A stretch of 64,000 nucleotides of DNA. Origin: an uncultured Erysipelotrichaceae bacterium. GTDB taxonomy: Bacteria; Bacillota_I; Bacilli_A; Erysipelotrichales; Erysipelotrichaceae. The stretch spans positions 6,613-70,612 of the forward strand of contig CAYJJS010000004.1 of the NCBI GenBank assembly GCA_964370645.1, given 5' to 3'. The position numbers were made by a program, and so were the translations under genes. Each line of letters begins with the position of its first letter. Position 1 is the first letter of the stretch. The notes under the pieces were generated by a model, which was not told the origin of the DNA, ran no database searches, and saw only the letters and a list, made by a program, of their open reading frames with translations. This document shows positions 1 to 64,000 of this stretch, one piece after another.

Positions 1-498
1 CGTAAATGTATCATCCGCTCTTTTTTGAATTGGAATATGTCCCATCTCTGGATGCAATAAACCATGTACAAGTTCTCCTTGCACAATCGCTCCACCACCG
101 ATTCCTGTTCCAATAGTAAGGTATAATGCACTTTGTAACCCTTTTGCACTACCATACTTTAATTCACCTAAGGCAGCTCCATTTACATCCGTGTCAAAAG
201 CCATAGGAATATCATAGCGATCTTTCAATGCCTTCATAATATTATAGTTTGTCCACCCTTTTTTTGGAGTATTCGTGATATACCCATATGTATCACTGTG
301 AACATCTAAATCGATAGGCCCAAAACTTCCAACCCCCATTGCTTCTACTTTATGTTTATCAAAAAATGCAAATACATGTTGCATCGTCTCTTCTGGTGTT
401 GTCGTTGCAAAACTATTACGTTCAAAAATATTTCCTTGTGCATCTCCAACTGCAACAATAAACTTTGTTCCACCTGCTTCAATAGCTCCTAATTTCAT
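1..498 (-). CDS. scrK: ROK-family fructokinase. Only the N-terminal ~166 codons are in the window; the 3' end runs off the left edge.
   Basis: Reverse translation from the ATG at 498 gives MKLGAIEAGGTKFIVAVGDAQGNIFE..., the ROK/fructokinase N-terminal motif. ATGA start/stop overlap with the GH32 gene. Last gene of a sucrose operon. Confidence 0.8.
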   Translation of the reverse strand, partial: MKLGAIEAGGTKFIVAVGDAQGNIFERNSFATTTPEETMQHVFAFFDKHKVEAMGVGSFGPIDLDVHSDTYGYITNTPKKGWTNYNIMKALKDRYDIPMAFDTDVNGAALGELKYGSAKGLQSALYLTIGTGIGGGAIVQGELVHGLLHPEMGHIPIQKRADDTFT

Positions 499-1916
499 AT
501 GTTCTCCTCTATTTCAATTGCATTGATTAAATACCCTTCAAAGGAATAATGACTCGCTTTGGTATGTATCTTTGTGCAAGTATCATAAATTCTTGTACTC
601 ATTGTTTTCACTCCATCATTAATAAATATTTCTAAAGAAGAAATATCCGAATAGATTTCAATACAATGAACACAATCCACTTCATAATGTGCAACATCTC
701 TTCCAAAGCCATGTACATCCATGTGTAGGCTTAATACACCTTCATTATACACTAACTTTGTATTTGTACGTAATGTAATTTCAAAGTCTTGACACATTTC
801 AAACATCCACTTTGCACGATATGCATTATGCTTTAGGTTCGTTCCTTCATGAAACGCTTCACCATATAAATCTTGCATTTCTACAATGGCTCTTTGACAC
901 AGCATTCCCTCTTTCACATACAACTCTCTTGGTATAGTAAGTGTATGCTGCCATCCATCTAGTGTTGTTGGATTTGTATAATCCACATCTGGTAATCCCA
1001 TCCATCCAATTAAAATTTGTCTACCGTTTGCATCTTTAAAAGATTGCGGAGCATAGAAATCAAACCCCAAATCCATCTCTTCAAAAACACCTACCATTGA
1101 ATGATTTAAAAAATCAGTAGGAATATGAAAGTATCCATTTTGATATATTCGTTCATATTTATACCCCTGTGTAGTTACCCCTTGTGGACAAGTAATCAAA
1201 AATAGTTGATTATCTATTTCTATTAAATCTGGACATTCCCACATATAACCAAATTTCTCTTCACTTCTCAATGTTGTAACATACTCAAATGTATCTAAAT
1301 CCGTAGATGCATAAAGTAACACACAACCAATATCCATTTTATCTCGAGCACCCAGCACCATGTAGTATGTATCTTTTATCTTCGTTACTTTTGGATCACG
1401 CACATGGCATGTCATATCCTTTGGATAATCTTCATTTTTAAACAAGCAAACTTTATTGCTCATTTGCTTACCATCTTTACTTGTGAACACAATAGTATTG
1501 TGTTCTCTTCCTTCATGGATATAATCGTAATCCCCTACTTTTTTCACATTTCCTGTGTAGAAATAGTAAATGGTATCATCCTTTACAATCGCACTACCTG
1601 AATAAGCCCCACCTTGATCTTCTTGTACATCAGGGTATACTACCATTCCATTACTCTTATAATGTATAAAGTCATTAGTTTGAAAGTGCCCCCACCCTTT
1701 CAAACCATTGTGTACATCATTGGGAGCATATTGATAATAAATATGGTATGTCCCTTTATATTGTACCAATCCATTTGGATCATTCAACCAACCAACTGGT
1801 GGCATTAAATGATACATTTGCTTATATATCCCCTTGTCATGATCTTTTAGCGCCTTTTTCGTATTTTCTTTATATTCATTCAAATTAATCCAATTTGCAA
1901 ACTTCACTTCCTTCAT
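495..1916 (-). CDS. scrB: Sucrose-6-phosphate hydrolase (GH32)
   Basis: GH32 motifs WLNDPNG, RDP and ECP are present. Follows the sucrose PTS gene. The track ORF opens on GTG at 1928; the ATG at 1916, preceded by AAAGGTGGA, is preferred. Confidence 0.9.
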   Translation of the reverse strand: MKEVKFANWINLNEYKENTKKALKDHDKGIYKQMYHLMPPVGWLNDPNGLVQYKGTYHIYYQYAPNDVHNGLKGWGHFQTNDFIHYKSNGMVVYPDVQEDQGGAYSGSAIVKDDTIYYFYTGNVKKVGDYDYIHEGREHNTIVFTSKDGKQMSNKVCLFKNEDYPKDMTCHVRDPKVTKIKDTYYMVLGARDKMDIGCVLLYASTDLDTFEYVTTLRSEEKFGYMWECPDLIEIDNQLFLITCPQGVTTQGYKYERIYQNGYFHIPTDFLNHSMVGVFEEMDLGFDFYAPQSFKDANGRQILIGWMGLPDVDYTNPTTLDGWQHTLTIPRELYVKEGMLCQRAIVEMQDLYGEAFHEGTNLKHNAYRAKWMFEMCQDFEITLRTNTKLVYNEGVLSLHMDVHGFGRDVAHYEVDCVHCIEIYSDISSLEIFINDGVKTMSTRIYDTCTKIHTKASHYSFEGYLINAIEIEENI

Positions 1917-3744
1917 CGATGCTTCCACCTTTCACTTCCTCAATTGTATGTTTTGAAGTGAATACAGTCATTGTCTCTGTACTATATCCTGCTTCTTTAA
2001 TCTTCTCTAAATCCATTTGGATCAATCGTGTTCCTTTCGTAACTTGTTGTCCTTCTTCTACATATAATTGAAATGCTTCTCCATTCATATTCACTGTATC
2101 AATCCCACAATGAATTAACACTTCTACACCATCACCACGTTGTAAACCAATCGCATGTTTGGTTGGGAAAATCATCTTTACGCATGCATCAAATGGTGCT
2201 ACTACATTTCCATTAGTTGGTGTTATGACAAACCCATCACCCATTGTTAATGAAGCAAACATCTCATCACTACATGTACTTAGCGGTGCAATTTTCCCAC
2301 TCATAGGTGCATAGACAGTGCTATTTGATGTAGTTTGTTCGCTTGTCATAGTCAATTGCTTTGCTGCATCACGCTTAAATAAAATGATTGTTACTGCAAT
2401 TGTTGTAATCATAGTTAAAACTAATCCAATTGCAAAGTTTACATAGTTAGATGGAGCAATCGATAAGAAACCAGGAATTCCAGCTGCTCCTAATGCTGTC
2501 GCTTTTACATTTGTGATCGCCAAGTATGCACTCCCAACTCCTGAACCTATCATCGCTGCAACAAACGGGAATTTTAACTTTAAGTTCACACCAAACATTG
2601 CTGGCTCTGTAATTCCTAATAAAGCACTAATCCCACTAGCTGAACATAAACTTTTAATTTTTGAATCTTTACTTAAAAACAATATCGCAAGTACTGCAGA
2701 ACCCTGTGCTACATTTGACATTGACGCCGTTGTAAAGATGAATGTTTCACCAACCGAAGCCAATAAAGTAGTCTCTACAGCACTAAATGAATGATGTAAA
2801 CCAGTAATTACTATTGGTGCATAGAAGAATCCAAAAATTGCAGCACCTACAAATCCTAATGAATCATATAACCATGTAATTCCATCAGCCATTAACCAAC
2901 CAGCTTCACGTAATATTGGACCTACAAAAATAAAAGTAATAAATGCAGTAATTAAAATAGATAATAATGGTGTAGTTAAATTATCTAACCATGTTGGTGT
3001 AATTTTACGTAAGTTTATTTCTAATTTCGCCAAGATCCAAGACACAGCCAATACTGGCAATACCGTTCCTTGGTAACCAACCGTTTCAATCGTTAATCCT
3101 AAGATATTCCAAGACGGTATCTCCGTTGCGTTTGCATAAGAATATGCATTCATTAAATCAGGATGTACCATAATCATCCCTAACGCAGCTCCAAGATAAG
3201 GATTCCCACCAAACTTCTTCGTTGCACTAAATCCTAATAATACAGGTAAAAATACAAATGGTGCATTCGCAAATAAGTTGATTGCACTCGCTAAATCTTT
3301 AAACTGTGGATATACTTCAATAATACTTTTGCTTTCATGAATTAAACCAGCTGCAGTCAAGATGTTGTTCAATCCCATCAACAACCCTCCAGCAACAATT
3401 GCTGGTATAATTGGAACAAATATATCCGATAAAATTTTAACTCCTCTTTGTAACCAATTTCCTTCTTCTTTTTGTACTTCTTCACTTACTTCTTCGTGAC
3501 CAAGTTGTTTTTTAACTTCACTACAAACTAAATTCACTGTTCCAGAACCAAATATAATTTGGTATTGACCTTTTGCAGCAAATGTTCCCTTCACCTTGTC
3601 TACACTTTGTAATTTACTCTCTTGCACCAATGATGCATCTTTTAAACGCAAACGAAGTCTTGTTGCACAATGCATAACTTCTTGAATATTGTCTTTTCCT
3701 CCAACAAATTGTATCACTTCTTTTGCTATTTTTCCATAACTCAT
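1885..3744 (-). CDS. scrA: PTS sucrose-type transporter, fused EIIB-EIIC-EIIA
   Basis: N-terminal EIIB Cys motif (MHCATRLRL), multi-TM EIIC core, and a C-terminal EIIA-Glc-type domain (HCGIDTV). Operon context with GH32 and a LacI regulator. Confidence 0.88.
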   Translation of the reverse strand: MSYGKIAKEVIQFVGGKDNIQEVMHCATRLRLRLKDASLVQESKLQSVDKVKGTFAAKGQYQIIFGSGTVNLVCSEVKKQLGHEEVSEEVQKEEGNWLQRGVKILSDIFVPIIPAIVAGGLLMGLNNILTAAGLIHESKSIIEVYPQFKDLASAINLFANAPFVFLPVLLGFSATKKFGGNPYLGAALGMIMVHPDLMNAYSYANATEIPSWNILGLTIETVGYQGTVLPVLAVSWILAKLEINLRKITPTWLDNLTTPLLSILITAFITFIFVGPILREAGWLMADGITWLYDSLGFVGAAIFGFFYAPIVITGLHHSFSAVETTLLASVGETFIFTTASMSNVAQGSAVLAILFLSKDSKIKSLCSASGISALLGITEPAMFGVNLKLKFPFVAAMIGSGVGSAYLAITNVKATALGAAGIPGFLSIAPSNYVNFAIGLVLTMITTIAVTIILFKRDAAKQLTMTSEQTTSNSTVYAPMSGKIAPLSTCSDEMFASLTMGDGFVITPTNGNVVAPFDACVKMIFPTKHAIGLQRGDGVEVLIHCGIDTVNMNGEAFQLYVEEGQQVTKGTRLIQMDLEKIKEAGYSTETMTVFTSKHTIEEVKGGSIDEGSEVCKLD

Positions 3745-3761
3745 ATCATTACTCCTCCTTA

Positions 3762-3775
3762 TGGTATCGTTCCCA
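3762..3775 (-). promoter_or_regulatory. LacI-family/cre-like operator O1 (TGGTATCGTTCCCA) in the scrA leader
   Basis: Imperfect palindrome of the TGnAAnCGnTTnCA type between the predicted -10 and the RBS. Confidence 0.5.
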
Positions 3776-3780
3776 CATTT

Positions 3781-3809
3781 AATATATCAAATCATTTAGT
3801 CTCTGTCAA
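3781..3809 (-). promoter_or_regulatory. SigA-type promoter of scrA-scrB-scrK
   Basis: On the minus strand: TTGACA, 17 nt, TATATT, located 35-65 nt upstream of the scrA ATG. Confidence 0.55.
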
Positions 3810-3816
3810 CATAAAA

Positions 3817-3830
3817 TGGAACCGATTTCA
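3817..3830 (-). promoter_or_regulatory. cre/ScrR-like operator O2 (TGGAACCGATTTCA)
   Basis: Fits the cre consensus WTGNAANCGNWNNCW. Lies just upstream of the -35 and 55 bp from O1. Confidence 0.5.
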
Positions 3831-3853
3831 TAATTAGAATAAAAAAAAGAAAG

Positions 3854-4831
3854 TTATAAACTTTCTCCTTCCACTAAATCATATTGTATTAATGTTTTCA
3901 AATTGACTTCATCCCCTTTAATTAAAGAAATCATCATATTCGCAGCTAGCTCTCCAGCTTCTTCACTTCGAAATCGTAAAGTATATAAAGATGGGTGCAA
4001 TAATTGAGACGTCTCATACCCTCCAAAAGCAACCAATGCGATGTCCTTCTTTATTTCTTTATTCGCCATTTGAATTTCCTTATAAGCAGCTAATGCTTGA
4101 TTATCCGTTGCACAAATTAATGCATCAAGTGTTTGCTGTTTTAATAAGTTACTCACTACCTGTCTTGTGGTATCATAGGTAAAATCACTTTCCACACAGA
4201 TCACCTCTACTTGAAACTGTTCTAATGCTTTTAAAACACCCTCTTTACGATATTTCCCAACGGCCTCATCACTCTCACTAACTCCAACATAAGCAACCTT
4301 GCGATACCCTTTTTCGCCTACTTTTTTTCCAATATCAAATCCAGCGCGAAAATCTGAATTCACAATAGAAATACCATTCATATATTCTTGCCCAATACTA
4401 ATAAAAGGCACTTTTAAAGTATCTAACATTGCATAGTGTTCACTGCTTAACTGTGTTGCAAACAATACTATCCCATCCACCTTCATTTGTACAAAATAGC
4501 GAATCGCTTCTAACTCTTCAAGGGCATTATGATTTGTATTAATCATAATTGTACGATAATTCATTTCCTTAAATTGCTCATCCATACTCTTCATAACTCG
4601 ACTTGTTACTCTTGAATAAATAGTTGGAAGCACAACACCAATTAACTTGCTATTTTTTGCCTTCAAACTTTGTGCAAATGGATTGGGAACATAGTTATAC
4701 ATAGAAACAACTTCTGCAATTTTAACTCTGGTACTCTCTTTCAAATATCCTCCATTAAAATAGCGAGACACTGTACTTTTTCCTACTCCAGCCAATCTTG
4801 CAATATCGCTAATTGTCAATTTTTCTTTCAC
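3854..4831 (-). CDS. scrR: LacI-family transcriptional repressor (sucrose operon regulator)
   Basis: N-terminal HTH (TISDIARLAGVGKSTVSRYFN) plus a periplasmic-binding-like sugar domain. Sits immediately upstream of the scr genes. Confidence 0.85.
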   Translation of the reverse strand: MKEKLTISDIARLAGVGKSTVSRYFNGGYLKESTRVKIAEVVSMYNYVPNPFAQSLKAKNSKLIGVVLPTIYSRVTSRVMKSMDEQFKEMNYRTIMINTNHNALEELEAIRYFVQMKVDGIVLFATQLSSEHYAMLDTLKVPFISIGQEYMNGISIVNSDFRAGFDIGKKVGEKGYRKVAYVGVSESDEAVGKYRKEGVLKALEQFQVEVICVESDFTYDTTRQVVSNLLKQQTLDALICATDNQALAAYKEIQMANKEIKKDIALVAFGGYETSQLLHPSLYTLRFRSEEAGELAANMMISLIKGDEVNLKTLIQYDLVEGESL

Positions 4832-4870
4832 TCAAACACCCCCATTTTAAAAAAGCTACCAATTGGTAGC

Positions 4871-5065
4871 TTACATAATAATATATCCTAATGAAGTAAT
4901 AATTCTTCTTGCATTTGTGACAATATTTCCATCACGTTCTACACTCACTGTTTTATTTTGTAAATCAATTTCACAAGAGACTCCTGCATCATGTAATGCA
5001 TTTGTAATCATTGCTTCACAATGTGCACAGCTCATATTCTCAATAATAAATATGTGTTTTGTCAT
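4871..5065 (-). CDS. Heavy-metal-associated (CopZ-like) metallochaperone
   Basis: 64 aa with an MSCAHCE (MxCxxC) metal-binding motif and an HMA fold pattern. Confidence 0.75.
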   Translation of the reverse strand: MTKHIFIIENMSCAHCEAMITNALHDAGVSCEIDLQNKTVSVERDGNIVTNARRIITSLGYIIM

Positions 5066-5076
5066 AATTTGCCTTT

Positions 5077-6468
5077 CTAGAACATTAAATTTCTTGGAGT
5101 TCTTGGGAATGGTTGTACATCTCTAATATTTGTCATTCCCGTAATATACATTAAGAAACGATCAAAACCTAAACCAAACCCTGCATGTTTACATCCACCA
5201 TACTTACGTAAATCCATGTACCATGCTAATGCATCGATTTCAATATCCATCTCTTTCATTCTGTTCTCTAATACATCATAGCGCTCTTCTCTTTGACTTC
5301 CACCTACTAGTTCACCAACACCTGGTACAAGTAAATCACAAGCAGCCACCGTCTTATTATCATCATTCATACGCATGTAGAATGCTTTAATATCTTTTGG
5401 ATAATCTGTAATAAACACAGGACCATTTATAATGTTTTCACAAATATAACGCTCATGTTCTGAGTTCATATCCATTCCCCACTCTACTTTATTTTCAAAC
5501 TTTACACCTTCAGCAACTGCTTTTTCTAGCAATTCTACAGCTTGTGTATATGGTAAACGCTTAAATTCAGAATCTCTAACTTTAGTAATGCGATCAATAC
5601 ACTCTTTATCAATAACACTTGCGAAAAATTTCATTTCTTCTGGTGCATTTTCTAACACATAATTGATACAAAATTTAATCATATCCTCAATTAAATCCAT
5701 GTCATCTTCTAAATCTGCAAACGCAATCTCAGGTTCAATCATCCAAAATTCACTTGCATGACGTGTTGTATTTGAGTTTTCTGCACGAAAGGTTGGGCCA
5801 AACGTGTATACATCACGAAATGCCATTGCAAATGCCTCTACGTGCAATTGTCCTGACACAGTAAGTGAAGCATGTTTTCCAAAGAAATCTTCTTCGTATT
5901 TATCATCACTACGCGTTGTTACACTAAAAGATTCACCAGCACCTTCCGCATCATTTCCAGTAATAATTGGTGTATGTACATACACAAATCCTTGATTTTG
6001 GAAAAATTCATGAATTGCCATACTCAATACAGAACGCAAACGAAATACTGCATAAAATGTATTGGCACGCACACGTAAGTGTGGGATTTCTCTCATATAT
6101 TCAAAAGAGTGTCTCTTTTTTTGTAATGGATAACCTTCATCACTATGTCCTTCTAAAGTAGCCTGTACAACTTCAATTTCAAAAGGTTGTTTCCCCTCTG
6201 GTGTAAGCTTTAATTTCCCACTTACCACAACTGCAGACCCTGTAGAATATTTTGCAATTTGCTCAAACCCTTCTACTCCATCACGATACACTAATTGTGC
6301 ATTTCTAAAATATGTCCCATCATTTAGTTCGATAAAACCTACTTTTCCTGAACAACGATTCGTTCTTACCCATCCTTCTAATTGAATAAAGTCTAATGAA
6401 TCTTTCTCTAATTGAGAACCATTAAACACAGTTTCATAAAGTTCTCTAATTGTCATAAATTCAATCAT
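5077..6468 (-). CDS. asnS: Asparagine--tRNA ligase
   Basis: 463 aa class IIb aaRS with an N-terminal OB anticodon domain and class II motifs ([18 protein letters not shown]). AAGGAGG RBS 6 nt upstream of the ATG. Confidence 0.9.
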
Positions 6469-6479
6469 ATGTTTCCTCC

Positions 6480-7106
6480 TTAAAGCTTATTATTTGCATT
6501 TGTTTCAAACACCAATTCTTGAATGGATGAAACAACATCTACTGTTTTTATAGAAATTCCTTTTGGAACCTGAATATGCTTATGGGTAAAATCTACAATT
6601 CCTGTAATTCCACAAGCAATCAATTTATCTACGGTTGACTGCACATTATCTGATATTGCTAGAATCGCAATACGACAACCTGCAGGTATATTTTCTGACA
6701 AACTGTTCAAATCATAAATTGGGATATTAAACAAAACTTCTTGTTTTTTAGGATCCACATCAAAAGCACATGTTATTTCTCCAACTACATAATCCCATTT
6801 ATTATACTTCATAAGTGCTCTACCTAAGTTTCCTGCACCAACTAAAATAATCTTCTCATCAAAATCCACTCCTAATTCTTGATTGAAAATATCAATCAAA
6901 GAATCTATATCATATCCATACCCTTGCTTCCCTAAGTTTCCTAACAAAGAAAAATCTCTACGAATCGTAGTGGATTCTATACTTACTAATTCACTTAACT
7001 CCTTGGACATCACTCGTGTTTTTCCATATTTTTTAAGACGTCTTAACGCCTTTAAATAAAGTGGATAACGATTCAATGTCGCTTTAGGTACCTTTCTTTC
7101 GCTCAT
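6480..7106 (-). CDS. rex: Redox-sensing transcriptional repressor Rex
   Basis: 208 aa. N-terminal winged helix ([16 protein letters not shown]) plus a Rossmann motif (GAGNLGRAL). Confidence 0.9.
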
Positions 7107-7168
7107 AACATCACCACCTTAAGTATATCATATTGTACTCACTTGTGAAATAATTAATTTTTTTAACT

Positions 7169-8173
7169 TTAACGCAAAGGTACACTTGATTTTGCACTCA
7201 CTTCAAATCCACAAAAGGCTTTCTTCTGGTAAGCATAATAACCTGCACTGGCAATCATTGCTGCATTGTCTGTACAACACCATAAAGGTGGAATCAACAG
7301 TGCCTCTTTTCGCTCTTTCATGACTTCTTCCATCCTAGCACGCAAACGTGAATTTGCAGCAACACCACCCGCTAACACAATCTGATTCACCGTATAACGA
7401 TCTAATGCAAGCAATGTCTTTTGTATGATTAAACGCAGTGCAGTCTCTTGAAAAGAAGCTGCTAAACAAGCTTTATCATAGTCCTCACCCTTACGTTTAC
7501 AACGATCTATAAACTGCAATACACCACTCTTTAACCCACTAAAACTCAAGTCAAATTCACCTTGTGTCTTTGGCATCGGTAAGGTATAAATAGGTTCTCC
7601 CTCTTTCGCAAGTCGATCAATTTGTGGTCCCCCAGGATAAGGTAACCCCATTACTCTAGCCACTTTATCATAGGCTTCTCCAATCGCATCATCTTGTGTT
7701 TGTCCAATAATTTCACAGTGCTCATCATCCTTCATATACACTAGTTCAGAATGACCACCACTTACTACTAGTGCCATAAGGGGATACTTTAAATCACTAA
7801 CCAGTTCATTTGCAACAATATGTCCTTTTATATGGTGAATTGGAATAAGTGGCTTATCATAAGCCCAAGCCAATGTTTTTGCTGCCTGTACTCCAATATG
7901 CAAAGACCCTACCAATCCTGGTCCTTGTGTAAATGAAACACCATCAATTTGCTCCATACTAACATTTGCTTTTTGCAAAGCTTCTTCAATAACCATTGAA
8001 ATATTTTCCACATGGATTCGACTTGCAACCTCAGGCAAAACACCCCCAAATTGTTTATGTACATCAATTTGTGTGGCAACGATATTAGACATCACTTCTT
8101 TCCCATTTTTTACAATGGCACAAGCTGTTTCATCACAACTCGATTCGATTCCTAAAATCAATACATCTTTCAT
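7169..8173 (-). CDS. tsaD: tRNA N6-adenosine threonylcarbamoyltransferase TsaD
   Basis: Kae1/TsaD signature (LGIESSCDETA, HHIKGH, SGGHS). Part of the tsaE-tsaB-rimI-tsaD operon. Confidence 0.92.
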   Translation of the reverse strand: MKDVLILGIESSCDETACAIVKNGKEVMSNIVATQIDVHKQFGGVLPEVASRIHVENISMVIEEALQKANVSMEQIDGVSFTQGPGLVGSLHIGVQAAKTLAWAYDKPLIPIHHIKGHIVANELVSDLKYPLMALVVSGGHSELVYMKDDEHCEIIGQTQDDAIGEAYDKVARVMGLPYPGGPQIDRLAKEGEPIYTLPMPKTQGEFDLSFSGLKSGVLQFIDRCKRKGEDYDKACLAASFQETALRLIIQKTLLALDRYTVNQIVLAGGVAANSRLRARMEEVMKERKEALLIPPLWCCTDNAAMIASAGYYAYQKKAFCGFEVSAKSSVPLR

Positions 8174-8616
8174 TTCAAACCTCCAATTGCTTTTCCCATA
8201 ACCATTGCATCTTCATTATTATCACTATAATATCCTTTACGTACACTAATATGAAAATAATCATGGCTACGATATAAAGCTTGCGCAACCTCATTACTTC
8301 TACGAACTTCTAACAATATGCTTTCACATTCTTGTGCAATAGCATCCATTTCCATGTGCTTCATAAGCATATGTGCATATCCCTTTTTCTGCATGTCCTT
8401 ACGTACTGCAATACGCACTAACTGACAACAATCAAAGGTAATCCAATAATCAATATAACCTACAATTTCACTACCTTCTTGTAATACATATAAGAAAGCA
8501 CATGGATTATCCTGTAATTCATACACAAAGTGTTCCTCTTTATACACATCACTAAAACAATCAACATCTATTTGTGTGATTGTTGCAATGTCATCTACTT
8601 CCATTTTTCGTATCAT
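8170..8616 (-). CDS. rimI: Ribosomal-protein-alanine N-acetyltransferase (GNAT)
   Basis: GNAT fold (RIAVRKDMQKKGYA). Conserved position between tsaB and tsaD, with a 4-nt overlap. Confidence 0.8.
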   Translation of the reverse strand: MIRKMEVDDIATITQIDVDCFSDVYKEEHFVYELQDNPCAFLYVLQEGSEIVGYIDYWITFDCCQLVRIAVRKDMQKKGYAHMLMKHMEMDAIAQECESILLEVRRSNEVAQALYRSHDYFHISVRKGYYSDNNEDAMVMGKAIGGLK

Positions 8617-9204
8617 TTACTTAACCAAATATGCACTTTCTTCTTTTAAATACATAGGTACTAAAGTATGGATATTATCTACCTTTTCCCAGTGTTCTTG
8701 TAAATTCGCAAAATTTGATACAAAATCTATTGGTGTTTTTTCAAGTCCAATGAATTCTACATCACCAACAATATTTTTCACCTGCATGGCTTCTACTTCA
8801 TCCAATGTTTTAATCGCAATCTCCACACACCTTCCTTGTGTATACAAACCATAATACACACGTGAAGAACGAGCATCTAAGATAACATGCACATCTTCTA
8901 ATCCAGCATATAGCTGTAAGGTAGATATTGTGTACAGTGGTATGTGTTTACGTGTACACAGTACCTTCGCAATACTCATTGCAATACGTATTCCTGTATA
9001 ACTACCAGGACCATTTGTAATCACTACCTTTTCAATATCTTCCACTTTCACATTTTCTTGTTGCATCAGTGCAATCAATCTTACAAAAATCGTTTCTGAT
9101 TGCTTCTTCCAAGCTTCTTCCACACAAGATGCAACTACCTGATTCCCTTTTAATAACGCAAGCACTAAATGACGATGCGATGTATCCATACACAATGTAA
9201 TCAT
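8617..9204 (-). CDS. tsaB: tRNA threonylcarbamoyladenosine biosynthesis protein TsaB
   Basis: 195 aa inactive Kae1-like paralogue (GPGSYTGIRI). Operon context. Confidence 0.85.
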   Translation of the reverse strand: MITLCMDTSHRHLVLALLKGNQVVASCVEEAWKKQSETIFVRLIALMQQENVKVEDIEKVVITNGPGSYTGIRIAMSIAKVLCTRKHIPLYTISTLQLYAGLEDVHVILDARSSRVYYGLYTQGRCVEIAIKTLDEVEAMQVKNIVGDVEFIGLEKTPIDFVSNFANLQEHWEKVDNIHTLVPMYLKEESAYLVK

Positions 9205-9647
9205 AATAATTCCTCCAAAACCTTTTCATATACCAAACCATGTGCTTCTAGTGTAAAAATTCTTGTCTCTTCACACAATTCAATTTGTATATCTAAGCGT
9301 TCTTTAGGTAATGCATATTCAATAAATTGAAACCACTCTACCACACAAATAGCCTCTTCTTCAAATACTTCTTCAAACCCTAAATCTTGCGTGATACCTT
9401 CCAAGCGATACGCATCAATATGATGTAAAATAACTTCTTCTTCATACGATTTCAAAATCGTAAACGTAGGACTAGTAATCGTTGCTTGTATCCCTAACGA
9501 TTTTGCCAACGCCTTTGTGAACGTTGTTTTTCCAGCACCCAAATCACCACTCAAAGTGATTAAAGCTTGCTTCTCTAAGTTTTTAGCAATTGCATTTGCC
9601 AATGCTTGTGTATCTTCTAAACTATGTATTGTCACCTTCATGTTCAT
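9201..9647 (-). CDS. tsaE: tRNA t6A ATPase TsaE
   Basis: 148 aa with a Walker A motif (GDLGAGKTTF). Operon context. Confidence 0.88.
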   Translation of the reverse strand: MNMKVTIHSLEDTQALANAIAKNLEKQALITLSGDLGAGKTTFTKALAKSLGIQATITSPTFTILKSYEEEVILHHIDAYRLEGITQDLGFEEVFEEEAICVVEWFQFIEYALPKERLDIQIELCEETRIFTLEAHGLVYEKVLEELL

Positions 9648-10849
9648 TACCTTCCTAGTATTTTTTTGCGCATTGCAAATGCAAAAGCACTTAGTGAATA
9701 CAGTGGACTAGTAGCCAAATCAAACTCACCAATAAATTCATGTATGTATGGATTAAAATTTGCTTTAAAATGAGTTAATCCATCTTTAAAATCACCTTCT
9801 ACTCCACCCATGTTTGCATACTTGCACCCATGCGCATAAGCATACAGCATAACTTGTGTATATAAATGATATTGTGGCATAAATTTCTTATACGTATCAT
9901 CCATCCCTGCATACAACATTTCTAAAGTATCTCCTACTTTTATTGATAAAATACCTGCAATGCATTCATCCTCTACCTCTTTAAAAGCTTCCAACTCTTT
10001 ACAATCTTTTTGTAAAGATGCTTGTATATCTAATAATCGACGCATCTTTTTTGGTGAACCTTCTCTACAATCCGCAATCTCTCGTTCATTTATAGCTTGT
10101 TTTTGCTCATATTCTTCCAATAACGCTTTTACATTCACCTTCGCTAAAAAGATATAACAATCATCCTTATAAATTTCTAATAGTTGTCTAAAATAAGCTT
10201 CATTACGTAGGCTCACTTGTTTTCTTTCTTCACTCTTCATGACTACTTTCGCAAAATTACCTACACCACTCTCATCTACTCGCATGACCTCTACATTACG
10301 TTTTAATGCATCCTTAATCAAACGTTTTGTATGACGAGGCAATTGTTGTTCAAAGTCATCATCCAAATGCACACATGCATCAAAACGTGGTTGAATACTC
10401 TCTTCGATATAGGTAGTAAACCCAGTATGTTTTGCCTTTGCTTTAATAATATTTTGTAAAGCCTGCATACTTACTTCACTGCATTCTATTTCTTCCCCGA
10501 TCTTATATTGTTTCATCACAATGGCTGGGTTAAATTTAATGAACACACAACGATATCGATTTGCCCATTTCTTTAATTGACTCATAAAATAGTTTACTAA
10601 TTGCTCATTACTATAATCCAAAACGGGTCCCCTAGGGATATACATCATTGTGAATCCTAATGGTAGTTTTTTTATTAAAACAGAAGCACTCGCAATCAGT
10701 GTTTCACCTTTGTAAACACCGACTATTTCATGTCCCCAATTGTCTTTTACTTTTGCCCAATCTGCAGTTTGTAAAAGATTGTATAAAGGATGCCCTTGGA
10801 TAAAGGCATCGTGTTCTTTATTTGTAATATTTGCTTTAAACGTATACAT
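9647..10849 (-). CDS. FemAB-family peptidoglycan interpeptide-bridge aminoacyltransferase
   Basis: 400 aa FemA/FemX/MurM-like architecture with a central coiled-coil insert. Confidence 0.7.
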   Translation of the reverse strand: MYTFKANITNKEHDAFIQGHPLYNLLQTADWAKVKDNWGHEIVGVYKGETLIASASVLIKKLPLGFTMMYIPRGPVLDYSNEQLVNYFMSQLKKWANRYRCVFIKFNPAIVMKQYKIGEEIECSEVSMQALQNIIKAKAKHTGFTTYIEESIQPRFDACVHLDDDFEQQLPRHTKRLIKDALKRNVEVMRVDESGVGNFAKVVMKSEERKQVSLRNEAYFRQLLEIYKDDCYIFLAKVNVKALLEEYEQKQAINEREIADCREGSPKKMRRLLDIQASLQKDCKELEAFKEVEDECIAGILSIKVGDTLEMLYAGMDDTYKKFMPQYHLYTQVMLYAYAHGCKYANMGGVEGDFKDGLTHFKANFNPYIHEFIGEFDLATSPLYSLSAFAFAMRKKILGR

Positions 10850-10858
10850 AGCAGCTCC

Positions 10859-11389
10859 TTACTCTTTGATAAATTGTAGATATTTTTGGTATAATGCTCG
10901 TATTTCATAATGATCAAAAGGTGAATTCTGTAATTTAATATTACGCAATAAACGATGTAATTCCTTTTCAATCACTTCTTTCAAGTCATCACTATAATGC
11001 ATTTGCGCGGAATGTTGCGCATACTCATCTTCATCTAAAATCATATATTCCCAATCTGGGTTAATTTTTACATCCAAATCATAATCAATATTCTTAATTG
11101 CTTCCCCATCATAAATACTAGGGCTGGCAATATTACAATAATAGTGTATCCCACTTTTACGAATCATACAAATGACATTATAAAAACGATCTGGATAAAA
11201 AAAACAAATGGCTGGCTCTCTTGTTAACCATCTTCTTCCATCACTCTCAATCACCCATGAACGATCTGTAATCGCCACTATTCTCTTATCATTAGCTTCA
11301 ATAACATACCCATGAGCCCATGTTCGATGAACATTTTTATCATGCTTATAACTTTGTATATATACACTTGTTTTTACCTTTGGTAACAT
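10859..11389 (-). CDS. DUF402 / UPF0374 nucleoside tri-/diphosphatase (Ntdp/YgaC-like)
   Basis: 176 aa. Pattern SYKHD...RTW...NIASP...DYDLDVK is typical of the family. Confidence 0.7.
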   Translation of the reverse strand: MLPKVKTSVYIQSYKHDKNVHRTWAHGYVIEANDKRIVAITDRSWVIESDGRRWLTREPAICFFYPDRFYNVICMIRKSGIHYYCNIASPSIYDGEAIKNIDYDLDVKINPDWEYMILDEDEYAQHSAQMHYSDDLKEVIEKELHRLLRNIKLQNSPFDHYEIRALYQKYLQFIKE

Positions 11390-11476
11390 GTTCTCACCTC
11401 AATTTATATATTATAACAAAATCTTAAGAATACTTCACTACTTTTTAGCCATACTACTAACGAAAGGAGTGATACT

Positions 11477-11686
11477 ATGAAAAACACTGTAGAATTAACA
11501 CCAAAGGATTGTCTATATATAGATGATACTATGAGTCAAATGTGCGCCATGAAAGAAAATATTTGTGAAATTAAGGAAGCTGCCACAAAAAAAGAAATTA
11601 CAAACCATATTCAAAAAATAGAAAATATGCTTTGTACAAACTATGATGCAATGAAAACACTTTTAGAAAGGGCCTTAGAAAAATGA
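11477..11686 (+). CDS. Hypothetical small protein, first gene of a 2-gene plus-strand operon
   Basis: 69-aa ORF with a GGAGTGA RBS. 4-nt overlap with the next ORF. Confidence 0.45.
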   Translation: MKNTVELTPKDCLYIDDTMSQMCAMKENICEIKEAATKKEITNHIQKIENMLCTNYDAMKTLLERALEK

Positions 11687-11934
11687 AAGATCAAGTTATC
11701 TTAGAAAATACGTTAATTCAATTAAAACATATGAAAGCATTACTAAATACCTTTGCACAAGAAGCAAGTAATGAGCAAGTGCTTAAAGTAGTAGAGAAAG
11801 CATATAAGGACATCTCTACCTATCAACGCAGTACGTATGACTTAATGCTTTCTTTAAACTTTATGAAAGTCACTAGCCAAACACAAAGTGGCATTAAAAA
11901 AGTATACGATAAATACAAAACCAAAGAGTGTTAG
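11683..11934 (+). CDS. Coat F-domain-like small protein (possible spore coat protein)
   Basis: 83 aa helical protein. The segment LKHMKALLNTFAQEASNEQV resembles Coat F domain proteins. A long hairpin and T-run follow at about 12013-12068. Confidence 0.4.
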   Translation: MKDQVILENTLIQLKHMKALLNTFAQEASNEQVLKVVEKAYKDISTYQRSTYDLMLSLNFMKVTSQTQSGIKKVYDKYKTKEC

Positions 11935-12180
11935 TAGCGAAGTATAGAAGATGTTATGCATGTACTATTTTTGTGTAACTAACTTTATACCTCTACTATC
12001 TAAATACTACATAAAGCGTTCCTCAATGCCTCGATTACTACCATCGACTTGAGGCGCTTTTTTTATGTAGAATATGTATACTTAGATATAATAGCGAGCG
12101 CACAAACAATTTACGCATATAAAAACACCCTCCACAATTGCCTTTTCTATTTTAAGTTTTCTAGTGAGTCACACATTTAA

Positions 12181-12459
12181 CTAAGAAACTTCATGTATCT
12201 CACTTTCCCCTTTTTGAAGTATTTTTATTTTAACCTTACTTATGAACCATACAAGTAAAACTATACTTATTATAAAAGGGACAAAAAAATCGAATAGATC
12301 TATGCCTACAAATGTTAGAAAAAAGCGCAAAATCAAATATATTATTACAAGAAATTTTGGTAAATCCCAAGCACACTTTCGTATAAATCCAACTGGTTTA
12401 CATGTATAAAACTGTCCATCTATTTTAATTTTAGAGTCTGGCCAATACGATTTAATCAA
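12181..12459 (-). CDS. Hypothetical small membrane protein
   Basis: 92-aa ORF with two hydrophobic segments. No recognisable family. Confidence 0.4.
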   Translation of the reverse strand: MIKSYWPDSKIKIDGQFYTCKPVGFIRKCAWDLPKFLVIIYLILRFFLTFVGIDLFDFFVPFIISIVLLVWFISKVKIKILQKGESEIHEVS

Positions 12460-12698
12460 TTGTAGATATTTTTCCCCCTAAACTTCTCCTTCATTAACAA
12501 TATATTTTACTTTAAGAAGCATAGCAACGAATAAATCGTTCTAAGTTGACAAAAGTGTACATGGCAACCACCTATCTTTCAACTATATAATATACCACGC
12601 CATACATGAAAAGCAGTAATTCCATAAGAAGTTACTACCCCATGTTTTCATTATAGTAATTCACATATAAGTATATTATAATAGTATAGAGGTGTTTT

Positions 12699-13100
12699 AT
12701 GGAAAGAAAAGAATACAGTCAATATTTACGAACAGAAAAGAAATATAGTTGTTCACAATGCGTTTTGTGTACCTATGCAAAGCATTTAAATGTATCAGAA
12801 GACACAGCTTATCGTTTGAGTGAAGGATTCGCTAGGGGCTTTGGTGCTCGTGAGGAAGTATGTGGTGCTGTTGCTGCTATGGCAATGGTCATCGGACTAA
12901 AAAATAGTGATGGTGAAATGAGTAATGGAAGTAGTAAAGCAAGTACATTAGAAAAAGTAAACACACTAACCAATCGTTTCATTGAAAAAAATGGTAGTCA
13001 TATGTGTCATACTTTGCTTTCACAAAATACAAATACAAGAACTTGTGATACACTAATACAAGATTGCATCGATATGTTAGAAGAAGAGATGCAATCATAA
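12699..13100 (+). CDS. C_GCAxxG_C_C-family redox-active protein
   Basis: 133 aa with the conserved cysteines CSQC, EEVCGAVAAM and MCHTLL..C..C. GAGG RBS. Confidence 0.6.
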   Translation: MERKEYSQYLRTEKKYSCSQCVLCTYAKHLNVSEDTAYRLSEGFARGFGAREEVCGAVAAMAMVIGLKNSDGEMSNGSSKASTLEKVNTLTNRFIEKNGSHMCHTLLSQNTNTRTCDTLIQDCIDMLEEEMQS

Positions 13101-13109
13101 GGAGAACCA

Positions 13110-13571
13110 ATGAAAGACATAAGAGTAAAACAATTCGCTTCATTAATTGAAGATATCCAATATGAAGTATCCCTATTATCCAATGCATCTGCATGCTTAA
13201 ACATGATGTTAGAAGATGTATCTTGGGTAGGATTTTACATCTATCAAGATGAAAAATTAATTCTTGGACCCTTCCAAGGAAAAACAGCGTGTACCCAAAT
13301 CAAAATGGGTGTTGGTGTTTGTGGAAGTAGTGCACAAACACAAGAAACATTACTTGTAGAAGATGTTCATACATTTCCTACACATATTGCTTGCGATGCT
13401 GCAAGCAATAGTGAAATCGTAGTGCCTATCGTTATTGATGGAAGTATTTATGGTGTACTAGACTTAGATTCTACATCCTTTGCACGCTTTACAAAAGAGG
13501 ATCAAATCTTTTTAGAAGCTTGTGTAGACGTACTTGTACAAGCCCTAAAAAAAATAAAAAGTTCGAACTAA
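13110..13571 (+). CDS. GAF-domain protein (free methionine-R-sulfoxide reductase/YebR-like)
   Basis: 153 aa single GAF domain (WVGFY...GPFQGK.AC..I..G.GVCG). Hairpin and T-run terminator at about 13561-13595. Confidence 0.7.
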   Translation: MKDIRVKQFASLIEDIQYEVSLLSNASACLNMMLEDVSWVGFYIYQDEKLILGPFQGKTACTQIKMGVGVCGSSAQTQETLLVEDVHTFPTHIACDAASNSEIVVPIVIDGSIYGVLDLDSTSFARFTKEDQIFLEACVDVLVQALKKIKSSN

Positions 13572-14563
13572 ATTTGAACTTTTTTTTGTTTTATTCGATA
13601 TGGAATATAGCCAATCACAAAGGCCATAGTAAGAGAAGCTATACATACACATATATAATGGATTACACTATTATATACAAATATACTTTCTAACCCAATG
13701 GCTTGTGATGCACCACGTATCAATACGATGCATAATGGATGTAAGATATATACCCAAGTCGTCATTTCACGTATATTTTTAAGTGGTGACATACGTATAC
13801 TCAATAAGTATGAAAAGAAAAAATACATGGTTGGAATTAAACATATATACATACTATCGTGTCTTTGCCACTCTAGTGTATGAAGCACTTGTGCTTCCAC
13901 ACACATTCCTACTAAGGACACCACACTTAGTGTCAAAGCTGTCTTCTTAGCTACTTTAGTATGTGCATATAAATACATCCCTAAGGTGAAAAAGAAAGGT
14001 AAGAAATACAATCCATTTCGAGTATATTCAAAGATTATAAAATTAAAATCATAAATTTGTGAAAGCAGAGGTATATTTTGAATTACACCATAATAACTAT
14101 CACCAAATAGACCAATCATATATAAGATAGCACTTATACCTAAAACCTTTTCAATGCTGCAAACTTTACACAGCCCATGCACAATCAATATGCATAATAC
14201 CATAGCAGGAAAATACCACAAATGATAAAATACACCATCAAACAATAGTAAGCGAACAATGTTAGTGCCTTCATATACACCTGCATACATACCTAGCGGG
14301 ACATATATAATCATGGATACAATATATAGTGCTATAAGTCTAGCAATAAAACTTGTTACCTTTTGCTTATCCTTTATTTTTGTGAAAAAGAAATACCCGC
14401 TCACCATTGCAAAGAACGGCACTCCTACACGTGCGATTCCCCTTGTGAAAATAAAGTCTGCACCTTCATTAATAGATGTTAGTGGTGATGTATGTACTGC
14501 TACCACAAGTAGTGCCGCAATCATTTTAAACACATCCAAGGCACCCAATTGTTTTTGACTCAT
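13568..14563 (-). CDS. Acyltransferase family 3 integral membrane protein
   Basis: About 10 TM segments. The N-terminal motif LDVFKMIAALLVVAVHT is typical of acyltransferase_3. The start is moved to the ATG at 14563, which is preceded by AGAGGGGGA. Confidence 0.7.
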   Translation of the reverse strand: MSQKQLGALDVFKMIAALLVVAVHTSPLTSINEGADFIFTRGIARVGVPFFAMVSGYFFFTKIKDKQKVTSFIARLIALYIVSMIIYVPLGMYAGVYEGTNIVRLLLFDGVFYHLWYFPAMVLCILIVHGLCKVCSIEKVLGISAILYMIGLFGDSYYGVIQNIPLLSQIYDFNFIIFEYTRNGLYFLPFFFTLGMYLYAHTKVAKKTALTLSVVSLVGMCVEAQVLHTLEWQRHDSMYICLIPTMYFFFSYLLSIRMSPLKNIREMTTWVYILHPLCIVLIRGASQAIGLESIFVYNSVIHYICVCIASLTMAFVIGYIPYRIKQKKVQI

Positions 14564-14671
14564 ATAATTCCCCCTCTTTGTAAACATAGTATCAAACTCA
14601 CAACATGAGTTCAACCAAATTTCATAGACTACTTAAAAAAAGTGATGAAGCACATGGCCTCATCAACTTTT

Positions 14672-15949
14672 TTATTCACTTTCTTTTTTATCTACTAAAA
14701 TTAAGTTTAATACAATACCAACAATCGCCGATAATGCTGTTCCAGATAATACTGCACTTCCACCTAATGGGAAAATTGCTCCACCTAGTCCAACCACTAA
14801 CATTGCTGATGCGATAATTAAGTTACGTTGTTTTGAGAAATCCACATTGTTGTCAATTAAAATACGTAACCCATTACTTGCAATTACTCCATATAATAAG
14901 ATTCCCATACCACCTAGTACTGGTGTAGGAATTGAAGCAACAACAACCGATACATATTCTAAACAAGATAATAAAATGGCAAGAATTGCTGCTCCACAAG
15001 TTACATAAACAGATCCAATACGAGTCATACCAATAACTCCTGTGTTTTCACCATATGTTGTATTTGCAGGTCCACCTAAGAATCCAGATACCGCAGTAGC
15101 AACACCATCACCAATCAAAGTTTTATCTAATCCAGGGTCTTTTAAGAAGTTTTTTCCACAAATTTTACCTAGTACTGTATGATCTCCTATATGTTCAGAA
15201 ATCGTTACTAACGCTACTGGTAAAATAGCCCAAGTTTCTGGTCCAAAGTAAAATTCATATTGTCTAAATCCTTCTACATGAAATGGGAACGCAAATTCTG
15301 GAATAGCAAATAATTCTGCCCCCGCTAATCCACTTAAATCTACAATACCTAATGCAAGCGATAATACATACCCAACTACAATAGCAACTAAGAAAGGAAT
15401 GATTTTGAAAAACCCTTTTGCATATACTGATACAATTGCCGCTGTTAAGAACGTTACAATTGCTACTGCAATGTTTTCAATACTTCCACCTTCAATAAAT
15501 CCAGCATTTGCAACTGCAGAGCCTGCTAAACCAAGCCCAATTACGGCAATCATAGGCCCAATAACAATTGGTGGTAAGATACGATCAATCCAACTTTTTC
15601 CAACTAATTTAATCACAATGGCAACAATCACATACACAAAACCAATTAATATAAGTCCTGTTTGTGCAGCAGATATATCTCCACCCATTGCTTCTACCGC
15701 CAAGATAACGGCTGTAATATACGCAAACGATGAACCTAAATAAACAGGCACCTTCCCTTTCGTACAAAACGTGTAAATAAGCGTTCCAACTCCTGATGCA
15801 AATAGTGCAACCGATACTGGATAACCAGTTAAGATAGGTACTAGAATCGTTGCTCCAAACATTGCAAATACATGTTGAAAGCTTAAGAATACTAATAATC
15901 TATTACTTGGTTTCTCATTTACATCAATCAATAATGTTTTTTCTTTCAT
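14672..15949 (-). CDS. pyrP: Uracil/xanthine permease (NCS2 family)
   Basis: 425 aa, 12-14 TM segments, with NCS2 signature regions (FQHVFAMFGATILVP, GENTGVIGMT). Confidence 0.8.
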   Translation of the reverse strand: MKEKTLLIDVNEKPSNRLLVFLSFQHVFAMFGATILVPILTGYPVSVALFASGVGTLIYTFCTKGKVPVYLGSSFAYITAVILAVEAMGGDISAAQTGLILIGFVYVIVAIVIKLVGKSWIDRILPPIVIGPMIAVIGLGLAGSAVANAGFIEGGSIENIAVAIVTFLTAAIVSVYAKGFFKIIPFLVAIVVGYVLSLALGIVDLSGLAGAELFAIPEFAFPFHVEGFRQYEFYFGPETWAILPVALVTISEHIGDHTVLGKICGKNFLKDPGLDKTLIGDGVATAVSGFLGGPANTTYGENTGVIGMTRIGSVYVTCGAAILAILLSCLEYVSVVVASIPTPVLGGMGILLYGVIASNGLRILIDNNVDFSKQRNLIIASAMLVVGLGGAIFPLGGSAVLSGTALSAIVGIVLNLILVDKKESE

Positions 15950-16076
15950 ACTGTTCTCCTTTTTTAAACCTGAATTATTATACCATTACTAATTAAAAAT
16001 CACAACGAACTATATATTTAATTAAACTTACATATTTACTGTAACAATTATGTATATAGTGTACGTAGAACAGGTA

Positions 16077-16107
16077 TAAAAAAACTAGATATCAATTAGA
16101 TACCTAG
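16077..16107 (-). terminator. Rho-independent terminator after ftsZ
   Basis: Minus-strand hairpin CUAGGUAUC-UAAUU-GAUAUCUAG followed by a U-run. Confidence 0.6.
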
Positions 16108-16115
16108 CTTATATA

Positions 16116-17168
16116 TTACATTCTGTTTTTAAAGAAGAATGATGGTTCTTCACTTTCTTCTACTTCTACATGTTTAGAACGAGTTGTAGTATCTACATTT
16201 ACTACCGCTTCCTCTTCTTCCTCTTCTAAATCAAATCCAGTCGCAATAACTGTAACAATAATTTTATCTCCTAAAGCTGGGTTAATCGCAACTCCAAAGA
16301 TAGTATCGATATCGCCACCTGATACTTCATTTATGTATTGTACTGCATCTTCAGCATCGAATAAGCTAATTGATTCTCCACCAGTAATGTTGATGATTGC
16401 TTTTTTAGCACCTGAAATTTGAGCTTCTAGTAATGGTGATTCAATCGCACGCTCTGCAGCTTCTCTTGCTTTTGCCTCTCCTTCAGCCATTCCAACTCCA
16501 ATCAATGCTTTTCCTTGGTTCGCCATACTTGATTTAATATCTGCGAAATCTAGGTTAATTAAAGCAGGCGCAGCAATTAAGTCTGTAATGGTTTGCACCC
16601 CTTGGCGTAATACATTATCTGCCGCTTCAAATGCTTCAATAAGTGGTCTTCTACCAATTACTTCTAATAGGTTGTTGTTTGAAACAATAATTAGTGAATC
16701 TACATGTTCTTTCAACTCTTCTAGACCTGAATCCGCTTGACGCATTCTTACTCTACCTTCAAAACCAAACGGCTTTGTTACAATACCAACAGTTAATGCC
16801 CCTTCTTCTTTTGCTAATTTAGCAAACAATGGTGCAGCACCTGTACCAGTACCTCCACCCAATCCAGCAGTTACAAACACCATATCACTACCTTTGATGG
16901 CTTCTCTAATTTCTGCTTCCGTCTCCATAGCTGCTTTTCTACCCATTTCTGGATTTGCACCAGCTCCTTGACCTTTTGTTACATTTTGTCCTAGAATAAT
17001 TTTATTTTTAACAGGTGATTTTTGTAATACTTGTAAATCCGTATTTGCTACGAAGAATTCAACACCTTGAATCCCTTCATCCGCCATTCTATTTACTGCA
17101 TTACATCCTCCTCCACCAACTCCAAACACTTTGATGGTAACTACTTTTCTGAAATCCTCATTTAACAT
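16116..17168 (-). CDS. ftsZ: Cell division protein FtsZ
   Basis: Tubulin signature GGGTGTGAAP, and an acidic C-terminal linker plus tail. Confidence 0.95.
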   Translation of the reverse strand: MLNEDFRKVVTIKVFGVGGGGCNAVNRMADEGIQGVEFFVANTDLQVLQKSPVKNKIILGQNVTKGQGAGANPEMGRKAAMETEAEIREAIKGSDMVFVTAGLGGGTGTGAAPLFAKLAKEEGALTVGIVTKPFGFEGRVRMRQADSGLEELKEHVDSLIIVSNNNLLEVIGRRPLIEAFEAADNVLRQGVQTITDLIAAPALINLDFADIKSSMANQGKALIGVGMAEGEAKAREAAERAIESPLLEAQISGAKKAIINITGGESISLFDAEDAVQYINEVSGGDIDTIFGVAINPALGDKIIVTVIATGFDLEEEEEEAVVNVDTTTRSKHVEVEESEEPSFFFKNRM

Positions 17169-17183
17169 TGCTATTTCCCTCTC

Positions 17184-18428
17184 TTATTTCACTTGTAATA
17201 TATTTTTTAATCGTTTCGTAAATCCTGATTCATCATTACGCTGTACTTCTCTTGCTGTTGTATTTGTATAATCAATACAATAATCTGGTTTGTTTTTAAA
17301 CATTTCCATTTTGCGTGTACAATAGGCAATCCCTAAACAACAAGCATATTTTGCCTCTCTACATCCAATGGTAGAAGGGATATACAGTTCCGATTGCATT
17401 GCAATTTGCGACAACACAGAAGATATTCCAACAATATCTGCTCCATCCCCACTCACTACACAACGACTTTTTCCTTGTTTTGCAAAAGGTTCACACACTT
17501 CATTAATACTTTGAATCCATTCTTGTACATCTTCTTTTATGCACTCATACAATTCAATCTTATTTACTTCGCGATGTGTATCGCGATCTTTCCAAATGTA
17601 TGCCAACATCTCATCATAAATACCTTTATCATCAAAGCAACTTTCACGTAGTAGTTTTTCACCTTCAAAACGTGATAGTCCAAACTTACGATGAATACTA
17701 TCAATCCATTTTGCATAACCAAAACCAATAGTTGTTGACTCAATTAATTTCCCTTTATAAAATAAAGACAAATTTGTTTGTGATTTTTCTAAATTTACTA
17801 GTACGATAGCTTCGTTCATTGATTTTTCTAAAATGACACTTTCTTCCGCAATCGCAACACTATCTAAACAAATATCCATTACATGCACCCCAGCATCTTC
17901 TACACATTTTACATATGTATGTACTGTTTTTTTATCTGCATACAATAACTCAATGTCCATGCTTAATGTTTCAGCTCTCTCATCAATTGGTGCAGTACGT
18001 GAAACAATACCACCTACACTATATGCGATTGAACCTACATTCACAAATTCCAAATCTGCATGGTAGTCATAGTCAATTGCTCTTTTTAAACCGGTGCGAA
18101 CATGTGACATTTTAATTTTTCTACTACCTTCTTCTATATCTACTACAACTCTTTTACGTAGTGACTTTACATTAACACTAGGGATACCTAGTAATACTCT
18201 ATTTATTTTAAACCCTAAATTTATCTCCATTTTTTTAATTAACTTTGTAATTGCAGCAGACAAATTCGCAGATTTCACGATTTCTTTGTTATAAATACTA
18301 TCTATTTTCATAGTTTCTACTTTCAAAACATTAAATCTAGACATATAATAATCAAGAATAAGTAATCGTATCTCATCATCCGCAATCTCAAGACTTGCAT
18401 AAAGTTGTTTAAGCTGTTTAGGTTGCAT
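17184..18428 (-). CDS. ftsA: Cell division protein FtsA (divergent)
   Basis: 414 aa actin/HSP70-fold protein immediately upstream of ftsZ. Confidence 0.75.
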   Translation of the reverse strand: MQPKQLKQLYASLEIADDEIRLLILDYYMSRFNVLKVETMKIDSIYNKEIVKSANLSAAITKLIKKMEINLGFKINRVLLGIPSVNVKSLRKRVVVDIEEGSRKIKMSHVRTGLKRAIDYDYHADLEFVNVGSIAYSVGGIVSRTAPIDERAETLSMDIELLYADKKTVHTYVKCVEDAGVHVMDICLDSVAIAEESVILEKSMNEAIVLVNLEKSQTNLSLFYKGKLIESTTIGFGYAKWIDSIHRKFGLSRFEGEKLLRESCFDDKGIYDEMLAYIWKDRDTHREVNKIELYECIKEDVQEWIQSINEVCEPFAKQGKSRCVVSGDGADIVGISSVLSQIAMQSELYIPSTIGCREAKYACCLGIAYCTRKMEMFKNKPDYCIDYTNTTAREVQRNDESGFTKRLKNILQVK

Positions 18429-18644
18429 ACGATATCCTCCTTCTCACATATAACAATGATACCATAAAATACGTGTGAAAAAAACAAATATTTACATTGA
18501 ATATATAGAAAAATTACACTTTTTTTGCTTAAAAACTAATCATTGCCTATATAGTAATCATTTTTCATAAATTTATACTTGATTTTTATATTGAATAATG
18601 ATATTATTACGTGGCAAATGAAGTAATCGAAAGGAGGTTACGGT

Positions 18645-18836
18645 ATGTCAAGAGTTTGTGCAATAACAGGTAAAGGTCCTTTATCAGGAAACAAAAGATC
18701 ACATTCAATGCGTGCAACAAGACGTAAATGGAATGTAAACTTACAAACAGTTAAAGTTATGGTGGATGGAAAACCAAAAAAAATCCGTATTTCCGCTCGT
18801 GCTTTAAAATCATTAAAAGCAAAACAAGCTATTTAA
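18645..18836 (+). CDS. rpmB: 50S ribosomal protein L28
   Basis: [34 protein letters not shown] matches the L28 signature. GGAGG RBS. Confidence 0.95.
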
Positions 18837-18842
18837 TTAAAA

Positions 18843-18866
18843 AGATGCCTAGGCATCTTTTTTTAT
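18843..18866 (+). terminator. Terminator after rpmB (hairpin AGATGCCTAGGCATCT plus T-run)
   Basis: Perfect short hairpin followed by T7. Overlaps the 3' end of the convergent thiN gene. Confidence 0.65.
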
Positions 18867-19471
18867 GTTTCATTTTGCTCTCTACTCTGTATCATCATTA
18901 TACTTCCACTAACTATAACACTCGCTTGTTCATCCACTATTTCATTCGAAGATAAATACAAATCAAATACATCAACACTTTGCTTGTGTAATGGATACAT
19001 AAACCCTTCTAAGGTTAGTTGTAGCGGTTCTAAAGGAAAGAAGGATACATACTTACCTAATTTGCGTATCGTATGTGTACCTGCCTTTAACACCTGTATA
19101 TAGTTTTGTTCGTCCACAATACGAAATGCAATTTCTTGTTTTTTCATAAATTGCATGAGAATCATAAAATGATCTAGTCGACCTCCACTCACTCCATACA
19201 CATCAATCTCATCATAAAACTCACTCGCATAACGAATTGCACATTCACTGTCCACTTCATTTTTTTGTGTTGGTAATATATGCACTTCACAATACTGTTG
19301 AAGTTGTTTTAATGATTCCTCAGAGATAGAATCAAAATCTCCTATCGCAAGTCGCATTGGGATATTTTGTTGCATACAAAGTAAAGCACCACGATCTACA
19401 CCAATGTAGTCTTCCCCCTCATTATAAGAAATGTGATTGACACGATTGGCAATCACATTTACTTTAGACAT
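18863..19471 (-). CDS. thiN: Thiamine diphosphokinase
   Basis: 202 aa with a GDFDS motif. Conserved position after rpe, as in Bacillus yloS. Confidence 0.8.
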   Translation of the reverse strand: MSKVNVIANRVNHISYNEGEDYIGVDRGALLCMQQNIPMRLAIGDFDSISEESLKQLQQYCEVHILPTQKNEVDSECAIRYASEFYDEIDVYGVSGGRLDHFMILMQFMKKQEIAFRIVDEQNYIQVLKAGTHTIRKLGKYVSFFPLEPLQLTLEGFMYPLHKQSVDVFDLYLSSNEIVDEQASVIVSGSIMMIQSREQNET

Positions 19472-20118
19472 AATAAGGAATCGACTCCTTCACAAATATC
19501 CTGATTGAAGATATAACTCCCAGCAACAAGCACTTCACATCCAGCTTGGCAAGCAAGCGCACCTGTTTCTTTGTTAATCCCACCATCAATTTGAATTAAG
19601 AAAGAAGATTGATGCTGTTGTTTATATGCCTTTAATTGTTTAATTTTATCTAGTGCACTTGGCATGAAGCTTTGTCCACCAAATCCAGGTTCCACAGACA
19701 TAATCAATACCATATCCACTATATCTAGCATACCTACAATAGCATCAACACTCGTGTTAGGCTTTAACACAATCCCTGCTTTACACCCACAAGATTGTAC
19801 TTCTTTTATAAGTTTTATACAATCACTTAACGTCTCCATCGCTTCATAATGAAAAGTAATCATATCCGCTCCAGCAGCGATGAAATTTTTATAATATGTT
19901 TGCGGATGTGTCATCATTAGATGCACATCCATAAACATACCCGTACTTTTTTTACACGCTTTCAATATATCTGGTCCAAATGAGATATTTGGCACAAAGT
20001 GTGCATCCATTACATCGAAATGTAGCCACTTTGCATTACTTTCTTTTAATTGTTGTAACTGCTTTTTTGTATCGGTGTAGTCTAAGGACAATACCGATGG
20101 TGCAATAATTATTGACAT
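19459..20118 (-). CDS. rpe: Ribulose-phosphate 3-epimerase
   Basis: 219 aa TIM-barrel protein (HFDVMD, MSVEPGFGGQ). Confidence 0.92.
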   Translation of the reverse strand: MSIIIAPSVLSLDYTDTKKQLQQLKESNAKWLHFDVMDAHFVPNISFGPDILKACKKSTGMFMDVHLMMTHPQTYYKNFIAAGADMITFHYEAMETLSDCIKLIKEVQSCGCKAGIVLKPNTSVDAIVGMLDIVDMVLIMSVEPGFGGQSFMPSALDKIKQLKAYKQQHQSSFLIQIDGGINKETGALACQAGCEVLVAGSYIFNQDICEGVDSLLCLK

Positions 20119-20127
20119 ATTCTCTCC

Positions 20128-20997
20128 TTAATATTTTTTCTTTGTTTGTTGCATTAAATACAACACTTCTTTATAACTATCATATCGAATTTGTGATAGT
20201 TTTTTGGCTTCTACTGCTTCCTTGACAGCACAACCAGGTTCATTAATGTGAATACAATCTGAGAACTTACAAGCGCCCTCATAAGCTTTAAAATCCACTA
20301 TCGATGCAGCGAGTTGTAAAGGTTGCATGTGTGAAAAATCCAAGGAAGAAAAACCTGGAGTATCTGCAATCCATCCACCTTTAATTTCAAACAACTCGCA
20401 ATGCCTTGTTGTATGTTTTCCTCTTCCTAATGCTTTGGAAATTTCTTGTGTATGCAAATTGAAGCTTGGATTGATACGATTCAACAAAGAACTTTTGCCA
20501 GCTCCACTTTGTCCACACAATACACTGATACGTCCTTTAAGGATATCCTCTATCGCTTTCGTATCTCTATCTGCGCCTGTTTCAATAACTGTATAACCAC
20601 TTTGCTTGTAATCCTCAATATACGTGTGTGTAATGTCGCTCTCATCCACTAAATCCATCTTCGTAATACAAATAATAGGTTTGATACGTTCATAACATAC
20701 AAGAAAAATAAGACGGTCCAACAAAGCCGTTGAAAAATCAGGATCCTTTGCAGACATTGTGATAATTGCTTGATCTACATTCGCAATAACTGGACGTATT
20801 AATTCATTTTTACGTGGTAATACTTTTTGAATTACATATTTATCATGCAACATTTCATACTTCACATAATCTCCAACGATCGGACTTTTTCCTTTTCGTA
20901 ACTTCCCCATGGCCACACAAGTATAGGCCACTTTACTTTGTTCATCTAAAACGACGTATTGATTTGAAATATGTTTTATAATTGTTCCATTATTCAT
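20128..20997 (-). CDS. rsgA: Ribosome small-subunit-dependent GTPase A
   Basis: Circularly permuted GTPase (TKMDL ... GQSGAGKSSL) with a C-terminal zinc cluster (C..C.H..EPGC). Confidence 0.9.
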   Translation of the reverse strand: MNNGTIIKHISNQYVVLDEQSKVAYTCVAMGKLRKGKSPIVGDYVKYEMLHDKYVIQKVLPRKNELIRPVIANVDQAIITMSAKDPDFSTALLDRLIFLVCYERIKPIICITKMDLVDESDITHTYIEDYKQSGYTVIETGADRDTKAIEDILKGRISVLCGQSGAGKSSLLNRINPSFNLHTQEISKALGRGKHTTRHCELFEIKGGWIADTPGFSSLDFSHMQPLQLAASIVDFKAYEGACKFSDCIHINEPGCAVKEAVEAKKLSQIRYDSYKEVLYLMQQTKKKY

Positions 20998-20998
20998 A

Positions 20999-22780
20999 CT
21001 ATTCTATATATACATACAATGTAAATACATTGCTTCCACTTTGTTCATACGTAGATCCTGCTTTTGGGTTTTGATCGTAAATCATTCCAACATGTTCAAG
21101 AATATCTTGTGTTCTTGCAAGTTTTTCTTCCTCTGTTGCACTTTCTGGAAGTGGCGCTAATAATGCGCTGTACGATTGTTCAATCACTTTTACTGAAATT
21201 CCTTTATTTTCTAATTGCGCTCTTACTGTATCAATACTCATTCCACCATAGTTCTCCACAAATAAAGAGGGAGCCTGTGCAATCACTACACTAATCACAT
21301 ATCCTACATCTGGTTCGACTTTTTGATTAGCAGATAATTTTGATTGACTAACAACCGTTCCCGGTATTGCATCTTTAGATTCCATATATTCTTTATATAC
21401 AACAACATTCGTGTTTGCTAAATCTTGTTCTACCTCTTCCAAAGTATAACCTTTGTAATCTTTAATCACAAAATATTTTCCACTGCTTACCTTCAAAGTA
21501 ATTTCAGCATCTTCATCTACTTCACTATCTGCTTTTGGGTATTGTTCATACACTACCCCTTTCTCATATTCATCCGTATATTCATACGTAATATCACTAT
21601 CTAATGTCAATCCAGCATCTTCAATCGCATCTTTTGCATCCTCTAAGCTCATATTGCTTAAATCCGGCACTTGAATTGTCTTTTCCTCTACTTTTTCTTC
21701 TTCTTTATCTTCCTTAGCTTCTTCGCCACCACCAATGACTCCAGTTGCAGCTAAAATAATTGCTGTTAAAATAGCAATCAATGCGATTGCACCTACAATT
21801 ATAAACACAAGTGGCTTTTTACTTTCTTTTTTCGTGGTAGGTGCTTCTACCTCAATCTCTTCCTTATCTAACTTTGGTGTTGCTTGTATACCAGGAGCAA
21901 TAATCGTATGTCCTTCTTGCGCATTTGCACTCGCAAGTAAATCCACTTTTTTCGCATTCACATTTTCCGCTAACAAACAAGTTTCTAAATCAAAAAGCAT
22001 TTCTTTTGCACTATGATAACGATTTACACGATTTTTAGCAGTTGCTCTAATAATAATATTTTCAACACTTTGTGGTAAAGTTGGATTAAAATCAATAATA
22101 GAAGGAATCTCTTCACGCGAGTGCTTCATAGCAACTTGAATTAAATTTTCACCACTAAAAGGTACCCTTCCACTCAACAACTCATAAAATACAATTCCCA
22201 ATGCATAAATATCCGTTTGCTCACTTGCCACCTCACCTTTTGTTGTCTCAGGCGCAATATAGTGAGCACTACCTAACACGGAATCACTTTGTGTTAGCTG
22301 AATAGCATCGTGTGCTAAAGAAATACCAAAATCAGTAATCTTAACACTACCATCATCTTTCATTAATACATTTTGTGGTTTTATATCTCGATGTATTATT
22401 TTCTTAGAATGTGCATGTGCTACAGCAGAAACAATTTGTTTCATGATATCAATTGCTTCTTCTTTTTGCAATGCACCTCGTTGTAAAATCAATTGTTTCA
22501 ACGTTCTTCCACGAACACACTCCATGACAATGTATTGTTGTCCTTCATATTCACCAACATCATACACTTCCACAATATTTGGATGATGCATTTTTGAAAC
22601 TGCACTTGCTTCACGTAAAAAGCGTAACAGCGTAACATGATCCTCGCTCAATTCTTTACGCAATACTTTAACTGCAACCTCTCTATTTAAAATGGTATCT
22701 ACCGCTAAATACACATCTGCCATACCACCCTCACCAAGTGAGGATACAACCATATATCTTTGAGCTATCATTTTACTCAT
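20999..22780 (-). CDS. prkC: Ser/Thr protein kinase with a TM segment and extracellular PASTA repeats
   Basis: Hanks kinase motifs (HRDIKPQN, DFG, APE), a single TM segment, and three PASTA-like repeats. Confidence 0.9.
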   Translation of the reverse strand: MSKMIAQRYMVVSSLGEGGMADVYLAVDTILNREVAVKVLRKELSEDHVTLLRFLREASAVSKMHHPNIVEVYDVGEYEGQQYIVMECVRGRTLKQLILQRGALQKEEAIDIMKQIVSAVAHAHSKKIIHRDIKPQNVLMKDDGSVKITDFGISLAHDAIQLTQSDSVLGSAHYIAPETTKGEVASEQTDIYALGIVFYELLSGRVPFSGENLIQVAMKHSREEIPSIIDFNPTLPQSVENIIIRATAKNRVNRYHSAKEMLFDLETCLLAENVNAKKVDLLASANAQEGHTIIAPGIQATPKLDKEEIEVEAPTTKKESKKPLVFIIVGAIALIAILTAIILAATGVIGGGEEAKEDKEEEKVEEKTIQVPDLSNMSLEDAKDAIEDAGLTLDSDITYEYTDEYEKGVVYEQYPKADSEVDEDAEITLKVSSGKYFVIKDYKGYTLEEVEQDLANTNVVVYKEYMESKDAIPGTVVSQSKLSANQKVEPDVGYVISVVIAQAPSLFVENYGGMSIDTVRAQLENKGISVKVIEQSYSALLAPLPESATEEEKLARTQDILEHVGMIYDQNPKAGSTYEQSGSNVFTLYVYIE

Positions 22781-23513
22781 GTTTATTTTCCTCCAAGTTC
22801 TCTACAACGACCGCAGTGATATTATCACTTCCCCCATGTTCCATTGCTTTTTGAATTAAACATTCAACTTTATCTTCAACCTTACATGTATCAATTAAAA
22901 TCTTTTCAATTTCATCTTCCAAAACCATTGAATGTAAACCATCACTACACACCAATAAGTACTGATAGTCCCTACGAATAGTTTGAATATCAATCGAATA
23001 TCGACTCCAAATCCCCAATGCATTAGTTAGTGCATTCCCTTTGGGATGATTCGCGACTTCCTCTTCACTCATTTCTCCACTTTTCAACAAGTCATAAGCC
23101 AAATTATGATCTTGTGTCATACATACAAATTCATCATAATAGGCATACAATCGGCTATCCCCTAAATGAAAGCAAATCGTACTTTGTGGATTAATTAAAA
23201 CACCCACTAAAGTAGTTCCCATTCCTCTTTTTTTTAGGGATGTATACCCTTCTTGTAAAATGGTATCATTTGCTAATGCAATGCTATCTCGAATCCATTG
23301 TTTATTTTCTTCATCTTGTAAATAATATGGCTTTTTCAAAAAACAATCCTTCATGATTTCACAAGCCAATTTACTAGCAATATCGCCAGCACGTCCTCCA
23401 CCGATTCCATCACAAACAATAATCAACATTTCTTTGTCATTTTGAATCGTCAGAAAAGAATCTTGATTATTTTCTCTTATTAAACCAACATGTGTTTTTC
23501 CAAATGCTTCCAT
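22773..23513 (-). CDS. prpC: PP2C-family Ser/Thr phosphatase
   Basis: Motifs NQDS, DGIGG and GGSDNIT. The start is set to the MEAFGK ATG, which forms a TAATG overlap with the rlmN stop. The longer track ORF is an upstream extension. Confidence 0.88.
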   Translation of the reverse strand: MEAFGKTHVGLIRENNQDSFLTIQNDKEMLIIVCDGIGGGRAGDIASKLACEIMKDCFLKKPYYLQDEENKQWIRDSIALANDTILQEGYTSLKKRGMGTTLVGVLINPQSTICFHLGDSRLYAYYDEFVCMTQDHNLAYDLLKSGEMSEEEVANHPKGNALTNALGIWSRYSIDIQTIRRDYQYLLVCSDGLHSMVLEDEIEKILIDTCKVEDKVECLIQKAMEHGGSDNITAVVVENLEENKHE

Positions 23514-24556
23514 TAGACCCCTTCTTTCTTCATCTGCTTTGCACGTAGTTGACCACATGCAGCATCAATATCTCCCCCGTGTTCTTTACGAATCGTGGCA
23601 CGGACACCACCCTTCATAAGAATATCATAAAATTTCATAGATTCTTCATATGAAATTCCTTGATACCCATGTTCATCTACACTATTGTACGGAATTAAAT
23701 TCACATATGCATGCATCCCTTTCAACAATGTAATCAACTCATTTGCACATTCTCTACTATCATTCACACCTTTCAATAAGATGTATTCAAATGTTAAACG
23801 ACGATTATTTAAACGCTCATAATAAGCCAAGGCATCCATCAACACTTCTAATGGATACGCTTTGTTGATTGGCATCAAAGCATCACGTAACGTATTATTT
23901 GGCGCATGTAGAGAAATCGCTAAATTGTATTGGTACTTCGATTGTGCAAAAGTACGAATTTGTGGAGCCAATCCACACGTTGAGATTGTAATATGTCTAG
24001 CCCCTATTGCAAGCCCTACATCACAATTCACAACACTTAAAAAATTCATAACATTGTCATAGTTATCAAATGGTTCACCAGTCCCCATTACCACAATATG
24101 ACTTACGCGTTCATCTTTTTGATCCAATTCTTTTTGCACATACAAAATTTGTGCAACCATTTCCGAACAAGTAAGATCACGTTTTTTCTTCAACAATCCA
24201 CTTGCACAAAATTTGCAGCCCATATTACAACCTAATTGACTCGTCACACAAACACTATTTCCATAATCAAACACCATAAGTACAGTCTCAATAAAATTCC
24301 CATCTTCTAATTCAAATAAAAATTTTGTTGTTCCATCCTTAGATACCTGTTTAGTCACTAACTTTAGTGGTGTGAATGCATACTTGTCTTTTAAAAATTG
24401 CCTAGAAGCAATACTTAAGTTACTCATTTCATCAAAACTAGTCACTCGCTTACGATATAACCACTCAAATATTTGTTTTGAACGAAATCGCTTATAGTTG
24501 TTAGCTAACATCTCTTCTTGCATTTGTTCATAATCAAAATCATAAATATGCTTCAT
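23513..24556 (-). CDS. rlmN: 23S rRNA/tRNA (adenine-C2)-methyltransferase, radical SAM
   Basis: CNMGCKFC radical-SAM cluster and a C-terminal DIDAACGQL motif. Confidence 0.92.
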   Translation of the reverse strand: MKHIYDFDYEQMQEEMLANNYKRFRSKQIFEWLYRKRVTSFDEMSNLSIASRQFLKDKYAFTPLKLVTKQVSKDGTTKFLFELEDGNFIETVLMVFDYGNSVCVTSQLGCNMGCKFCASGLLKKKRDLTCSEMVAQILYVQKELDQKDERVSHIVVMGTGEPFDNYDNVMNFLSVVNCDVGLAIGARHITISTCGLAPQIRTFAQSKYQYNLAISLHAPNNTLRDALMPINKAYPLEVLMDALAYYERLNNRRLTFEYILLKGVNDSRECANELITLLKGMHAYVNLIPYNSVDEHGYQGISYEESMKFYDILMKGGVRATIRKEHGGDIDAACGQLRAKQMKKEGV

Positions 24557-25813
24557 CTAATCACCTGTTTTCACTAATTTAGCCATGTAAAATCCATCAC
24601 TATGGTAGTCTTGAGGAAAAATCGTGCGTTCTTCAACGAGTTTAAAATTCTTATGTCTTTTCAAAAAGGCTTCAATCTGTTGTTCATTTTCTTTTTTATT
24701 CAATGTACACGTAGAATATACCATTTCTCCATTCACTTTCAAATGTGGCACTGCACTATCTAACAATCTTCTTTGCATTACGATACAATGATCCATATCT
24801 GTATTTTTTGTATGATACTTAATATCTGCTTTACGTCCAATGACACCATATCCACTACATGGCCCATCTAACAATATACGATCAAAACAATTTTCTTCAA
24901 ACACTTCTTGTATATCACAAGCGTCTTGTTGTAATGCTTCTACCATAATAATTCCTAATCTTCTCGCATTTTGTTTAATCAACTCTACTCTATGTTCATG
25001 AATATCCAATGCAACAAGTACACCTTTATTACGCATTAAACTTCCTATATGACAGGTCTTTGAACCCGGTGCAGCACACATATCCAAGATTGCTTCACCT
25101 GGTTGAGGATCCATAAATTCACTAACCAATTGTGCAGATTCATCTTGAATCGTTACATAACCTTTTTTAAAGGCATCACTTCTTGCAATATTACCTTTTT
25201 CATAATACAAAGAATCTTTTGCTAAAGACCCCTCACTAAACATCGGATCCAGCTGCATCACTTCTTCTTTACTAATCTTTAGTGTATTTACACGCGCACA
25301 TTGTAAAGGTACTCGATTCATCGCTTCTACCATTTGTTTGGTCGTATCTATTCCATATTGTTTTACCCACATAGAAACTAGCCAAGTTGGATACGAATAA
25401 GTAACTGCCATACGATCTTCAACCCCTCCACCTACAACACGCTTTGGAGCACGCAAAAAGTTACGCAAAATAGCATTCACAAACTTATCACTTCCACTAT
25501 CTAAATGGTGTTTTGCAATATCTACTGCTTCATTAATAATCGCATACTCAGGTACACGATCCATAAATACTAATTGATAAATACTCATATCAATCAATAA
25601 TGATACACTTTCCGTTGGTTGGGATTCAGAATAGTTTTCCCATAAATATCGTACATAACGATAATTCTGTAAAGTTCCATATACAATATTTGTAATCAAT
25701 GCCTTATCTACATCAATAAATTCATTAATCTCTTCTTTCAAGGCTAAGTTACTAAACCTTTTATCAATACAAATATCCACTAATAATTTATGCGCTTTTA
25801 ATCTTGCTTTCAT
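24557..25813 (-). CDS. rsmB: 16S rRNA (cytosine967-C5)-methyltransferase
   Basis: NusB-like N-terminal domain plus a SAM methyltransferase domain (DMCAAPGSKT, DGPCSG, YSTCT). Confidence 0.88.
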   Translation of the reverse strand: MKARLKAHKLLVDICIDKRFSNLALKEEINEFIDVDKALITNIVYGTLQNYRYVRYLWENYSESQPTESVSLLIDMSIYQLVFMDRVPEYAIINEAVDIAKHHLDSGSDKFVNAILRNFLRAPKRVVGGGVEDRMAVTYSYPTWLVSMWVKQYGIDTTKQMVEAMNRVPLQCARVNTLKISKEEVMQLDPMFSEGSLAKDSLYYEKGNIARSDAFKKGYVTIQDESAQLVSEFMDPQPGEAILDMCAAPGSKTCHIGSLMRNKGVLVALDIHEHRVELIKQNARRLGIIMVEALQQDACDIQEVFEENCFDRILLDGPCSGYGVIGRKADIKYHTKNTDMDHCIVMQRRLLDSAVPHLKVNGEMVYSTCTLNKKENEQQIEAFLKRHKNFKLVEERTIFPQDYHSDGFYMAKLVKTGD

Positions 25814-25822
25814 ACCTTCTCC

Positions 25823-27967
25823 TTAATCCAACATATATGGATTGACATCTATTTCTATTTTACTTTTATGTTTATTTTGTAAATGTATTTCATACATTTT
25901 TTTTAATACATTTTCTATTTTATCTTCTTCTTTACCTTTTAAAATAAATCGATAACGATAAATATCTTTCACTTTATACAAAGGTGCAGGTCCTAAAATT
26001 TGTAAGGATGCATCTTCTATACACAATCGTTGTGCCTCCAATTGTACAACATCACGTTGTTTATGTGATAGTAATACAACACTCATGAAAGAGTACGGTG
26101 GGTACATAGTTAAGTGACGATACTTCATCTCTTGATAAAAGAATCCTTCATAATCGTGTGTTTGTGCACACTGTAAGGCATAATGATTGGGATCATATAC
26201 TTGCATATATACCTCTCCCTCTCTTTTTCCTCTACCACTTCTTCCACTTGCTTGTACAAGCATATCGAAGGTCATCTCTACGCTACGATAATCACTTCTT
26301 TGCAAAGAAGCATCTGCATTCACAATACCAACTAGTGTAACTCGCTCAAAATCAAGCCCTTTGGCAATCATCTGCGTTCCTAACAATATGTCACCTTTGT
26401 GCTGAAATGTTTCCAACAATTTTTCATGTGCATTTTTAGTACGTGTCGTATCTGCATCCATACGCACAATTTGAGATTGTGGAAAACAGGACTGTACATA
26501 CTCTTCTAACTTTTGTGTTCCCATACCTATAAACTTCAGTTGTTTACCTTTACACTTTGGACAAGCATATACACTTGGCGTAGCATAGCCACACGTATGA
26601 CAAACTAATTGATTGCTTGATTTATGATAATTTAAAGTCAAATCACAATGTGGACACATCACGCTTTCACCACAATCAATACAACGCAACACCGGAGCAT
26701 ACCCTCTACGATTCAGTAACAAAATAACTTGTTCCTTTCGTTGTAATCGATCTTGTATTTGTTGTTTTAATTGATTGCTCAAAATATAGTTCTCACCATT
26801 TCGCATCGCCTTTTGCATATTAATTAGATGCGTAGTAGGCATCTTACCATAAATCCTTTCTGGCATCTTCACAAGCGTATATACACCCTTTAAAGCTCGT
26901 GCATACGATTCTAAAGAAGGGGTTGCACTCGCTAATATGACCTTAGCACAGTGATGTTTTCCTCTTTGTAATACAATGTCACGTGTATGATACTTTGGTG
27001 TTTTATCTTGTTTGTAACTAGATTCATGTTCCTCATCCATAATGATTAACCCTAACTTTTGAAACGGCATAAACACTGCACTACGTGTTCCCACAACTAT
27101 ATTTACACTACCCTCTTTAATCATCTTATACTGTTCATATTTTTCTTGATTATTTAAGGAAGAATGATAAATTGCCACATTGTTTTGAAACCTTGCTTTT
27201 ACCTTCTTTACCATTTGTGGTGTTAATGCAATCTCAGGCACTAATATTAACACCTGCTTATCTTGCTGGAGTTGCTGTTGTGCCATCTGTAAGAACACTT
27301 CACTCTTCCCACTTCCAGTCACACCATGCAAAACATAAACGCGATGTCCCTCTTCAGACATTTGTTGAATAGCACTTTTTTGTAGTGCATTCAGTTCAAA
27401 ACATTGCTCCTCATACACTTTATCTTCTTCAAATACAACTTCTCTTTGTTCAACATATACAACATCTTGTGCAATAAGTTTATCTAATACAGAGTATTTC
27501 TTATTAAATACACTTCGCTTCACATCGTTTTGTTTCACAAACAACAAGGCTTCTTGTTGTCTTTTTGTAAGGTTGTCACTATCCTTTTTAAAACAGATCC
27601 ATGCTTCTTTTTTTATATTTCCTGCATTGCTTTTCACACGTAATTTTGAAGGCAACATTGTACATAAACAACTAATATAAGGAGCTACATAACGATTTGA
27701 CATCCATTTCGCCAAATCATATAACTCCGTATTCATTAAAGCCACCTCATCAATGCGTGATAAGATTGGCTTTAATGGATATTTTAGTGCTGCAACTTGT
27801 TCACTATTCATATCGTCCACGCGATCTACAAAACCGACAATTTCTCGCTCGTTGAAGTTCACTAACACACGCATTCCCACTTCTACATGTATGTCATTAC
27901 AAGCATAATAAAAGCCGTTATTTAAAGCCATATGCTCATATTCAATGTAAAGTTTTGCTACGTTCAT
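25823..27967 (-). CDS. priA: Primosomal replication restart helicase PriA
   Basis: 714 aa with Walker A (GVTGSGKSEV), DEEH, and the Cys-rich zinc insert (C..C...C..C). Confidence 0.92.
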   Translation of the reverse strand: MNVAKLYIEYEHMALNNGFYYACNDIHVEVGMRVLVNFNEREIVGFVDRVDDMNSEQVAALKYPLKPILSRIDEVALMNTELYDLAKWMSNRYVAPYISCLCTMLPSKLRVKSNAGNIKKEAWICFKKDSDNLTKRQQEALLFVKQNDVKRSVFNKKYSVLDKLIAQDVVYVEQREVVFEEDKVYEEQCFELNALQKSAIQQMSEEGHRVYVLHGVTGSGKSEVFLQMAQQQLQQDKQVLILVPEIALTPQMVKKVKARFQNNVAIYHSSLNNQEKYEQYKMIKEGSVNIVVGTRSAVFMPFQKLGLIIMDEEHESSYKQDKTPKYHTRDIVLQRGKHHCAKVILASATPSLESYARALKGVYTLVKMPERIYGKMPTTHLINMQKAMRNGENYILSNQLKQQIQDRLQRKEQVILLLNRRGYAPVLRCIDCGESVMCPHCDLTLNYHKSSNQLVCHTCGYATPSVYACPKCKGKQLKFIGMGTQKLEEYVQSCFPQSQIVRMDADTTRTKNAHEKLLETFQHKGDILLGTQMIAKGLDFERVTLVGIVNADASLQRSDYRSVEMTFDMLVQASGRSGRGKREGEVYMQVYDPNHYALQCAQTHDYEGFFYQEMKYRHLTMYPPYSFMSVVLLSHKQRDVVQLEAQRLCIEDASLQILGPAPLYKVKDIYRYRFILKGKEEDKIENVLKKMYEIHLQNKHKSKIEIDVNPYMLD

Positions 27968-28089
27968 TTACTCACCTCAATTATCTTACTTATCATATCA
28001 TATTTTGTGATACAAAACATTAAAAAGGTATATTTATAAACGCAAAAAAGTAGAATATAAAGCCCAACCTTCACACTCCACTTTTCTTT

Positions 28090-29028
28090 TTAATCCCAAA
28101 ATTCTTCGCCCTCTTTGATGGATTTTTTCCACAACTGTATAATCGGTTTATAACATCCACTTCGCAATATTCCTTTTTTCACAAAAGAAACTTCATCCAT
28201 GAACTGTTTACGATATGTTTCATAATAGCTCTTACGACTATTTGGTATCCCTTGTGCATACGTAAAACAAGAAACAACATATTGCCATTTCATATGTGCA
28301 ATTAATGATTCATCTTCTAACACATCAATAATTTTTAACATCGAATCTAATAAAGTATATTGTGCTTTATCAAACCCTTTACACAAACTTCCTTTTCGCA
28401 TACGATACATGTAAAGGATATCTTTTATATACACAATATCATCGCAATACATCAAGTATTTACATACAAACAATAAATCTTCTCCTAGTGTAATTGTCTT
28501 ATCCATTTGTAAATTGTAGTATCGTATAATATCCATTCGAAACATTTTGTTCCATAAAAAACCTTCCACTTTTCCCTGTACAAGTACTCGTTTCAACATC
28601 CCATATCGAGTGTATTCACTAGGACCACCTACAACCGCTCTACTCGTATAGTTTTTAAATATTCTTGCATGTGCACAAACACACATATCATGATTTTGCA
28701 TTTGATACGCCATTCTTGCAATCGCACTGCTCACCAAATAATCATCTGCATCCACAAAAGTCATATACGTACCACTCGCCATACGCATACCAATATTTCT
28801 TGCATGCGACACCCCATAATTTTTACCAGTGATGATACGAAACTTACTACTTTTTTTAGCAAAATGCTCACAAATCGCCAATGATGCATCACTGGAACCA
28901 TCATCAACCACAATGACTTCCATATTATCGTATGTTTGATGTAATAATGAATCTAAACATTGCGAAAGATATTTTTCAGCATTATAAACTGGGACAATTA
29001 CACTTATTTTTTCCATTTGTCTCTCCAT
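28090..29028 (-). CDS. Family 2 glycosyltransferase
   Basis: N-terminal motifs ISVIVPVYNAEKYL, VVDDGSSD and DADD. The start may instead be the internal ATG at 29016. Confidence 0.8.
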   Translation of the reverse strand: MERQMEKISVIVPVYNAEKYLSQCLDSLLHQTYDNMEVIVVDDGSSDASLAICEHFAKKSSKFRIITGKNYGVSHARNIGMRMASGTYMTFVDADDYLVSSAIARMAYQMQNHDMCVCAHARIFKNYTSRAVVGGPSEYTRYGMLKRVLVQGKVEGFLWNKMFRMDIIRYYNLQMDKTITLGEDLLFVCKYLMYCDDIVYIKDILYMYRMRKGSLCKGFDKAQYTLLDSMLKIIDVLEDESLIAHMKWQYVVSCFTYAQGIPNSRKSYYETYRKQFMDEVSFVKKGILRSGCYKPIIQLWKKSIKEGEEFWD

Positions 29029-29090
29029 TTCATATTGCCCCTATTATATACACTTACATAATGCAAGTCAATAATTGCAAAAGTGTGCTA

Positions 29091-30020
29091 CTAATAGCTT
29101 TTATCCTCAAAATATTGCATGCACAACTGATTGATATACGCGATATGCTCTTCCCCTATAGCATCCAATTCAGATAAAATCACAATACTATACGCTATAC
29201 CTTGTGTATGCTCCTTATACAATATCCCCATTGCATTTCTAACTGTTTCATATTTTCCATATTTTTGTGCTACCACATAAGAGTCATAATCCCCTAAATA
29301 ATCATTATAGGTTTGACTACTCATATTTTCTAACAAGCTTTTGTATGACATTTTATTCGCATATAAATACGACAATACATCACTTAAATAGTCAGCAGAA
29401 AACACATTGTCATACTGTGTATAAAAATGTTCTTCTTGCTTCTGATAACTATATTTTGCAATTTGTGATTTAAACGCTAACCAACCACCTAAACTTTCAA
29501 ACAATATATGTGCAGCTGTATTATCTGAATAAATAATCATACTATCCAACAACGTTTTTAAATCGATAGCGTCTCCTATTGTATATACATCCCCAATACC
29601 CCCATCTGCGATATAATGCTTTTCCTCATATAAAAACACATCATCATAAGTATACACACCACTATTTATATAGTCATAATAAAGCATAGCTAATGGTACC
29701 TTATACAAACTCGCACTAAAAAAATCAATCTCTTCATTATGCACATACGTTTCTTCTTCTACAAAATTTTCAACAACAATCGCTATACTATCTGCTATCC
29801 CATAATCTTCTAAATACGTATTCAGTTGATTCTCTAATTGCACTATATTGTCGCTAACTAGATTTTTGGACATACTCTCATTTGCATGTGAAGACACATC
29901 TAAGGTTAAATCGTTAAGAACATCTCCCTCTTTTTCACTTTCCCCTAATCTATGCGTGAAAAAAAGTATAGAACCTATAAACAACAATAATAGCCACAAT
30001 GTCATTGCGACTTTTTTCAT
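29091..30020 (-). CDS. Membrane-anchored serine hydrolase, class A beta-lactamase-like fold
   Basis: N-terminal TM anchor, an SxxK motif (SASLYK) and an SDN motif (YSDN). Confidence 0.6.
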   Translation of the reverse strand: MKKVAMTLWLLLLFIGSILFFTHRLGESEKEGDVLNDLTLDVSSHANESMSKNLVSDNIVQLENQLNTYLEDYGIADSIAIVVENFVEEETYVHNEEIDFFSASLYKVPLAMLYYDYINSGVYTYDDVFLYEEKHYIADGGIGDVYTIGDAIDLKTLLDSMIIYSDNTAAHILFESLGGWLAFKSQIAKYSYQKQEEHFYTQYDNVFSADYLSDVLSYLYANKMSYKSLLENMSSQTYNDYLGDYDSYVVAQKYGKYETVRNAMGILYKEHTQGIAYSIVILSELDAIGEEHIAYINQLCMQYFEDKSY

Positions 30021-30126
30021 CCCCTCTTTCTCCTTTTGTCTTTTCCTTAATTGTACGCTTCTCCCTTAAATCCGTCAACCGCGCACTGCAAACAAAAAGC
30101 CTATTCACAATGGAATAGGCAATGCA

Positions 30127-31680
30127 TTAAATAATTTTGGTTGTGAAATCTTCTAAATTATACACTTTATCTACAATATCTTCATAAAACTCTGGCTCAT
30201 GTGACACTAAAAGCACACTCCCTTTATACGCCTTTACAGCACGCTTTAACTCTTCTTTGGCATCTACATCCAAATGGTTGGTAGGCTCATCTAATACAAG
30301 TACATTGCACTCTGCATTCATAATTTTACACAAGCGAACTTTTGCTTGTTCTCCTCCACTTAGCACATATACAGCACTCTCTATATGATCTGTTGTCAAA
30401 CCACACTTAGCTAGCATTGAACGTACTTCTCCATTATTTAAGCCAGGATATGCATCCCAAATAAAATCTAATGCAGTTTGCGTATTTCCATGATCTTCTT
30501 GTTCAAAAAAACCAACTTCCACAAAAGGGTCTACTTCTACACTACCAGCAAATGGCTTTAGTAGTCCTGTCAACGTTTTCAGTAAAGTGGACTTCCCTAA
30601 TCCATTCACCCCTTTGATTGCAACCTTTTGATTACGTTCAAATTCCATATTTAAAGGACTCGTTAACGCTTCATCATACCCAATAATTAAATCTTTACAC
30701 TGAAAAATAACCTTCCCTGGCGTTCTGGCTTCCATAAAACCAAACACTGGTTTTGGTTTTTCTTTTGGTTTTGTAAGAATTTGCATCTTATCTAACTTCT
30801 TTTGTCTTGAGTTCGCCATATTTCTTGTTGCAACACGTGCTTTATTACGCGCAATAAAATCTTCTAAATTCTCAATCTCTTTTTGTTGACGATTATAAGC
30901 AGCCTCTTGCTGTCTTTTCTTTAAGGCATGTTGTTGTAAGAAGTAATCATAATCTCCAGTATAACGTGTAAGTTCACAATTTTCCACATGATAAATAATA
31001 TTGGTTACACTGTTTAAAAAAGGAATATCATGTGAAACAAGCACAAATGCATTCTCATAATTTTGTAAAAATGTACGTAACCATTCAATATGATTTTCGT
31101 CTAAATAGTTAGTTGGCTCATCCAAAATTAAAATCATTGGGTTTTCTAACAACAACTTCGTAAGTAATACCTTACTACGCTGTCCTCCACTTAATTGTGT
31201 CACATCTTTATCTAATCCAATATCCATAAGACCTAGACCTTGTGCTACCTCATTGATTTTTGTATCAATGATATAAAACCCGCTATGTTCTAAGATGTCT
31301 TGTATTTCCCCAACATCTTCCATATAGCGTTCCATTTCTGCATCGCTACAATCACACATCTTCTCATAAATTTCCAACATTTCTTTTTCCAAATCGAACA
31401 AATGCGAAAAAGCTTCTTCTAGAACTTGTTTAATGCTTAATCCAGCTTGTAATTTCGTATGTTGATCCAAATACCCACTAGTAATACGATTACACCATTC
31501 TACCTTCCCTTGCTCAGGCACAAGCTTTCCTGTCACAATATTTAAAAAGGTACTCTTCCCCTCACCATTCGCTCCAACTAAACCAATGTGCTCTCCATTA
31601 TTCATACGAAAGGATACATCTTCTAATATTTGTCTTCCACCAAAACTGTGAGACACTTTTTCTACAGTAACAATACTCAT
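30127..31680 (-). CDS. ABC-F family ATPase (translation factor type, no TM domains)
   Basis: 517 aa with two ABC cassettes (GANGEGKST/LSGGQ and GVNGLGKST/LSGGE) joined by a basic linker. Confidence 0.85.
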   Translation of the reverse strand: MSIVTVEKVSHSFGGRQILEDVSFRMNNGEHIGLVGANGEGKSTFLNIVTGKLVPEQGKVEWCNRITSGYLDQHTKLQAGLSIKQVLEEAFSHLFDLEKEMLEIYEKMCDCSDAEMERYMEDVGEIQDILEHSGFYIIDTKINEVAQGLGLMDIGLDKDVTQLSGGQRSKVLLTKLLLENPMILILDEPTNYLDENHIEWLRTFLQNYENAFVLVSHDIPFLNSVTNIIYHVENCELTRYTGDYDYFLQQHALKKRQQEAAYNRQQKEIENLEDFIARNKARVATRNMANSRQKKLDKMQILTKPKEKPKPVFGFMEARTPGKVIFQCKDLIIGYDEALTSPLNMEFERNQKVAIKGVNGLGKSTLLKTLTGLLKPFAGSVEVDPFVEVGFFEQEDHGNTQTALDFIWDAYPGLNNGEVRSMLAKCGLTTDHIESAVYVLSGGEQAKVRLCKIMNAECNVLVLDEPTNHLDVDAKEELKRAVKAYKGSVLLVSHEPEFYEDIVDKVYNLEDFTTKII

Positions 31681-31749
31681 ATCTTTACTCCTCTTCTCAA
31701 TTGCATATCTATTTTACTAAGATACACATAGAAAAGTAAAGCATAACTT

Positions 31750-31776
31750 AAAAATAGGCACTTTTGTGCCTATTTC
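31750..31776 (-). terminator. Hairpin ATAGGCAC-TTTT-GTGCCTAT between the PG-binding protein gene and the ABC-F gene
   Basis: Perfect 8-bp stem flanked by A/T runs. Confidence 0.5.
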
Positions 31777-32271
31777 TTACATATCTAAAATTGAATCCAT
31801 GATGCTATCCCAAGTTCTCCAACCCAGTGTTCCATCAATTGTTAAATCATTTAATGCTTGATATTTTTGTACAGTACTTTGCGTTTTTGTCCCATACATT
31901 CCATCTTCTTTAAGTGGAATTTCACTCCCTTTAAAAATTTCATTCAAATACTCCTGCATTTTTTCCACGGATAAACCAATGCTTCCATTCGCTAAATAAT
32001 AAGAGCTAGAAGCCACTGGAATACTAGGATTGATATTTAATGTTTTCAACTTTGATACAACTGCATCCCACGTATTTTCCCCAATGATTCCATCTACTGA
32101 AATTCCTTCATAATTTTGAAATTGTTGGACGGATGTTTTCGTATCACTTCCAAAAATTCCATCTTGTACTATTTTATTACGAATAAACCCATAGTCATGC
32201 ATAATGTTCAAATATGCTTGCATTTTGTTTACACCAATTCCACTATCTCCACTTTGTATTACATATGTCAT
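31777..32271 (-). CDS. Protein made of two PG_binding_1 repeats
   Basis: Two repeats of the form DGIFG..T...V..FQ.....DGI.G..TW. No signal peptide is evident. Confidence 0.65.
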   Translation of the reverse strand: MTYVIQSGDSGIGVNKMQAYLNIMHDYGFIRNKIVQDGIFGSDTKTSVQQFQNYEGISVDGIIGENTWDAVVSKLKTLNINPSIPVASSSYYLANGSIGLSVEKMQEYLNEIFKGSEIPLKEDGMYGTKTQSTVQKYQALNDLTIDGTLGWRTWDSIMDSILDM

Positions 32272-32357
32272 ATTTTCTCCTCCTTGTCTATATATATGTA
32301 AAAAAAACCATTGTGGTTAGGCAACTTGCTTATGCTATAATAAATAAGAGGTGACTT

Positions 32358-33131
32358 ATGAATAAAAAATATTTCTTTTTTGACATCGATGGAACTCTAA
32401 CCGATAGATCCACTCACAAAGTAGTTCCTTCTGCACTTATCGCATTACACAAATTACAAGAGGCTGGACATTTTGTATGTATTGCTACTGGACGTGCACA
32501 CTACAAAGCACGCTCCTTTTTAGAGGAAGTAGGACTTCAAAACATGGTATGTTCTGGTGGTGCAGGGCTTGTCATCAACAATACCCTTATCTGCAATGCA
32601 CCACTGGACCTAAGCAAAGCAAAAGCACTCATCGCGCAGGCAGACCAACTCGGATATGGCATTTTACTTGCATTGGATGACTCTATTGATTGTTACAGCA
32701 AAAACGATTTATTTCGTCAACAAGTAGGTGAAAGACAAGAAGATACTCGCTACTACATTGATCCTTCTTTAAACTATGACACACTTACTCACATCTACAA
32801 AATTTACATTAGCATTCCTAAAGAAGAAGAAAATCGCTTAACATTAAAAGATAGTATAGGTAATTTGCGTTTTTGCCCAGACTATTTAATGTTTCAACAC
32901 GATGCTAAAGATGAGGGAATTGTTCATATGATGCAACATCTTGAAGCACCACTTGCTGATGTTATCGTATTTGGAGACGATTATAATGATATTATCATGT
33001 TTAAACCACCATTCTTTCGTATCGCAATGGGAAATGCCTGCGAAGCATTAAAAGAACTTGCTGATTATGTTTGTGATAATAATATCGATGATGGTATTTA
33101 TAAAGCTTGTATACATTTTAAATGGTTTTAA
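32358..33131 (+). CDS. Cof-type HAD-IIB phosphatase
   Basis: FFDIDGTL motif I and GDDYND motif IV. 257 aa. Confidence 0.85.
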   Translation: MNKKYFFFDIDGTLTDRSTHKVVPSALIALHKLQEAGHFVCIATGRAHYKARSFLEEVGLQNMVCSGGAGLVINNTLICNAPLDLSKAKALIAQADQLGYGILLALDDSIDCYSKNDLFRQQVGERQEDTRYYIDPSLNYDTLTHIYKIYISIPKEEENRLTLKDSIGNLRFCPDYLMFQHDAKDEGIVHMMQHLEAPLADVIVFGDDYNDIIMFKPPFFRIAMGNACEALKELADYVCDNNIDDGIYKACIHFKWF

Positions 33132-33163
33132 AAAGATATTTCAAACATGAAATATCTTTTTTC

Positions 33164-33760
33164 TTAGAAATATTGTTTTACATACACTACTTTTCCCAAT
33201 ATGGTTATTGGTAATGTTTCTACTTCTTCTTTTGTAAAATAACGTGTTTCTACCTGTGGATTGGAAGCTTGTAAAATAAGCATGTCTGCTTTATACAACA
33301 CACGTTTCATAGTCACTTCCTCACCAACGCAAACAATCGCAATATCCTTATTATTCACATAATTACATCGTTTAATATAAGCAAGACTTCCCGATACAAT
33401 CCCATCTCCAAGCATAGAATCCCCCTCTACTTGTAAAAAATAATCCCCACTCTTACGTTCTTGTATAGTCACTTCTTCATAACCTAAGTGCGTCGATTGT
33501 GCATACATATCGTACCCCGCTTTTACACTTCCTAGAATAGGTTTTTTAAACTGTACAATATTTCCTTGCAACAAAGGTTTTACATCATAACCAACCATAT
33601 CACTAATGCGATCCAATAATTCTGGTTTTACGCGTTTAGAGGCACCACTTAACCACTTACTCACACTTGATTTACTAACACCTGTTAAAAGCGCAATCTC
33701 TGTATTGCTTTTTTGCGCTGTTTGCTTATATTCCTGCAGTATTTCTTTTAATTCCATCAC
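33164..33760 (-). CDS. XRE-HTH plus S24 peptidase repressor (HdiR/LexA-like, self-cleaving type)
   Basis: HTH (NTEIALLTGVSKSSVSKWLSG), an Ala-Gly cleavage site (VKAGYD), Ser in GDSM and Lys in MKR. Divergent from a Y-family polymerase gene. Confidence 0.8.
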   Translation of the reverse strand: MMELKEILQEYKQTAQKSNTEIALLTGVSKSSVSKWLSGASKRVKPELLDRISDMVGYDVKPLLQGNIVQFKKPILGSVKAGYDMYAQSTHLGYEEVTIQERKSGDYFLQVEGDSMLGDGIVSGSLAYIKRCNYVNNKDIAIVCVGEEVTMKRVLYKADMLILQASNPQVETRYFTKEEVETLPITILGKVVYVKQYF

Positions 33761-33844
33761 ACACCTCTTTTTCCTATTATAGCATTATCTATGTAACATT
33801 CAAATATTTTACAACCTTTAACAGTGAATAGTTTCTCAAAATCA

Positions 33845-33873
33845 TTGATACAAGAAACTATGTTTTGTATAAT
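33845..33873 (+). promoter_or_regulatory. Promoter of the polymerase operon (TTGATA-17-TATAAT) with the dyad AAAC-TAT-GTTT in the spacer
   Basis: Exact -35/-10 spacing of 17 nt. The spacer holds AGAAACTATGTTTTG, loosely similar to the Firmicute GAAC-N4-GTTC SOS box. Confidence 0.45.
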
Positions 33874-33893
33874 CAATACACAGGAGGTATATT

Positions 33894-35141
33894 ATGAAAG
33901 AAAAAATTATAGTGCATGCAGATTTAAATCATTGTTATGCACAAATTGAAGAGATGAAATGCCCTTCCCTTCGAAATGTGGCGATGGCTGTTGGGGGCAA
34001 TGAAAAAGCTAGACATGGAATTATTTTAGCGAAAAATGATATTGCGAAAAGCTATCATATAAAAACCGGAGAAAGTTTACGTGAAGCGTATCGTAAATGT
34101 CCACATTTACTTGTCGTACCTCCAAACTATGAAGAGTACATGTATTATACACAACAAGTTAAAAATATATATCAAGAATATACATCTCAGGTTGAAAGTT
34201 TTGGACTGGATGAAGCTTGGTTTGACTTAACCTATTCTACCTCATTATTTGGCGATGGTATTGCCTTAGCCAAAACTATTCAACTACGCATCCTTAACGA
34301 ATTGGGATTGCGTGTATCTATGGGTATTTCCGACAATAAAATTTTCGCAAAAATGGGTAGTGATTTAGATAAAAACATGGGCTTTACTATCATCAATAAA
34401 AAAAACTACAAACAACGCATTTGGTCATTACCCATCGAAGATTTGTTTTATGTAGGTAGCGCAACTGCAAAAAAACTACATCAATTACACATCTTTAAAA
34501 TTGAAGATTTGGCCACTGCTCCAATTGAAATTTTGCAGAAAAAATTAGGTAAAATAGGCGAAGTATTATACCAATTCGCCCATGGTAAAGACATAAACAA
34601 TGTATTACCCTCACTTTATAAACAAATACCAAAATCAATTGGAAATAGTGTCACTACACCAAAGGATATGACTACCTACGAAGAAGCAAAAATTGTTTTA
34701 CAAGTACTTTGCGAAAGCGTTGCTTCTCGTTTAAAAGAACACAAGCTACAAGGGAGAAGTATCCAACTCCATATCCGTAATACAAATCTTTCCTCATCCA
34801 CTAAGCAGTGTACTCTGCAACACCCAACCGATATAAGTAAAGAACTCTTACAAGCTAGCTTACAACTTTTAAGTAAACACCACAATTTTGATATTGCACT
34901 ACGCAGTATTGGTGTTTGTGTTTCTTCTTTATGTACCCCAAACACACATGTACAGCTGGACTTATTTCATGTTGCATATACACAAGACAAGGCAAGAACA
35001 CTGGATTGTGTTATGGATGAAATACGTAATAAATATGGATTTCATAGCATAAAGAAATTAAACGTATTACAAGATACTACACTTAGTTCATTCAATCCAA
35101 AAGGTGATCATGTCATCTTTCCTCAAGGATACTTTCGCTAA
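33894..35141 (+). CDS. Y-family (UmuC/DinB-like) translesion DNA polymerase
   Basis: The N-terminal segment IIVHADLNHCYAQIE resembles the conserved Y-family (IMS) catalytic-site opening. 415 aa. GGAGG RBS. Confidence 0.85.
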   Translation: MKEKIIVHADLNHCYAQIEEMKCPSLRNVAMAVGGNEKARHGIILAKNDIAKSYHIKTGESLREAYRKCPHLLVVPPNYEEYMYYTQQVKNIYQEYTSQVESFGLDEAWFDLTYSTSLFGDGIALAKTIQLRILNELGLRVSMGISDNKIFAKMGSDLDKNMGFTIINKKNYKQRIWSLPIEDLFYVGSATAKKLHQLHIFKIEDLATAPIEILQKKLGKIGEVLYQFAHGKDINNVLPSLYKQIPKSIGNSVTTPKDMTTYEEAKIVLQVLCESVASRLKEHKLQGRSIQLHIRNTNLSSSTKQCTLQHPTDISKELLQASLQLLSKHHNFDIALRSIGVCVSSLCTPNTHVQLDLFHVAYTQDKARTLDCVMDEIRNKYGFHSIKKLNVLQDTTLSSFNPKGDHVIFPQGYFR

Positions 35142-35392
35142 TGCAACGCTATAAACGTTATGTAGATGTCATAGTACATATATCAAAGGACGGAAAACAA
35201 CTTCCTTTGTACATATATTGGGATGAACGTGGTGTACAACAAAAATTTAAAATCGACAAAATCTTAGAAATACGCCACAGTGCAAGTTGTGTTGGTGGAT
35301 GTGGTATTTTATATCGCTGTCGTATTTTAGGACAAGAAAGAAACTTATTTTATGAAAGAAATCGCTATTTCATTGAAAGTGAAAGACCCTAA
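35141..35392 (+). CDS. Hypothetical 83-aa protein translationally coupled to the polymerase gene
   Basis: TAATG stop/start overlap. Cys-rich patch (SASCVGGCGILYRC). No family recognised. Confidence 0.5.
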   Translation: MQRYKRYVDVIVHISKDGKQLPLYIYWDERGVQQKFKIDKILEIRHSASCVGGCGILYRCRILGQERNLFYERNRYFIESERP

Positions 35393-35412
35393 TATGCTTT
35401 AGGGCCTTTTTG
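35385..35412 (+). terminator. Terminator of the polymerase operon
   Basis: Hairpin CCCTAA-N6-TTAGGG followed by a T-run. Confidence 0.6.
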
Positions 35413-35419
35413 TTTAAGT

Positions 35420-35944
35420 TTATGAAAATATGTTCATTGCCATCCATTTCACTAGTCTTTTTGCTTTAATAATATCGTAGTTTTCATCTGTTGATAGTAT
35501 GTCTACAAATGGTTTTTTATATCCTGCAGATAATCCTGTCTGTATAAACCCATTTCGTTTATAAAAAGCAAGTCGCTTTACTCTTTGTGTGTAATTGTCG
35601 GCCTTTTTATCTTGCATTGTCTCAATGAAGAGTGTAATTGGTGTATTTGAATATTTATTAAATAAAGTTTGTAAAAGCATGGAACCATACCCTTTTGAAT
35701 GCAACGCATCATTCACTGCAATGTAAAATACAAATACACTTTCTGCAGACTGAATTGTAAATAATATCCCCACAAATACCCCTTTGTCATAATAAACTTG
35801 AAAATCATAATTTTTTTTAAGGATTAAGATTCTTATCAACCACATTGGCATCCGTTCTTCTTTTGGGAAAACTCGCTTCATAAACTGACAAATTTCACCA
35901 TAATTTACTAATTTTTTTGATAATCTCTTTTCTTCTAAACACAT
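35420..35944 (-). CDS. GNAT-family N-acetyltransferase
   Basis: 174 aa. The motif AVNDALHSKGYGSMLL is an acetyl-CoA binding motif A. Confidence 0.75.
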   Translation of the reverse strand: MCLEEKRLSKKLVNYGEICQFMKRVFPKEERMPMWLIRILILKKNYDFQVYYDKGVFVGILFTIQSAESVFVFYIAVNDALHSKGYGSMLLQTLFNKYSNTPITLFIETMQDKKADNYTQRVKRLAFYKRNGFIQTGLSAGYKKPFVDILSTDENYDIIKAKRLVKWMAMNIFS

Positions 35945-35958
35945 ATTTAGCTCCTTTA

Positions 35959-37299
35959 CTAATATTTATAAAAACACTTATTTTTCTTATAAAAATAAAA
36001 AGATACAATAAGTGCTAAAAACTCTGCTATAGGGACAGCTAGCCATACTCCGTTCAAACCAAAAAGATTTGGTAAAAAAAGAAGTGCAATAATAATAAAC
36101 ACTAAACTTCTTAAAACAGATATAATAGCTGATACTTTTCCATTTGAAAACGATGTAAACATTGCAGAAAAGAAAATGTTGAACCCCATAAATAAATAAG
36201 CTGGAAGAAAGTATAATAATCCATTTCTTGCCATTTCAAAGGTTGCACTCTCTTTTTCAATAAAAATAGCTACTGCTTGATTTGAAAAAACAAGTGTTAT
36301 TAAAATAACAGAAATAGAAGCTACTAAAATAATTTGTAAACTACGTCGAATAACCTCACGCAATTCAAAGTAGTTCTCCTCTCCATATTTAAATGCGATA
36401 ATTGGTGATACACCTAAAGTATATCCAATATAAATTGCATTTTGAAACATTTGTATATATAAAATAACACTAATAGACGCCACTCCTATATCGCCTACCA
36501 TACGCATTAGTATAAGGTTAAATAGCATTGTGGTAATCGATGTTGCAAGTGATCCAACAAGTTCTGATGAACCATTAAATACACTTTGCATAAGTGTTCT
36601 AAAATCCACTTTAGGTTTTACAAAATGTAATATACATTTTCTGTTACACAAAAAATAAATAAAACCTAATAATCCTGGAAGTGCATTTCCAATCCCTGTT
36701 GCAAGCCCTGCACCAACGATTCCCATATTCATTAAATCAGGGGAAATAAAAATATAATCAAGTACAATATTTGTAATTCCACCCGCAAGACTAAGTACAA
36801 GCCCGAATGTAGGATGTCCTGCTGTAATCATAAATGATTGAATAAATACCATAAAAAAAACAGGTAACAAAAATGGTGCAAGACTAAGCATGTAATCTCT
36901 CGCTAATGTATATAAATTATCACTCACGTTCAGCATATTTAGTAAATCATCTGGGAAAATGAATACAACCATTGTAAGTACTGTTCCTAATACTCCACCG
37001 ATAATGTAAATGAGCGTTAAAAACTCCCTTGCCTGCTTTGCTTTCCCTTGCCCCAACAATTTCGCAATGACCGCATTTCCACCTGTTGCAAACATAAGCC
37101 CAACAGCTAATACAACACCTAGCAAAGGCATTACCAAATTCACTGCAGCCAATGCGTTTTCACCTACATACGTGGAAACAAAAACTCCATCTATGATAGA
37201 ATACGTTGACATAAAAACCATCATGATGATGCTCGGTAAAGTATATTTCAATAATTCTTTCATGCTAAATTTCTTCGCTAATGGACTACTTGTCATCAT
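35959..37299 (-). CDS. MATE-family efflux transporter
   Basis: 446 aa with 12 TM segments and MATE duplicated-lobe topology. Confidence 0.8.
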   Translation of the reverse strand: MMTSSPLAKKFSMKELLKYTLPSIIMMVFMSTYSIIDGVFVSTYVGENALAAVNLVMPLLGVVLAVGLMFATGGNAVIAKLLGQGKAKQAREFLTLIYIIGGVLGTVLTMVVFIFPDDLLNMLNVSDNLYTLARDYMLSLAPFLLPVFFMVFIQSFMITAGHPTFGLVLSLAGGITNIVLDYIFISPDLMNMGIVGAGLATGIGNALPGLLGFIYFLCNRKCILHFVKPKVDFRTLMQSVFNGSSELVGSLATSITTMLFNLILMRMVGDIGVASISVILYIQMFQNAIYIGYTLGVSPIIAFKYGEENYFELREVIRRSLQIILVASISVILITLVFSNQAVAIFIEKESATFEMARNGLLYFLPAYLFMGFNIFFSAMFTSFSNGKVSAIISVLRSLVFIIIALLFLPNLFGLNGVWLAVPIAEFLALIVSFYFYKKNKCFYKY

Positions 37300-37732
37300 C
37301 TACCTCACATAACATATCAGACAATTTAACAATCATTTCACATAGCATATCTACTTTTTCACTCCCATATTCTTCTAGAAATTTTCTTTCAACTTCATCC
37401 TCATAACTTGCAGATGTCTCATAATCTTTGGGACTATCTGGGTGAATTGAAAGAAAAAACACTCTTTTATCATGCTCACTTTGCGTACGTAAAATATACC
37501 CTTTCTTACAAAGTTGGTTTATTTTCTCAGTGACTGATGGTCGTGTTATTTTCAATAAATCCGCAATTTGTGAAGATGTATATTTATTAGGGTGTGCCTC
37601 AATAATGTTTAAATACAGTGTATCGTGATAAGAAAGATCACTTTTTTTATCATAAGAATACAATCTTTTTAACTCATACAATGCTGAATCATGTAATATT
37701 TTTTTTAATGCCTTTGTTAATTTTCCACTCAT
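37286..37732 (-). CDS. MarR-family transcriptional regulator
   Basis: 148 aa winged HTH (SSQIADLLKITRPSVTEKINQLCKKGYI, DKR wing). 14-nt overlap with the MATE gene. Confidence 0.8.
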   Translation of the reverse strand: MSGKLTKALKKILHDSALYELKRLYSYDKKSDLSYHDTLYLNIIEAHPNKYTSSQIADLLKITRPSVTEKINQLCKKGYILRTQSEHDKRVFFLSIHPDSPKDYETSASYEDEVERKFLEEYGSEKVDMLCEMIVKLSDMLCEVDDDK

Positions 37733-37756
37733 TTATTTCTCCTATCCTCCAACTAG

Positions 37757-37798
37757 TTACTTTAAACTAATTACTTTATACTAACTACTTTAAACTAA
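37757..37798. repeat. Three tandem 14-bp repeats (TTACTTTAAACTAA / TTACTTTATACTAA / CTACTTTAAACTAA) in the marR-MATE promoter
   Basis: Read directly from the sequence. They lie 25-66 nt upstream of the marR ATG and overlap a TTGACA-17-TAAAGT promoter on the minus strand. Confidence 0.8.
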
Positions 37799-37886
37799 CT
37801 TTATTGTTGTGTCAATATTTTTTAAGTAATTTTGTACATATAAACAAAAAAGTTATGTAGATTTTACATAACTTATATATACATTC

Positions 37887-38447
37887 CTATTTAGTGCGGC
37901 CACTTTCTAATTGTTTAATTTCTTCTTCTTTTTCCATCGCTTTTAGTAACCAGAAAAATAGAAGCATTAAAAATAAACTTCCTACAGCCCAAAATGGCAG
38001 TGTAATTGTGAAATATTGAATCGCGAATACAAACACCAAAGGGCATAAAAAAACGAATAAGACATAGACCAAACGATACCTCTTTAATGTACGAATACGT
38101 GCTTGTTGCTCAACATTTGGTTTGCGTTCATTTATTTCCACTTGTGACAAGCCATCCCAACCGTTGTCTATAAGTGTTAATGCTTTACGATATGCAGATG
38201 GTCTCACAAGCAAAAAGATAATGCACAGCACGGCTATGAGTGACACAGTAAACGCAATCGCTACACTATAAGCAGGTATAAAAAAGAATGATAGAAATGC
38301 AATTGCAGTAGCAAGTAATACTATGAACACACTGTATTTACTGATACGTCGTAAACTTTGAATTGCATCTACTTTATCTTGTTCACGCATCTTTGATTGT
38401 TGAATTTTTTCAACATTTACTTTCACAAGAATTATGTAATGATTCAC
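37887..38447 (-). CDS. Hypothetical membrane protein (4 TM segments)
   Basis: 186-aa ORF with paired hydrophobic hairpins. No family recognised. Confidence 0.45.
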   Translation of the reverse strand: MNHYIILVKVNVEKIQQSKMREQDKVDAIQSLRRISKYSVFIVLLATAIAFLSFFFIPAYSVAIAFTVSLIAVLCIIFLLVRPSAYRKALTLIDNGWDGLSQVEINERKPNVEQQARIRTLKRYRLVYVLFVFLCPLVFVFAIQYFTITLPFWAVGSLFLMLLFFWLLKAMEKEEEIKQLESGRTK

Positions 38448-38449
38448 GC

Positions 38450-39955
38450 CTATGCAAACCTACTTAATTCCAAACATTTAAAATCCACTAGAAATGCATG
38501 CATTTGTTTTATAATTTGCACGCATCCACCCTCACTATTTGATTCCACATTAAATGCCAAAATTGGATCATGTAATGATTTTCGTAGTAAGCACCAACCA
38601 TTACCATGTGCTTCATCAAAATTGATACGAACACCTTCATGATTAATTGCTTCCATTTCACAACCTTCTTTTTGCATCGCAAATGCTTGTAACTCTTTTA
38701 AAACAGTATCTCCATAAGTAGAAAAATCTTCACAAGTAATCGCAACACGCAATTCCTTTTCTTCAAGAGGATGTTTCAATTCTTGTATCAACATATCAAT
38801 CGTCTGATTCTCTAACTTCATCTTAGCTGCTTTAATCACTATCTTTGTTGCTAGATATGCACCATCATCCAAGAAACGATTTTCTTTCAATGCTGCATGC
38901 CCACTCGTTTCAATCGCTAGCTGACTATCTACTCCAGTCGCATTTAAGCGTTGCGATTCATTGATTACATTCTTATAACCACGTTTAAATCGATGATGTG
39001 TAAGTTGTAAATGTTCTTCTAAGAACATTTTTAGCTCGCTGGAAGTAACGCTATCTGTCACAATGGTTGTATTAGGATAGTCTTCTTTCACAATCGCTGC
39101 TGCCAAAGCAATAATAGCATTACGGCTAATTTCATTTCCATTTGCATCTACCGCACTACTACGGTCTACATCTGTATCGAAAATGATTCCAAGATCTGCA
39201 CCGTGTTGTTTTACAGCACCACAAATCGATTGCATTGCTACTTTGTCTTCAGGATTTGGAATATGGTTTGGAAACATTCCATCCGGATTTAAAAACTGTG
39301 ATCCACTCGTGTTTGCACCAAGTACATCCAATACTTGACGCACATAAAATCCTCCTGCACCATTTCCTGCATCTACAACAATGTGCATACCTGTAAGCGG
39401 CTTTTCATAGTGGGTTGGATGATTCACTTTTTCACGAATCAAATTCACTAAATAAGCACTGTAATACGAAATCAAATCTTTCGCTTCAATACTTCCTCCT
39501 GCTTTTTGACAACTTCCTTGCAATGCATATTCAATCACATCACGAATATCTTCTTTATTCAAACCACCATCTATATCAAAAAACTTCATCCCATTACGAT
39601 TGAATGGTAAGTGTGAAGCGGTAATCATAATCGCTCCATCACTTTGAAACGCATCAAATATGGTTGACATAAACATTGATGGAGTAGAAGATAACCCACA
39701 ATCATACACACGGCACCCACAATCTTTAATGGCCTCACAGACACTTGTTTTTAATTGTGGAGCACTGATTCTAGAGTCATGACCTACACTAATACATAAG
39801 TTTTCCTTGTTTGTTTTATGTTGTAAGAACTTTATAAACCCTTGTGCTAGTGCGTACACTTCTTCACTTGTTAATGTAACGGGTTCATTGGGCACACCTT
39901 CTATTGCAACACCACGAACATCGCTTCCATTTTGTAATTTTTTTAAATCTTGCAT
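38450..39955 (-). CDS. Phosphomannomutase/phosphoglucomutase-family phosphohexomutase
   Basis: Active-site loop TASHLPFNRNG and a metal loop DTDVDR. The start is set to the ATG at 39955, which is preceded by GAAAGAAGAGG. Confidence 0.85.
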   Translation of the reverse strand: MQDLKKLQNGSDVRGVAIEGVPNEPVTLTSEEVYALAQGFIKFLQHKTNKENLCISVGHDSRISAPQLKTSVCEAIKDCGCRVYDCGLSSTPSMFMSTIFDAFQSDGAIMITASHLPFNRNGMKFFDIDGGLNKEDIRDVIEYALQGSCQKAGGSIEAKDLISYYSAYLVNLIREKVNHPTHYEKPLTGMHIVVDAGNGAGGFYVRQVLDVLGANTSGSQFLNPDGMFPNHIPNPEDKVAMQSICGAVKQHGADLGIIFDTDVDRSSAVDANGNEISRNAIIALAAAIVKEDYPNTTIVTDSVTSSELKMFLEEHLQLTHHRFKRGYKNVINESQRLNATGVDSQLAIETSGHAALKENRFLDDGAYLATKIVIKAAKMKLENQTIDMLIQELKHPLEEKELRVAITCEDFSTYGDTVLKELQAFAMQKEGCEMEAINHEGVRINFDEAHGNGWCLLRKSLHDPILAFNVESNSEGGCVQIIKQMHAFLVDFKCLELSRFA

Positions 39956-40009
39956 AACGACCTCTTCTTTCCAAAACATTCTATCATAAATTATAAAAAC
40001 GAAAAAGGT

Positions 40010-40726
40010 TTAAACAAGCAAATACACAAGTAGGATTGTATTTGGCACTAATACAAATAAAATATCCCAGAACGTGATACGAAACACTTTATAATGACTT
40101 CGATTTGCTTGGATATCAAACCCCTTTGATACCATAGCAATACTTAGACATTGTGCCCATTTAATAACATTCACCAACATTGCAAATAAAACTTTATAAA
40201 AATAACGAAACCCTTGTATTCCCCTTGCATGTAAAGCAAATCTCACATGCTGAAACTCTTCCTTTATATTTGGTAGCAAATGAAATGCGGCAAGCGAACC
40301 GTATGCGAATTTTGATTGTAGGCGCGCTTGTTGTTGGAGACTATAAATAAAGTCTAAAGTGTTGGTTGAAGATGCAAATAGTAAGCCAACCCCCATATAT
40401 GCATAAATTCGAGTAGCCATTTGTAATCCATTGTAAGAAGATGTTAAGTGTACCTCACTCAATAATGAAACTGTATAAATTTGTTCTTCACCACTAGTGA
40501 AAAAAACACCTGTCATATATAAAGAAATGGCACTTATACTAGCAATGCAAAAAAATAGTAATAATCTTTTATAAGAAATAGTAGTAAACAACAAAAGACA
40601 AGTAATTGCGACAATAAACACAACAACATTCACAAGTGGATCATAATTGAAAGACAACAAAATAGAAAACAACATCAAAGAGATACACTTATAAAATGGA
40701 TTACATTTTGATAGTAACTGTTTCAT
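40010..40726 (-). CDS. ykoC: ECF transporter transmembrane (T) component, YkoC-like
   Basis: 238 aa CbiQ/EcfT-type membrane protein. Last gene of a ykoFEDC-type operon. Confidence 0.7.
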   Translation of the reverse strand: MKQLLSKCNPFYKCISLMLFSILLSFNYDPLVNVVVFIVAITCLLLFTTISYKRLLLFFCIASISAISLYMTGVFFTSGEEQIYTVSLLSEVHLTSSYNGLQMATRIYAYMGVGLLFASSTNTLDFIYSLQQQARLQSKFAYGSLAAFHLLPNIKEEFQHVRFALHARGIQGFRYFYKVLFAMLVNVIKWAQCLSIAMVSKGFDIQANRSHYKVFRITFWDILFVLVPNTILLVYLLV

Positions 40727-42158
40727 CTACCCTTACCTCAACAAACTGTTTATCTTGTATTGCATAGACATGATCTGCATACGCTAAGGCAACATCCATA
40801 TCATGTGTTGTCATAATGACACTCACTCCATCTTCTTGTACACGTTTTATTACTTGTTGCATAATCACATGACAAGATACATCATCTTGTCCATACGTAG
40901 GTTCATCCAACAATAATACTTCTTGTTTAGCACACAACACACACAATGCTGCAAGTCTTCTTTGTTGCCCTTGACTTAACATATATGGAGAGTAATTTAA
41001 GTATGGATACAATGAAAATTGTTTTAAAAGTGTGTGTATTTTGTTTTCATATTCCTTTTCTGACATTTTTTCATAATATGCGACACTCATCTTTACCTCT
41101 TCATAAACATTGTGTTGAACAAATTGATTTGCTGGATTTTGTAATACTACACCCAATTTTTGGCATAACTTTTTATAATGTTTCTTATGTAATGCGTAGC
41201 CACATACATTTGTGCTTCCACCAACCTTCTCTTTCGCAAACAAACTACGCAAGAAGGTTGTTTTTCCACATCCCGAAGCACCAACGATTGCTATCACCTC
41301 TTTTTTTCGCAGTTGCAGATTACTATCTTTCAAGAAATATATTCCCTGTTTTTGTAAAGTAAAATTTTGTAGAGAAACCACAACTTCCTCATTATATAAA
41401 GAAGGACGTGATTCTCTTTTTATAAGAGGATCAATAATCCCGTGTTGCTTAAAATAAGCATGGTGCAAATGTATATTCTCTTTTGTAATCCCTGTCTTCT
41501 CAATCACACTTGCACCTTTCATAAGATGTATTTCATCACACACTGCAATCCAACGAGCTAATATATGATCAATTACAAGGATAGTAAGTTCGTATTCTTT
41601 TTGTATTTGTACTATCATTTGCACTAGCTTTTCTGCACAATTTGGATCTAAATTTGCAAAGGGTTCATCTAAGACTAATACTTTTGTTTGTAGTAAAAGC
41701 ATACATGCAAGTGCACAACGTTGCTTTTCCCCACCGGATAAAGTATGTAGTTTGCGATGTAGTAATTCTTGTAAAGACAACTTTTCTACAACCTGTTGAA
41801 CTTTATCAAGTATTTCCACTTGTGGAATTGCTTGATTTTCTAAACAAAAAATCAATTCTTCAAATAATGTGCTCATACAAAATTGAGCATCTGCATTTTG
41901 AAACATCATACTAATATAAGAAACACGTTGTGAAGTAGACATATTAAATATGTTTTGATTCTCTACATATACCTCTCCTTGAATACATGCTGCTTCTTCA
42001 ATTAGACCAGACATAACACTCGCTAAAGTACTTTTACCACACCCACTCCTACCTAATAGCACATGTATTTTATGCGGTGTGAATGTGTATGTTAAAGCAT
42101 CTAATATACTCATACTAGAAGCTTCATAATATTTAAAGTGTAAATTATGAATAATCAT
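40701..42158 (-). CDS. ykoD: ECF transporter fused double ATPase, YkoD-like
   Basis: 485 aa with two ABC cassettes (GRSGCGKST/LSGGE and GASGCGKTT/LSQGQ). Confidence 0.8.
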   Translation of the reverse strand: MIIHNLHFKYYEASSMSILDALTYTFTPHKIHVLLGRSGCGKSTLASVMSGLIEEAACIQGEVYVENQNIFNMSTSQRVSYISMMFQNADAQFCMSTLFEELIFCLENQAIPQVEILDKVQQVVEKLSLQELLHRKLHTLSGGEKQRCALACMLLLQTKVLVLDEPFANLDPNCAEKLVQMIVQIQKEYELTILVIDHILARWIAVCDEIHLMKGASVIEKTGITKENIHLHHAYFKQHGIIDPLIKRESRPSLYNEEVVVSLQNFTLQKQGIYFLKDSNLQLRKKEVIAIVGASGCGKTTFLRSLFAKEKVGGSTNVCGYALHKKHYKKLCQKLGVVLQNPANQFVQHNVYEEVKMSVAYYEKMSEKEYENKIHTLLKQFSLYPYLNYSPYMLSQGQQRRLAALCVLCAKQEVLLLDEPTYGQDDVSCHVIMQQVIKRVQEDGVSVIMTTHDMDVALAYADHVYAIQDKQFVEVRVDETVTIKM

Positions 42159-42756
42159 GCACTTCTAAACTTTTCTCATACTGTGTCGCAATTGGGTATC
42201 CCTTTAGCACACCTGCCTTAGCCAATGCATCACACAGGCACTTCACAATTATTGTAGAAAATAAAAGTGCACTGATATAACGTACAACAAACATTGCTAT
42301 CAATAAAGTCACTTCTAATTCTGTAAATCCAGAACGATAAAACCCCCAAATAAAACTAGTAATAGTACATCCCAAAGAGGCAAGTGCCATTACCTTAAAA
42401 TTATACCTCTTATACTTTGTTGCCCCAAAGGCTACTTCTGCACCAATACCTTGGATAAAACCAGATACAAATACAATTGGTCCATACATATTCCCCATTA
42501 ACACTTCTAAAAAGGCTGCCAAAATCTCTGCAACTATAGCTACTCCAGGCTTACGAATAATATATGGGGCCATCGTTGCTGCCATAAACCAAATTCCAAA
42601 AAATATTTCATTTGCAAAAACTCCAAGCCCCATTGGTGTCAATACGGCATGTAGTGCGATCGATCCATATACTGCTCCTAAATAAATGGCTGCAAATACA
42701 ACTGCAATTACCCCAATCATAATAATATCTTGTAATTTCCATGTATAACTTTTCAT
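42145..42756 (-). CDS. ykoE: ECF substrate-specific (S) component, YkoE-like (HMP/thiamine)
   Basis: About 200 aa with 6 TM segments. The start is set to MKSYTWKL, which has an AAGGGGGAA RBS. Operon context plus the TPP riboswitch. Confidence 0.7.
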   Translation of the reverse strand: MKSYTWKLQDIIMIGVIAVVFAAIYLGAVYGSIALHAVLTPMGLGVFANEIFFGIWFMAATMAPYIIRKPGVAIVAEILAAFLEVLMGNMYGPIVFVSGFIQGIGAEVAFGATKYKRYNFKVMALASLGCTITSFIWGFYRSGFTELEVTLLIAMFVVRYISALLFSTIIVKCLCDALAKAGVLKGYPIATQYEKSLEVHDYS

Positions 42757-42758
42757 CC

Positions 42759-43376
42759 TTATTCCCCCTTTGTTGGACTGTTTACACTCAAAGTAGCTTG
42801 CAATACATAATGTGAACATGTTGTATCTACAAGTGCTAAAGCATCTTCATAAAATTTTAATATCGCTTGTACATCCCCTTGTAATATAGTTACATAATGC
42901 GCCGACTTTACATATAATCCATAATCTTTTGCCATGTTCACCACATCTATAATTTCTTGCATATACGATTCTTTTCCAAGTGGATATAAAGAAATTTTGG
43001 ATATCACATCAAAATGTATGTCTTTATATGAATCATAGTTTACTAATACATCATCCTCACTCATAAAACAATCCGCATCACTATCTCCTGGACACCCTTT
43101 TGAGAATGTCATTTCACAAACTGCATGTATTTCTTCTCTATACGCATGTATAAAACAAGCGCTTAATGCATCTAACACATGATTTCTTTTCCCCCTATAA
43201 ATCGTAGACAACGCATCACTCTCACTCCAAACTTTACTTGTATCAACCTTTTGAATCCCGCTTAAAATAATATCAACATAAACATCACTCATAATTGATA
43301 AACTAAATCGACATCCGCTGATGTCTAGGGTTGCTCCCTTTGTACTCCATGGGCACCCACAATGTTTCTTTTCCAT
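42759..43376 (-). CDS. ykoF: YkoF-like thiamine/HMP-binding protein
   Basis: About 205 aa soluble protein, first gene after the TPP riboswitch, in the same order as Bacillus ykoFEDC. The track ORF start (43466) lies inside the riboswitch, so the start is moved to the ATG at 43376. Confidence 0.6.
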   Translation of the reverse strand: MEKKHCGCPWSTKGATLDISGCRFSLSIMSDVYVDIILSGIQKVDTSKVWSESDALSTIYRGKRNHVLDALSACFIHAYREEIHAVCEMTFSKGCPGDSDADCFMSEDDVLVNYDSYKDIHFDVISKISLYPLGKESYMQEIIDVVNMAKDYGLYVKSAHYVTILQGDVQAILKFYEDALALVDTTCSHYVLQATLSVNSPTKGE

Positions 43377-43391
43377 ACATTTCCCTTTCCG

Positions 43392-43426
43392 AATAAAAAA
43401 ACCGTCCTGCGGATAACGCAAAACGG
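43392..43426 (-). terminator. Riboswitch expression-platform terminator
   Basis: Minus-strand CCGUUUUGCG-UUAUC-CGCAGGACGG (10 bp including 2 G-U pairs) followed by U7, between the aptamer and the ykoF RBS. Confidence 0.7.
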
Positions 43427-43435
43427 CAATGAAAA

Positions 43436-43525
43436 AAATCCATATCCCTACGTTGGCATTATCCAAATCAGGTTTAGGGTCGAAGTCGAACTTCCTCTCA
43501 GCGTATTAGCTCCCCTTTGTATTCT
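43436..43525 (-). promoter_or_regulatory. TPP (THI-box) riboswitch aptamer
   Basis: The minus strand reads GGGGAGCUAAUACGCUGAGAGGAAGUUCGACUUCGACCCUAAACCUGAUUUGGAUAAUGCCAACGUAGGGA. The conserved CUGAGA, ACCUGAU, GGAUAAUGCC and GUAGGGA elements are all present. Confidence 0.9.
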
Positions 43526-43530
43526 TATTC

Positions 43531-43559
43531 AGTATACAAGATTGGTACGTTGTTGTCAC
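43531..43559 (-). promoter_or_regulatory. Promoter of the riboswitch-ykoFEDC operon (GTGACA-17-TATACT)
   Basis: Hexamers with 17-nt spacing immediately upstream of the aptamer. Confidence 0.5.
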
Positions 43560-43641
43560 GATATTTCACAATGCCACCCCATTTATAGTTTACATTTTTT
43601 TCTATATTTGGGATAATACAAGACATACAAGGAGTAACTAT

Positions 43642-44844
43642 ATGCAATATCGAGAATTAGTAAATGGGGCAAAACCAGTATCTGCATTAGGATATGGTTG
43701 CATGCGTTTCCCAAACAAAGGTGGATTCATTGATGAAATAGAGAGTGAACGCCAAATTTTAGAAGCCATAAAACAAGGAGTGAATTATTTTGATACTGCT
43801 TATTTTTATCATAGTGGTAAAAGTGAAACATTGCTTGGTAATCTATTTCAAAAACACAATTTAAGAAAAAAAGTATTTATTGCAGATAAACTTCCCTATC
43901 TATTAGTAAAACAAAACAAAGACATATACAATATTTTTCAAACGCAATTGAAGCGACTACAAACGGATTATATCGATTATTACTTAATGCATATGCTTGA
44001 CAGTTTACAAACATGGCAACAATTAAAATCACTTGGTATCCTAACATTCATTGAAGAACAGAAGCGACTTGGAAGTATTCACCACATAGGTTTCTCTTTT
44101 CATGGTAGACAGGAGGAGTTTATGAAAATCCTAGCAGATTACGATTGGGATTTTTGTCAAATTCAGTTCAACTATTTGGATGAAAATTATCAAGCTGGCT
44201 TGGCTGGTTTACAAGCAGCCTACGACAAAGGAGTTGGCGTTGTGATTATGGAGCCATTGAGAGGTGGTGCTTTGGCCAATAACATACCTGATAAAATCCA
44301 AACACTATTCCAACAATATCCAAACACGTACTCCCCAGCACAATGGGCATTGCGCTGGATTTTCAATCATAAAGAAGTGAGTGTTGTCCTTAGTGGGATG
44401 AATGCCACACAGCAAATTGAAGAAAACATTCATGTAGCATCTACTACACAAATCAATAGTATGAGTGATGAACAACTTCATTTAATTCATAGAGCGAAAG
44501 AAATTTTTCACGAATTGATGAAAGTACCTTGTACAGGATGCAATTATTGTATGCCCTGCCCTTTTGGTGTTGACATTCCAGGAAACTTTAGCGAATACAA
44601 TAACTCTTACTTTTTTAAATCTAGAATGGCAAAAACACATTATATGTCCAAACTAGTAAAAAAAGATGACTTATCTGGTGCAAATTTATGTGTAAACTGC
44701 AAAAAATGTGTAAAACATTGTCCACAAAACATTGATATCCCACAACAATTAAAACAAGTGCACAAACATTTAAGCAACCCAATCATTGTCTTTTTCTTAA
44801 AAATCGTAATGCGATTTGTTGGACCAAAAAAGCAGAAGTCTTAG
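43642..44844 (+). CDS. Aldo/keto reductase with a C-terminal 4Fe-4S ferredoxin-type domain
   Basis: AKR core (GYGCMRF, DTAYFYH, DYYLMH) plus the cysteine clusters CTGCNYCMPCP and CVNCKKCVKHCP. Confidence 0.85.
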   Translation: MQYRELVNGAKPVSALGYGCMRFPNKGGFIDEIESERQILEAIKQGVNYFDTAYFYHSGKSETLLGNLFQKHNLRKKVFIADKLPYLLVKQNKDIYNIFQTQLKRLQTDYIDYYLMHMLDSLQTWQQLKSLGILTFIEEQKRLGSIHHIGFSFHGRQEEFMKILADYDWDFCQIQFNYLDENYQAGLAGLQAAYDKGVGVVIMEPLRGGALANNIPDKIQTLFQQYPNTYSPAQWALRWIFNHKEVSVVLSGMNATQQIEENIHVASTTQINSMSDEQLHLIHRAKEIFHELMKVPCTGCNYCMPCPFGVDIPGNFSEYNNSYFFKSRMAKTHYMSKLVKKDDLSGANLCVNCKKCVKHCPQNIDIPQQLKQVHKHLSNPIIVFFLKIVMRFVGPKKQKS

Positions 44845-44873
44845 TTACTTCTGCTTTTTTCTTCGTATATATA
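44827..44873. repeat. Direct repeat copy A (47 bp) containing a 13-7-13 palindrome/terminator
   Basis: AAAAAGCAGAAGTCTTAGTTACTTCTGCTTTTTTCTTCGTATATATA. Identical to 47822..47868 except for 1 nt in the hairpin loop. Confidence 0.9.
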
Positions 44874-44880
44874 TTTACGC

Positions 44881-47322
44881 TTACAAATATTCTCCAATTA
44901 CACTATTTCTATTTTGCGAAATTTCATAAGGTGTACCTACTGCAATAATGTTTCCACCTTTATCTCCACCATATGGACCCAACTCAATAATATAATCACT
45001 CTTAGCTAATACATCCAAATTGTGCTCAATCACAAACACTGAGTTATTTTTGTCGACTAACTTTTTTAGTAGTAGCAATAGCTTTTCCACATCCGCAGGG
45101 TGAAGTCCACTAGTTGGCTCATCTAACAAATATAAGGTATTTCCAGCTTTTCCTCTTGCCAATTGTTTTGATAATTTCAACCGTTGGCACTCCCCACCTG
45201 AAAGAGTTGTAGTGGATTGTCCAAGCTTAAGATAAGCAAGTCCAACTTCATCAATGACACAAAGTTTTTTATAAATATCCTCATTTTCTTTAAAAAAATT
45301 CAAATTTTCTTGTACCGTCATATTCAAGATATCAGAAATATTTTTATCTTTATATGTAATCGCCAATACCTTCTTTTTAAACCTATGACCTTTACAAACC
45401 GGACATGTCACTTCGATATCCTCTAAAAATTGCATATCCAATGCGATTACACCCAGACCCTCACATTTTTCACAGCGTCCTCCTTTCACATTAAAGGAGA
45501 AATCAGAAGGTTTGAGTTTACTCTTTTTCGCTTCTTTCTGTGTAGAAAACAACTCTCTTATTAGCATATAAACCTCGCTATAGGTTGCAACATTACTTCT
45601 GCTTTGTCTTCCGATTGGACTTTGATCGATTCGAATCATTTCAAAAATGTGTTGTAACCCGTTGATTTGCGATACATTCCTTCTTTGCTCAATGACATCA
45701 AAAACTAGACTACTTTTCCCACTCCCCGAAACACCAGCAAAAGCAACGAAGTGGTTGAGTGGTATATTTACTGAAACATTATTAAGATTATGTGCTGTGG
45801 CATTCTTTACCTCAATAAACTTTTGAGCATTTATTTTTTCATTGTTTGGACTCACTTTTTCTCTTTGCAAATATTTTGCAGTGATTGAGGCTTTACTTTG
45901 AATCACCTCTGATAGTAAACCACTTGCTACTATTTCTCCACCTAAACTACCTGCACCAACACCAAAATCGATGATATGATCACAGGCTTTGACAAAATCC
46001 ATATCATGTTCAATTACGATTACTGTATTTTTAAGATCGCGTAATTTTTTTATTGCCTCTAACAGTTGTAACGTATCCCTTGCATGTAATCCAGTGGTTG
46101 GCTCATCTAAAATATACACTACTCCACTAAGTCCACTTTCTAAGATATTTACAAGGCGAATCCTTTGATTTTCTCCCCCTGAAAGAGTACTTATAGATCG
46201 ATCGATTGAAAGATATTCTAACCCAATCCTTATCATTCCATTGACACGTTTCAGGATGTCGCCAATAACAACTGTAGCAATATCTTTTGCTGATGGACCC
46301 ATGCTATTTTTTGTATTTTCTAAAAAAATAAATAGTGAAGACATTGTATAAGTACTAACTTCACTAATTGTTTTTCCATTCAACTTCGCACTTCTTCCAT
46401 CACTTCCTAACCTTGTTCCCTCACATGTTTGACAAGGTGTACTTACAATAGCCTTTGCAATCACAGGGTTCGCAACTTTTTTTGTAGCCGATTCGACCAC
46501 TTTTTTATTCACAAATGTTCGTAATCCTTCAACATATCCATCCATTACTCTCTTTGGTTTTTTTATATTTGGAAATCGCTTTTTAAAAGCTGCGCTATCA
46601 ACACCATCCAAAAGTACTAGCATTTCAAGTTCATTATAATCTTTAATCGGTTTTGACACATCAAAAGTAAACCCATAATGTTTTCCACAGTTAGCAAAAA
46701 CATTTGCATAATGTTCATCAAAAGTTTTATTACCCCAAATTTTAATAGCACCTTCTCTTATCGTTAGGTTTTCATCTATTAATTTCGAGAAATCAATGTC
46801 CTTCACAACACCAATTCCATTGCACTTTGGACAAGCTCCCTCTACTTTATTGAATGAAAAACTTGCCATCGTTAAATGCGAAATTTTACTTTTACAATGT
46901 GGACAAGATGTATGCGAATAATCTTCTTCCTCCTCAAATGTTGGTGGTATCTCTAATTTACAATTCGGACATATTCTTGTGGCAAGTTTCGCATACAGGA
47001 TACGAAGATACGTTAGTATTTCTGTATATGTTCCTACCGTTGAACGAGGATTTTTCGAAAGTACTCTTTGCCCAATAGAAATAGAGGGAGAAAGACCAAC
47101 AATACTATCTACATGTGGTTTATTTAAACCATCACTCACCATGCCCATAGATTCTAAATATTGCCTTTGACATTCTTTTTGTAAGATATCCATAGCTAGA
47201 CTGCTTTTCCCACTCCCTGATAAACCCGTTAAAGCAACCAGTTTATACTTAGGTATTTGTACTGTAATATTTCTAAGATTATTTTCTTTTGCTCCAGTAA
47301 TTTTTATAAATTCATTTCTCAT
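44881..47322 (-). CDS. UvrA paralogue (short, class II-like excinuclease ATPase)
   Basis: 813 aa with two ABC ATPase modules with interspersed Zn-finger Cys pairs, as in UvrA. It is about 130 aa shorter than canonical UvrA, consistent with loss of the UvrB-binding region. Confidence 0.8.
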   Translation of the reverse strand: MRNEFIKITGAKENNLRNITVQIPKYKLVALTGLSGSGKSSLAMDILQKECQRQYLESMGMVSDGLNKPHVDSIVGLSPSISIGQRVLSKNPRSTVGTYTEILTYLRILYAKLATRICPNCKLEIPPTFEEEEDYSHTSCPHCKSKISHLTMASFSFNKVEGACPKCNGIGVVKDIDFSKLIDENLTIREGAIKIWGNKTFDEHYANVFANCGKHYGFTFDVSKPIKDYNELEMLVLLDGVDSAAFKKRFPNIKKPKRVMDGYVEGLRTFVNKKVVESATKKVANPVIAKAIVSTPCQTCEGTRLGSDGRSAKLNGKTISEVSTYTMSSLFIFLENTKNSMGPSAKDIATVVIGDILKRVNGMIRIGLEYLSIDRSISTLSGGENQRIRLVNILESGLSGVVYILDEPTTGLHARDTLQLLEAIKKLRDLKNTVIVIEHDMDFVKACDHIIDFGVGAGSLGGEIVASGLLSEVIQSKASITAKYLQREKVSPNNEKINAQKFIEVKNATAHNLNNVSVNIPLNHFVAFAGVSGSGKSSLVFDVIEQRRNVSQINGLQHIFEMIRIDQSPIGRQSRSNVATYSEVYMLIRELFSTQKEAKKSKLKPSDFSFNVKGGRCEKCEGLGVIALDMQFLEDIEVTCPVCKGHRFKKKVLAITYKDKNISDILNMTVQENLNFFKENEDIYKKLCVIDEVGLAYLKLGQSTTTLSGGECQRLKLSKQLARGKAGNTLYLLDEPTSGLHPADVEKLLLLLKKLVDKNNSVFVIEHNLDVLAKSDYIIELGPYGGDKGGNIIAVGTPYEISQNRNSVIGEYL

Positions 47323-47735
47323 TTTTCCTCCGACAAATAGTCTGCCATGAAATTCAGTATTTCCATGAACACTATTTTTTTATCCATTGAAAATTGCTCA
47401 TCTACCGCATCCATTAATGAAGCAGCTTTTGCATCCTGACTATTCTCAATTAAATTCTTTGCTAAAGATAAATATGTCACCCTTTTATCTTTTTTTGACT
47501 GTGTTTTTATAATTAGCCCCTTACTTTCAAGTTCATTTACTTTTTGGGTAGTTGCAGGCCTAGATAGATTTAGACGTTGTGCTAATTCACTCACTGTCAT
47601 ATTTTGTTTGTGGTTAATGATAAACAATTGTAAAACATCTGAATAAGACAAACCACTCCCAATTTCACTATCACGAATATTCTTATAACAATCCATATCC
47701 ATCGCACTCATAAATCTAAAATATGCATCTCTCAT
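47319..47735 (-). CDS. MarR-family regulator co-transcribed with the UvrA paralogue
   Basis: 138 aa winged HTH (VSELAQRLNLSRPATTQKVNELESKGLI, DKR wing). 4-nt overlap with the downstream gene. Confidence 0.8.
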   Translation of the reverse strand: MRDAYFRFMSAMDMDCYKNIRDSEIGSGLSYSDVLQLFIINHKQNMTVSELAQRLNLSRPATTQKVNELESKGLIIKTQSKKDKRVTYLSLAKNLIENSQDAKAASLMDAVDEQFSMDKKIVFMEILNFMADYLSEEK

Positions 47736-47748
47736 ACATTACCTCGCC

Positions 47749-47773
47749 ATATAGTTTCAATATTGAAATTATA
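47749..47773. promoter_or_regulatory. Operator-like 25-bp repeat 1, containing the perfect palindrome TTTCAATATTGAAA
   Basis: Read directly from the sequence. Lies 14 nt upstream of the marR ATG. Confidence 0.65.
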
Positions 47774-47795
47774 TCACACACTCAAAAATTCTGCA

Positions 47796-47820
47796 ATATA
47801 GTTTCGATATTGAAATCATA
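47796..47820. promoter_or_regulatory. Operator-like 25-bp repeat 2 (TTTCGATATTGAAA)
   Basis: Differs from repeat 1 at 2 of 25 positions. Centres are 47 bp apart. Confidence 0.6.
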
Positions 47821-47821
47821 T

Positions 47822-47868
47822 AAAAAGCAGAAGTCTTAATTACTTCTGCTTTTTTCTTCGTATATATA
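47822..47868. repeat. Direct repeat copy B (47 bp), bidirectional terminator overlapping the 3' end of the membrane protein gene
   Basis: AAAAAGCAGAAGTCTTAATTACTTCTGCTTTTTTCTTCGTATATATA. Confidence 0.9.
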
Positions 47869-48550
47869 ATTGTTCAATCCAACCTTTTTTATATTTCAAA
47901 GAAATATATCCAATACTTGCTACTACAAATGCACCTAGCGAGTCTACGATTAGATCTGACATTGTGTCACTTAGTGCTGCTCTTCCTACAAATGGAGTTC
48001 CATCCTCTAATCCAAACTTTTGCATATTCAATCCCCACAATCCATCAAACACATATTCATAGACCTCCCAAAATACACCCAGTGTAATTGCGAAGCAAAA
48101 TGCAAATAATGCAACAAATAATGGGCTTAGTTGTATCGAAATCTTTTCAGATTTATTAAATAATGTAATTACGCTAAATCCCATTGCTCCAAGCATTCCT
48201 CCACTAAATGTATGTAAGAAAGCATCCCAATATTTAAAATTATAATAATAACTACGCACTTCCCCTAAGAAAATTGCGCCAAATAAAAATAAGGCATATA
48301 AGATTAACATCCTTGAAGGAATACGAATAGACCAACTTTTTTCTAACCATCCGGGTAGCATCATGGCAAACACTCCCAAAATGCATTGTGCAATCATTAG
48401 CGTATAATGACTTTTAGTTGGTTGATTATTCGTTGCATCCACTACACTTTCTGGTGCGCGTATTACAAGTATGATTAATACCACAAGTGATATGAGTAAA
48501 GTTAAAAACACGCTTAAGGATACTATCTTTTGAACATTAAATTGTTTCAT
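47840..48550 (-). CDS. Hypothetical integral membrane protein (about 6 TM segments)
   Basis: 236-aa hydrophobic ORF. No family confidently recognised. Confidence 0.5.
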   Translation of the reverse strand: MKQFNVQKIVSLSVFLTLLISLVVLIILVIRAPESVVDATNNQPTKSHYTLMIAQCILGVFAMMLPGWLEKSWSIRIPSRMLILYALFLFGAIFLGEVRSYYYNFKYWDAFLHTFSGGMLGAMGFSVITLFNKSEKISIQLSPLFVALFAFCFAITLGVFWEVYEYVFDGLWGLNMQKFGLEDGTPFVGRAALSDTMSDLIVDSLGAFVVASIGYISLKYKKGWIEQLYIRRKKQK

Positions 48551-48636
48551 CTATATTACCTCCATTTAATCTTAATTAAATTATACCAATTTTTTCATAA
48601 AAAATGTATAATATTCTTGTTGTTAGAGGAGATAAT

Positions 48637-49749
48637 ATGAAAAAAAGAACTTACAAAACATCTAATGAAGAAGTATCTTTATTAGGATTTGGTTGTATGC
48701 GTTTTCCTATGAATGAAGATGGTACAATCAATAAAAAAGAAACATTTAAAATGATGGATTATGCATATGAGCAAGGTGTGAACTACTACGATACAGCATA
48801 TCCATACATTAATGGAACGAGCGAAATTATCGTAGGAGAATGGTTAAGTAGCAAAGAACGTAGTTCTTTATATTTAGCGACAAAATCTCCAGTATGGGAT
48901 TTGCATAGTATGGAAGATTTTTATGCGAAACTGAATGAACAATTAAGTAAACTACAAACAGAATATATTGATTATTATTTGCTACATGCGCTAGACAAAT
49001 CTAAATGGGATCAAATTAATGCATTTGATTTAATTGCCCACTTAGATGAAGTAAAAGCATCTGGAAAGGTGAAAAAAATTGGATTTAGTTTCCATGATGA
49101 ATATCCAATGTTTGAAGAAATCTTGAACAGCTACGATTGGGATTTTTGTCAGATTCAATACAATTATATGGACGTAGACTACCAAGCAGGTAAAAAAGGG
49201 TATGAATTAGCAAAGTCTAAAGGAATCCCTGTCATCATTATGGAACCAATCAAAGGTGGACAACTTGCAAATGTACCTCAAGAAATTAAAACATTATTCA
49301 ATGAGGTTGCTCCACAAAAGAGTGACGCCTCTATGGCAATGCGCTTTGTGGGTAGTCATGAACATGTATTAACAGTATTGTCTGGAATGAGCACACTTGA
49401 GCAAGTAAAAGACAATGTGAATACATTTCAAGACTTTGTACCATTTAGTGAAGAAGAATATACTGTCATTGAAAAAGCTCGTAAAATATTTTTAGAAAGA
49501 GTGCAAGTGCTATGTACACAATGTGGATATTGCATGCCCTGTCCTTTTGGTGTAAATATCCCTAGAAACTTCACGATTTTAAATAACTCACACATCTATG
49601 ATAACTTCGCAGGTGGTAAATCAAGATATTGTGACTTAAAGGAAGCCGCAGCACATACTTGTGTAGGTTGTCGTGTTTGTGTTGATAAATGTCCACAACA
49701 CATTGATATTCCTGAGAAATTATTACAAGTGAAAGAAGAATTGCAATAA
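48637..49749 (+). CDS. Aldo/keto reductase with a C-terminal 4Fe-4S domain (paralogue of 43642..44844)
   Basis: Same motif set (GFGCMRF, DTAYPY, DYYLLH, CTQCGYCMPCP, CVGCRVCVDKCP). The start is set to the ATG at 48637, which follows AGAGGAGA. Confidence 0.85.
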   Translation: MKKRTYKTSNEEVSLLGFGCMRFPMNEDGTINKKETFKMMDYAYEQGVNYYDTAYPYINGTSEIIVGEWLSSKERSSLYLATKSPVWDLHSMEDFYAKLNEQLSKLQTEYIDYYLLHALDKSKWDQINAFDLIAHLDEVKASGKVKKIGFSFHDEYPMFEEILNSYDWDFCQIQYNYMDVDYQAGKKGYELAKSKGIPVIIMEPIKGGQLANVPQEIKTLFNEVAPQKSDASMAMRFVGSHEHVLTVLSGMSTLEQVKDNVNTFQDFVPFSEEEYTVIEKARKIFLERVQVLCTQCGYCMPCPFGVNIPRNFTILNNSHIYDNFAGGKSRYCDLKEAAAHTCVGCRVCVDKCPQHIDIPEKLLQVKEELQ

Positions 49750-49751
49750 AA

Positions 49752-49782
49752 GAAAACGCTACGAATTTGTAGCGTTTTTTAT
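49752..49782. terminator. Bidirectional terminator (AACGCTAC-GAATTT-GTAGCGTT) shared by the AKR and DMT genes
   Basis: 8-bp stem with an A-run and a T-run on either side. Confidence 0.6.
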
Positions 49783-50667
49783 TTTCCCTTTGTAATACAT
49801 ATAATATGCTGCTAAGACTACAATTACGTACCCTATAAAACTATATACATCTGGAATTTGACCAAACACCAGATATCCATATAATGCGGAAATGATGATT
49901 TGTGAATAATCATAAATAGAGATCGATTTTGCTGGTGCACTCGCGTACGCGGCAGTTACTGCAAATTGACCCAAACTAGCAAATACCCCTGCTCCTAATA
50001 AATACAGTACTTGCGTACTACTCATCTCTGCATATTGTAAGAATACAAAAGGTGCTAATACAATACATGAGAAGGCACTAAAGAAAAAGACAATCGTGGT
50101 TCCTTTCTCACCTCTACTTGATAACAAACGTATCATCGTATATGCCATACCTGCTGACATTGCACCAAACACTCCGATTAATGAGGCCATACTAGCTAAA
50201 GTTTCACTTGCTGGCATGCTTATAAACATACCTAGTAGTATTTGCGGGTTGATGACTAAAACACTCCCTAGAAAGGCTACAATGATCGCTGAAGCCTGCC
50301 ATAACTTTATTTTCTCTTTCAAAATAAGGAAAGAAAAAATAATGACAAAAAAAGGTGTTAGTTTATTTATCATCGTTGCATCTGACAATAATAAGTTTTC
50401 AATTGCATAAAAGTTAAACAGTACTCCCATTGTACCAAATGTGGAACGCAGCAGTAAAAATTTTAGATTTCCTTTTTGAATATGTAAACCTTGACGTTTT
50501 TTTATAAGTACACCACCTGCTATTACGAAAGCAACCACATTACGAAATAAACTCTTCTGTAAAACTGGTACGTCTCCTGATAATTGCACAAATAAACTCA
50601 TTGTTGCAAAACTTAATGCAGACAATAAAATAAATATAATTCCTTTTGTTCTTTGATTCATATACAT
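49759..50667 (-). CDS. DMT-superfamily (EamA) transporter
   Basis: 302 aa with 10 TM segments and two EamA repeats. Confidence 0.8.
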   Translation of the reverse strand: MYMNQRTKGIIFILLSALSFATMSLFVQLSGDVPVLQKSLFRNVVAFVIAGGVLIKKRQGLHIQKGNLKFLLLRSTFGTMGVLFNFYAIENLLLSDATMINKLTPFFVIIFSFLILKEKIKLWQASAIIVAFLGSVLVINPQILLGMFISMPASETLASMASLIGVFGAMSAGMAYTMIRLLSSRGEKGTTIVFFFSAFSCIVLAPFVFLQYAEMSSTQVLYLLGAGVFASLGQFAVTAAYASAPAKSISIYDYSQIIISALYGYLVFGQIPDVYSFIGYVIVVLAAYYMYYKGKIKNATNS

Positions 50668-50772
50668 TCTCCTAATAACCTATTCTATTGTACTCTTTTT
50701 CATTCAATTTACAAGAAGTATACACTACATAAAAAAAGAAATGCTTAACGCATTTCTTTTCATTCCCCTAAT

Positions 50773-51297
50773 TTATACAGTTTCTAAACAACCGTATCCT
50801 CCATCTTCTCTTTTATATACAACGGCAATTTCATTTGTCTCGTCATCGGTATATATAAAGAATGAGTGATTCAACATTTCCATTCTCATAATTGCTTCAT
50901 CAATATCCATCGTTTCCGGAGAAATAGATTTTGTACGTACAACATCTTGTGTATCTTCTTCTTCGTATTCTTCGTGCATGAATATTTCAGCCAATCCTTC
51001 TTTTCCTTTTTTCGATAATCTTGTTTTTTGTCTACGAATTTGATCTTCTAATTTATCAATAACCAAATCAATTGCTGCATATAAGTCATCATGTGTAACC
51101 TCAGCTCTTAATACAACCATTTTCGTTGGTATAGTAACTTCTATCTTTTGCCCTAATCGATATACTCTAACGACTACATTTGCTATCGCATCTTCATCAA
51201 TAATGAAGTATTTCTCTAAAATTGATAATTTATTCTCCACCTTTTCTTGAATAGCGGGTGTTACGCTTATATTCTTTCCATAAATTTGTACTTTCAT
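50773..51297 (-). CDS. hpf: Ribosome hibernation promoting factor, long form
   Basis: 174 aa. S30AE N-terminal domain (MKVQIYGKNISVT) plus the C-terminal dimerisation domain of long HPFs. Confidence 0.9.
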   Translation of the reverse strand: MKVQIYGKNISVTPAIQEKVENKLSILEKYFIIDEDAIANVVVRVYRLGQKIEVTIPTKMVVLRAEVTHDDLYAAIDLVIDKLEDQIRRQKTRLSKKGKEGLAEIFMHEEYEEEDTQDVVRTKSISPETMDIDEAIMRMEMLNHSFFIYTDDETNEIAVVYKREDGGYGCLETV

Positions 51298-51444
51298 ATC
51301 AAGTACCTCCTTCTAGTTACTTATATTATAAACAATACACATAAAAAAAATAAGTCTTTTAATCTTAAATTAATGGTGGTATACTTTAATCATAGAGGAA
51401 GAATATGCATAAGAAAGCGATACCAATAAAATCGCTTTCTTTTT

Positions 51445-52611
51445 TTATTTATTCTCTAATGCTAAAAGTTCATGCACTCTGTTTTGAATAAATTGTTCAA
51501 TTGCCTTTAATCTCCTACTTGAAAGATTATAACTAGGGTGTTTATCAAACTTAAAGTAAATCATCTTTCTTAGCTTTTGTTTTTGTCGTTGTGTAATAAA
51601 CTCTCTCGCTAAATCTAAAAAAGGAATATTATAATAGGACATCCTTGTTTTTGCATATGTATTTATGTTTTCAAAATGTTCAGGCATTCCGCATGAAATA
51701 ATGATAATCCATTATCAAAAACAGGAGCGAATGCAATCGGGGTATTTGTTTCATTTTCCACTAGTAACCCAAAATTTCCATAATGTCGATCTTGATTGCA
51801 TATTAAAGAATCAAAAATAAGCATATCTACAAACGCATCATAAAACGTTGGATTTTCTTTTCTCAGGTACTCGCCAACTTCGTAAATAGGTGCGTTCTTA
51901 ACAAAATCATAAATTTGTACATAGGAAACTTGTGGGCTTGTAAACAGCTCACAAGTAGAACAAATCTCTCTTCCATTTTGACAAATTATAAGTGACATGG
52001 TCAATGCCCATTACCGTAGCAATTTGTGAGGCCTAAAATTCAGAATAAGGTTCAAAGCCAGTATTGATTCCACCGCTTGAACCACCTTTATACAAATAAA
52101 TCGTGTTATGCTACCTTCTCTACCCTTTTCTCAACATCCCATTTGTTGTGAATTCTGGTGAAGAAGTAAACCCCTGAACCTTAACTCTTCCATAACCCGT
52201 ATATGCAACTGATGCTAATGTTTTCTCAAAGGTATTTTCGTATAAATTATAATCAGAAAATGCCCCTTCAAAATCATTATCTACCACCCAATAACTATCA
52301 TTTAATGATAAACCTTTACACCTTTTTATAATAGCAATAGTATCATTATGTGAAAGACCCATTTTAGCTAGTGAGCTATCCACAAATTCACGATTTTTAG
52401 GAATTACTCTTCTTTTTAACCATGACATAACACCTTCATCACTTAATACAAACCCGATTGGAAGCAAAGATATATAATTTGTGTTGACATTGACAATTTC
52501 ACATCGTTGTCCTTTAATTCCTTCATCAATATATTTGAAAGTAAGTAAAGAATAATCAAATTGTTTAAGCGTAAATAACATAGTGTCTCTCCCTTCCACA
52601 ATATACTGCAT
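51445..52611 (-). pseudogene. Decayed HipA-like kinase (toxin-type) gene
   Basis: HipA-like N-terminal, core (YKGGSSGG..EPYSEF) and C-terminal catalytic (CNQDRHYGNFG) segments lie colinear but in three frames. There is an in-frame TAG at 52033-52035 and at least two frameshifts. No hipB partner. Confidence 0.7.
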
Positions 52612-52682
52612 AATCCTACTACTATATTTAACTCTATTTACACTCGTTTTAAAATGGTAAAATCAACAACGATCAAGCAACC

Positions 52683-52707
52683 AAAAAAGCACTTCTCGTG
52701 AAGTGCT
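52683..52707 (-). terminator. Terminator of the SleC-like gene
   Basis: Minus-strand AGCACUUC-ACGA-GAAGUGCU followed by U6. Overlaps the stop codon. Confidence 0.7.
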
Positions 52708-53593
52708 TAATTTGTTAATTGTACATATACTTCATTTAGCTTATACCAAGTCGTGTTACCAACAATACCATCTGGCGTTAAGCCTAATAAATTTTGAAAA
52801 GCTATGACAGCCGTTGCTGTTGCATTACCAAATATGGAATCTGCAACAATGTACGGTATAGATTTGTAATAAATAGAAATGGTTTGTAATCGCTGTTGTA
52901 CAAAAAGTACATCACTCCCACTACTTCCTACACGAATTAGTTGCCCTGGATAAGGTGGTAATCCAAGCGAAGGTGTATCCCCATTTTTAATTTCATCTGC
53001 GAGTGTAAATAGTGCTTTCCATGTCTCTTCTCCTACAATTCCATCTCCATCCAACCCTACGATGTTTTGAAAGATTTCCACTGCATTCTCACTTGCACTA
53101 CCAAAAACACCGTCCTCAACTAATATGGGAATTGATGAATACACATTTCCAACCACATTTAGCGCCACTTGTACTTGCTTTACAACATCTCCATTACTAC
53201 CTAATCGAATAAAATAACCTGGATAGGCATCGACTTCTTCATCCGGAACGATGACACCCTCATAATCTGCATACTTAGAAAATATTAAATTCCACGTTGT
53301 TTGTCCAACGATACCATCTTGTACTAATCCATATCTTGCTTGAAAAGACAATACACTGTTAAATGTTTGTTGTCCAAACTTACCATCAATCTCATCAATA
53401 TCCTTTACTTGTGCATCAAACTCAGAAATACATATCAACATATATTGTAAAAATTGTACTTCCACTCCGGAATCATTAAACTGCAATGGTGAGCCAGGGT
53501 ATTGTCCACTTAAAAAACTGCTCGTAACCCCTAGACTTCCTAACTCTGCAAGTTTACGAACCGATACATACACATACGAAATTTTGTACCATG
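52707..53593 (-). CDS. 3' segment (294 codons) of the interrupted SleC-like gene: three further PG_binding_1 repeats
   Basis: No ATG or RBS; the track start is a GTG inside foreign sequence. It opens mid-repeat with WYKISYVYV, which continues the truncated repeat at 58240. Confidence 0.8.
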
Positions 53594-53616
53594 CCACAAT
53601 GACATACGGACACTTT

Positions 53617-55221
53617 TTAACTTTTTTCTGTGAAAGATAAATAATTTTCGATATTCACTTTTAGAAATACTTCAATATTCTTCTCTTTATCGATTTCAAT
53701 TTTCTCAACTAAATCATAGATCAATTCAAATGTAGGTGTCTTAAACGCGACAAATTTCTCAATGATTTCGCGACATTCTTCAAAAGATGCTTTTTCATTT
53801 TCATTCTCTTTCTTCAAAATTGTTTTTTCTAACGCCTCTTTTTCCTTTTCTAATCGTTCTACCTTTTCATCATACTGTTTTATTAACATGGTATATTGCC
53901 CGAGACTAATGATATCATTTAAGCGATCCTCATATAGTTTTAATATTATCTTTTCATTTTTTTTAATATCTTTGCTAAGCTCATCTACTCTATTCTGAAT
54001 ATACCTATTCTCTTGACTTTTCAAATGAAGTACTTTCTTCATAAAATTCTCTTGATTGAATTCTTTCATGAAATTTTTTCCTATTTCATGAAAATAATGC
54101 AATAGGTGTAATTCTAGTTTCTCATAACTAAACGAATGTGAACAACATACTCCATGCTTACTAAATCTTCGATAATATTCACATTGTCCATGAAAAGTAA
54201 TTCCTTTCTTCAACTTTTTTTTATAAATAGTAATTGCATGTCCACAGTCTTTACACACTAATAAACCTTGAAATAAATGCTTTTTCTCCCCTTTAGAGCG
54301 AAATTTACTATTTTTATCTAAAGCTTTTTGTACTTTATTAAAAACATCAACACTTACAAGCGCTTCATGAGTGTTTTCAACTACATACCATTCTTTCGGA
54401 TCTGTAGCAATTATTTTTTCTGAATTATAGCTCAACTTTCGAAACCTACCTTGAATCATATGACCTAGATACATTTTGTCAGACAGTATTTGCCTCACTG
54501 TTTGAGGGCGCCATATTCCAGTCCCCTTATTTAATTCTTCATTCTTTGATACGTAACGCTTACTATAAATAGAAGGAATAGGTACTCGGGCTTCTGTTAA
54601 TCTTCTTGAAATAACTGTTGTTCCTGCACCACTACTCGCCCATTCAAAAATTTGTTTTACATATTTACTTGAAATTGGATCTGGGATTAGGCGCTTAGGA
54701 TTGTTAGGATTTCTCTTATAGCCAAATTTCGGAAATGAAGCAATATAATCCCCTTTCTTCCTTTTTACATCAAATGTACTTCTTATTTTTTTTGAAGTAT
54801 CTCTTAAATATAAGTCGTTCACACTAAGACGAATTCCGAGCATAGCATCTCCTACTAATGAATCATATCCATCATTAATTGCAATAAAACGAACATTTTT
54901 TGTTAAGAAATATTCTTCAATATAAATTCCTGTTTCATATAATTCTCTTCCTAATCTTGATAAGTCTTTAACAATCACACAATTTATTGTTTCATTTTCA
55001 ATGTCCTGTTTCAATAGTTCGAACCCAGGTCTATTGTAATTCGAACCAGTAAACCCATCATCACTATAATATTTACTTATGATAAGATTATTAAACTTGG
55101 CAAATGATTCAATAATCATTTTTTGACTCTCGATTGAAGAACTTTCATCTCTATGATCATCTTCACGTGAAAGCCTAGTATATGCACCCACTAAATACTT
55201 TTTTCTATTGGTGCTTCTCAC
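53617..55221 (-). CDS. Large serine recombinase
   Basis: 534 aa. Resolvase catalytic domain (AYTRLSREDD), recombinase domain, Cys-rich zinc ribbon (CKDCGH...C..) and a C-terminal coiled coil. Confidence 0.9.
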   Translation of the reverse strand: MRSTNRKKYLVGAYTRLSREDDHRDESSSIESQKMIIESFAKFNNLIISKYYSDDGFTGSNYNRPGFELLKQDIENETINCVIVKDLSRLGRELYETGIYIEEYFLTKNVRFIAINDGYDSLVGDAMLGIRLSVNDLYLRDTSKKIRSTFDVKRKKGDYIASFPKFGYKRNPNNPKRLIPDPISSKYVKQIFEWASSGAGTTVISRRLTEARVPIPSIYSKRYVSKNEELNKGTGIWRPQTVRQILSDKMYLGHMIQGRFRKLSYNSEKIIATDPKEWYVVENTHEALVSVDVFNKVQKALDKNSKFRSKGEKKHLFQGLLVCKDCGHAITIYKKKLKKGITFHGQCEYYRRFSKHGVCCSHSFSYEKLELHLLHYFHEIGKNFMKEFNQENFMKKVLHLKSQENRYIQNRVDELSKDIKKNEKIILKLYEDRLNDIISLGQYTMLIKQYDEKVERLEKEKEALEKTILKKENENEKASFEECREIIEKFVAFKTPTFELIYDLVEKIEIDKEKNIEVFLKVNIENYLSFTEKS

Positions 55222-55292
55222 TCTACTTCCCCCTCTATCATAATTAATCAGATAACCTATGCCTTATACATTACACATTGAAAACAAAACTG

Positions 55293-55415
55293 TTAGACGT
55301 GCAAATTCGATTTTTGTTGTTTGAAGTACTTCACAACGTTTTCTTCCATCACTTTTTCTAACTCTTTTTTTGCCATTGAATGATTAAATATAATTTTAAA
55401 TTTTCTTTTATGCAT
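55293..55415 (-). CDS. 40-aa basic sORF upstream of the recombinase gene
   Basis: Not in the ORF track (too short). Encodes MHKRKFKIIFNHSMAKKELEKVMEENVVKYFKQQKSNLHV. Strong AAGGAGG RBS 7 nt upstream of the ATG. Confidence 0.4.
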   Translation of the reverse strand: MHKRKFKIIFNHSMAKKELEKVMEENVVKYFKQQKSNLHV

Positions 55416-55537
55416 AGTCTATCCTCCTTAATCAACTATTTAATTTGTTGTTATATTACTATATGATTCATTTTTTGATTTAGAATATCTCAAATTATTA
55501 CTTCTTATTAATCACCATTTCATTTATTAAATTATAC

Positions 55538-55572
55538 TAAAAAATAACGCAGTCAATGTAACTACGTTATTT
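55538..55572 (-). terminator. Hairpin plus U-run separating the cargo genes from the sORF-recombinase unit
   Basis: AAATAACG..AGT / ACT..CGTTATTT stem followed by a U-run on the minus strand. Confidence 0.45.
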
Positions 55573-55802
55573 GTTTAATATCTTATTTTGTTTACCCAAA
55601 TATTTACAATCAATCATCAAACCCCTCATTTATTTATAGGGCCTTTATTTCTCTTCTCATAATAAAATCAACCATTTCTAAGAACATTTACCTTAATAAG
55701 CTTACTTGGATATCATATGCTATAAACAATACAATTGTGATTATTTTTAATCACATAAAACGCTAATTTTGTCTATTATAAATATCTTTATGTTAAGAAA
55801 TA

Positions 55803-56090
55803 TCATCCAAAAATCATAAAGAAAGTAAAAGTGATTAAAGTAAGATTAATGAAAATTAATTTTGGATACTCATTTTTTTTACTTTTGTTCATGAAGAAAT
55901 AAGAAACGTTAAAATAAAACATCCATGTTATTCCTTGTAGTAAAAATGCTATTTCATTAGAAACATCGAAAAATGTAAAAGAAATAAAGAGTATAATAAA
56001 TGATGCAATGGCTCCGTAAATAAAGCTATCACGAATTTCATTAGTAAGATGTGTATTAAATTTCATGATTGACCTCCTTAAATATATCAT
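55803..56090 (-). CDS. Hypothetical 95-aa membrane protein (3 TM segments), element cargo
   Basis: Hydrophobic ORF. No family recognised. Confidence 0.45.
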   Translation of the reverse strand: MIYLRRSIMKFNTHLTNEIRDSFIYGAIASFIILFISFTFFDVSNEIAFLLQGITWMFYFNVSYFFMNKSKKNEYPKLIFINLTLITFTFFMIFG

Positions 56091-56329
56091 TCATCGAATA
56101 TTCTAAAGGCATTATTGAAATTGCCGTTCAGTTTTTATGATACATAACTGATGATAGCACCAATTATTCCTGTAACAAGCCCTATAACATCTCTAACACC
56201 CCTAATTTTGATCTACTATATCATAAAGTTGATGCTCCTATTCGTATTAATATTTACCACTTTTTATTTGTATTGAAGTATGTATAGCAACACATGTACT
56301 TAACACAATTGTTTTAACGTATTATTTTT

Positions 56330-56677
56330 TCATTCTCCTTCCGATTTGTTTTGGAATTCCTTTAAACCTTTAAAATTAAAATAATCTTCATATATATCAA
56401 AAAAGGTTAACATATTTGCTCGTTCTTCTTCTCTATCTTCATCAATATATTTCAATTCACTATTTTGCGTAGCTATATAGTACTCTTCATATGTTGAATT
56501 ATTTAGATCCGGTAAATTATAGTCTTGTTGCATAACTTCTAAATCATCTTCATAAAGCTTTTTGAATTCCTGCAGCGCATTCTCTCTGATCGGTTTAATG
56601 TAAAAAAGATGTACACATACAACTAAGAGAAGTAATGAAACTAAAGTTATACCAATCATCTTTATATTTTTTTTCAT
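56330..56677 (-). CDS. Hypothetical 115-aa membrane-anchored protein sharing a domain with the upstream amidase-like protein
   Basis: N-terminal TM anchor. The segment LEVMQQDYNL...Y..YY...L.FFDIYE parallels LEVIQKNMNL...Y..YY...LSFFDIYE in the 56704 ORF. Confidence 0.5.
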   Translation of the reverse strand: MKKNIKMIGITLVSLLLLVVCVHLFYIKPIRENALQEFKKLYEDDLEVMQQDYNLPDLNNSTYEEYYIATQNSELKYIDEDREEERANMLTFFDIYEDYFNFKGLKEFQNKSEGE

Positions 56678-56703
56678 AGCATTATCCCTTCCTAGTTAAT
56701 AGT

Positions 56704-57757
56704 TTACGGATTTCCAATTTTCCACAGAATTCTTGTTGAACCATCATTCACCCAACCTGTATGTGATGATAATTTGTAATAATTACTTGTATGTTGAGCA
56801 ATGTATTTAGTATATGAAGATGGTCCATTATTAGCGATATAGCCTATGTGATCTAAATGTCCATCCCCTCCGAAATCCGCAGCAATAAAATCTCCTTTAT
56901 TTAGATGTCCTACAAAACTACTCCAATATCGTGTTTGATTCTTTTTCCCCCATTTAGCACCAAACATATGAGCATTAATCCATGGTCCATTATATGGCCT
57001 CCAATTCGCAACTGTAATCATTCCCCCAGCTCTCGCAATTTGTGAAGCAAAATTCGCACAATCTCCGCCTTGAGTATAATAATTGTATGCAGGATTCGGA
57101 TTATTTGCATATCTAATTGCATAAGTGCTTGCTGCACTCACATTTGGCATTTGTGATAATCGTGTCCCTGTTGGAGCTTTCATTAAACCCTCTTGTGAGT
57201 TTTCTTGTTCTAAAGATATCAATCGCTCATTATAATCTGGAGAGATACTATCTATTTCGTATAATAAGTCAGCCTTATTCACTTTATACTCGTTACCCAA
57301 TTGTTCTTTTAATAACAATAGTTCATCATTATATTCATTATTTTCATAAATATCAAAAAATGATAGAACTTCTACTTGATCTTCTGAAGAAAAGATTTCC
57401 TCTCCATTTTCCTTAATATAATTGTAATATTGAACATAGTTCTTCTCATTTATTTCTGATAAATTCATATTTTTTTGTATGACTTCTAACTCTTTTCCAT
57501 GCTTTCCTTTAAATTTATTAAGTGATTCATCTCGCTCTTCATACGTGACTAATAAAGATATTTTCTTACCATCAACACTAAAATCACCATTAGTAATAGT
57601 TTTTCCCCAAGAAGAGTTTTCATTAATGAATTCTGCCGTTTTATCAGGTGTAGATAAATCTGATAAGCAGTTAGGGCTATTTATTTCCTGAGCATTAACA
57701 GCCACTATTGATCCAGTAAATAACAACATTCCCACAACAATATTTTTTATATTTCAT
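56704..57757 (-). CDS. Secreted putative amidase-domain (Amidase_6-like Cys/His) protein, with a 5' frameshift in an A6 tract
   Basis: The C-terminal segment GGDCANFASQIARAGG ... DHIGYI resembles the putative amidase domain. The RBS and ATG at 57757 are out of frame with the body by 1 nt. The track ORF starts on GTG at 57735. Confidence 0.55.
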
Positions 57758-58216
57758 TTTTGTCTCCTTTTCTTTAAATGTATTTTCCATTAAATTCATG
57801 TATATGTATTTATAGCTTTTTATAACTTTTAAAAAAACATATCAATCATCTCCTTTATTTAATTTTTAATAGCTAGGATTCTAGTGTACACTAACTTTTT
57901 AGCATCGTATTATTCATTTATTAGTGCTACTTTTAATAATTATATAATAACATATCCTTCTGCTTCAAACTAATATCATACACTATTCATGACCAACATA
58001 CATTTTGAAAGTATATTTTAATATATAATAAGCAATCAGCCAACAAATCCATCTGCGACTAACACCTTTGAATTTACTCTCGCCCTTATAGCCATTGTAT
58101 ATGCTTGATTAATACTACCTTTACAAACTCTTTCGAAATGAATGATTCCCATAATTTTGCTAACCTTTCAGTACAAATTTGATATTTTAGTTACTGACAA
58201 CGCTTATATTATGTTG

Positions 58217-59398
58217 TCACTTTTTCTTTGTTTCACATGTAGCCTTTCCAACAATTCCATCTACGGTTAGTGCGAATTGACGTTGTACAATTTCTACTGC
58301 TGCCTTTGTGGCAGGGCCATAAATACCATCTACTGGGAAAATAGGTGTGATTGCAGGATAGTTTAAGGCAATCGCATTCAGTTGTTTTTGAATCGTTGTA
58401 ACATCCAATCCACTACTTCCCAGTTGTAATGGAACACCAGGATAAGAAGATGTGATAAGTTCAACATTATTTGTTGTTACTAGTGAGATACTATCTCCAT
58501 AGTAAAACTGTAAAATTTCAAAAGCGCTATACCCTTGTAAAGCCAAATCCTGTGTCCCCCATTGTTTCAAACCTGGACAATCTGCAATTTTCCCATCACA
58601 ATATTCTGCATAAAAGGGTTCACTGAAATCTGCTTTCTGTATATACGTATTAAATATATCATCCACAATCTCTGAGATATTATCATAAATATTACGATCC
58701 TTAATAAAGTATTGGTCAAATCCTGTATTATTTGTAATCGTGTAATTATACCCCTTACTTGGATACCACTCTGTATACACTCGATTCAATACTAATGAAA
58801 TTTGACAATAAATATTCGCTCGTAGTGACTCCTCTTCCCATGTAGGATAAATTTCACTACAAGCAACATTTTTCACATACGAAATAAAGTCCACATTCAC
58901 ATCTTCAGCATTACTTGTGGGTGAGCCTAAATGTACCGTTACTGTTTTAGGAATAATTACATTTCCTAAAATTCTCGTTAAATTGCGAAAACCTGCCTCT
59001 GCATTTGTATCATAATTACTAAGCAAAGGATGATCTGGTATATAGCTAACTTTTTTAATTACTTCTCTTGTTTTATTAGGAATCAAGTTCAGAGGCAAAG
59101 TTGTATAAATTGTATCAAAAATTTGTACATTCACAACCTCTAAAACCTCATAGCCATTCGCCTTTACTTCTACATTGTATCTTTGATACGTTCTTTCTCT
59201 ATTGTTTTCATCTAGTGACAAATCCTTACTAGGTGCTTCTAATGGAATGTATGGTGTCTCACCATTTACATCTGTAATATAAAACGATTCACTACTCACC
59301 TGATCATCTTCAATCAAGTAAATTCTTACCATCGCTTCCGATATTGGAAATGCCTCTTTCGCACTTGTCACAAATACTCTTAAATATCCACTCGGCAT
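58217..59398 (-). CDS. 5' segment of the interrupted SleC-like spore cortex-lytic enzyme gene: 387 native codons plus 6 element-derived codons and a stop
   Basis: The start MPSGYLRV has an AGGGGGGA RBS. The segment VHLGSPTSNAEDVNVDFISYVKNVACSEIYPTWEEESLRANIY..LNRVYTEWY resembles clostridial SleC, followed by a first PG_binding_1 repeat truncated at GIVGKAT. Confidence 0.75.
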   Translation of the reverse strand: MPSGYLRVFVTSAKEAFPISEAMVRIYLIEDDQVSSESFYITDVNGETPYIPLEAPSKDLSLDENNRERTYQRYNVEVKANGYEVLEVVNVQIFDTIYTTLPLNLIPNKTREVIKKVSYIPDHPLLSNYDTNAEAGFRNLTRILGNVIIPKTVTVHLGSPTSNAEDVNVDFISYVKNVACSEIYPTWEEESLRANIYCQISLVLNRVYTEWYPSKGYNYTITNNTGFDQYFIKDRNIYDNISEIVDDIFNTYIQKADFSEPFYAEYCDGKIADCPGLKQWGTQDLALQGYSAFEILQFYYGDSISLVTTNNVELITSSYPGVPLQLGSSGLDVTTIQKQLNAIALNYPAITPIFPVDGIYGPATKAAVEIVQRQFALTVDGIVGKATCETKKK

Positions 59399-59466
59399 AA
59401 AAATCCCCCCTAACATACAATATGTTAGAGAGGATTTTACGTAAAGGTATGTGCCTAATTGAGGCA

Positions 59467-60930
59467 TCAATACCCTCTTTGTTTTAGTTGTGTTCGTATG
59501 AAATGATATACCAAATACGTTGCATAGGTATCCATAGCACAATATGCTAATAATTGTTTTATGGTTTGGGTATCGTCTTCACTCACATTTTCCATCATTC
59601 GATACTTTCTTACAGCTTCTAACCCATGTGTAATATCCAAGTCTTCATAGTTATAATCCGTAAAAATAGATACTATTTTCTTTAGTGAATACATCCCTTC
59701 CATACGTACATCATAAATCAATCCACTCGCGAACGGAATCGCAATATCGATCATACGTTTCCATATGTGTTGTAACGCATCAGCATAGGATGGAAATTGT
59801 TTTGCGAGTTGAGTAAGGCGTAGCTTTTCTCCCCCTTCCACATTAAAACAAACTATGCTTTTTGTATCTTTTAAATCGTCTAATAAAGATTGAATAAAGG
59901 CTTCCCTACAATCCTTTTTACCCAAATATTCACGATGTTCCAAACGTCCATCTTCATATTCAATATGCAAAGAATATTGAAATGTTAATACATCATAAGG
60001 CTTCATACCATCAAAAGGAGGGAATGCATACGTTTCCCACTCAAAATCTAAATACGCAATTGGATATTGTACATCACCTAAGAACATATCAATTGCACTT
60101 GCATCGAAAAACATTTGTTTACTCGTTGCTGCAATATATTGTGCATATTGATGTCTAGTTCCCTCAATTGCTGCAAAATCCAAATCCTCAATATAGCGAA
60201 TTCCACTCTCATACATATCGAATTTATGTTTACTAGAAATTAGGTTTAAGATAGAAGTTGGTTCCTCTTTTATATGAAAACATAAATTAAAATAAGGACA
60301 CTTCCCCCTTCTAGTACATACATTCGTTCTTTTCTTACTTATTTCTGGCTCTATCTTCAATATGTTCATATGCTGTAATGTGTTGCTCAAATCTCTTGTA
60401 TATCGTTGTAATAGACATGAAATCTTTTGGCCTACTTTATTCTTATCACTATAAAAAGAATCATTAATAATCAATAACGCATCCACATCATACTCACCCT
60501 GTCTTACATATTGTGAATTTAAATGTATTGCATACACTTCTTTGATTTCTATTTGTAATGCATTACACACCCATAATGCATCAGCAATACTTTGTGCTTC
60601 TCCCTCTTTCGGATAACACGAAGGATATAAAAAATAAGCGATATATGCAGTATCTTGCTTTATTAATATTGGAATACGAACATGTAGATTTTGATGTTGT
60701 AAAGATACCTTTACAAAGACATCATAATCCTTCATTGCTTCAAAAAAAACACTATTATCATGTACATGACTTCCTCTAAAATAATTAGAGATACGTAATT
60801 TTTCTAAACTTAAATCATATATATTTTCATTATAATATATAAATGGTAAATATGGTTGGGGTTTACGCAAGCTCCACCACAACATTTTTTCACATCGATC
60901 ATACTGTTTTACATCTTTAATTTGCCACAT
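59467..60930 (-). CDS. DUF2779-family protein (PD-(D/E)XK-like N-terminus plus RNase H-like C-terminus)
   Basis: N-terminal C..LWW motif and a central YLDFEWE...FQYSLH block. The start is set to MWQIKDV, which has an AAGAGG RBS. Confidence 0.55.
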   Translation of the reverse strand: MWQIKDVKQYDRCEKMLWWSLRKPQPYLPFIYYNENIYDLSLEKLRISNYFRGSHVHDNSVFFEAMKDYDVFVKVSLQHQNLHVRIPILIKQDTAYIAYFLYPSCYPKEGEAQSIADALWVCNALQIEIKEVYAIHLNSQYVRQGEYDVDALLIINDSFYSDKNKVGQKISCLLQRYTRDLSNTLQHMNILKIEPEISKKRTNVCTRRGKCPYFNLCFHIKEEPTSILNLISSKHKFDMYESGIRYIEDLDFAAIEGTRHQYAQYIAATSKQMFFDASAIDMFLGDVQYPIAYLDFEWETYAFPPFDGMKPYDVLTFQYSLHIEYEDGRLEHREYLGKKDCREAFIQSLLDDLKDTKSIVCFNVEGGEKLRLTQLAKQFPSYADALQHIWKRMIDIAIPFASGLIYDVRMEGMYSLKKIVSIFTDYNYEDLDITHGLEAVRKYRMMENVSEDDTQTIKQLLAYCAMDTYATYLVYHFIRTQLKQRGY

Positions 60931-61019
60931 ACATAACCTCTTCTTGGCTACCATTATAGCACACATCAATTATGAAAGGAAAACAATATCGTAATAAAAA
61001 ACCTCAGTTTCCACCAAGG

Positions 61020-61235
61020 TTAATTGTACTCTTTTTGCAAAGATGCTGTTTGTATTTGTTGCATTTGTTGCATATCTTCATTCATTGTTTCTATGATTGT
61101 TTGTTGTTTATCTAATACATTTGTATAGAAATGATCTTGTGCAAAGTTTCCTCCAAGTGAGATAATTGCTAATGCACTCACAAATAATATATAACAGTTT
61201 TTTACATTTACTTTTCTTTTTTTAATCGTTTTCAT
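61020..61235 (-). CDS. 71-aa single-pass membrane protein, divergent from a LexA-like repressor
   Basis: Basic N-terminus, one TM segment (YILFVSALAIISLGG) and a Gln-rich tail. Confidence 0.5.
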   Translation of the reverse strand: MKTIKKRKVNVKNCYILFVSALAIISLGGNFAQDHFYTNVLDKQQTIIETMNEDMQQMQQIQTASLQKEYN

Positions 61236-61250
61236 ACAAGTTCTCCTTTT

Positions 61251-61326
61251 GTTGAATATTTGTCTACACCCATATAGTACATTTTTGTAGAATATTTGTC
61301 AACAATTTGTTGAATTTTTGTCTACA
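61251..61326. repeat. Three 18-bp direct repeats (GTTGAATATTTGTCTACA / GTAGAATATTTGTCAACA / GTTGAATTTTTGTCTACA) in the divergent promoter region
   Basis: Located at 61251-61268, 61287-61304 and 61309-61326. Repeats 2 and 3 create the palindrome TCAACAA-T-TTGTTGA. Confidence 0.8.
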
Positions 61327-61338
61327 AACCTATATAAT
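61310..61338 (+). promoter_or_regulatory. Promoter of the LexA-like gene (TTGAAT-17-TATAAT), with the -35 inside repeat 3
   Basis: Hexamers and spacing read directly from the sequence. Confidence 0.55.
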
Positions 61339-61362
61339 GTACATAAGAAATGGAGTGATATT

Positions 61363-61992
61363 ATGAGTATTGGAAATCGAATCCGTTTACGTAGAGAGTC
61401 TTTAGGACTATCTCAAGACGAATTAGCGAAGCGCTTAGGTTACAAATCTAGATCTTCTGTAAATAAGATTGAAATTGAAGATCGTGCTATCCCACAAAAT
61501 AAAATTAAGCAAATTGCTGAGATTTTAGAAACAACAACGGATTATATTATGGGATGGGAACAACCACCTATACCTATGGTAAATGAATTTCATGAGATTC
61601 CTATCTATGATGCACTTTCTTGTGGTATTGGAGGTGTTGTGGAAGAGTATGCGCAAGAACACTTTGTACTTCCTCTATCTATGTTAAAAACAAATAAAGA
61701 GTACTTTGCCAATTATGCAAATGGAGATAGCATGATTGAAGAAGCGATCTTCGATCAAGACTTATTAATTTTTGAAAAAACACAAGTGTTACGCAATGGA
61801 GATATTGGTAGTTTCATTATTGATGATGAAGCAGCTACTTGTAAAACCTACTATCGTGATGCGAAAAGTGGAGAAATTCAATTGCTTCCTGCAAACTCAA
61901 ATTATGAACCCATTATCATTCATCCCCAAAATACTTCTTTTCGTATTTTAGGAAAACTTGCATTAACAATTCGTAATCATCAAAGGAGCTAA
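61363..61992 (+). CDS. XRE-HTH plus S24 peptidase repressor (LexA/CI-like)
   Basis: HTH (LGLSQDELAKRLGYKSRSSVNKIE), a candidate Cys-Gly cleavage site (LSCGIG), GDSM Ser and CKT Lys. The start is set to the MSIGNRIR ATG at 61363. Confidence 0.8.
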   Translation: MSIGNRIRLRRESLGLSQDELAKRLGYKSRSSVNKIEIEDRAIPQNKIKQIAEILETTTDYIMGWEQPPIPMVNEFHEIPIYDALSCGIGGVVEEYAQEHFVLPLSMLKTNKEYFANYANGDSMIEEAIFDQDLLIFEKTQVLRNGDIGSFIIDDEAATCKTYYRDAKSGEIQLLPANSNYEPIIIHPQNTSFRILGKLALTIRNHQRS

Positions 61993-62954
61993 GCTCCTTT
62001 TTTCGTATATACTTGCATCATTTTCACTAATTCATTTTGCAACTCTTCTCTTATATCAATTGGAGCAATCACTTCACACTCACTTTGTAAAGACATTAAG
62101 AAAGATAATAGCTGCGCTCTTCCCTCATATAAGAAGCGAATATGTAATTGTCCATTTTCATAATGTTTATATAATACATATTCCGTTATATTTTCATCCA
62201 ATAATTTTGCTTGTACACCTGTTACGCGTATCTCAACTTCGATACGTTCTTTCATCAAAGAGGATTTCCCAACGTGTTCACTCACCTTAAAATCATAATC
62301 ACGAGCAAAGGTTTTTGATAATATACGAACCTCTGACATTCGATTTTCTATAATTTTAAAATGCTTAAACAAGTAAGACTGTGGATCACTCACATCATAT
62401 CCCAATAGATAAACACCACTCTTATTCACTAACACTTCATAAGGATGTACTACCTTTTGTTTTACATGCTCACTTTGTAAAGAAGTATATGCAAAGCTAA
62501 TACATTGCATATTATTTTTTGCTTGATAAATCGTATCCACCATCTTTTTAACACTATCGCTCATCCCACTATTTTGACTGCTAAAATACACTGTATCTTT
62601 AGAATTATCCACTTGTTTATTTCTTGCTTGCAACTTCATCATGGCTTGTTCAAACATAGGATAGTGAATAAACTCTTTTTGTAAAGATAAGTAGTTTACA
62701 CTATTCTCAATGGCTTCATACTCCTCTTTGCTAAGTTGTAGTGAAGGAAACAGTACCTGTTCATTCAATACATATCCACCATATTTACCTCGTGTAGAAT
62801 CAATCATATACCCTGCTGTTTCAATCTCTTTTTTAAACTCTAATACATTTCTTGGATTACTCTCCAACATTTGTGCAAGTTCATATCGATTAATTGGTTT
62901 TTTTCTTCCAGCTAATATTTGTAACATTTTTATAACTAACGCACTTCGATTCAT
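61989..62954 (-). CDS. HTH plus WYL-domain transcriptional regulator
   Basis: N-terminal HTH_11-like segment (INRYELAQMLESNPRNVLEFKKEIETAGY) and a central WYL-type block (HPYEVLVNKSGVYLLGYD...FKHFKIIENRM). Confidence 0.75.
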   Translation of the reverse strand: MNRSALVIKMLQILAGRKKPINRYELAQMLESNPRNVLEFKKEIETAGYMIDSTRGKYGGYVLNEQVLFPSLQLSKEEYEAIENSVNYLSLQKEFIHYPMFEQAMMKLQARNKQVDNSKDTVYFSSQNSGMSDSVKKMVDTIYQAKNNMQCISFAYTSLQSEHVKQKVVHPYEVLVNKSGVYLLGYDVSDPQSYLFKHFKIIENRMSEVRILSKTFARDYDFKVSEHVGKSSLMKERIEVEIRVTGVQAKLLDENITEYVLYKHYENGQLHIRFLYEGRAQLLSFLMSLQSECEVIAPIDIREELQNELVKMMQVYTKKGA

Positions 62955-63113
62955 CTTAACCTCCTCATATAACCACTCCTTCCTTGGTTATATCTTACTA
63001 TTAATTGTAACATTATTTATGTAACTTAAGAAGTTATTAATTCACGTATTGTTCACAAATTATTCCTTTTACTATCACATTGTAAAGATATACTATATAC
63101 AAGGAGGCACAAT

Positions 63114-63542
63114 ATGAAACATGGACTTAGCTTGCTCAATAATATGTGTTTTGTTACCCTTAATATAATAAATACTAACACAGTGCTCTTTCTATGTTTT
63201 TGTCTTGTATGCCTGCTTATACAAGTAACTTTCTCCTTTAAAGAAATACAAACCCTTTATAAAAAATGGTTACTTACAACTTGTAATAAACATGAAGAAT
63301 ACGTCTTATATTATTTATGCATCAATATTCTACTCATGACTTTATGTTTACTTACAAATCTATTCTACTTTTATTCTTATACGATTAACCCATTCTCCCA
63401 AATGTCTTCCCTATGGTTAATCACTTCGACGCTTTGCTTCAATATATACCTGTTTATAACAGTTCTTTCCCTAGTATATATTGTACTAAGATTCGGTTTT
63501 AAAAAAATAAAAAGTAGTATAAACGCAATAAAGCACAAGTGA
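63114..63542 (+). CDS. Hypothetical 4-TM membrane protein
   Basis: 142-aa hydrophobic ORF with an AAGGAGG RBS. Divergent from the WYL regulator gene. Confidence 0.5.
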   Translation: MKHGLSLLNNMCFVTLNIINTNTVLFLCFCLVCLLIQVTFSFKEIQTLYKKWLLTTCNKHEEYVLYYLCINILLMTLCLLTNLFYFYSYTINPFSQMSSLWLITSTLCFNIYLFITVLSLVYIVLRFGFKKIKSSINAIKHK

Positions 63543-63556
63543 AATTCACTTGTGCT

Positions 63557-64000
63557 TTATTGCATTTTATATTGTGTAAAACTTTTTTCTAATGATTCAA
63601 ATTGTGTTTCGCCATCATACATCATAATAAAATTACCATTCACAAGTGCGTTATAATTTTTTAACTCACCATTTTGCTCTGCACTCAATGTCCCATCACT
63701 TTCAGCTTCTTGTAGTACTTGTTGCATCGCTTCATCACTTGGATCTAAATGATATAAATAGATGTATTCATTTTCATACATAAAAGAATACCCTTCTTTT
63801 GCTGCAAAGTTAATTTCCTCAATGATTGTTTTTTCTGCATAAGGAATTTGCTGTGCATCGAAATGTACAAACATATTTTCTAATGAATCATTACTATCAA
63901 CGACCTCTTCTTTTTCTGTCTCTTCTACTTGTGTATCTTGATTTTCTTCTTCACGCATAAACATGCTACATCCACTTAAACAAACAACACAAAATAATAA
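63557..64000 (-). CDS. Lipoprotein, with the N-terminus off the right edge
   Basis: The reading frame continues upstream of the track Met as ...LLFCVVCLSGCSMFMREE, giving an LSGC lipobox. The mature N-terminus is acidic. Confidence 0.55.
   Translation of the reverse strand, partial: LLFCVVCLSGCSMFMREEENQDTQVEETEKEEVVDSNDSLENMFVHFDAQQIPYAEKTIIEEINFAAKEGYSFMYENEYIYLYHLDPSDEAMQQVLQEAESDGTLSAEQNGELKNYNALVNGNFIMMYDGETQFESLEKSFTQYKMQ

Follow-up and report, generated by a model that had tools for sequence, protein, structure and literature searches.

A MarR-regulated UvrA-paralogue module between two copies of a convergent-gene terminator: a probable insertion with long target duplication in an Erysipelotrichaceae genome

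In Streptococcus thermophilus, CIMEs and the elements ICESt1 and ICESt3 have att sites at the fda 3' end. Phage morons, a concept associated with Juhala and Hendrix, are independent promoter-gene-terminator units inserted between genes, and the Xer-dependent integrative elements (IMEX) and pdif modules are recombinase-less and bracketed by short palindromic sites of the arm-spacer-arm type. The class-II UvrA paralogues include Ecm16 (7sh1), UvrA2 of D. radiodurans (2vf7) and DrrC, and have roles in echinomycin and daunorubicin self-resistance. Insertion with long target duplication (ILTD; Nobusato, Uchiyama, Ohashi & Kobayashi 2000, Gene 259:99; Furuta, Abe & Kobayashi 2010, NAR 38:2428, PMC2853133) designates a short insert (<20 kb) without mobility genes, flanked by a genome-unique direct repeat of more than 30 bp that overlaps gene 3' ends. 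The published cases from Haemophilus and Thermus have repeats of 46-47 bp; they are mechanistically unexplained and defined by a genome with the empty site (PMC2853133).

The window analysed here is a stretch of 64,000 nucleotides from an uncultured gut Erysipelotrichaceae bacterium, in which two copies of a 47-nt direct repeat enclose a 2.95-kb module and are in turn flanked by two convergent genes (Table 1). The locus is best described as a new example of ILTD, a term that names a category of event and not a chemistry.

Table 1. Coordinates of the repeats, the module and the flanking genes in the window
Feature	Position	Strand	Description and basis
AKR1, left flank, Fe-S aldo/keto reductase, 400 aa	43642..44844	+	ORF; Pfam Aldo_ket_red + 4Fe-4S
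Direct repeat copy 1	44827..44873		13-7-13 hairpin 44827-44859 + 14 nt 44860-44873
Class-II UvrA paralogue, cargo gene 2, 813 aa	44881..47322	-	Pfam, NCBIfam and PDB matches
MarR-family repressor, cargo gene 1, 138 aa	47319..47735	-	ORF; Pfam MarR, E = 1e-14
Module control region	47736..47821	-	Palindromes D8/I2 from repeat analysis; promoter by eye
Direct repeat copy 2	47822..47868 (to 47871)		Hairpin 47822-47854 + real last membrane-gene codons
DUF2238-type membrane protein, right flank, 236 aa	47840..48550	-	ORF; PF09997 in precomputed annotation (no such match with hmmscan)

The repeat, AAAAAGCAGAAGTCTTA(G/A)TTACTTCTGCTTTTTTCTTCGTATATATA, is identical at 46 of its 47 positions, and the sole mismatch (44844/47839) falls inside the 7-nt loop, so that the positions and the lone spacer mismatch given in the first-pass annotation are confirmed. 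This mismatch leaves 29 nt exactly identical, and the match widens to 48/50 across 44827-44876 and 47822-47871. Allowing up to three mismatches, the 33-nt palindrome has two matches in the window against 0.00 expected (100 shuffles). The genome-wide search for it that had been proposed was run and returned these two copies only in the whole 1.78 Mb, meaning that the sequence is not shared by many terminators; the 25-nt core of the repeat has no match in two public contig collections, of genomes and metagenomes.

Both copies fold, on either strand, into hairpins of 13-14 bp (-15 to -19 kcal/mol, z -4.4 to -5.7), with energies of -18 and -19 kcal/mol for copy 1 (z -4.4 and -4.8) and of -14.9 and -18.1 kcal/mol for copy 2. 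The hairpin of copy 1, which has an A-tract upstream and a T-tract downstream as read directly from the sequence, is predicted to act as a bidirectional terminator serving AKR1 on the plus strand and the uvrA paralogue on the minus strand. Copy 2, the only site picked up by a terminator scan of the region (minus strand, 13 pairs), is the predicted terminator of the membrane-protein gene and would also insulate the marR promoter.

Each copy reads KKQKS* on the plus strand and YIRRKKQK* on the minus strand, as the first-pass annotation had stated, the genuine end of AKR1 lying in copy 1 and that of the membrane protein in copy 2. The membrane-protein tail (..EQLYIRRKKQK*) passes through the right part of the repeat and aligns with homologues, for example with ..GWIEQFYIKFKK in the best one, at 69% identity. 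The last 14 nt of copy 1 repeat the membrane-gene codons ..YIRR and are non-coding there; since they encode a tail that is kept in homologues, this segment was copied from the end of the DUF2238 gene. On the other side, the final five codons and the stop of AKR1 fall in the left arm and loop of the hairpin of copy 1. The homologues of AKR1, the best of which anywhere is 61% identical, share a basic tail following ..MRF(V/M)G(G/P), and its own tail, GP-KKQKS, conforms to the family pattern G-x-(K/R)n. Assigning the hairpin's left arm to AKR1 is nevertheless uncertain, because an A-tract by itself encodes lysines.

Between the repeats there is exactly one functional unit, consisting of two operator palindromes, a promoter, marR and the gene for the class-II UvrA paralogue. 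These two are the only ORFs with family matches between the copies, which bears out the earlier statement that no integrase or transposase is located there. The marR stop overlaps the start of the uvrA paralogue by 4 nt, and the stop of the latter is 7 nt from copy 1. The operator-like palindromes, of 26 nt each (47749-47774 and 47796-47821), are spaced by 47 nt, and the outer one touches copy 2 with zero bases between. The promoter has a weak -35 hexamer, TTGCAG (47791-47796), and an extended -10, TGATATAAT (47768-47776), both read by eye; it is absent from the consensus-scan list because the -35 matches at only 3/6 positions. A GAGG ribosome-binding site lies at 47742-47745. The G+C content does not set the insert apart.

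According to Pfam, the UvrA paralogue combines two ABC ATPase modules with the UvrA DNA-binding domain but has no UvrB-binding insert; the NCBIfam UvrA models cover residues 1-126 and 135-813, skipping about 120 profile positions. It is colinear over residues 4-813 with PDB 7sh1 (812 aa; deposited as 'Excinuclease ABC subunit UvrA'), which we take to be Ecm16, and it also matches PDB 2vf7 (deposited as excinuclease ABC subunit A). The canonical uvrA of the genome is found on another contig. Most likely, the product of the paralogue tolerates or repairs bulky or alkylating DNA lesions or DNA-binding toxins.

The cassette had also been proposed for a search at other loci, and related copies of the uvrA paralogue were found at seven loci in other genomes, in different contexts; five of them are paired with marR, and four adjoin repair genes of the ada/ogt/alkA/alkD type, while the ada cluster of the window genome itself is without the module. 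None of the seven has flanking repeats or the palindrome. In two of these loci (L075 and L076), the operator pair, its 47-nt spacing and the promoter position are all conserved, and the similarity runs from the outer operator to at most about 10 nt from the stop codon of the uvrA paralogue, so that the module edges drawn from the comparison between genomes coincide with those of the unique DNA. Sequence identity to genes of MAGs is 77-79% for the uvrA paralogue and 78-80% for marR (in the latter case to the marR partnering this paralogue in L075 and L076), whereas the GlyRS of those MAGs is only 67% identical. Conversely, of two genomes of the same genus, with GlyRS at 88-89%, one encodes a paralogue of 55% identity but no accompanying marR, and the other lacks the paralogue altogether. 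The phylogeny of the uvrA paralogue therefore conflicts with that of the housekeeping genes, and the unit was acquired horizontally.

These edges, the relic of the membrane gene in copy 1 and the discordant phylogeny indirectly support the first-pass view of a discrete 2.95-kb module between two copies of a terminator once shared by convergent genes. No empty site (AKR1-single repeat-DUF2238) was found in the collections searched, because none of them holds a close relative, and no AKR1-DUF2238 adjacency was seen among the relatives examined; synteny with the genomes of the same genus stops at hpf, to the right of the AKR1-DUF2238 region. The polarity of the event thus rests on parsimony, from which we infer that the module, and not a flank, is the newcomer. 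Three further bracketed inserts are present in the same genome, with repeats of 35, 47 and 87 nt that are unrelated in sequence and that each include an intrinsic terminator; one of them duplicates the 3' end of tRNA-Ala together with its terminator.

We consider it probable that the locus arose by insertion of the module at the shared terminator of AKR1 and the DUF2238 gene, and that a 47-bp stretch of the target was duplicated. The incoming DNA would have been a self-regulated module of horizontal origin (operators, promoter, marR and class-II uvrA paralogue) that entered the chromosome at this bidirectional terminator; the duplicated stretch comprises the hairpin of 33 nt and 14 nt from the 3' end of the DUF2238 gene. 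AKR1, the incoming operon and the DUF2238 gene would thereby each keep or gain a terminator, and both flanking ORFs would retain their C-termini. The joining may have involved a widely staggered break that was then filled in, a template switch during replication at the hairpin, or two joints, one homologous and the other illegitimate.

The repeats had instead been read as attL and attR of a site-specific event, with the 13-7-13 palindrome as the core site of a tyrosine recombinase; the module would then be a cis-mobilizable, integrase-less, CIME-like element, moved in trans or left behind after loss of its integrase. A direct repeat overlapping and restoring a gene 3' end is typical of such elements, the tRNA-Ala 3' end duplicated at one of the analogous inserts is a classical integrase target, and the palindrome with its spacer has the right geometry. 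We nonetheless regard this reading as improbable and find it unsupported. No recombinase is located in or near the insert, and the assembly, 97.7% complete, has only two tyrosine recombinases, for which XerC and XerD are the best-scoring assignments, and lacks a reverse transcriptase. The repeat agrees with the Bacillus dif at only 14-16 of 28 positions and is not dif-like, a genuine dif-like site being found elsewhere in the genome, beside xerD. Furthermore, the palindrome with its A- and T-tracts is predicted to behave as a terminator on both strands, the 47-mer occurs nowhere else in the genome or the two public collections, flanking repeats are missing from all seven other module loci, the three analogous inserts use unrelated repeats, and the ORF list and the comparison between genomes reveal neither a decayed recombinase nor other junk in the insert. 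The accompanying remark that a normal transposon would not give a duplication as long as 47 bp was right, and a recombinase-free category with 46-47-bp repeats at gene 3' ends has been published (PMC2853133).

A local or two-step rearrangement, without any single insertion at an AKR1-terminator-DUF2238 site, is somewhat less improbable, albeit still unlikely. Here, the 47-nt DUF2238-terminator patch would have been copied behind the uvrA paralogue, replacing the AKR1 tail, or homology-facilitated illegitimate recombination would have been anchored on the DUF2238 side. A flank can be assigned with confidence for the right part of the repeat only, the A-tract could by itself have given rise to the AKR1 tail, the entire region to the left of hpf is patchy and non-syntenic, and tandem duplication plus recombination has been proposed as an alternative to ILTD (PMC3457768). 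This route, however, needs more steps, the tail of AKR1 fits its family pattern, the edges of the module and of the repeat coincide exactly, and no partial second copy of either flank or of the module is present. Very improbable is an assembly artefact, in which a single-repeat chromosome was threaded together, via the repeat, with a second strain or with a separate circle of 2,995 bp. The assembly is a draft of 63 contigs and a low-k graph could cross the 29 nt of exact identity, but the overlaps next to the 100-N gaps are 55 nt long, which points to a final k of 55, so that single k-mers span the repeat and a graph artefact is unlikely; in addition, the assembly contains the module only once, a 3-kb circle that has no replication gene is implausible, and both junction types would still need to exist in some molecule. 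As for a generic repeated terminator, a small dispersed repeat family or an ancient local duplication, AAAAAGCAG..CTGCTTTTT terminator stems are common in low-G+C Firmicutes and one other terminator of the genome has a similar stem (C2:1369-1403). This explanation is effectively refuted by the count of exactly two genomic copies and the empty searches of the public collections, and the 46/47 identity continues past the hairpin for 14 nt of coding sequence. Identity between the flanking AKR paralogues is only 42%, and their duplication is therefore old and unrelated to the repeat.

The two repeats should now permit the module to be lost precisely, through RecA or by slippage, or to be amplified. 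With the published ILTD cases, the locus shares the properties listed in PMC2853133, namely a short insert free of integrase and transposase and a genome-unique direct repeat of more than 30 bp at gene 3' ends. It differs in its cargo, a MarR-regulated UvrA paralogue instead of a restriction-modification system, and in its target, the complete bidirectional terminator hairpin of two convergent ORFs, terminators not being mentioned in the text of Furuta 2010 (PMC2853133); moreover, the published cases were defined by an empty-site genome, whereas here the polarity is given by parsimony. Like the CIMEs, it is an integrase-less segment between direct repeats that include a gene 3' end. However, the repeats of CIMEs, ICESt1 and ICESt3 are the att sites of a cognate tyrosine integrase present in related elements, while this genome is without such an integrase and no related element with the 47-mer was found. 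The resemblance to phage morons lies in a self-contained transcription unit between two undisturbed resident genes, although this one is in a bacterial chromosome and brought its own promoter and operators, its terminator having been gained by duplicating that of the host. IMEX and pdif modules likewise have arm-spacer-arm palindromes and no recombinase of their own, and XerC and XerD are the only tyrosine recombinases of this genome; contrary to them, the present repeat is not a match to dif, lies away from the chromosomal dif and has 13-nt arms around a 7-nt spacer with A and T tracts. Finally, the cargo resembles the class-II UvrA paralogues in size (about 810-840 aa), in its two ABC modules and UvrA DNA-binding domain and in lacking the UvrB-binding domain, but it is encoded outside an antibiotic biosynthetic cluster, is paired with a MarR repressor, and has relatives that adjoin DNA-repair genes of the ada/ogt/alkA/alkD type.

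The control region, marR and the class-II uvrA paralogue lie between two direct repeats of 47 nt, AAAAAGCAGAAGT-CTTA(G/A)TT-ACTTCTGCTTTTT-TCTTCGTATATATA, that are identical at 46 of 47 positions. Their only mismatch falls in the hairpin loop, and 3 further bases of weaker identity follow beyond the repeat, which confirms the position of the repeat, the palindrome and the single spacer mismatch reported in the first-pass annotation. The 33-nt palindrome is matched twice in the window and never across 100 shuffles of it. A search of the whole genome (G000, 1.78 Mb in 63 contigs) also returned two copies, both at this locus, so that this is not a generic repeat; neither the GTDB species genomes nor the JGI metagenome contigs contain a match to a 25-nt core of the repeat. 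Upon folding, each copy forms a hairpin of 13-14 bp on both strands (-15 to -19 kcal/mol, z about -4.4 to -5.7) and, since in both copies an A-tract lies on one side of the hairpin and a T-tract on the other, each is predicted to act as a bidirectional intrinsic terminator. A consensus terminator scan detects copy 2, the right one, on the minus strand.

Regarding the assembly, many exact 55-nt overlaps are present beside 100-N gaps, which fits scaffolding with k = 55; a repeat of 47 nt would therefore be bridged by single k-mers. Such exact 55-nt repeats, 155 nt apart and flanking the 100-N runs, occur at C8:31012-31281 and on contigs C1, C3, C9, C10 and others, and fit scaffolding overlaps, not biological repeats, to be ignored in repeat scans.

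Features of the marR-uvrA locus, and the other repeat-bracketed inserts of the same genome (contigs C19, C34 and C2)
Feature	Position	Strand	Description
AKR1	43642-44844	+	Fe-S aldo/keto reductase
Repeat copy 1	44827-44873
UvrA paralogue	44881-47322	-	813 aa
MarR protein	47319-47735	-	138 aa
Control region	47736-47821	-	two 26-nt palindromes 47 nt apart, 47749-47774 and 47796-47821
Repeat copy 2	47822-47868
Membrane protein	47840-48550	-	DUF2238-type
AKR2	48604-49749	+	second aldo/keto reductase
Insert on C19	1316-1362 / 2636-2682		repeat 47 nt, identical; last 11 nt of tRNA-Ala(TGC) gene and terminator; 334-aa ORF
Insert on C34	15112-15198 / 15731-15815		repeat 87 nt, 94%; last 14 codons of eno and terminator; 88-aa membrane ORF
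Insert on C2	1369-1403 / 1883-1917		repeat 35 nt, mismatches only in loop; terminator between convergent genes; 79-aa minus-strand ORF and upstream region

The two copies of the repeat overlap the ends of the convergent genes that flank the module. The C-terminus of AKR1 (..GPKKQKS*) reaches through the left arm into the loop of copy 1; that of the membrane protein (..YIRRKKQK*) enters copy 2 by the right flank and runs through the right arm into its loop. The same 13 nt are read on opposite strands by the two genes (hairpins 44827-44859 and 47822-47854), and the complementarity of the hairpin arms gives both proteins a KKQK ending. These tails fit their respective families, with AKR homologues ending in ..MRFMGG-RKKREEA or ..RFIGP-RREK, and DUF2238 homologues in ..GWIEQFYIKFKK or ..LTLRKKK.., and the basic tails already present in both families may have allowed the overlap with a common terminator to be tolerated. 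It follows from the fit of the tails that TCTTCGTATATATA, the 14 nt adjoining the hairpin on its right, consists of genuine codons of the membrane gene; next to the uvrA paralogue its copy survives as a non-coding relic, and the repeat was joined to the membrane gene when the duplication happened. On the inner side, copy 1 lies 7 nt from the uvrA-paralogue stop, and the outer operator directly abuts copy 2 (0 nt). The assignment of the membrane protein to PF09997 (DUF2238) is given by the precomputed annotation, for this protein and all of its homologues, and a Pfam hmmscan gave no match to it, even at E = 0.1. AKR1 and AKR2 are only 42% identical, so their duplication is old and without relation to the repeat, which rules out a link between the two.

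The unique DNA between the repeats amounts to 2,948 bp (44874-47821) and contains only marR and the uvrA paralogue; the statement of the first pass that it includes no integrase or transposase thus holds. Around 30 homologues of the UvrA paralogue, with 70-79% identity, are present in NCBI metagenome-assembled genomes, and seven of their loci (L074-L076 and L109-L112) were compared with the window. In five of the seven, marR and the start of the uvrA paralogue overlap in just the way seen here; in L074 and L112 the paralogue has no adjacent marR. The two loci checked for their control regions, L075 and L076, have the same operator pair with the same 47-nt spacing, a promoter at the same position, and a marR 78-80% identical to that of the window. 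Nucleotide similarity to the window starts at the outer operator and stops no more than about 10 nt from the uvrA-paralogue stop codon, and outside these edges the loci are related neither to the window nor to each other, as expected of the self-contained inserted module that had been proposed. The contexts of the uvrA paralogue in the seven loci all differ. None of the seven has a flanking direct repeat of at least 16 nt or a palindrome of this kind, and the same script recovers the 47-mer of the window at E = 4e-20; the repeats would therefore belong to this particular landing event, and not to the module. An AKR gene adjoins the uvrA paralogue or lies within about 1.5 kb of it in four genomes (window 43642-47322, L074:8001-11893, and the related loci L072 and L073). 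The AKR subfamilies differ among the four, and this nearness is either a coincidence or a loose functional link, e.g. the reduction of quinone-type genotoxins.

The relationships of the module do not follow those of its host. The glycyl-tRNA synthetase (GlyRS) of the same-genus genome G001 is 89% identical to that of the window genome and its UvrA paralogue only 55%, with no marR adjacent, while G002, also of the same genus, has a GlyRS of 88% and no paralogue, only the canonical UvrA. In the genome of L074 the GlyRS is 67% identical and the UvrA paralogue 79%; among family members overall GlyRS ranges from 64 to 79%, and the identity of the paralogue varies. This discordance argues for horizontal transfer from a donor of similar composition, which also fits the G+C profile, where the insert is not marked by any signal. 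Plasmid sequences searched by blastn showed nothing beyond distant uvrA similarity to the module.

An empty site was not found among 60 related genomes, two of which are of the same genus; there is no close relative among them. There are no exact-protein records of either flanking protein, and their best homologues in a search of 5.8 billion proteins are 69% (DUF2238) and 61% (AKR1) identical. In six loci with DUF2238 homologues there is no adjoining AKR, and both flanking genes are missing from G001 and G002. Synteny with G001:C7 and G002:C33 is kept to the right of hpf and ends at this gene (window 50773 leftwards); from EamA leftwards, including both AKRs, the DUF2238 gene and the thiamine ECF operon, these genomes have no counterpart. 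The two halves of a sleC-like gene that is split in the window adjoin each other in G002. As no empty site was found, the polarity and chemistry of the event are inferences.

A scan of the same genome for short local direct repeats, setting aside scaffolding overlaps, tandem domain repeats and tRNA arrays, left three further bracketed inserts, which are included in the table. The 334-aa ORF on C19 matches no Pfam family; its tRNA end is a classical integration target, yet the genome has no integrase. The insert on C2 is a miniature of the marR-uvrA case. Empty sites for the eno and tRNA cases were sought in the congeners, where gene order is not conserved; neither G001 nor G002 shares the order downstream of eno, and they therefore provide no empty site for that case. 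The four repeats have no common sequence, and the feature common to all four inserts of this 1.78-Mb genome is an intrinsic terminator. In three of them one boundary of the repeat coincides with, or comes close to, the outer limit of the A or U tract, and the eno repeat overshoots its tract by 12 nt.

Several known routes were weighed against the structure of the insert. The first-pass annotation read these repeats as attL/attR around a tyrosine-recombinase core, a reading that is not borne out, since the insert carries no recombinase and the only two tyrosine recombinases (PF00589) of this 97.7%-complete genome score best as XerC and XerD, the XerC-scoring gene adjoining trmFO. An att site, or a CIME left behind by an integrase, is thus without a cognate enzyme in the insert, nearby or in the genome, and its core neither recurs at the seven other module loci nor appears in the collections searched. 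The Xer proteins themselves might act on modules of the IMEX or pdif type, with 11-6-11 XerC/XerD arms, but the repeat matches Bacillus subtilis dif in only 14-16 of 28 positions at best (ungapped), mostly in the AT-rich centre, and a real dif-like site lies elsewhere, so this idea was rejected. The dif-like site, ACTTCGCATAATATATATTATGTAATTT (C13:29627-29654), has 23/28 matches to B. subtilis dif and is found about 80 nt from the xerD-like gene. An integron cassette was also rejected: the two tyrosine recombinases give much better scores as XerC/XerD than as an integron integrase, and the insert has its own promoter and two genes and ends in one identical 47-mer, not in distinct attC sites. 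A serine recombinase is encoded 6-10 kb away, in a sporulation-type element; serine recombinases are not known to leave long direct repeats.

A DNA transposon or insertion sequence would account for a duplicated target, but the insert has no ORF for a transposase, its two ends are not matched by an inverted repeat, and the duplication is of 47 bp versus the 2-14 bp of these elements. The end of the repeat at the U-tract makes it attractive to think of a retro-copied transcript 3' end; this is contradicted by the overshoot of the eno repeat and by the genome, in which no reverse transcriptase (PF00078) was matched. The insertion of the module with a 47-bp target duplication is the best explanation overall, and a probable one, and the sequence supports the original proposal of an insertion with duplication of the site. 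As to why terminators are the targets, selection alone could explain it, since insertions are tolerated where every transcription unit keeps its terminator. That terminator hairpins are mechanistic hot spots for recombinase-free gene gain, and not merely tolerated sites, we consider unlikely: a replication fork would stall, or the DNA be nicked, at the hairpin, and template switching or the fill-in of a wide stagger would come next. Repeat boundaries at the ends of the A/U tracts would fit such stalling or nicking.

The cargo encodes a protein with two ABC modules and the UvrA DNA-binding domain, additional to the canonical uvrA on contig C11. UvrA models align with its residues 1-126 and with 135-813, passing over about 120 profile positions, which we take to be the UvrB-binding domain. 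Over residues 4-813 the protein is colinear with PDB 7sh1 (chain of 812 aa), and it also matches 2vf7; both entries carry the deposited name excinuclease ABC subunit A, and are presumably Ecm16 and UvrA2 from Deinococcus radiodurans, respectively. It is thus a class-II paralogue, with the UvrA architecture but no UvrB-binding domain. In four of the seven relatives (L075, L109, L110 and L112, three of them with marR), ada, ogt, alkA-like (HhH-GPD), alkD-like (DNA_alkylation) or DUF1848 genes adjoin the uvrA paralogue, which suggests that it takes part in responding to alkylating or bulky DNA lesions. Judging from the MarR repressor and these recurrent alkylation-repair neighbours, the most likely role would be an inducible one, in tolerating or repairing DNA damage of bulky, alkylating or intercalating kinds. 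The alkA-ada-ogt cluster of the window genome itself (C2:30128-32206) is without the module.

What emerges is a regulated DNA-damage or drug-tolerance operon that would move between gut Firmicutes without a recombinase of its own, and whose landing left three transcription units, each with a predicted terminator, and two proteins with their tails intact. The 47-bp repeats predict precise loss or amplification of the module, which bears on the stability of the trait in the population.

Insertions with long target duplication (ILTD) are defined as inserts of less than 20 kb without mobility genes, flanked by a target duplication of more than 30 bp (Furuta, Abe & Kobayashi 2010, PMC2853133). Like them, the window insert has no linked mobility genes, and its repeat is confined to its two copies and not dispersed. 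Comparable published cases come from Haemophilus influenzae, where the 46-bp repeats have no other copy in the genome and overlap gene 3' ends by 15 and 2 bp, and from Thermus, with a repeat of 47 bp (PMC2853133). Contrary to the published cases, which were defined by a genome with the empty site, this locus is known from its filled site alone. That paper gives no mechanism for ILTD and nowhere mentions terminators (PMC2853133). Together with its three siblings, the window insert points to terminators as preferred, or only tolerated, landing sites, an idea that bears on a mechanism unexplained since 2000; hairpin hot spots, if they were real, would provide ILTD with its missing mechanism. The locus is an ILTD-type case with a terminator as target and a cargo other than restriction-modification, and extends this mode of gene gain, earlier described mainly for restriction-modification, to a resistance-type module in the Erysipelotrichaceae.

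Follow-up and report, generated by a model that had tools for sequence, protein, structure and literature searches.

A small serine-recombinase element splits a sleC-type germination enzyme gene in frame: probably a new example of gene reconstitution by DNA excision during sporulation

The locus described here raises a simple question: is a sleC-like gene, found in two pieces on either side of a small recombinase-bearing element, rebuilt by DNA excision during sporulation, or has it merely been broken by an insertion? It lies in a 64-kb stretch of Erysipelotrichales DNA, which is referred to below as the window. The 5' part of the gene (58240..59398, minus strand, ATG at 59398) encodes residues 1-387, which comprise the N-terminal pre-pro region, a catalytic region resembling SpoIID and the greater part of the first PG_binding_1 domain; its ORF (58217..59398, minus strand) reads ...TVDGIVGKAT and then runs through six foreign codons (CETKKK) to a stop, giving the 393-aa truncated product called in the source genome (P0013). 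The 3' part (52707..53593, minus strand, residues 388-681) supplies the end of that first repeat and three more. Its ORF (52707..53597, minus strand) opens (V)AWYKISYVYVSV, with neither an ATG nor a Shine-Dalgarno sequence of its own, and an intrinsic terminator (52687..52708, minus strand; 9-bp stem and T run) is found at its stop codon. The tetranucleotide CATG is present at both 58236-58239 and 53590-53593, and in-silico removal of 53594..58239 (4646 bp) joined the two minus-strand ORFs into one of 2046 nt, encoding 681 aa. The initial annotation had given the same ORF coordinates, CATG sites, deletion and product length, all of which were reproduced from the sequence. An in-frame join at CATG goes far beyond chance.

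Residues 1-406 of the joined protein matched the structure of the SleC pre-pro-form (PDB 9h68; E 8e-82), the homology spanning the pre-pro, catalytic and first PG-binding regions, and Pfam recognised four PG_binding_1 domains in all. This bears out the earlier structural reading of a SleC-type gene split in frame by a 4.6-kb recombinase element. The clostridial enzymes (C. difficile CD0551, C. perfringens SleC and the 9h68 protein) are homologous over residues 1-406, whereas the family described here has three extra PG_binding_1 repeats and measures 641-705 aa as against about 420-440. A search for orthologues spanning the junction, suggested in the initial annotation, was successful: ten uninterrupted genes with products of 641-705 aa were aligned with the joined protein, at 53-69% identity and 94-100% coverage, and in nine of them no gap occurred within tens of columns of the junction (GKAT|WYKISY). 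T387, W388, Y389 and a VRKLAEL segment show no variation in any full-length orthologue; the joined protein retains these three residues, I391, Y395 and other invariant positions. Neither half of the split gene has internal stops or frameshifts, every invariant residue is kept, and the ratios of C- to N-half identity equal those of intact genes in the orthologue comparison, which argues against decay of either half. The two nearest relatives carry an intact sleC at the syntenic site. An excised allele of the same species was absent from the protein collection, in which the best other SleC match was 69% identical. The insertion is precise, and excision between the CATG cores restores a fully conserved 681-aa gene of orthologue length.

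Does the gene need to be restored at all? It is conceivable that a working enzyme is produced from the 5' ORF as it stands, and that the element removes a lineage-specific tail of three extra repeats; excision would then not be needed for germination and would at most switch between a short and a long isoform. By alignment to 9h68 the canonical SleC end falls only 19 residues past the junction, and the truncated gene may therefore retain its function: its N-terminal half alone, as the 393-aa product, is of nearly canonical length, and both the catalytic region and the sigmaK-like promoter described below lie wholly in the 5' part. The C. perfringens enzyme, studied by Urakami, Okamura and colleagues, reportedly matures with the removal of a propeptide, about 25 residues long, from its C-terminus, which would fit such a reading. 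Set against it, the first PG_binding_1 domain, matched by Pfam as far as residue 390, loses the conserved W388 and its last helix to the cut, which falls among the invariant T387, W388, Y389 and VRKLAEL positions. The long form, moreover, is present in 10/10 aligned orthologues, in the 120 best database hits with the exception of P0013, and in about 70 of 80 genome loci with full query coverage, which indicates that the tail is under selection. We consider this reading improbable.

The intervening element (53594..58239; 4646 bp, its boundaries ambiguous within the 4-bp repeat) has a G+C content of 29.0%, compared to 33.5% for the window. It carries a gene for a large serine recombinase of 534 aa (53617..55221, minus strand), which ends 23 bp from the junction, as had been claimed earlier and as the ORF list confirms. 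Pfam identified resolvase (PF00239, E 7e-20, residues 13-158), recombinase (PF07508, E 2e-19) and zinc-ribbon (PF13408, E 3e-6) domains; the protein also matched the phrog_95 integrase family over residues 4-522 (E 2e-94), and the best solved-structure match of its N-terminal domain was TnpX (2mhc, E 8e-28). S18, the serine nucleophile of the catalytic domain, lies in the motif YTRLSREDD and is invariant in 17 clade members, and all other clade-invariant residues are also kept. By these sequence features the recombinase is intact, at the element's edge beside the 3' sleC fragment. Upstream of it, orf40 (55293..55415, minus strand; 40 aa) has a strong ribosome-binding site, AAGGAGG. Members of the orf40 family adjoin the recombinase in related elements and are the only partner conserved with it; a profile built from five members found an independent one (E 2e-13) directly upstream of the recombinase at another locus, L087. 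The orf40 product is a candidate recombination directionality factor.

The remaining genes are cargo, separated from the orf40-recombinase unit by a terminator-like hairpin with a T run (55542..55572, minus strand). An Amidase_6 gene (56704..57757, minus strand; PF12671, E 5e-19) is represented by a long ORF at 56704..57735; a single A within an A6 run puts its ATG with ribosome-binding site, at 57757, out of frame, which cuts off the signal peptide. Homologues of 44-50% identity have signal peptides beginning MKK, and the frameshift could mean either a decaying element or a sequencing error. A HipA-like gene in the neighbourhood is frameshifted as well. Next to the amidase gene lies one for a membrane-anchored protein of 115 aa (56330..56677, minus strand), 36% identical to an ORF downstream of the amidase in two other islands (L171 and L172), so that the two form a cassette which travels together. 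A predicted membrane protein of 95 aa (55803..56090, minus strand) and orf38 (58036..58152, minus strand; 38 aa, with a weak ribosome-binding site), for which searches found no homologues, complete the set. An Rfam scan of 52400..59800, at E values up to 0.1, found no RNA family.

Two known classes of mobile DNA were considered as sources of the element. A PHROGs scan detected no capsid, tail, portal or terminase genes in it, the integrase being the single strong match; the Amidase_6 protein had weak matches to families of unknown function (E 8e-5), peptidase (E 8e-4) and endolysin (E 2e-3). As structural and packaging genes were missing and the closest recombinases in 79 viral-contig loci were at most 36% identical, an origin as a prophage or defective prophage was rejected. 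Tn4451 and Tn4453 are likewise small, non-phage elements that excise as circles, and the catalytic domain of the recombinase resembles that of TnpX, as noted above. TnpX of Tn4451 is not known to need a directionality factor or a developmental cue for excision, and the Tn4451/Tn4453 core has GA at its centre. The sleC element differs in having the core CATG, with TG at its centre, and in that we detected neither a mobilisation gene nor an oriT-type function in it. Since only the catalytic domain is TnpX-like, and no relaxase or Mob family occurs among the element's ORFs, we did not assign it to the Tn4451-type mobilisable transposons.

The attachment sites provide a further line of evidence. 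The attL (58236..58239) and attR (53590..53593) cores are both CATG, which reads the same on both strands, and the crossover dinucleotide is likely the TG of the minus strand. The rebuilt attP showed a dyad symmetry of 14/25 centred on T|G, a score of at least 14 having a background of 0.33% per position; attB had no clear symmetry (at most 5/25 at the core). The symmetry of attP is as expected for a serine-integrase site. A direct repeat, AAAAAGTG, occurs in both attP arms and was set aside as probable chance, because the arms of a serine-integrase site should be inverted. These sites also bear on the possibility that the structure is an assembly artefact, a chimeric contig in which unrelated sequence was joined inside sleC. 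The source, an 89-kb contig, looks like a draft assembly, and several nearby frameshifts could reflect sequence quality; nevertheless, a 4-bp direct repeat flanks the insert, the reading frame is restored to the base, the recombinase lies 23 bp from the junction, the rebuilt attP is symmetric, and the same architecture is found at a different site, described next, in independent assemblies. We give an artefact hardly any credence.

That other site is a SEDS gene. Relatives of the recombinase, 43-59% identical and found at about a dozen loci, target a SEDS gene that lies upstream of murG, in the spoVE position; this applies to the relatives whose downstream flank was examined, and in these the recombinase gene is followed directly by the C-terminal part of the SEDS gene, detached but in frame, beside murG. 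In one such group (L253-255), a 3.6-kb element splits mraY-murD-SEDS|...|-murG at a ACAGGTGT repeat. An alternative view of these elements, as intergenic insertions upstream of murG, was rejected once the SEDS C-terminal fragment was recognised there. Over their 30 aa, the detached tails have a pN of 0.22 against a pS of 0.68 and are under purifying selection, from which it can be argued that the elements are routinely excised, restoring function. The sleC element is a member of a clade of minimal Erysipelotrichales recombinase cassettes, the others of which split the spoVE-position gene in like manner. In contrast to the loosely defined targets of Tn4451 and Tn4453, this clade inserts site-specifically, always at the same SEDS motif.

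The departure of the sleC element from that target brings in the most serious competing explanation, namely a plain insertional disruption at a pseudo-site resembling the SEDS target, with only sporadic excision for transfer or loss. The sleC gene would then be knocked out, in a host that no longer sporulates or that uses another cortex hydrolase. The sleC attB, CTACATGGTAC, is indeed loosely similar to the SEDS attB, TTACAGGTGTC, all relatives use the different target, and the insertion in sleC was seen in one genome only, which means that there is no evidence of its long-term maintenance. Using tblastn, none of 83 SleC-like loci had such a recombinase within 10 kb and no other split sleC was found; nor did a SleC fragment lie beside the recombinase at any of 85 metagenomic or 79 viral-contig loci. 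The sole hit in the latter two sets, at L111, was to a protein with a peptidoglycan-binding domain; the match was weak and lay about 7 kb away from the recombinase. The host context may be read the same way: the ftsA-ftsZ genes of the window are not followed by spoIIGA-sigE-sigG, unlike in relatives, including those that carry sister elements, no core sporulation gene other than sleC lies within the 64-kb window, and many Erysipelotrichaceae are asporogenous, with extensive loss of sporulation genes. A TnpX-like catalytic domain would suit this explanation too, and the frameshifts in the HipA-like and amidase genes hint at regional gene decay. It is at odds, however, with two sleC halves that are free of stops and frameshifts, keep their invariant residues and have diverged no differently from intact orthologues, with a recombinase and an orf40 that are both intact, and with the selected tail of the gene that the family usually splits. 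On balance we hold simple disruption to be rather unlikely.

Would excision be timed to sporulation? A sigmaK-type promoter-like motif (59416..59442, minus strand; AC-N16-CATATTGTA) lies 18 nt upstream of the sleC start codon. It was found by a regular-expression scan as AC-N16-CATAttgTA and is a consensus match only; its -10 box is conserved, a CATAnnnTA occupying the same position upstream of the sleC orthologues in L166 and L168. From this resemblance, and by analogy, we infer that the motif may act as a sigmaK promoter, and that sleC would hence be expressed in the mother cell. In the mother cell of C. difficile a sigmaK promoter drives sleC (PMC3789822), and this dependence lends support to developmental excision. 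A second full match (58205..58231, minus strand; AC-N16-CATAATATA) lies at the element edge, reading toward orf38; full matches number only eight on this strand in 64 kb, and this one is again a match to the consensus only. CATAnnnTA boxes also occur upstream of orf40 and of the recombinase, lacking a convincing -35 element, and the enrichment of sigmaK-like motifs inside the element is modest and was found post hoc. A recurring (C)ATATnGTAAT box upstream of the family's small ORF was not accepted as a promoter, because its distance to the ribosome-binding site or start codon is only 3-16 nt in most elements. Scanning the region for sigma-70-type promoters was uninformative, since the 42 sites found were no more than the 43.2 expected from shuffles.

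Gene reconstitution by excision of an intervening element during sporulation is well known. Literature searches found interruptions of sigK, spsM, spoVFB, spoVR, gerE, kamA, yabG, cotJC and spoIIID; none was found for spoVE or, in agreement with the novelty claimed earlier, for sleC. The skin element in sigK (excised by SpoIVCA in B. subtilis, and by CD1231 with the directionality factor CD1234 in C. difficile) is also a recombinase element inside a late mother-cell gene, with a small directionality factor gene adjoining or overlapping that of the recombinase and with precise excision restoring the ORF. According to Galperin et al. (bioRxiv 10.1101/2022.02.25.481979), skin elements measure 2.6-48 kb, the smallest having only 2 genes, and have the recombinase gene at one end, immediately upstream of the C-terminal fragment; the sleC element has this very layout. 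It differs from skin in targeting a germination enzyme gene rather than a sigma factor, so that its excision would not gate a regulon, and its host belongs to the Erysipelotrichales, whereas reported skin hosts are Bacilli, Clostridia, Negativicutes and Tissierellia. The gin element in gerE of B. cereus ATCC 10987 is likewise non-prophage, has a G+C content below that of its host, and combines a serine recombinase (GirC) with a small accessory factor (GirX) and a short junction overlap. Compared to gin (28.6 kb, three recombinases, sporulation-specific excision demonstrated experimentally), the sleC element is 4.6 kb long, has one recombinase and is described from sequence. The small (4-20 kb), degenerate SPbeta-derived elements in spsM are also minimal cassettes of integrase and directionality factor in mother-cell genes; they descend from a known phage, whereas the sleC element has no visible phage ancestry. 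For such elements Suzuki et al. (2020) described an 'SSR unit', attL-rdf-int-attR, which is conserved while the cargo varies or is lost.

The split sleC is probably a new example of this known process. In the mechanism we propose, a small element consisting of the large serine recombinase, its 40-aa partner and an Amidase_6 cassette has inserted in sleC by site-specific recombination. During sporulation the recombinase, probably aided by orf40 as directionality factor, would synapse attL and attR in the mother-cell chromosome, cut at the central TG, rotate and religate. The products would be an intact sleC under a sigmaK-type promoter and a non-replicating circle of 4.6 kb, lost at mother-cell lysis; the forespore chromosome would retain the element, which would therefore be inherited vertically. 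SleC is assumed to be the main cortex hydrolase of this host. Mother-cell excision timed to sporulation is plausible from the sequence, because a sigmaK-like promoter precedes sleC and both halves are free of decay, and it is further supported by the relatives of the recombinase, which split another cortex gene whose tail is under purifying selection. It is weakened by its occurrence in a single genome, by promoter-like motifs inside the element that are not statistically compelling, by the chance that truncated SleC still works, and by a recombinase catalytic domain closest to that of TnpX. As a whole, the reading of a non-phage integrative element in mother-cell sleC, excised during sporulation so that the gene is rebuilt, is the one we favour, with slightly better than even confidence. 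More tentatively, and with somewhat less than even confidence, the Erysipelotrichales cassettes of recombinase and 40-aa partner may be a developmental switch, situated mostly in the SEDS gene (cortex synthesis) and moved in one case to sleC (cortex lysis), the target being rebuilt in the mother cell alone.

If excision is not developmental, the locus represents a commonplace insertion of a mobile element, through which a single gene of a single genome is inactivated or shortened. If it is, programmed gene reconstitution in sporulation would reach a germination enzyme, would extend to the Erysipelotrichales, gut bacteria whose sporulation programme is heavily reduced, and would involve a very small non-phage element. 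Should the clade-wide switch be true, programmed rearrangement in sporulation would gain a bacterial class and two target genes, all of them new to it. Genome annotation would routinely miscall such split genes as pseudogenes or fragments, and the pairs of recombinase and orf40, for which attB sites are defined, are candidates for compact integrase/directionality-factor tools. The presence of the SEDS-splitting family in many gut Erysipelotrichales suggests that switches of this kind may be commoner in the microbiome than one would judge from the few model cases.

The gene for the SleC-type spore cortex-lytic enzyme is present on the minus strand in two pieces. The 5' ORF has a GGGGGG ribosome-binding site, starts with an ATG at 59398 and reads through ...TVDGIVGKAT into six foreign codons (CETKKK) and a stop at 58217, for a truncated product of 393 aa. 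The 3' ORF (52707..53597, minus) opens (V)AWYKISYVYVSV and has neither an ATG nor a Shine-Dalgarno sequence; sleC's own terminator lies at 52687..52708 (minus). The sequence CATG occurs at both junctions (58236-58239 and 53590-53593), and in-silico removal of 53594..58239 (4646 bp, 29.0% G+C vs 33.5% for the window) reproduced the precise join claimed in the initial annotation, a single 2046-nt ORF of 681 aa. The ORF coordinates and junction sequences reported there were identical base for base to the ORF table and the sequence, and the 534-aa recombinase ORF does end 23 bp inside one junction, the downstream one.

The joined protein carries four PG_binding_1 repeats, and a search of 5.8 billion proteins returned thousands of relatives. 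The check that the initial annotation proposed for the joined 681-aa protein thus turned up uninterrupted orthologues spanning the junction: the best relatives are unbroken, 641-705 aa long and 53-69% identical at 94-100% coverage, and those with a named source come from Amedibacillus, Merdibacter and other Erysipelotrichaceae. The alignment runs without a break across the junction (GKAT/WYKISYVYV against the consensus GKATWYKISYIYV), with T387, W388, Y389, I391, Y395 and VRKLAEL invariant. SleC homologues are present in spore-forming Erysipelotrichia (Galperin et al.). The two nearest orthologues, P0001 (69%) and P0002 (64%), share their neighbourhood with the window (WYL, LexA-like S24, DUF2779, sleC, ..., hpf; in the window from 62954 down to 50773), and since sleC is intact within it, these loci represent the empty site.

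One possible explanation for the split is that the truncation is simply tolerated, as canonical SleC ends only 19 residues past the junction and 393 aa is nearly full length by clostridial standards; such a product would, however, be without the conserved Trp and would miss the final helix of its peptidoglycan-binding domain, and we regard this explanation as unlikely. No signs of decay were seen in sleC, either in half-by-half identity ratios or in invariant residues. Dividing C-half by N-half identity gave 0.84-1.05 for the window SleC against its orthologues and 0.81-1.06 among the intact orthologues, and every family-invariant residue is kept; this fits either selection acting through excision or a recent insertion.

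Other SleC-like sequences were also encountered. A stand-alone 164-aa protein with two PG_binding_1 domains, resembling the repeat tail of the sleC-like protein, is encoded at 31777..32271 (minus) of the window. At six loci in other genomes, mostly Faecalibacterium, Oscillospiraceae and Clostridia MAGs (L050, L052, L060, L066, L074 and L076), the SleC-like gene has no match before about residue 140-186; its N-terminal pre-region is then either absent or of another kind, or the gene is interrupted at another site. At L068 ([Eubacterium] hominis) the contig stops within the SleC-like gene, at about residue 494.

Five genes of the element are credible, and all of them lie on the same strand as sleC. 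The recombinase (53617..55221, minus) is an intact large serine recombinase with resolvase, recombinase and zinc-ribbon domains; it matches the phrog_95 integrase (E 2e-94), and among solved structures TnpX is closest to its catalytic domain. Seventy-two nucleotides upstream of it lies orf40, a 40-aa ORF (55293..55415, minus) with a strong AAGGAGG ribosome-binding site, and a terminator-like hairpin (55542..55572, minus) separates this pair from the cargo, which encodes a 95-aa membrane protein, a 115-aa anchored protein and an Amidase_6 protein. Unrelated islands also carry the amidase and 115-aa genes together, beside either AgrB and DarT/Macro genes or a tyrosine integrase with Prim-Pol. 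The element contains no phage structural genes and gave no Rfam match, and the nearest recombinases in viral contigs reach at most 36% identity. In the Amidase_6 gene, the long ORF and the ATG with its ribosome-binding site (57735..57757, minus) are out of register by a single base: an A6 run has one A too many, which cuts off the signal peptide, and deleting one A gives a canonical signal peptide, MKYKNIVVGMLLFTGSIVAVNA/QE, as in Amidase_6 homologues. The shift is either genuine, or due to a slippery homopolymer, or an error of sequencing.

Reconstruction of the rejoined and circle sites gave ...GGAAAGGCTACATGGTACAAAATTTCG... for attB and ...CATTGTGGCATGTGAAACAAAG... for attP. When the four half-sites were recombined in silico, 14 of 25 positions of the resulting attP were symmetric and the centre fell exactly between the T and G of the CATG overlap, a symmetry score reached by only 0.33% of window positions; attB displayed no clear symmetry. 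TG is non-palindromic, a property required of the crossover dinucleotide of serine integrases. In the two nearest orthologues CATG is replaced (CTTG, CCTG), with the TGG Trp codon kept.

The insertion in sleC is known from one genome only. None of 83 SleC-like loci had a recombinase within 10 kb. Of the recombinase loci, 85 from metagenomes and 79 from viral contigs, none had a SleC fragment beside the recombinase; the sole hit, at L111, was weak, involved a peptidoglycan-binding domain and lay about 7 kb from the recombinase. That the split is an artefact is, in our judgement, very improbable.

The nearest recombinases, the protein's own database entry aside, are only 43-59% identical, and they belong to elements at another site. 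Among the flanks examined, murG lies directly downstream of the recombinase at L001-005, L086, L087, L252, L253-255 and L256/257; at L089 and L090 murG was undetected, and the recombinase is upstream of the same SEDS (FtsW/RodA/SpoVE family) gene fragment as at the other loci. Intergenic insertion upstream of murG was ruled out, as the recombinase-murG gap (100-170 bp) codes in frame for the conserved SEDS C-terminus, with the tail motif (V)TGVTLP(L/F)(M/I/L)SYGG(S/T)SL...ILN(I/V)S. The gene, located between murD and murG, is split at the conserved TGVTLP(L/F)xSYGG motif; from the known gene order, we take this dcw-cluster position to be the site of spoVE in B. subtilis. The whole split arrangement is visible in Coprobacillaceae genomes (L253-255, 6948..11631), in the order mraY, murD, an opposite-strand response-regulator gene, a 331-aa SEDS N-terminal part, the element, the SEDS tail and murG. 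Here the element is 3.6 kb long and comprises a GGDEF gene, a 39-aa ORF overlapping the recombinase start, and the recombinase; ACAGGTGT is repeated at both junctions and the joined sequence reads ...GLLPVTGVTLPLMSYGGTS....

The SEDS-splitting elements range from 3.6 kb to >10 kb, a distance that also separates the tails from their 5' parts, and carry variable cargo (GGDEF, PemK, AAA/PDDEXK_9, ABC transporters, a 1296-aa PNP_UDP_1 protein). In eight elements the detached 30-aa tails gave a pS of 0.68 and a pN of 0.22; the tails are therefore still under purifying selection at the protein level, which points to either routine reconstitution or many recent independent insertions. Besides the recombinase, all these elements share just one gene, an orf40-family ORF of 39-49 aa, and a profile of five members finds an independent one in L087 (E 2e-13), directly upstream of the recombinase there. 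This conservation pattern is as expected of a directionality factor, and the ORF is a likely candidate for one; a known example is Skr, whose gene overlaps spoIVCA. The sleC attB (...CTACATGGTAC...) and that of L255 (...TTACAGGTGTC...) have TACA(T)GGT around the crossover in common. This likeness between the sleC target and the SEDS target usual for the family hints that the sleC site may have begun as a secondary site resembling the ancestral attB.

A full consensus match to a sigmaK-type promoter, AC-N16-CATATTGTA, lies just upstream of sleC (59442..59416, minus), and its CATAnnnTA box is kept at equal distance in both orthologous sleC promoters. In C. difficile, sleC is transcribed in the mother cell from a sigmaK promoter, and sigmaE and sigmaK promoters have their -10 box in common (PMC3789822). 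Three of the eight full minus-strand matches in the 64 kb fall in the sleC locus; the second (58231..58205) is at the element edge, facing orf38, a 38-aa ORF, and -10-box-only matches occur upstream of orf40 and of the recombinase. The third (55738..55711) lies inside the element, about 140 nt before the terminator-like hairpin, which is a strong one; only 13-aa and 20-aa ORFs, and no Rfam match, lie between the two, so a small transcript may arise from 55542..55738 (minus). These motifs are consensus matches found post hoc, and a generic promoter scan did no better than on shuffled sequence; they are compatible with mother-cell control, not evidence for it.

As the initial annotation proposed, the design is that of skin and its relatives, with the recombinase at the edge and the C-terminal fragment adjoining. 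Reported elements measure 2.6 to 134 kb, typically have the recombinase at that edge, and interrupt sigK, spsM, spoVFB, spoVR, gerE, kamA, yabG, cotJC and spoIIID. We lean towards developmental excision of the sleC element. The sequences show its architecture, the precise join, an intact recombinase, a symmetric attP and how the family behaves at the SEDS site; when and in which cell excision would occur, and what orf40 does, is inferred. With the element in place, sleC would give at best a truncated protein, and the 3' part lacks a start. The proposed excision would take place in the mother cell: probably aided by orf40 as directionality factor, the recombinase would bring attL and attR together, cut at the central TG and, after subunit rotation, religate the ends. 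This would recreate attB inside an intact sleC, under its sigmaK-type promoter and with its own terminator, and release a 4.6-kb circle with attP, while the forespore chromosome would retain the element.

An additional scenario is plain disruption of sleC by the element, for which it speaks that many Erysipelotrichaceae are asporogenous; we consider it possible but doubtful. No core sporulation genes other than sleC lie within the 64-kb window. Its ftsA-ftsZ pair (18428..16116, minus) is followed by permease, acyltransferase and GAF protein genes (region 13110..18428), with no murG or murB upstream; in relatives ftsA-ftsZ is followed by proC-spoIIGA-sigE-sigG, a dcw/sporulation-sigma linkage absent in this organism. 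Directly downstream of sleC, where relatives carry a Zn_dep_PLPC gene, a HipA-like kinase gene (51445..52611, minus) is broken across three frames (52120..52611, 51663..52004 and 51445..51687), the middle piece matching HipA_C. Two LexA-like S24 repressors are also present, one (33164..35141) in divergent orientation to a Y-family (ImpB/MucB) polymerase gene and the other (61318..62954) paired with a WYL protein beside DUF2779-sleC, a pairing kept in L166 and L168, relatives with an intact sleC.

In agreement with the initial annotation, which was aware of no sleC-type case, literature searches turned up neither an interrupted gene for a cortex-lytic enzyme nor an interrupted spoVE. What is new for this design is the target, sleC, the bacterial class and the compact, non-phage element; the related family that splits the SEDS gene in the spoVE position is wider and apparently undescribed.

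What the first reader, a model, noticed from the sequence alone, without database searches (positions are those of the whole stretch)
53590..58239. Element boundaries: 4-bp shared CATG core and predicted attB/attP
The left junction reads (plus strand) attttgtac-CATG-ccacaatgacatacgg. The right junction reads ctttgtttca-CATG-tagcctttccaac.

Only CATG is shared, which fits a serine recombinase (short crossover core, no long direct repeats) rather than a tyrosine integrase or a transposon target duplication.

Predicted attB after excision (plus strand): acgaaattttgtac-CATG-tagcctttccaacaa. Predicted attP on the excised circle: ctttttctttgtttca-CATG-ccacaatgacatacggacac. The recombinase stop codon (53617) lies 23 nt from the core, so the attP half-site abuts the recombinase gene.
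Basis: seen in the sequence. Interest (0 to 1): 0.6.

Follow-up and report, generated by a model that had tools for sequence, protein, structure and literature searches.

The report
Recombinase element splitting spore gene sleC
A 4.6-kb mobile element with its own serine recombinase sits exactly inside the only spore-cortex-lytic enzyme gene (sleC) of a small spore-forming gut bacterium, and its predicted cut-and-rejoin sites hold up and can be narrowed to a two-base crossover; it is a new example of a known kind of gene-splitting element.

Summary
CATG occurs at 53590-53593 and 58236-58239, and no base beyond it is shared. Joining the flanks there removes 4,646 bp and fuses two minus-strand ORFs in frame. 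The fused 680-aa product is a SleC homologue with four PG_binding_1 repeats. Its joint, ...DGIVGKAT|WYKISY..., matches uninterrupted orthologues.

The element carries an intact large serine recombinase (LSR) at its edge. The stop codon lies 23 nt from the core.

I refine the finding. The crossover is most likely the CA of CATG (+ strand; TG on the gene strand). Only that centre gives the rebuilt attP dyad symmetry (13/20). Only that register aligns the attP arms with those of related elements, whose centres are fixed by both junctions; one relative shares only GG.

Those relatives (50-59% identical LSRs) split a spoVE-position SEDS gene in several genera.

The genome has Spo0A, SpoIVA, sigE and sigG, no SleB/CwlJ and no second sleC, so excision during sporulation in the mother cell is plausible. 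Only 1 of 57 sleC-bearing genomes in the order has the insertion. The 5' fragment alone resembles a short SleC, so a tolerated insertion remains a real rival.

The parts
53590..53593 (.). attL core CATG (junction of the sleC 3' part with the element). Inferred crossover dinucleotide is CA at 53590-53591.
58236..58239 (.). attR core CATG (junction of the element with the sleC 5' part). Inferred crossover dinucleotide is CA at 58236-58237.
53592..53615 (.). Recombinase-proximal attP arm (24 nt), ending 1 nt before the recombinase stop codon. It aligns in register with the proximal arms of five related elements.
58212..58235 (.). Recombinase-distal attP arm (24 nt). It is 16/24 identical to the distal arm of the G115 element and is the dyad partner of the proximal arm.
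53617..55221 (-). Large serine recombinase, 534 aa, GTG start, with catalytic motif YTRLSRED. The N-terminal domain is closest to TnpX among solved structures.
55293..55415 (-). 40-aa basic sORF with an AAGGAGG ribosome-binding site, 71 nt upstream of the recombinase. Weakly similar sORFs occupy the same position in four related elements. It is a candidate directionality factor, untested.
55542..55572 (-). Terminator-like hairpin separating the cargo genes from the sORF-recombinase unit.
55803..56090 (-). Cargo: 95-aa ORF with no Pfam family. From its sequence it looks like a membrane protein.
56330..56677 (-). Cargo: 115-aa N-terminally anchored protein, paralogous to the N-terminal part of the amidase-like protein (36% identity over 73 aa).
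56704..57757 (-). Cargo: Amidase_6-domain protein. The start and signal peptide are out of frame with the body because of one extra A in an A-tract.
58036..58152 (-). 38-aa sORF just inside the distal end of the element. No family match; function unknown.
58240..59392 (-). sleC 5' part: N-terminal region, SpoIID-like catalytic region and most of PG_binding_1 repeat 1. In the integrated state it reads on for 6 codons (CETKKK) to a stop at 58217-58219.
52707..53589 (-). sleC 3' part: the end of repeat 1 plus three more PG_binding_1 repeats. It is intact and is not evolving faster than the 5' part.
59416..59442 (-). Sigma-K-like motif AC-N16-CATATTGTA, ending 24 nt upstream of the sleC ATG. This is a consensus match only.

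Best explanation
A 4,646-bp non-phage integrative element has inserted into codons 385/386 of the only sleC (spore cortex-lytic enzyme) gene of a small Erysipelotrichales-like spore former. It uses a TnpX-like large serine recombinase.

**Shown in silico**
- Its sites are attL (53590 region) and attR (58236 region).
- Recombination between them rejoins sleC in frame. It also releases a circle whose attP is a roughly 50-bp imperfect palindrome.

**Inferred**
- The two-base staggered crossover is at CA (+ strand; TG on the gene strand) inside the shared CATG. I give this about 0.75.
- Excision takes place in the mother cell during sporulation, as with skin, gin and similar elements. Full-length SleC would then be made for the spore while the spore's own chromosome keeps the element. 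I give this about 0.5.
- The 40-aa sORF upstream of the recombinase may set directionality. I give this about 0.3. TnpX-type enzymes can act without such a factor.
For: **In-frame rejoining**
- Joining the flanks gives an in-frame product.
- The joint GKAT|WYKISY matches five intact orthologues at protein and DNA level.

**Host gene identity**
- It also has four PG_binding_1 repeats.

**Recombinase**
- All three LSR domains are above their cut-offs.
- The N-terminal domain matches TnpX 2mhc at E=7.6e-28.

**Crossover centre**
- attP dyad symmetry is 13/20 and 14/24 only at centre CA. Centres AT and TG give 8 and 6 of 20.
- The proximal arm aligns with five relatives only at that register. Summed identity is 59, against 22-34 at the other registers.
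- The whole attP matches the G115 attP at 28/48, against 7-17 at other registers.
- A blind scan of the 20 kb upstream of the proximal junction returns the true distal junction as the top hit.

**Relatives with both junctions read**
- G115: core TTACAGGT, attP dyad 20/24 centred on GG.
- G145: core GTAACAGGTAT.
- G044: only GG is shared.

**Support for a sporulation setting**
- The genome has Spo0A and SpoIVA above cut-off and sigE and sigG.
- It has no Hydrolase_2 SleB/CwlJ and no second sleC.
- sleC is sigma-K dependent in C. difficile (PMC3789822).
- A sigma-K-like motif lies upstream of sleC.
- The detached 3' part shows no rate acceleration: its C/N branch ratio is 0.79, against 0.59-2.96 in intact orthologues.
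- LSR relatives split the third SEDS paralogue, which sits next to murG in the spoVE position.
- In skin elements the recombinase is also at the edge, just upstream of the 3' fragment (bioRxiv 10.1101/2022.02.25.481979).
Against: - No excision product was seen.
- Neither the species nor the element occurs a second time in the 5.8-billion-protein collection. The best SleC hit is 69% identical and the best LSR hit 59%.
- Only 1 of 57 sleC-bearing genomes sampled in the order carries the insertion. It is therefore recent or rare, not a fixed developmental device.
- The 391-aa 5' fragment keeps the whole catalytic part and 53 of 57 positions of repeat 1. Natural one-repeat SleC proteins of 408-430 aa exist in the same order. 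The truncation may therefore be tolerated.
- No convincing sporulation promoter lies in front of the sORF-recombinase unit. There is only a lone CATATAGTA.
- attB has no dyad symmetry.
- The same LSR clade includes the integrase of a conjugative element (L013). These enzymes are therefore ordinary mobile-element integrases too.
Confidence: 0.6

Rival explanations
1. This is an ordinary TnpX-type integrative element that uses a site in sleC as a safe landing place. Excision is rare or linked to transfer, not to sporulation. The truncated 5' fragment (catalytic part plus almost one PG-binding repeat) does the SleC job, or germination is impaired.
For: - The insertion is present in 1 of 57 sleC-bearing genomes.
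- The 5' fragment has about the architecture of natural one-repeat SleC proteins.
- The LSR N-terminal domain is closest to TnpX. From my own knowledge, TnpX excises and inserts without a directionality factor.
- A clade member is the integrase of a conjugative element.
- No clear sporulation promoter lies upstream of the recombinase.
Against: - No relaxase or mobilisation gene is found among the cargo.
- The 3' fragment is intact and not fast-evolving.
- sleC is the only recognisable cortex-lytic gene.
- Every intervening element in a mother-cell gene tested so far excises during sporulation (PMC5595907, PMC10747680).
Confidence: 0.32
2. This is a fossil insertion. The element can no longer excise and sleC is permanently truncated.
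For: - The cargo amidase gene carries a frameshift.
- There is no evidence of excision.
Against: - The recombinase ORF is complete, with its catalytic motif.
- Both attP arms still match each other and match relatives.
- Both sleC halves are free of stops and frameshifts.
Confidence: 0.06
3. The boundaries are right, but the crossover is at AT or TG (+ strand) of CATG rather than CA.
For: All four bases are shared, so sequence identity alone cannot decide.
Against: - Dyad symmetry and register with relatives single out CA.
- AT is palindromic and would abolish polarity. This follows from the established requirement of LSRs for a non-palindromic centre.
- In three relatives the centre follows the same inner motif (..ACA|NN).
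Confidence: 0.2

Closest known systems
gin element in gerE of Bacillus cereus ATCC 10987 (GirC recombinase plus GirX; PMC5595907)
   Same: - It is a non-phage element with a large serine recombinase inside the coding region of a late mother-cell gene.
- It has a short shared core (9 bp there).
- attP is an imperfect inverted repeat and attB is not symmetric.
- A small accessory protein sets direction.
   Different: - gin is 28.6 kb, has three recombinase genes, sits in a Bacillus and is experimentally proven.
- This element is 4.6 kb, has one TnpX-like recombinase, targets sleC and sits in an Erysipelotrichales-like genome.
- Nothing has been shown experimentally for it.
skin elements in sigK (B. 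subtilis SpoIVCA; C. difficile CD1231 plus RDF CD1234; PMC5025042; bioRxiv 10.1101/2022.02.25.481979)
   Same: [quoted passage not shown]
- Known skin sizes of 2.6-48 kb include this size.
- Excision restores the reading frame.
   Different: - The target is a structural germination enzyme, not a sigma factor. Excision would not gate a regulon.
- The recombinase is not a close SpoIVCA relative. The best NCBIfam matches are CcrB and XisF, far below their cut-offs.
Tn4451/Tn4453 family with TnpX
   Same: - The catalytic domain is the closest match among solved structures (2mhc, E=7.6e-28).
- Both are small elements excised as a circle by one large serine recombinase at a 2-bp centre.
   Different: - No mobilisation gene and no resistance cargo were found here.
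- The centre here is CA/TG. For TnpX it is GA, from my own knowledge.
- The target here is one fixed site inside a conserved codon pair.
yin element in yabG of Clostridium botulinum (PMC10747680)
   Same: It is an intervening element in a sigma-K-dependent spore gene, seen in a single strain, with attB conserved in other strains.
   Different: yin is a prophage-like element for which excision has been observed. This element is not phage-like and its excision has not been tested.

Membership tests
Large serine recombinase (LSR) site-specific recombination system | N-terminal resolvase catalytic domain with the serine nucleophile | tested here: met
   PF00239 matches at E=7e-20 over residues 13-158. 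The motif YTRLSRED...SIESQ is present.
Large serine recombinase (LSR) site-specific recombination system | Recombinase domain plus zinc-ribbon domain C-terminal to the catalytic domain | tested here: met
   PF07508 scores 70 bits. PF13408 scores 27.8 bits, above its 25.3-bit cut-off.
Large serine recombinase (LSR) site-specific recombination system | attP of about 50 bp with imperfect dyad symmetry about a non-palindromic central dinucleotide; only that dinucleotide need be shared with attB | tested here: met
   Dyad symmetry is 13/20 and 14/24 at CA only. Relatives share cores of 2, 8 and 11 bp.
Large serine recombinase (LSR) site-specific recombination system | Two-base staggered cleavage and subunit rotation | not testable with these tools
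   This needs biochemistry.
Sporulation gene-intervening elements (skin, SPbeta, vfbin, vrin, gin, yin) | Inserted inside the coding region of a sporulation gene expressed in the mother cell | tested here: inconclusive
   The host gene is a SleC homologue. Mother-cell, sigma-K-dependent expression is known for C. difficile sleC. Here it is suggested only by a consensus motif.
Sporulation gene-intervening elements (skin, SPbeta, vfbin, vrin, gin, yin) | Precise excision restores an intact, orthologue-like reading frame | tested here: met
   In-silico joining and alignment with five intact orthologues.
Sporulation gene-intervening elements (skin, SPbeta, vfbin, vrin, gin, yin) | The host is an endospore former | tested here: met
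   By gene content only: Spo0A at 262 bits and SpoIVA at 655 bits, both above cut-off, plus sigE and sigG.
Sporulation gene-intervening elements (skin, SPbeta, vfbin, vrin, gin, yin) | Excision is triggered during sporulation | not testable with these tools
Sporulation gene-intervening elements (skin, SPbeta, vfbin, vrin, gin, yin) | Element-encoded recombination directionality factor | tested here: inconclusive
   A syntenic sORF lies upstream of the recombinase here and in four relatives. It matches no family. No interaction test was possible.
Tn4451/TnpX-type integrative mobilisable transposons | TnpX-like recombinase | tested here: inconclusive
   Only the catalytic domain was compared (2mhc, residues 7-121).
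Tn4451/TnpX-type integrative mobilisable transposons | Mobilisation protein and oriT within the element | tested here: not met
   None of the cargo ORFs has a relaxase or Mob domain in Pfam.
SleC spore cortex-lytic enzymes (the interrupted gene) | N-terminal pre/pro region, SpoIID-like catalytic region and C-terminal PG_binding_1 | tested here: met
   Residues 1-321 align to residues 58-394 of 9h68 at E=4e-58. There is a weak SpoIID_LytB match. PG_binding_1 occurs four times.

The most novel reading that the evidence does not exclude
A clade of TnpX-like mini-elements (3-5 kb, a small ORF plus a large serine recombinase) in gut Erysipelotrichales may have specialised on mother-cell spore-envelope genes. 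Its targets would be the spoVE-position SEDS gene in several genera, sleC here, and possibly a collagen-like exosporium-type gene in one complete genome. The elements would act as heritable DNA switches.

In this genome the switch would toggle SleC between two forms. The short form has the catalytic part and a crippled single PG-binding repeat. The full form has four repeats. Germination properties would then be set by whether excision happened in the mother cell.
Probability: 0.15. Interest if true: 0.6.

Novelty: new member of a known kind. Interest (0 to 1): 0.4.

Why it matters
**A new target gene.** If excision is developmental, sleC joins sigK, spsM, spoVFB, spoVR, gerE, yabG, cotJC and spoIIID as genes rebuilt by DNA rearrangement. 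It would be the first germination enzyme on that list, as far as my literature searches show.

**Ready-made att sites.** The work gives att sites for a compact recombinase, with a crossover predicted by the same half-site logic that was validated experimentally for other LSRs (PMC12286644). A set of related recombinases with different central dinucleotides (TG, GG) and known natural sites comes with it. This is the kind of raw material used for genome-engineering integrases.

**An annotation fix.** The two 'peptidoglycan-binding protein' fragments are one gene. The organism should not be scored as lacking a cortex-lytic enzyme.

Tried and rejected
2. **An empty site or a second copy in the same species.** None exists in the 5.8-billion-protein collection. 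The best intact SleC is 69% identical, the best LSR 59%, and the window's own proteins occur on one contig only. I therefore did not spend the metagenome pattern scan.
3. **The same element in the species genomes.** The genome-contig scan with the recombinase gave only distant relatives in other contexts.
4. **The far junction of the L022 metagenome element.** That record is not held.
5. **The far junction of the G148 element next to a collagen-like gene.** The dyad-partner scan gave no clear hit within 20 kb.
6. **Promoters.** Sigma-70-like sites are no more frequent than in shuffles (37 against 38.5). Sporulation-type motifs in front of the sORF-recombinase unit are limited to a lone CATATAGT(A/T), seen here and in G115. 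I do not count this as evidence.
7. **Family assignment of the two sORFs.** Nothing in Pfam.
8. **Tyrosine integrase, transposon target duplication, assembly chimera.** I considered and rejected these. There is no such gene, no duplication beyond 4 bp, and the element lies well inside an 89-kb contig.
Full report
**Observation**

The window reads GTAC-CATG-CCACA at 53590-53593 and TTCA-CATG-TAGCC at 58236-58239. The neighbouring bases differ on both sides, so exactly four bases are shared. The core-to-core distance is 4,646 bp.

The ORF at 53617-55221 (-) has Resolvase, Recombinase and Zn_ribbon_recom domains, all above Pfam cut-offs. It also has the catalytic motif YTRLSRED.

**What is interrupted**

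Two minus-strand ORFs flank the element. These are 58217-59392 (reading from the ATG at 59392) and 52707-53597.

Joining the flanks at CATG gives one open frame of 680 codons. [quoted passage not shown] The rest is four PG_binding_1 repeats. The gene is therefore a SleC homologue.

The joint reads DGIVGKAT|WYKISYVY. Uninterrupted orthologues in other genomes of the same family read GK(R/S/G)TWYKIS, GLATWNMIS or GQNTWYQIS at the same column. One of these is in the same genus, at 64% identity and 685 aa. Their DNA reads AC(C/T/A)TGGTA there.

The junction is thus fixed to the codon pair Thr-Trp.

**Where the crossover is**

A shared 4-mer is trivial on its own, so I looked for independent signals.

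1. *Dyad symmetry of the rebuilt attP.* The attP (distal end + CATG + proximal end) is an imperfect palindrome only when centred on the CA of CATG. The score is 13/20 and 14/24. Centres AT and TG give 8 and 6 of 20. A score of 13 or more of 20 occurs at 9e-4 of positions in the window.

2. *Relatives with both junctions read.* The closest recombinases (50-59% identity) sit in other elements, and for three of them I could read both junctions.
   - G115 is a 3,099-bp element. Its shared core is TTACAGGT, and its attP is GTTACA-GG-TGTAAC with 20/24 dyad symmetry on GG.
   - G145 has the core GTAACAGGTAT.
   - G044 shares only GG.
   
   Shared cores of 2, 8 and 11 bp around one fixed dinucleotide are what a serine recombinase predicts.

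3. *Register with relatives.* In the register that puts the window's TG (gene strand) on the relatives' GG (CC for G115, whose gene lies the other way round), the recombinase-proximal arm matches five relatives at 12, 14, 12, 12 and 9 of 24. The sum is 59. Every other register from -6 to +6 gives 22-34. The whole attP matches the G115 attP at 28/48, against 7-17 elsewhere.

4. *Blind scan.* I scanned the 20 kb upstream of the proximal junction for the dyad partner of the proximal arm. The true distal junction was the top hit.

Deducing the centre from half-site alignment is the method that was confirmed by sequencing for other LSRs (PMC12286644). I therefore place the crossover at CA (+), at 53590-53591 and 58236-58237. 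The following TG is the first two bases of the inner half-site motif. attB itself is not symmetric, as was reported for gin (PMC5595907).

**The element**

Reading along the minus strand from the distal end, the element holds:
- a 38-aa sORF (58036-58152);
- an Amidase_6 protein whose start is out of frame by one A in an A-tract;
- a 115-aa paralogue of the N-terminal part of that protein;
- a 95-aa ORF that looks like a membrane protein;
- a terminator (55572-55542);
- a 40-aa basic sORF with a strong ribosome-binding site (55293-55415);
- the recombinase.

No phage, relaxase or replication domain was found. G+C is 29.0%, against 35.6% for sleC.

Weakly similar sORFs lie in the same place in G115, G145, the UBA5578 element and L014. 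None matches a Pfam family. The recombinase's catalytic domain is closest to TnpX among solved structures. The best phage hits are about 33% identical.

**Context for function**

The assembly is 1.78 Mb and 97.7% complete. It has Spo0A and SpoIVA above the curated cut-offs and sigE and sigG. It has no Hydrolase_2 (SleB/CwlJ) gene and no second sleC.

In C. difficile, sleC is a sigma-K (mother-cell) gene and the main cortex hydrolase (PMC3789822). AC-N16-CATATTGTA ends 24 nt upstream of the sleC ATG. There are 14 such matches on both strands of the 64-kb window.

The detached 3' part has not sped up. Its terminal-branch ratio of C part to N part is 0.79, within the 0.59-2.96 of intact orthologues.

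The relatives' target is the third SEDS paralogue, directly upstream of murG-murB-divIB-ftsA-ftsZ...spoIIGA-sigE-sigG. This is the spoVE position. It is cut at PVTG|(V/I)TLP. In skin elements the recombinase is likewise at the edge, usually just upstream of the 3' fragment, and sizes run from 2.6 to 48 kb.

All this fits a skin-like element that is excised in the mother cell.

**Why I stay cautious**

- The species and the element occur once in the searched collections.
- Among 57 genomes of the order with a sleC homologue, only this one is split. The insertion is rare or recent.
- The 5' fragment keeps the entire catalytic part and 53 of 57 positions of the first PG-binding repeat. Natural SleC proteins of 408-430 aa with one repeat exist in the order. 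The truncated protein might therefore work.
- A 43%-identical clade member is the integrase of a conjugative element inserted at the same SEDS motif.
- TnpX-type enzymes can excise without a directionality factor (my own knowledge).
- There is no convincing sporulation promoter before the recombinase.

I therefore give about 0.9 to the boundaries, about 0.75 to the CA centre, and about 0.5 to developmental excision.

**Comparison and novelty**

The kind is known: skin, SPbeta, vfbin, vrin, gin and yin, plus cotJC and spoIIID cases. I found no paper describing an element in sleC or in spoVE. Other notes of this scan report similar elements in further spore genes. These are unchecked AI notes and I do not count them as evidence.

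I file the finding as a new member of a known kind. The att-site prediction is confirmed and sharpened.

Noticed in passing
L018-L024 (metagenome contigs), L033/L045 (G145), L034/L046 (G044), L035 (G115: 10484-13590): Recombinases 50-59% identical to this one split the SEDS gene directly upstream of murG (the spoVE position) at PVTG|(V/I)TLP, in several genera and samples. The G115 element is only 3,099 bp and carries a GltD-like oxidoreductase gene. Each of these genomes has two other SEDS genes.
   Followed up: partly
G148:C1:3565741-3567500 (L031/L032): In a complete 4.5-Mb genome, a 57%-identical recombinase ends next to GTTACA-GG, followed by a collagen-like (GPT-repeat) reading frame. 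This may be a third kind of target gene. I could not find the far junction.
   Followed up: partly
L013 (Bacillales bacterium UBA5578, DIMA01000001.1) 1-7120: A 43%-identical recombinase belongs to an element that carries what look like a relaxase and a coupling protein (my reading of the ORF translations, not scanned against any family library). It abuts the same SEDS C-terminal motif (GVTLPFLSYGG). The landing site is therefore shared by transferable elements.
   Followed up: partly
window 57733-57757 (-): The Amidase_6 cargo gene has its ATG and signal peptide one base out of frame with the body, at an A-tract. This is either decay, a homopolymer sequencing error or slippage.
   Followed up: partly
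window 58205-58231 (-) and 55712-55738 (-): Two further AC-N16/17-CATANNNTA matches lie on the gene strand inside the element. One starts 5 nt after the distal core and reads into the element. This may be chance in A+T-rich DNA.
   Followed up: no
order-wide search: SleC homologues of this order come with one, two, three or four PG_binding_1 repeats, at about 360, 410-430, 620-640 and 680-710 aa. Some also lack the N-terminal 140 residues.
   Followed up: no
window 51445-52611 (-): HipA-like kinase pieces lie next to sleC in different frames. One piece gives a weak HipA_C match. I did not examine them further.
   Followed up: no
G002 (same genus): The sister species has an intact sleC. It shows only two distant SEDS matches and none of the murG-adjacent type. 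This may be an assembly gap or a real loss.
   Followed up: no
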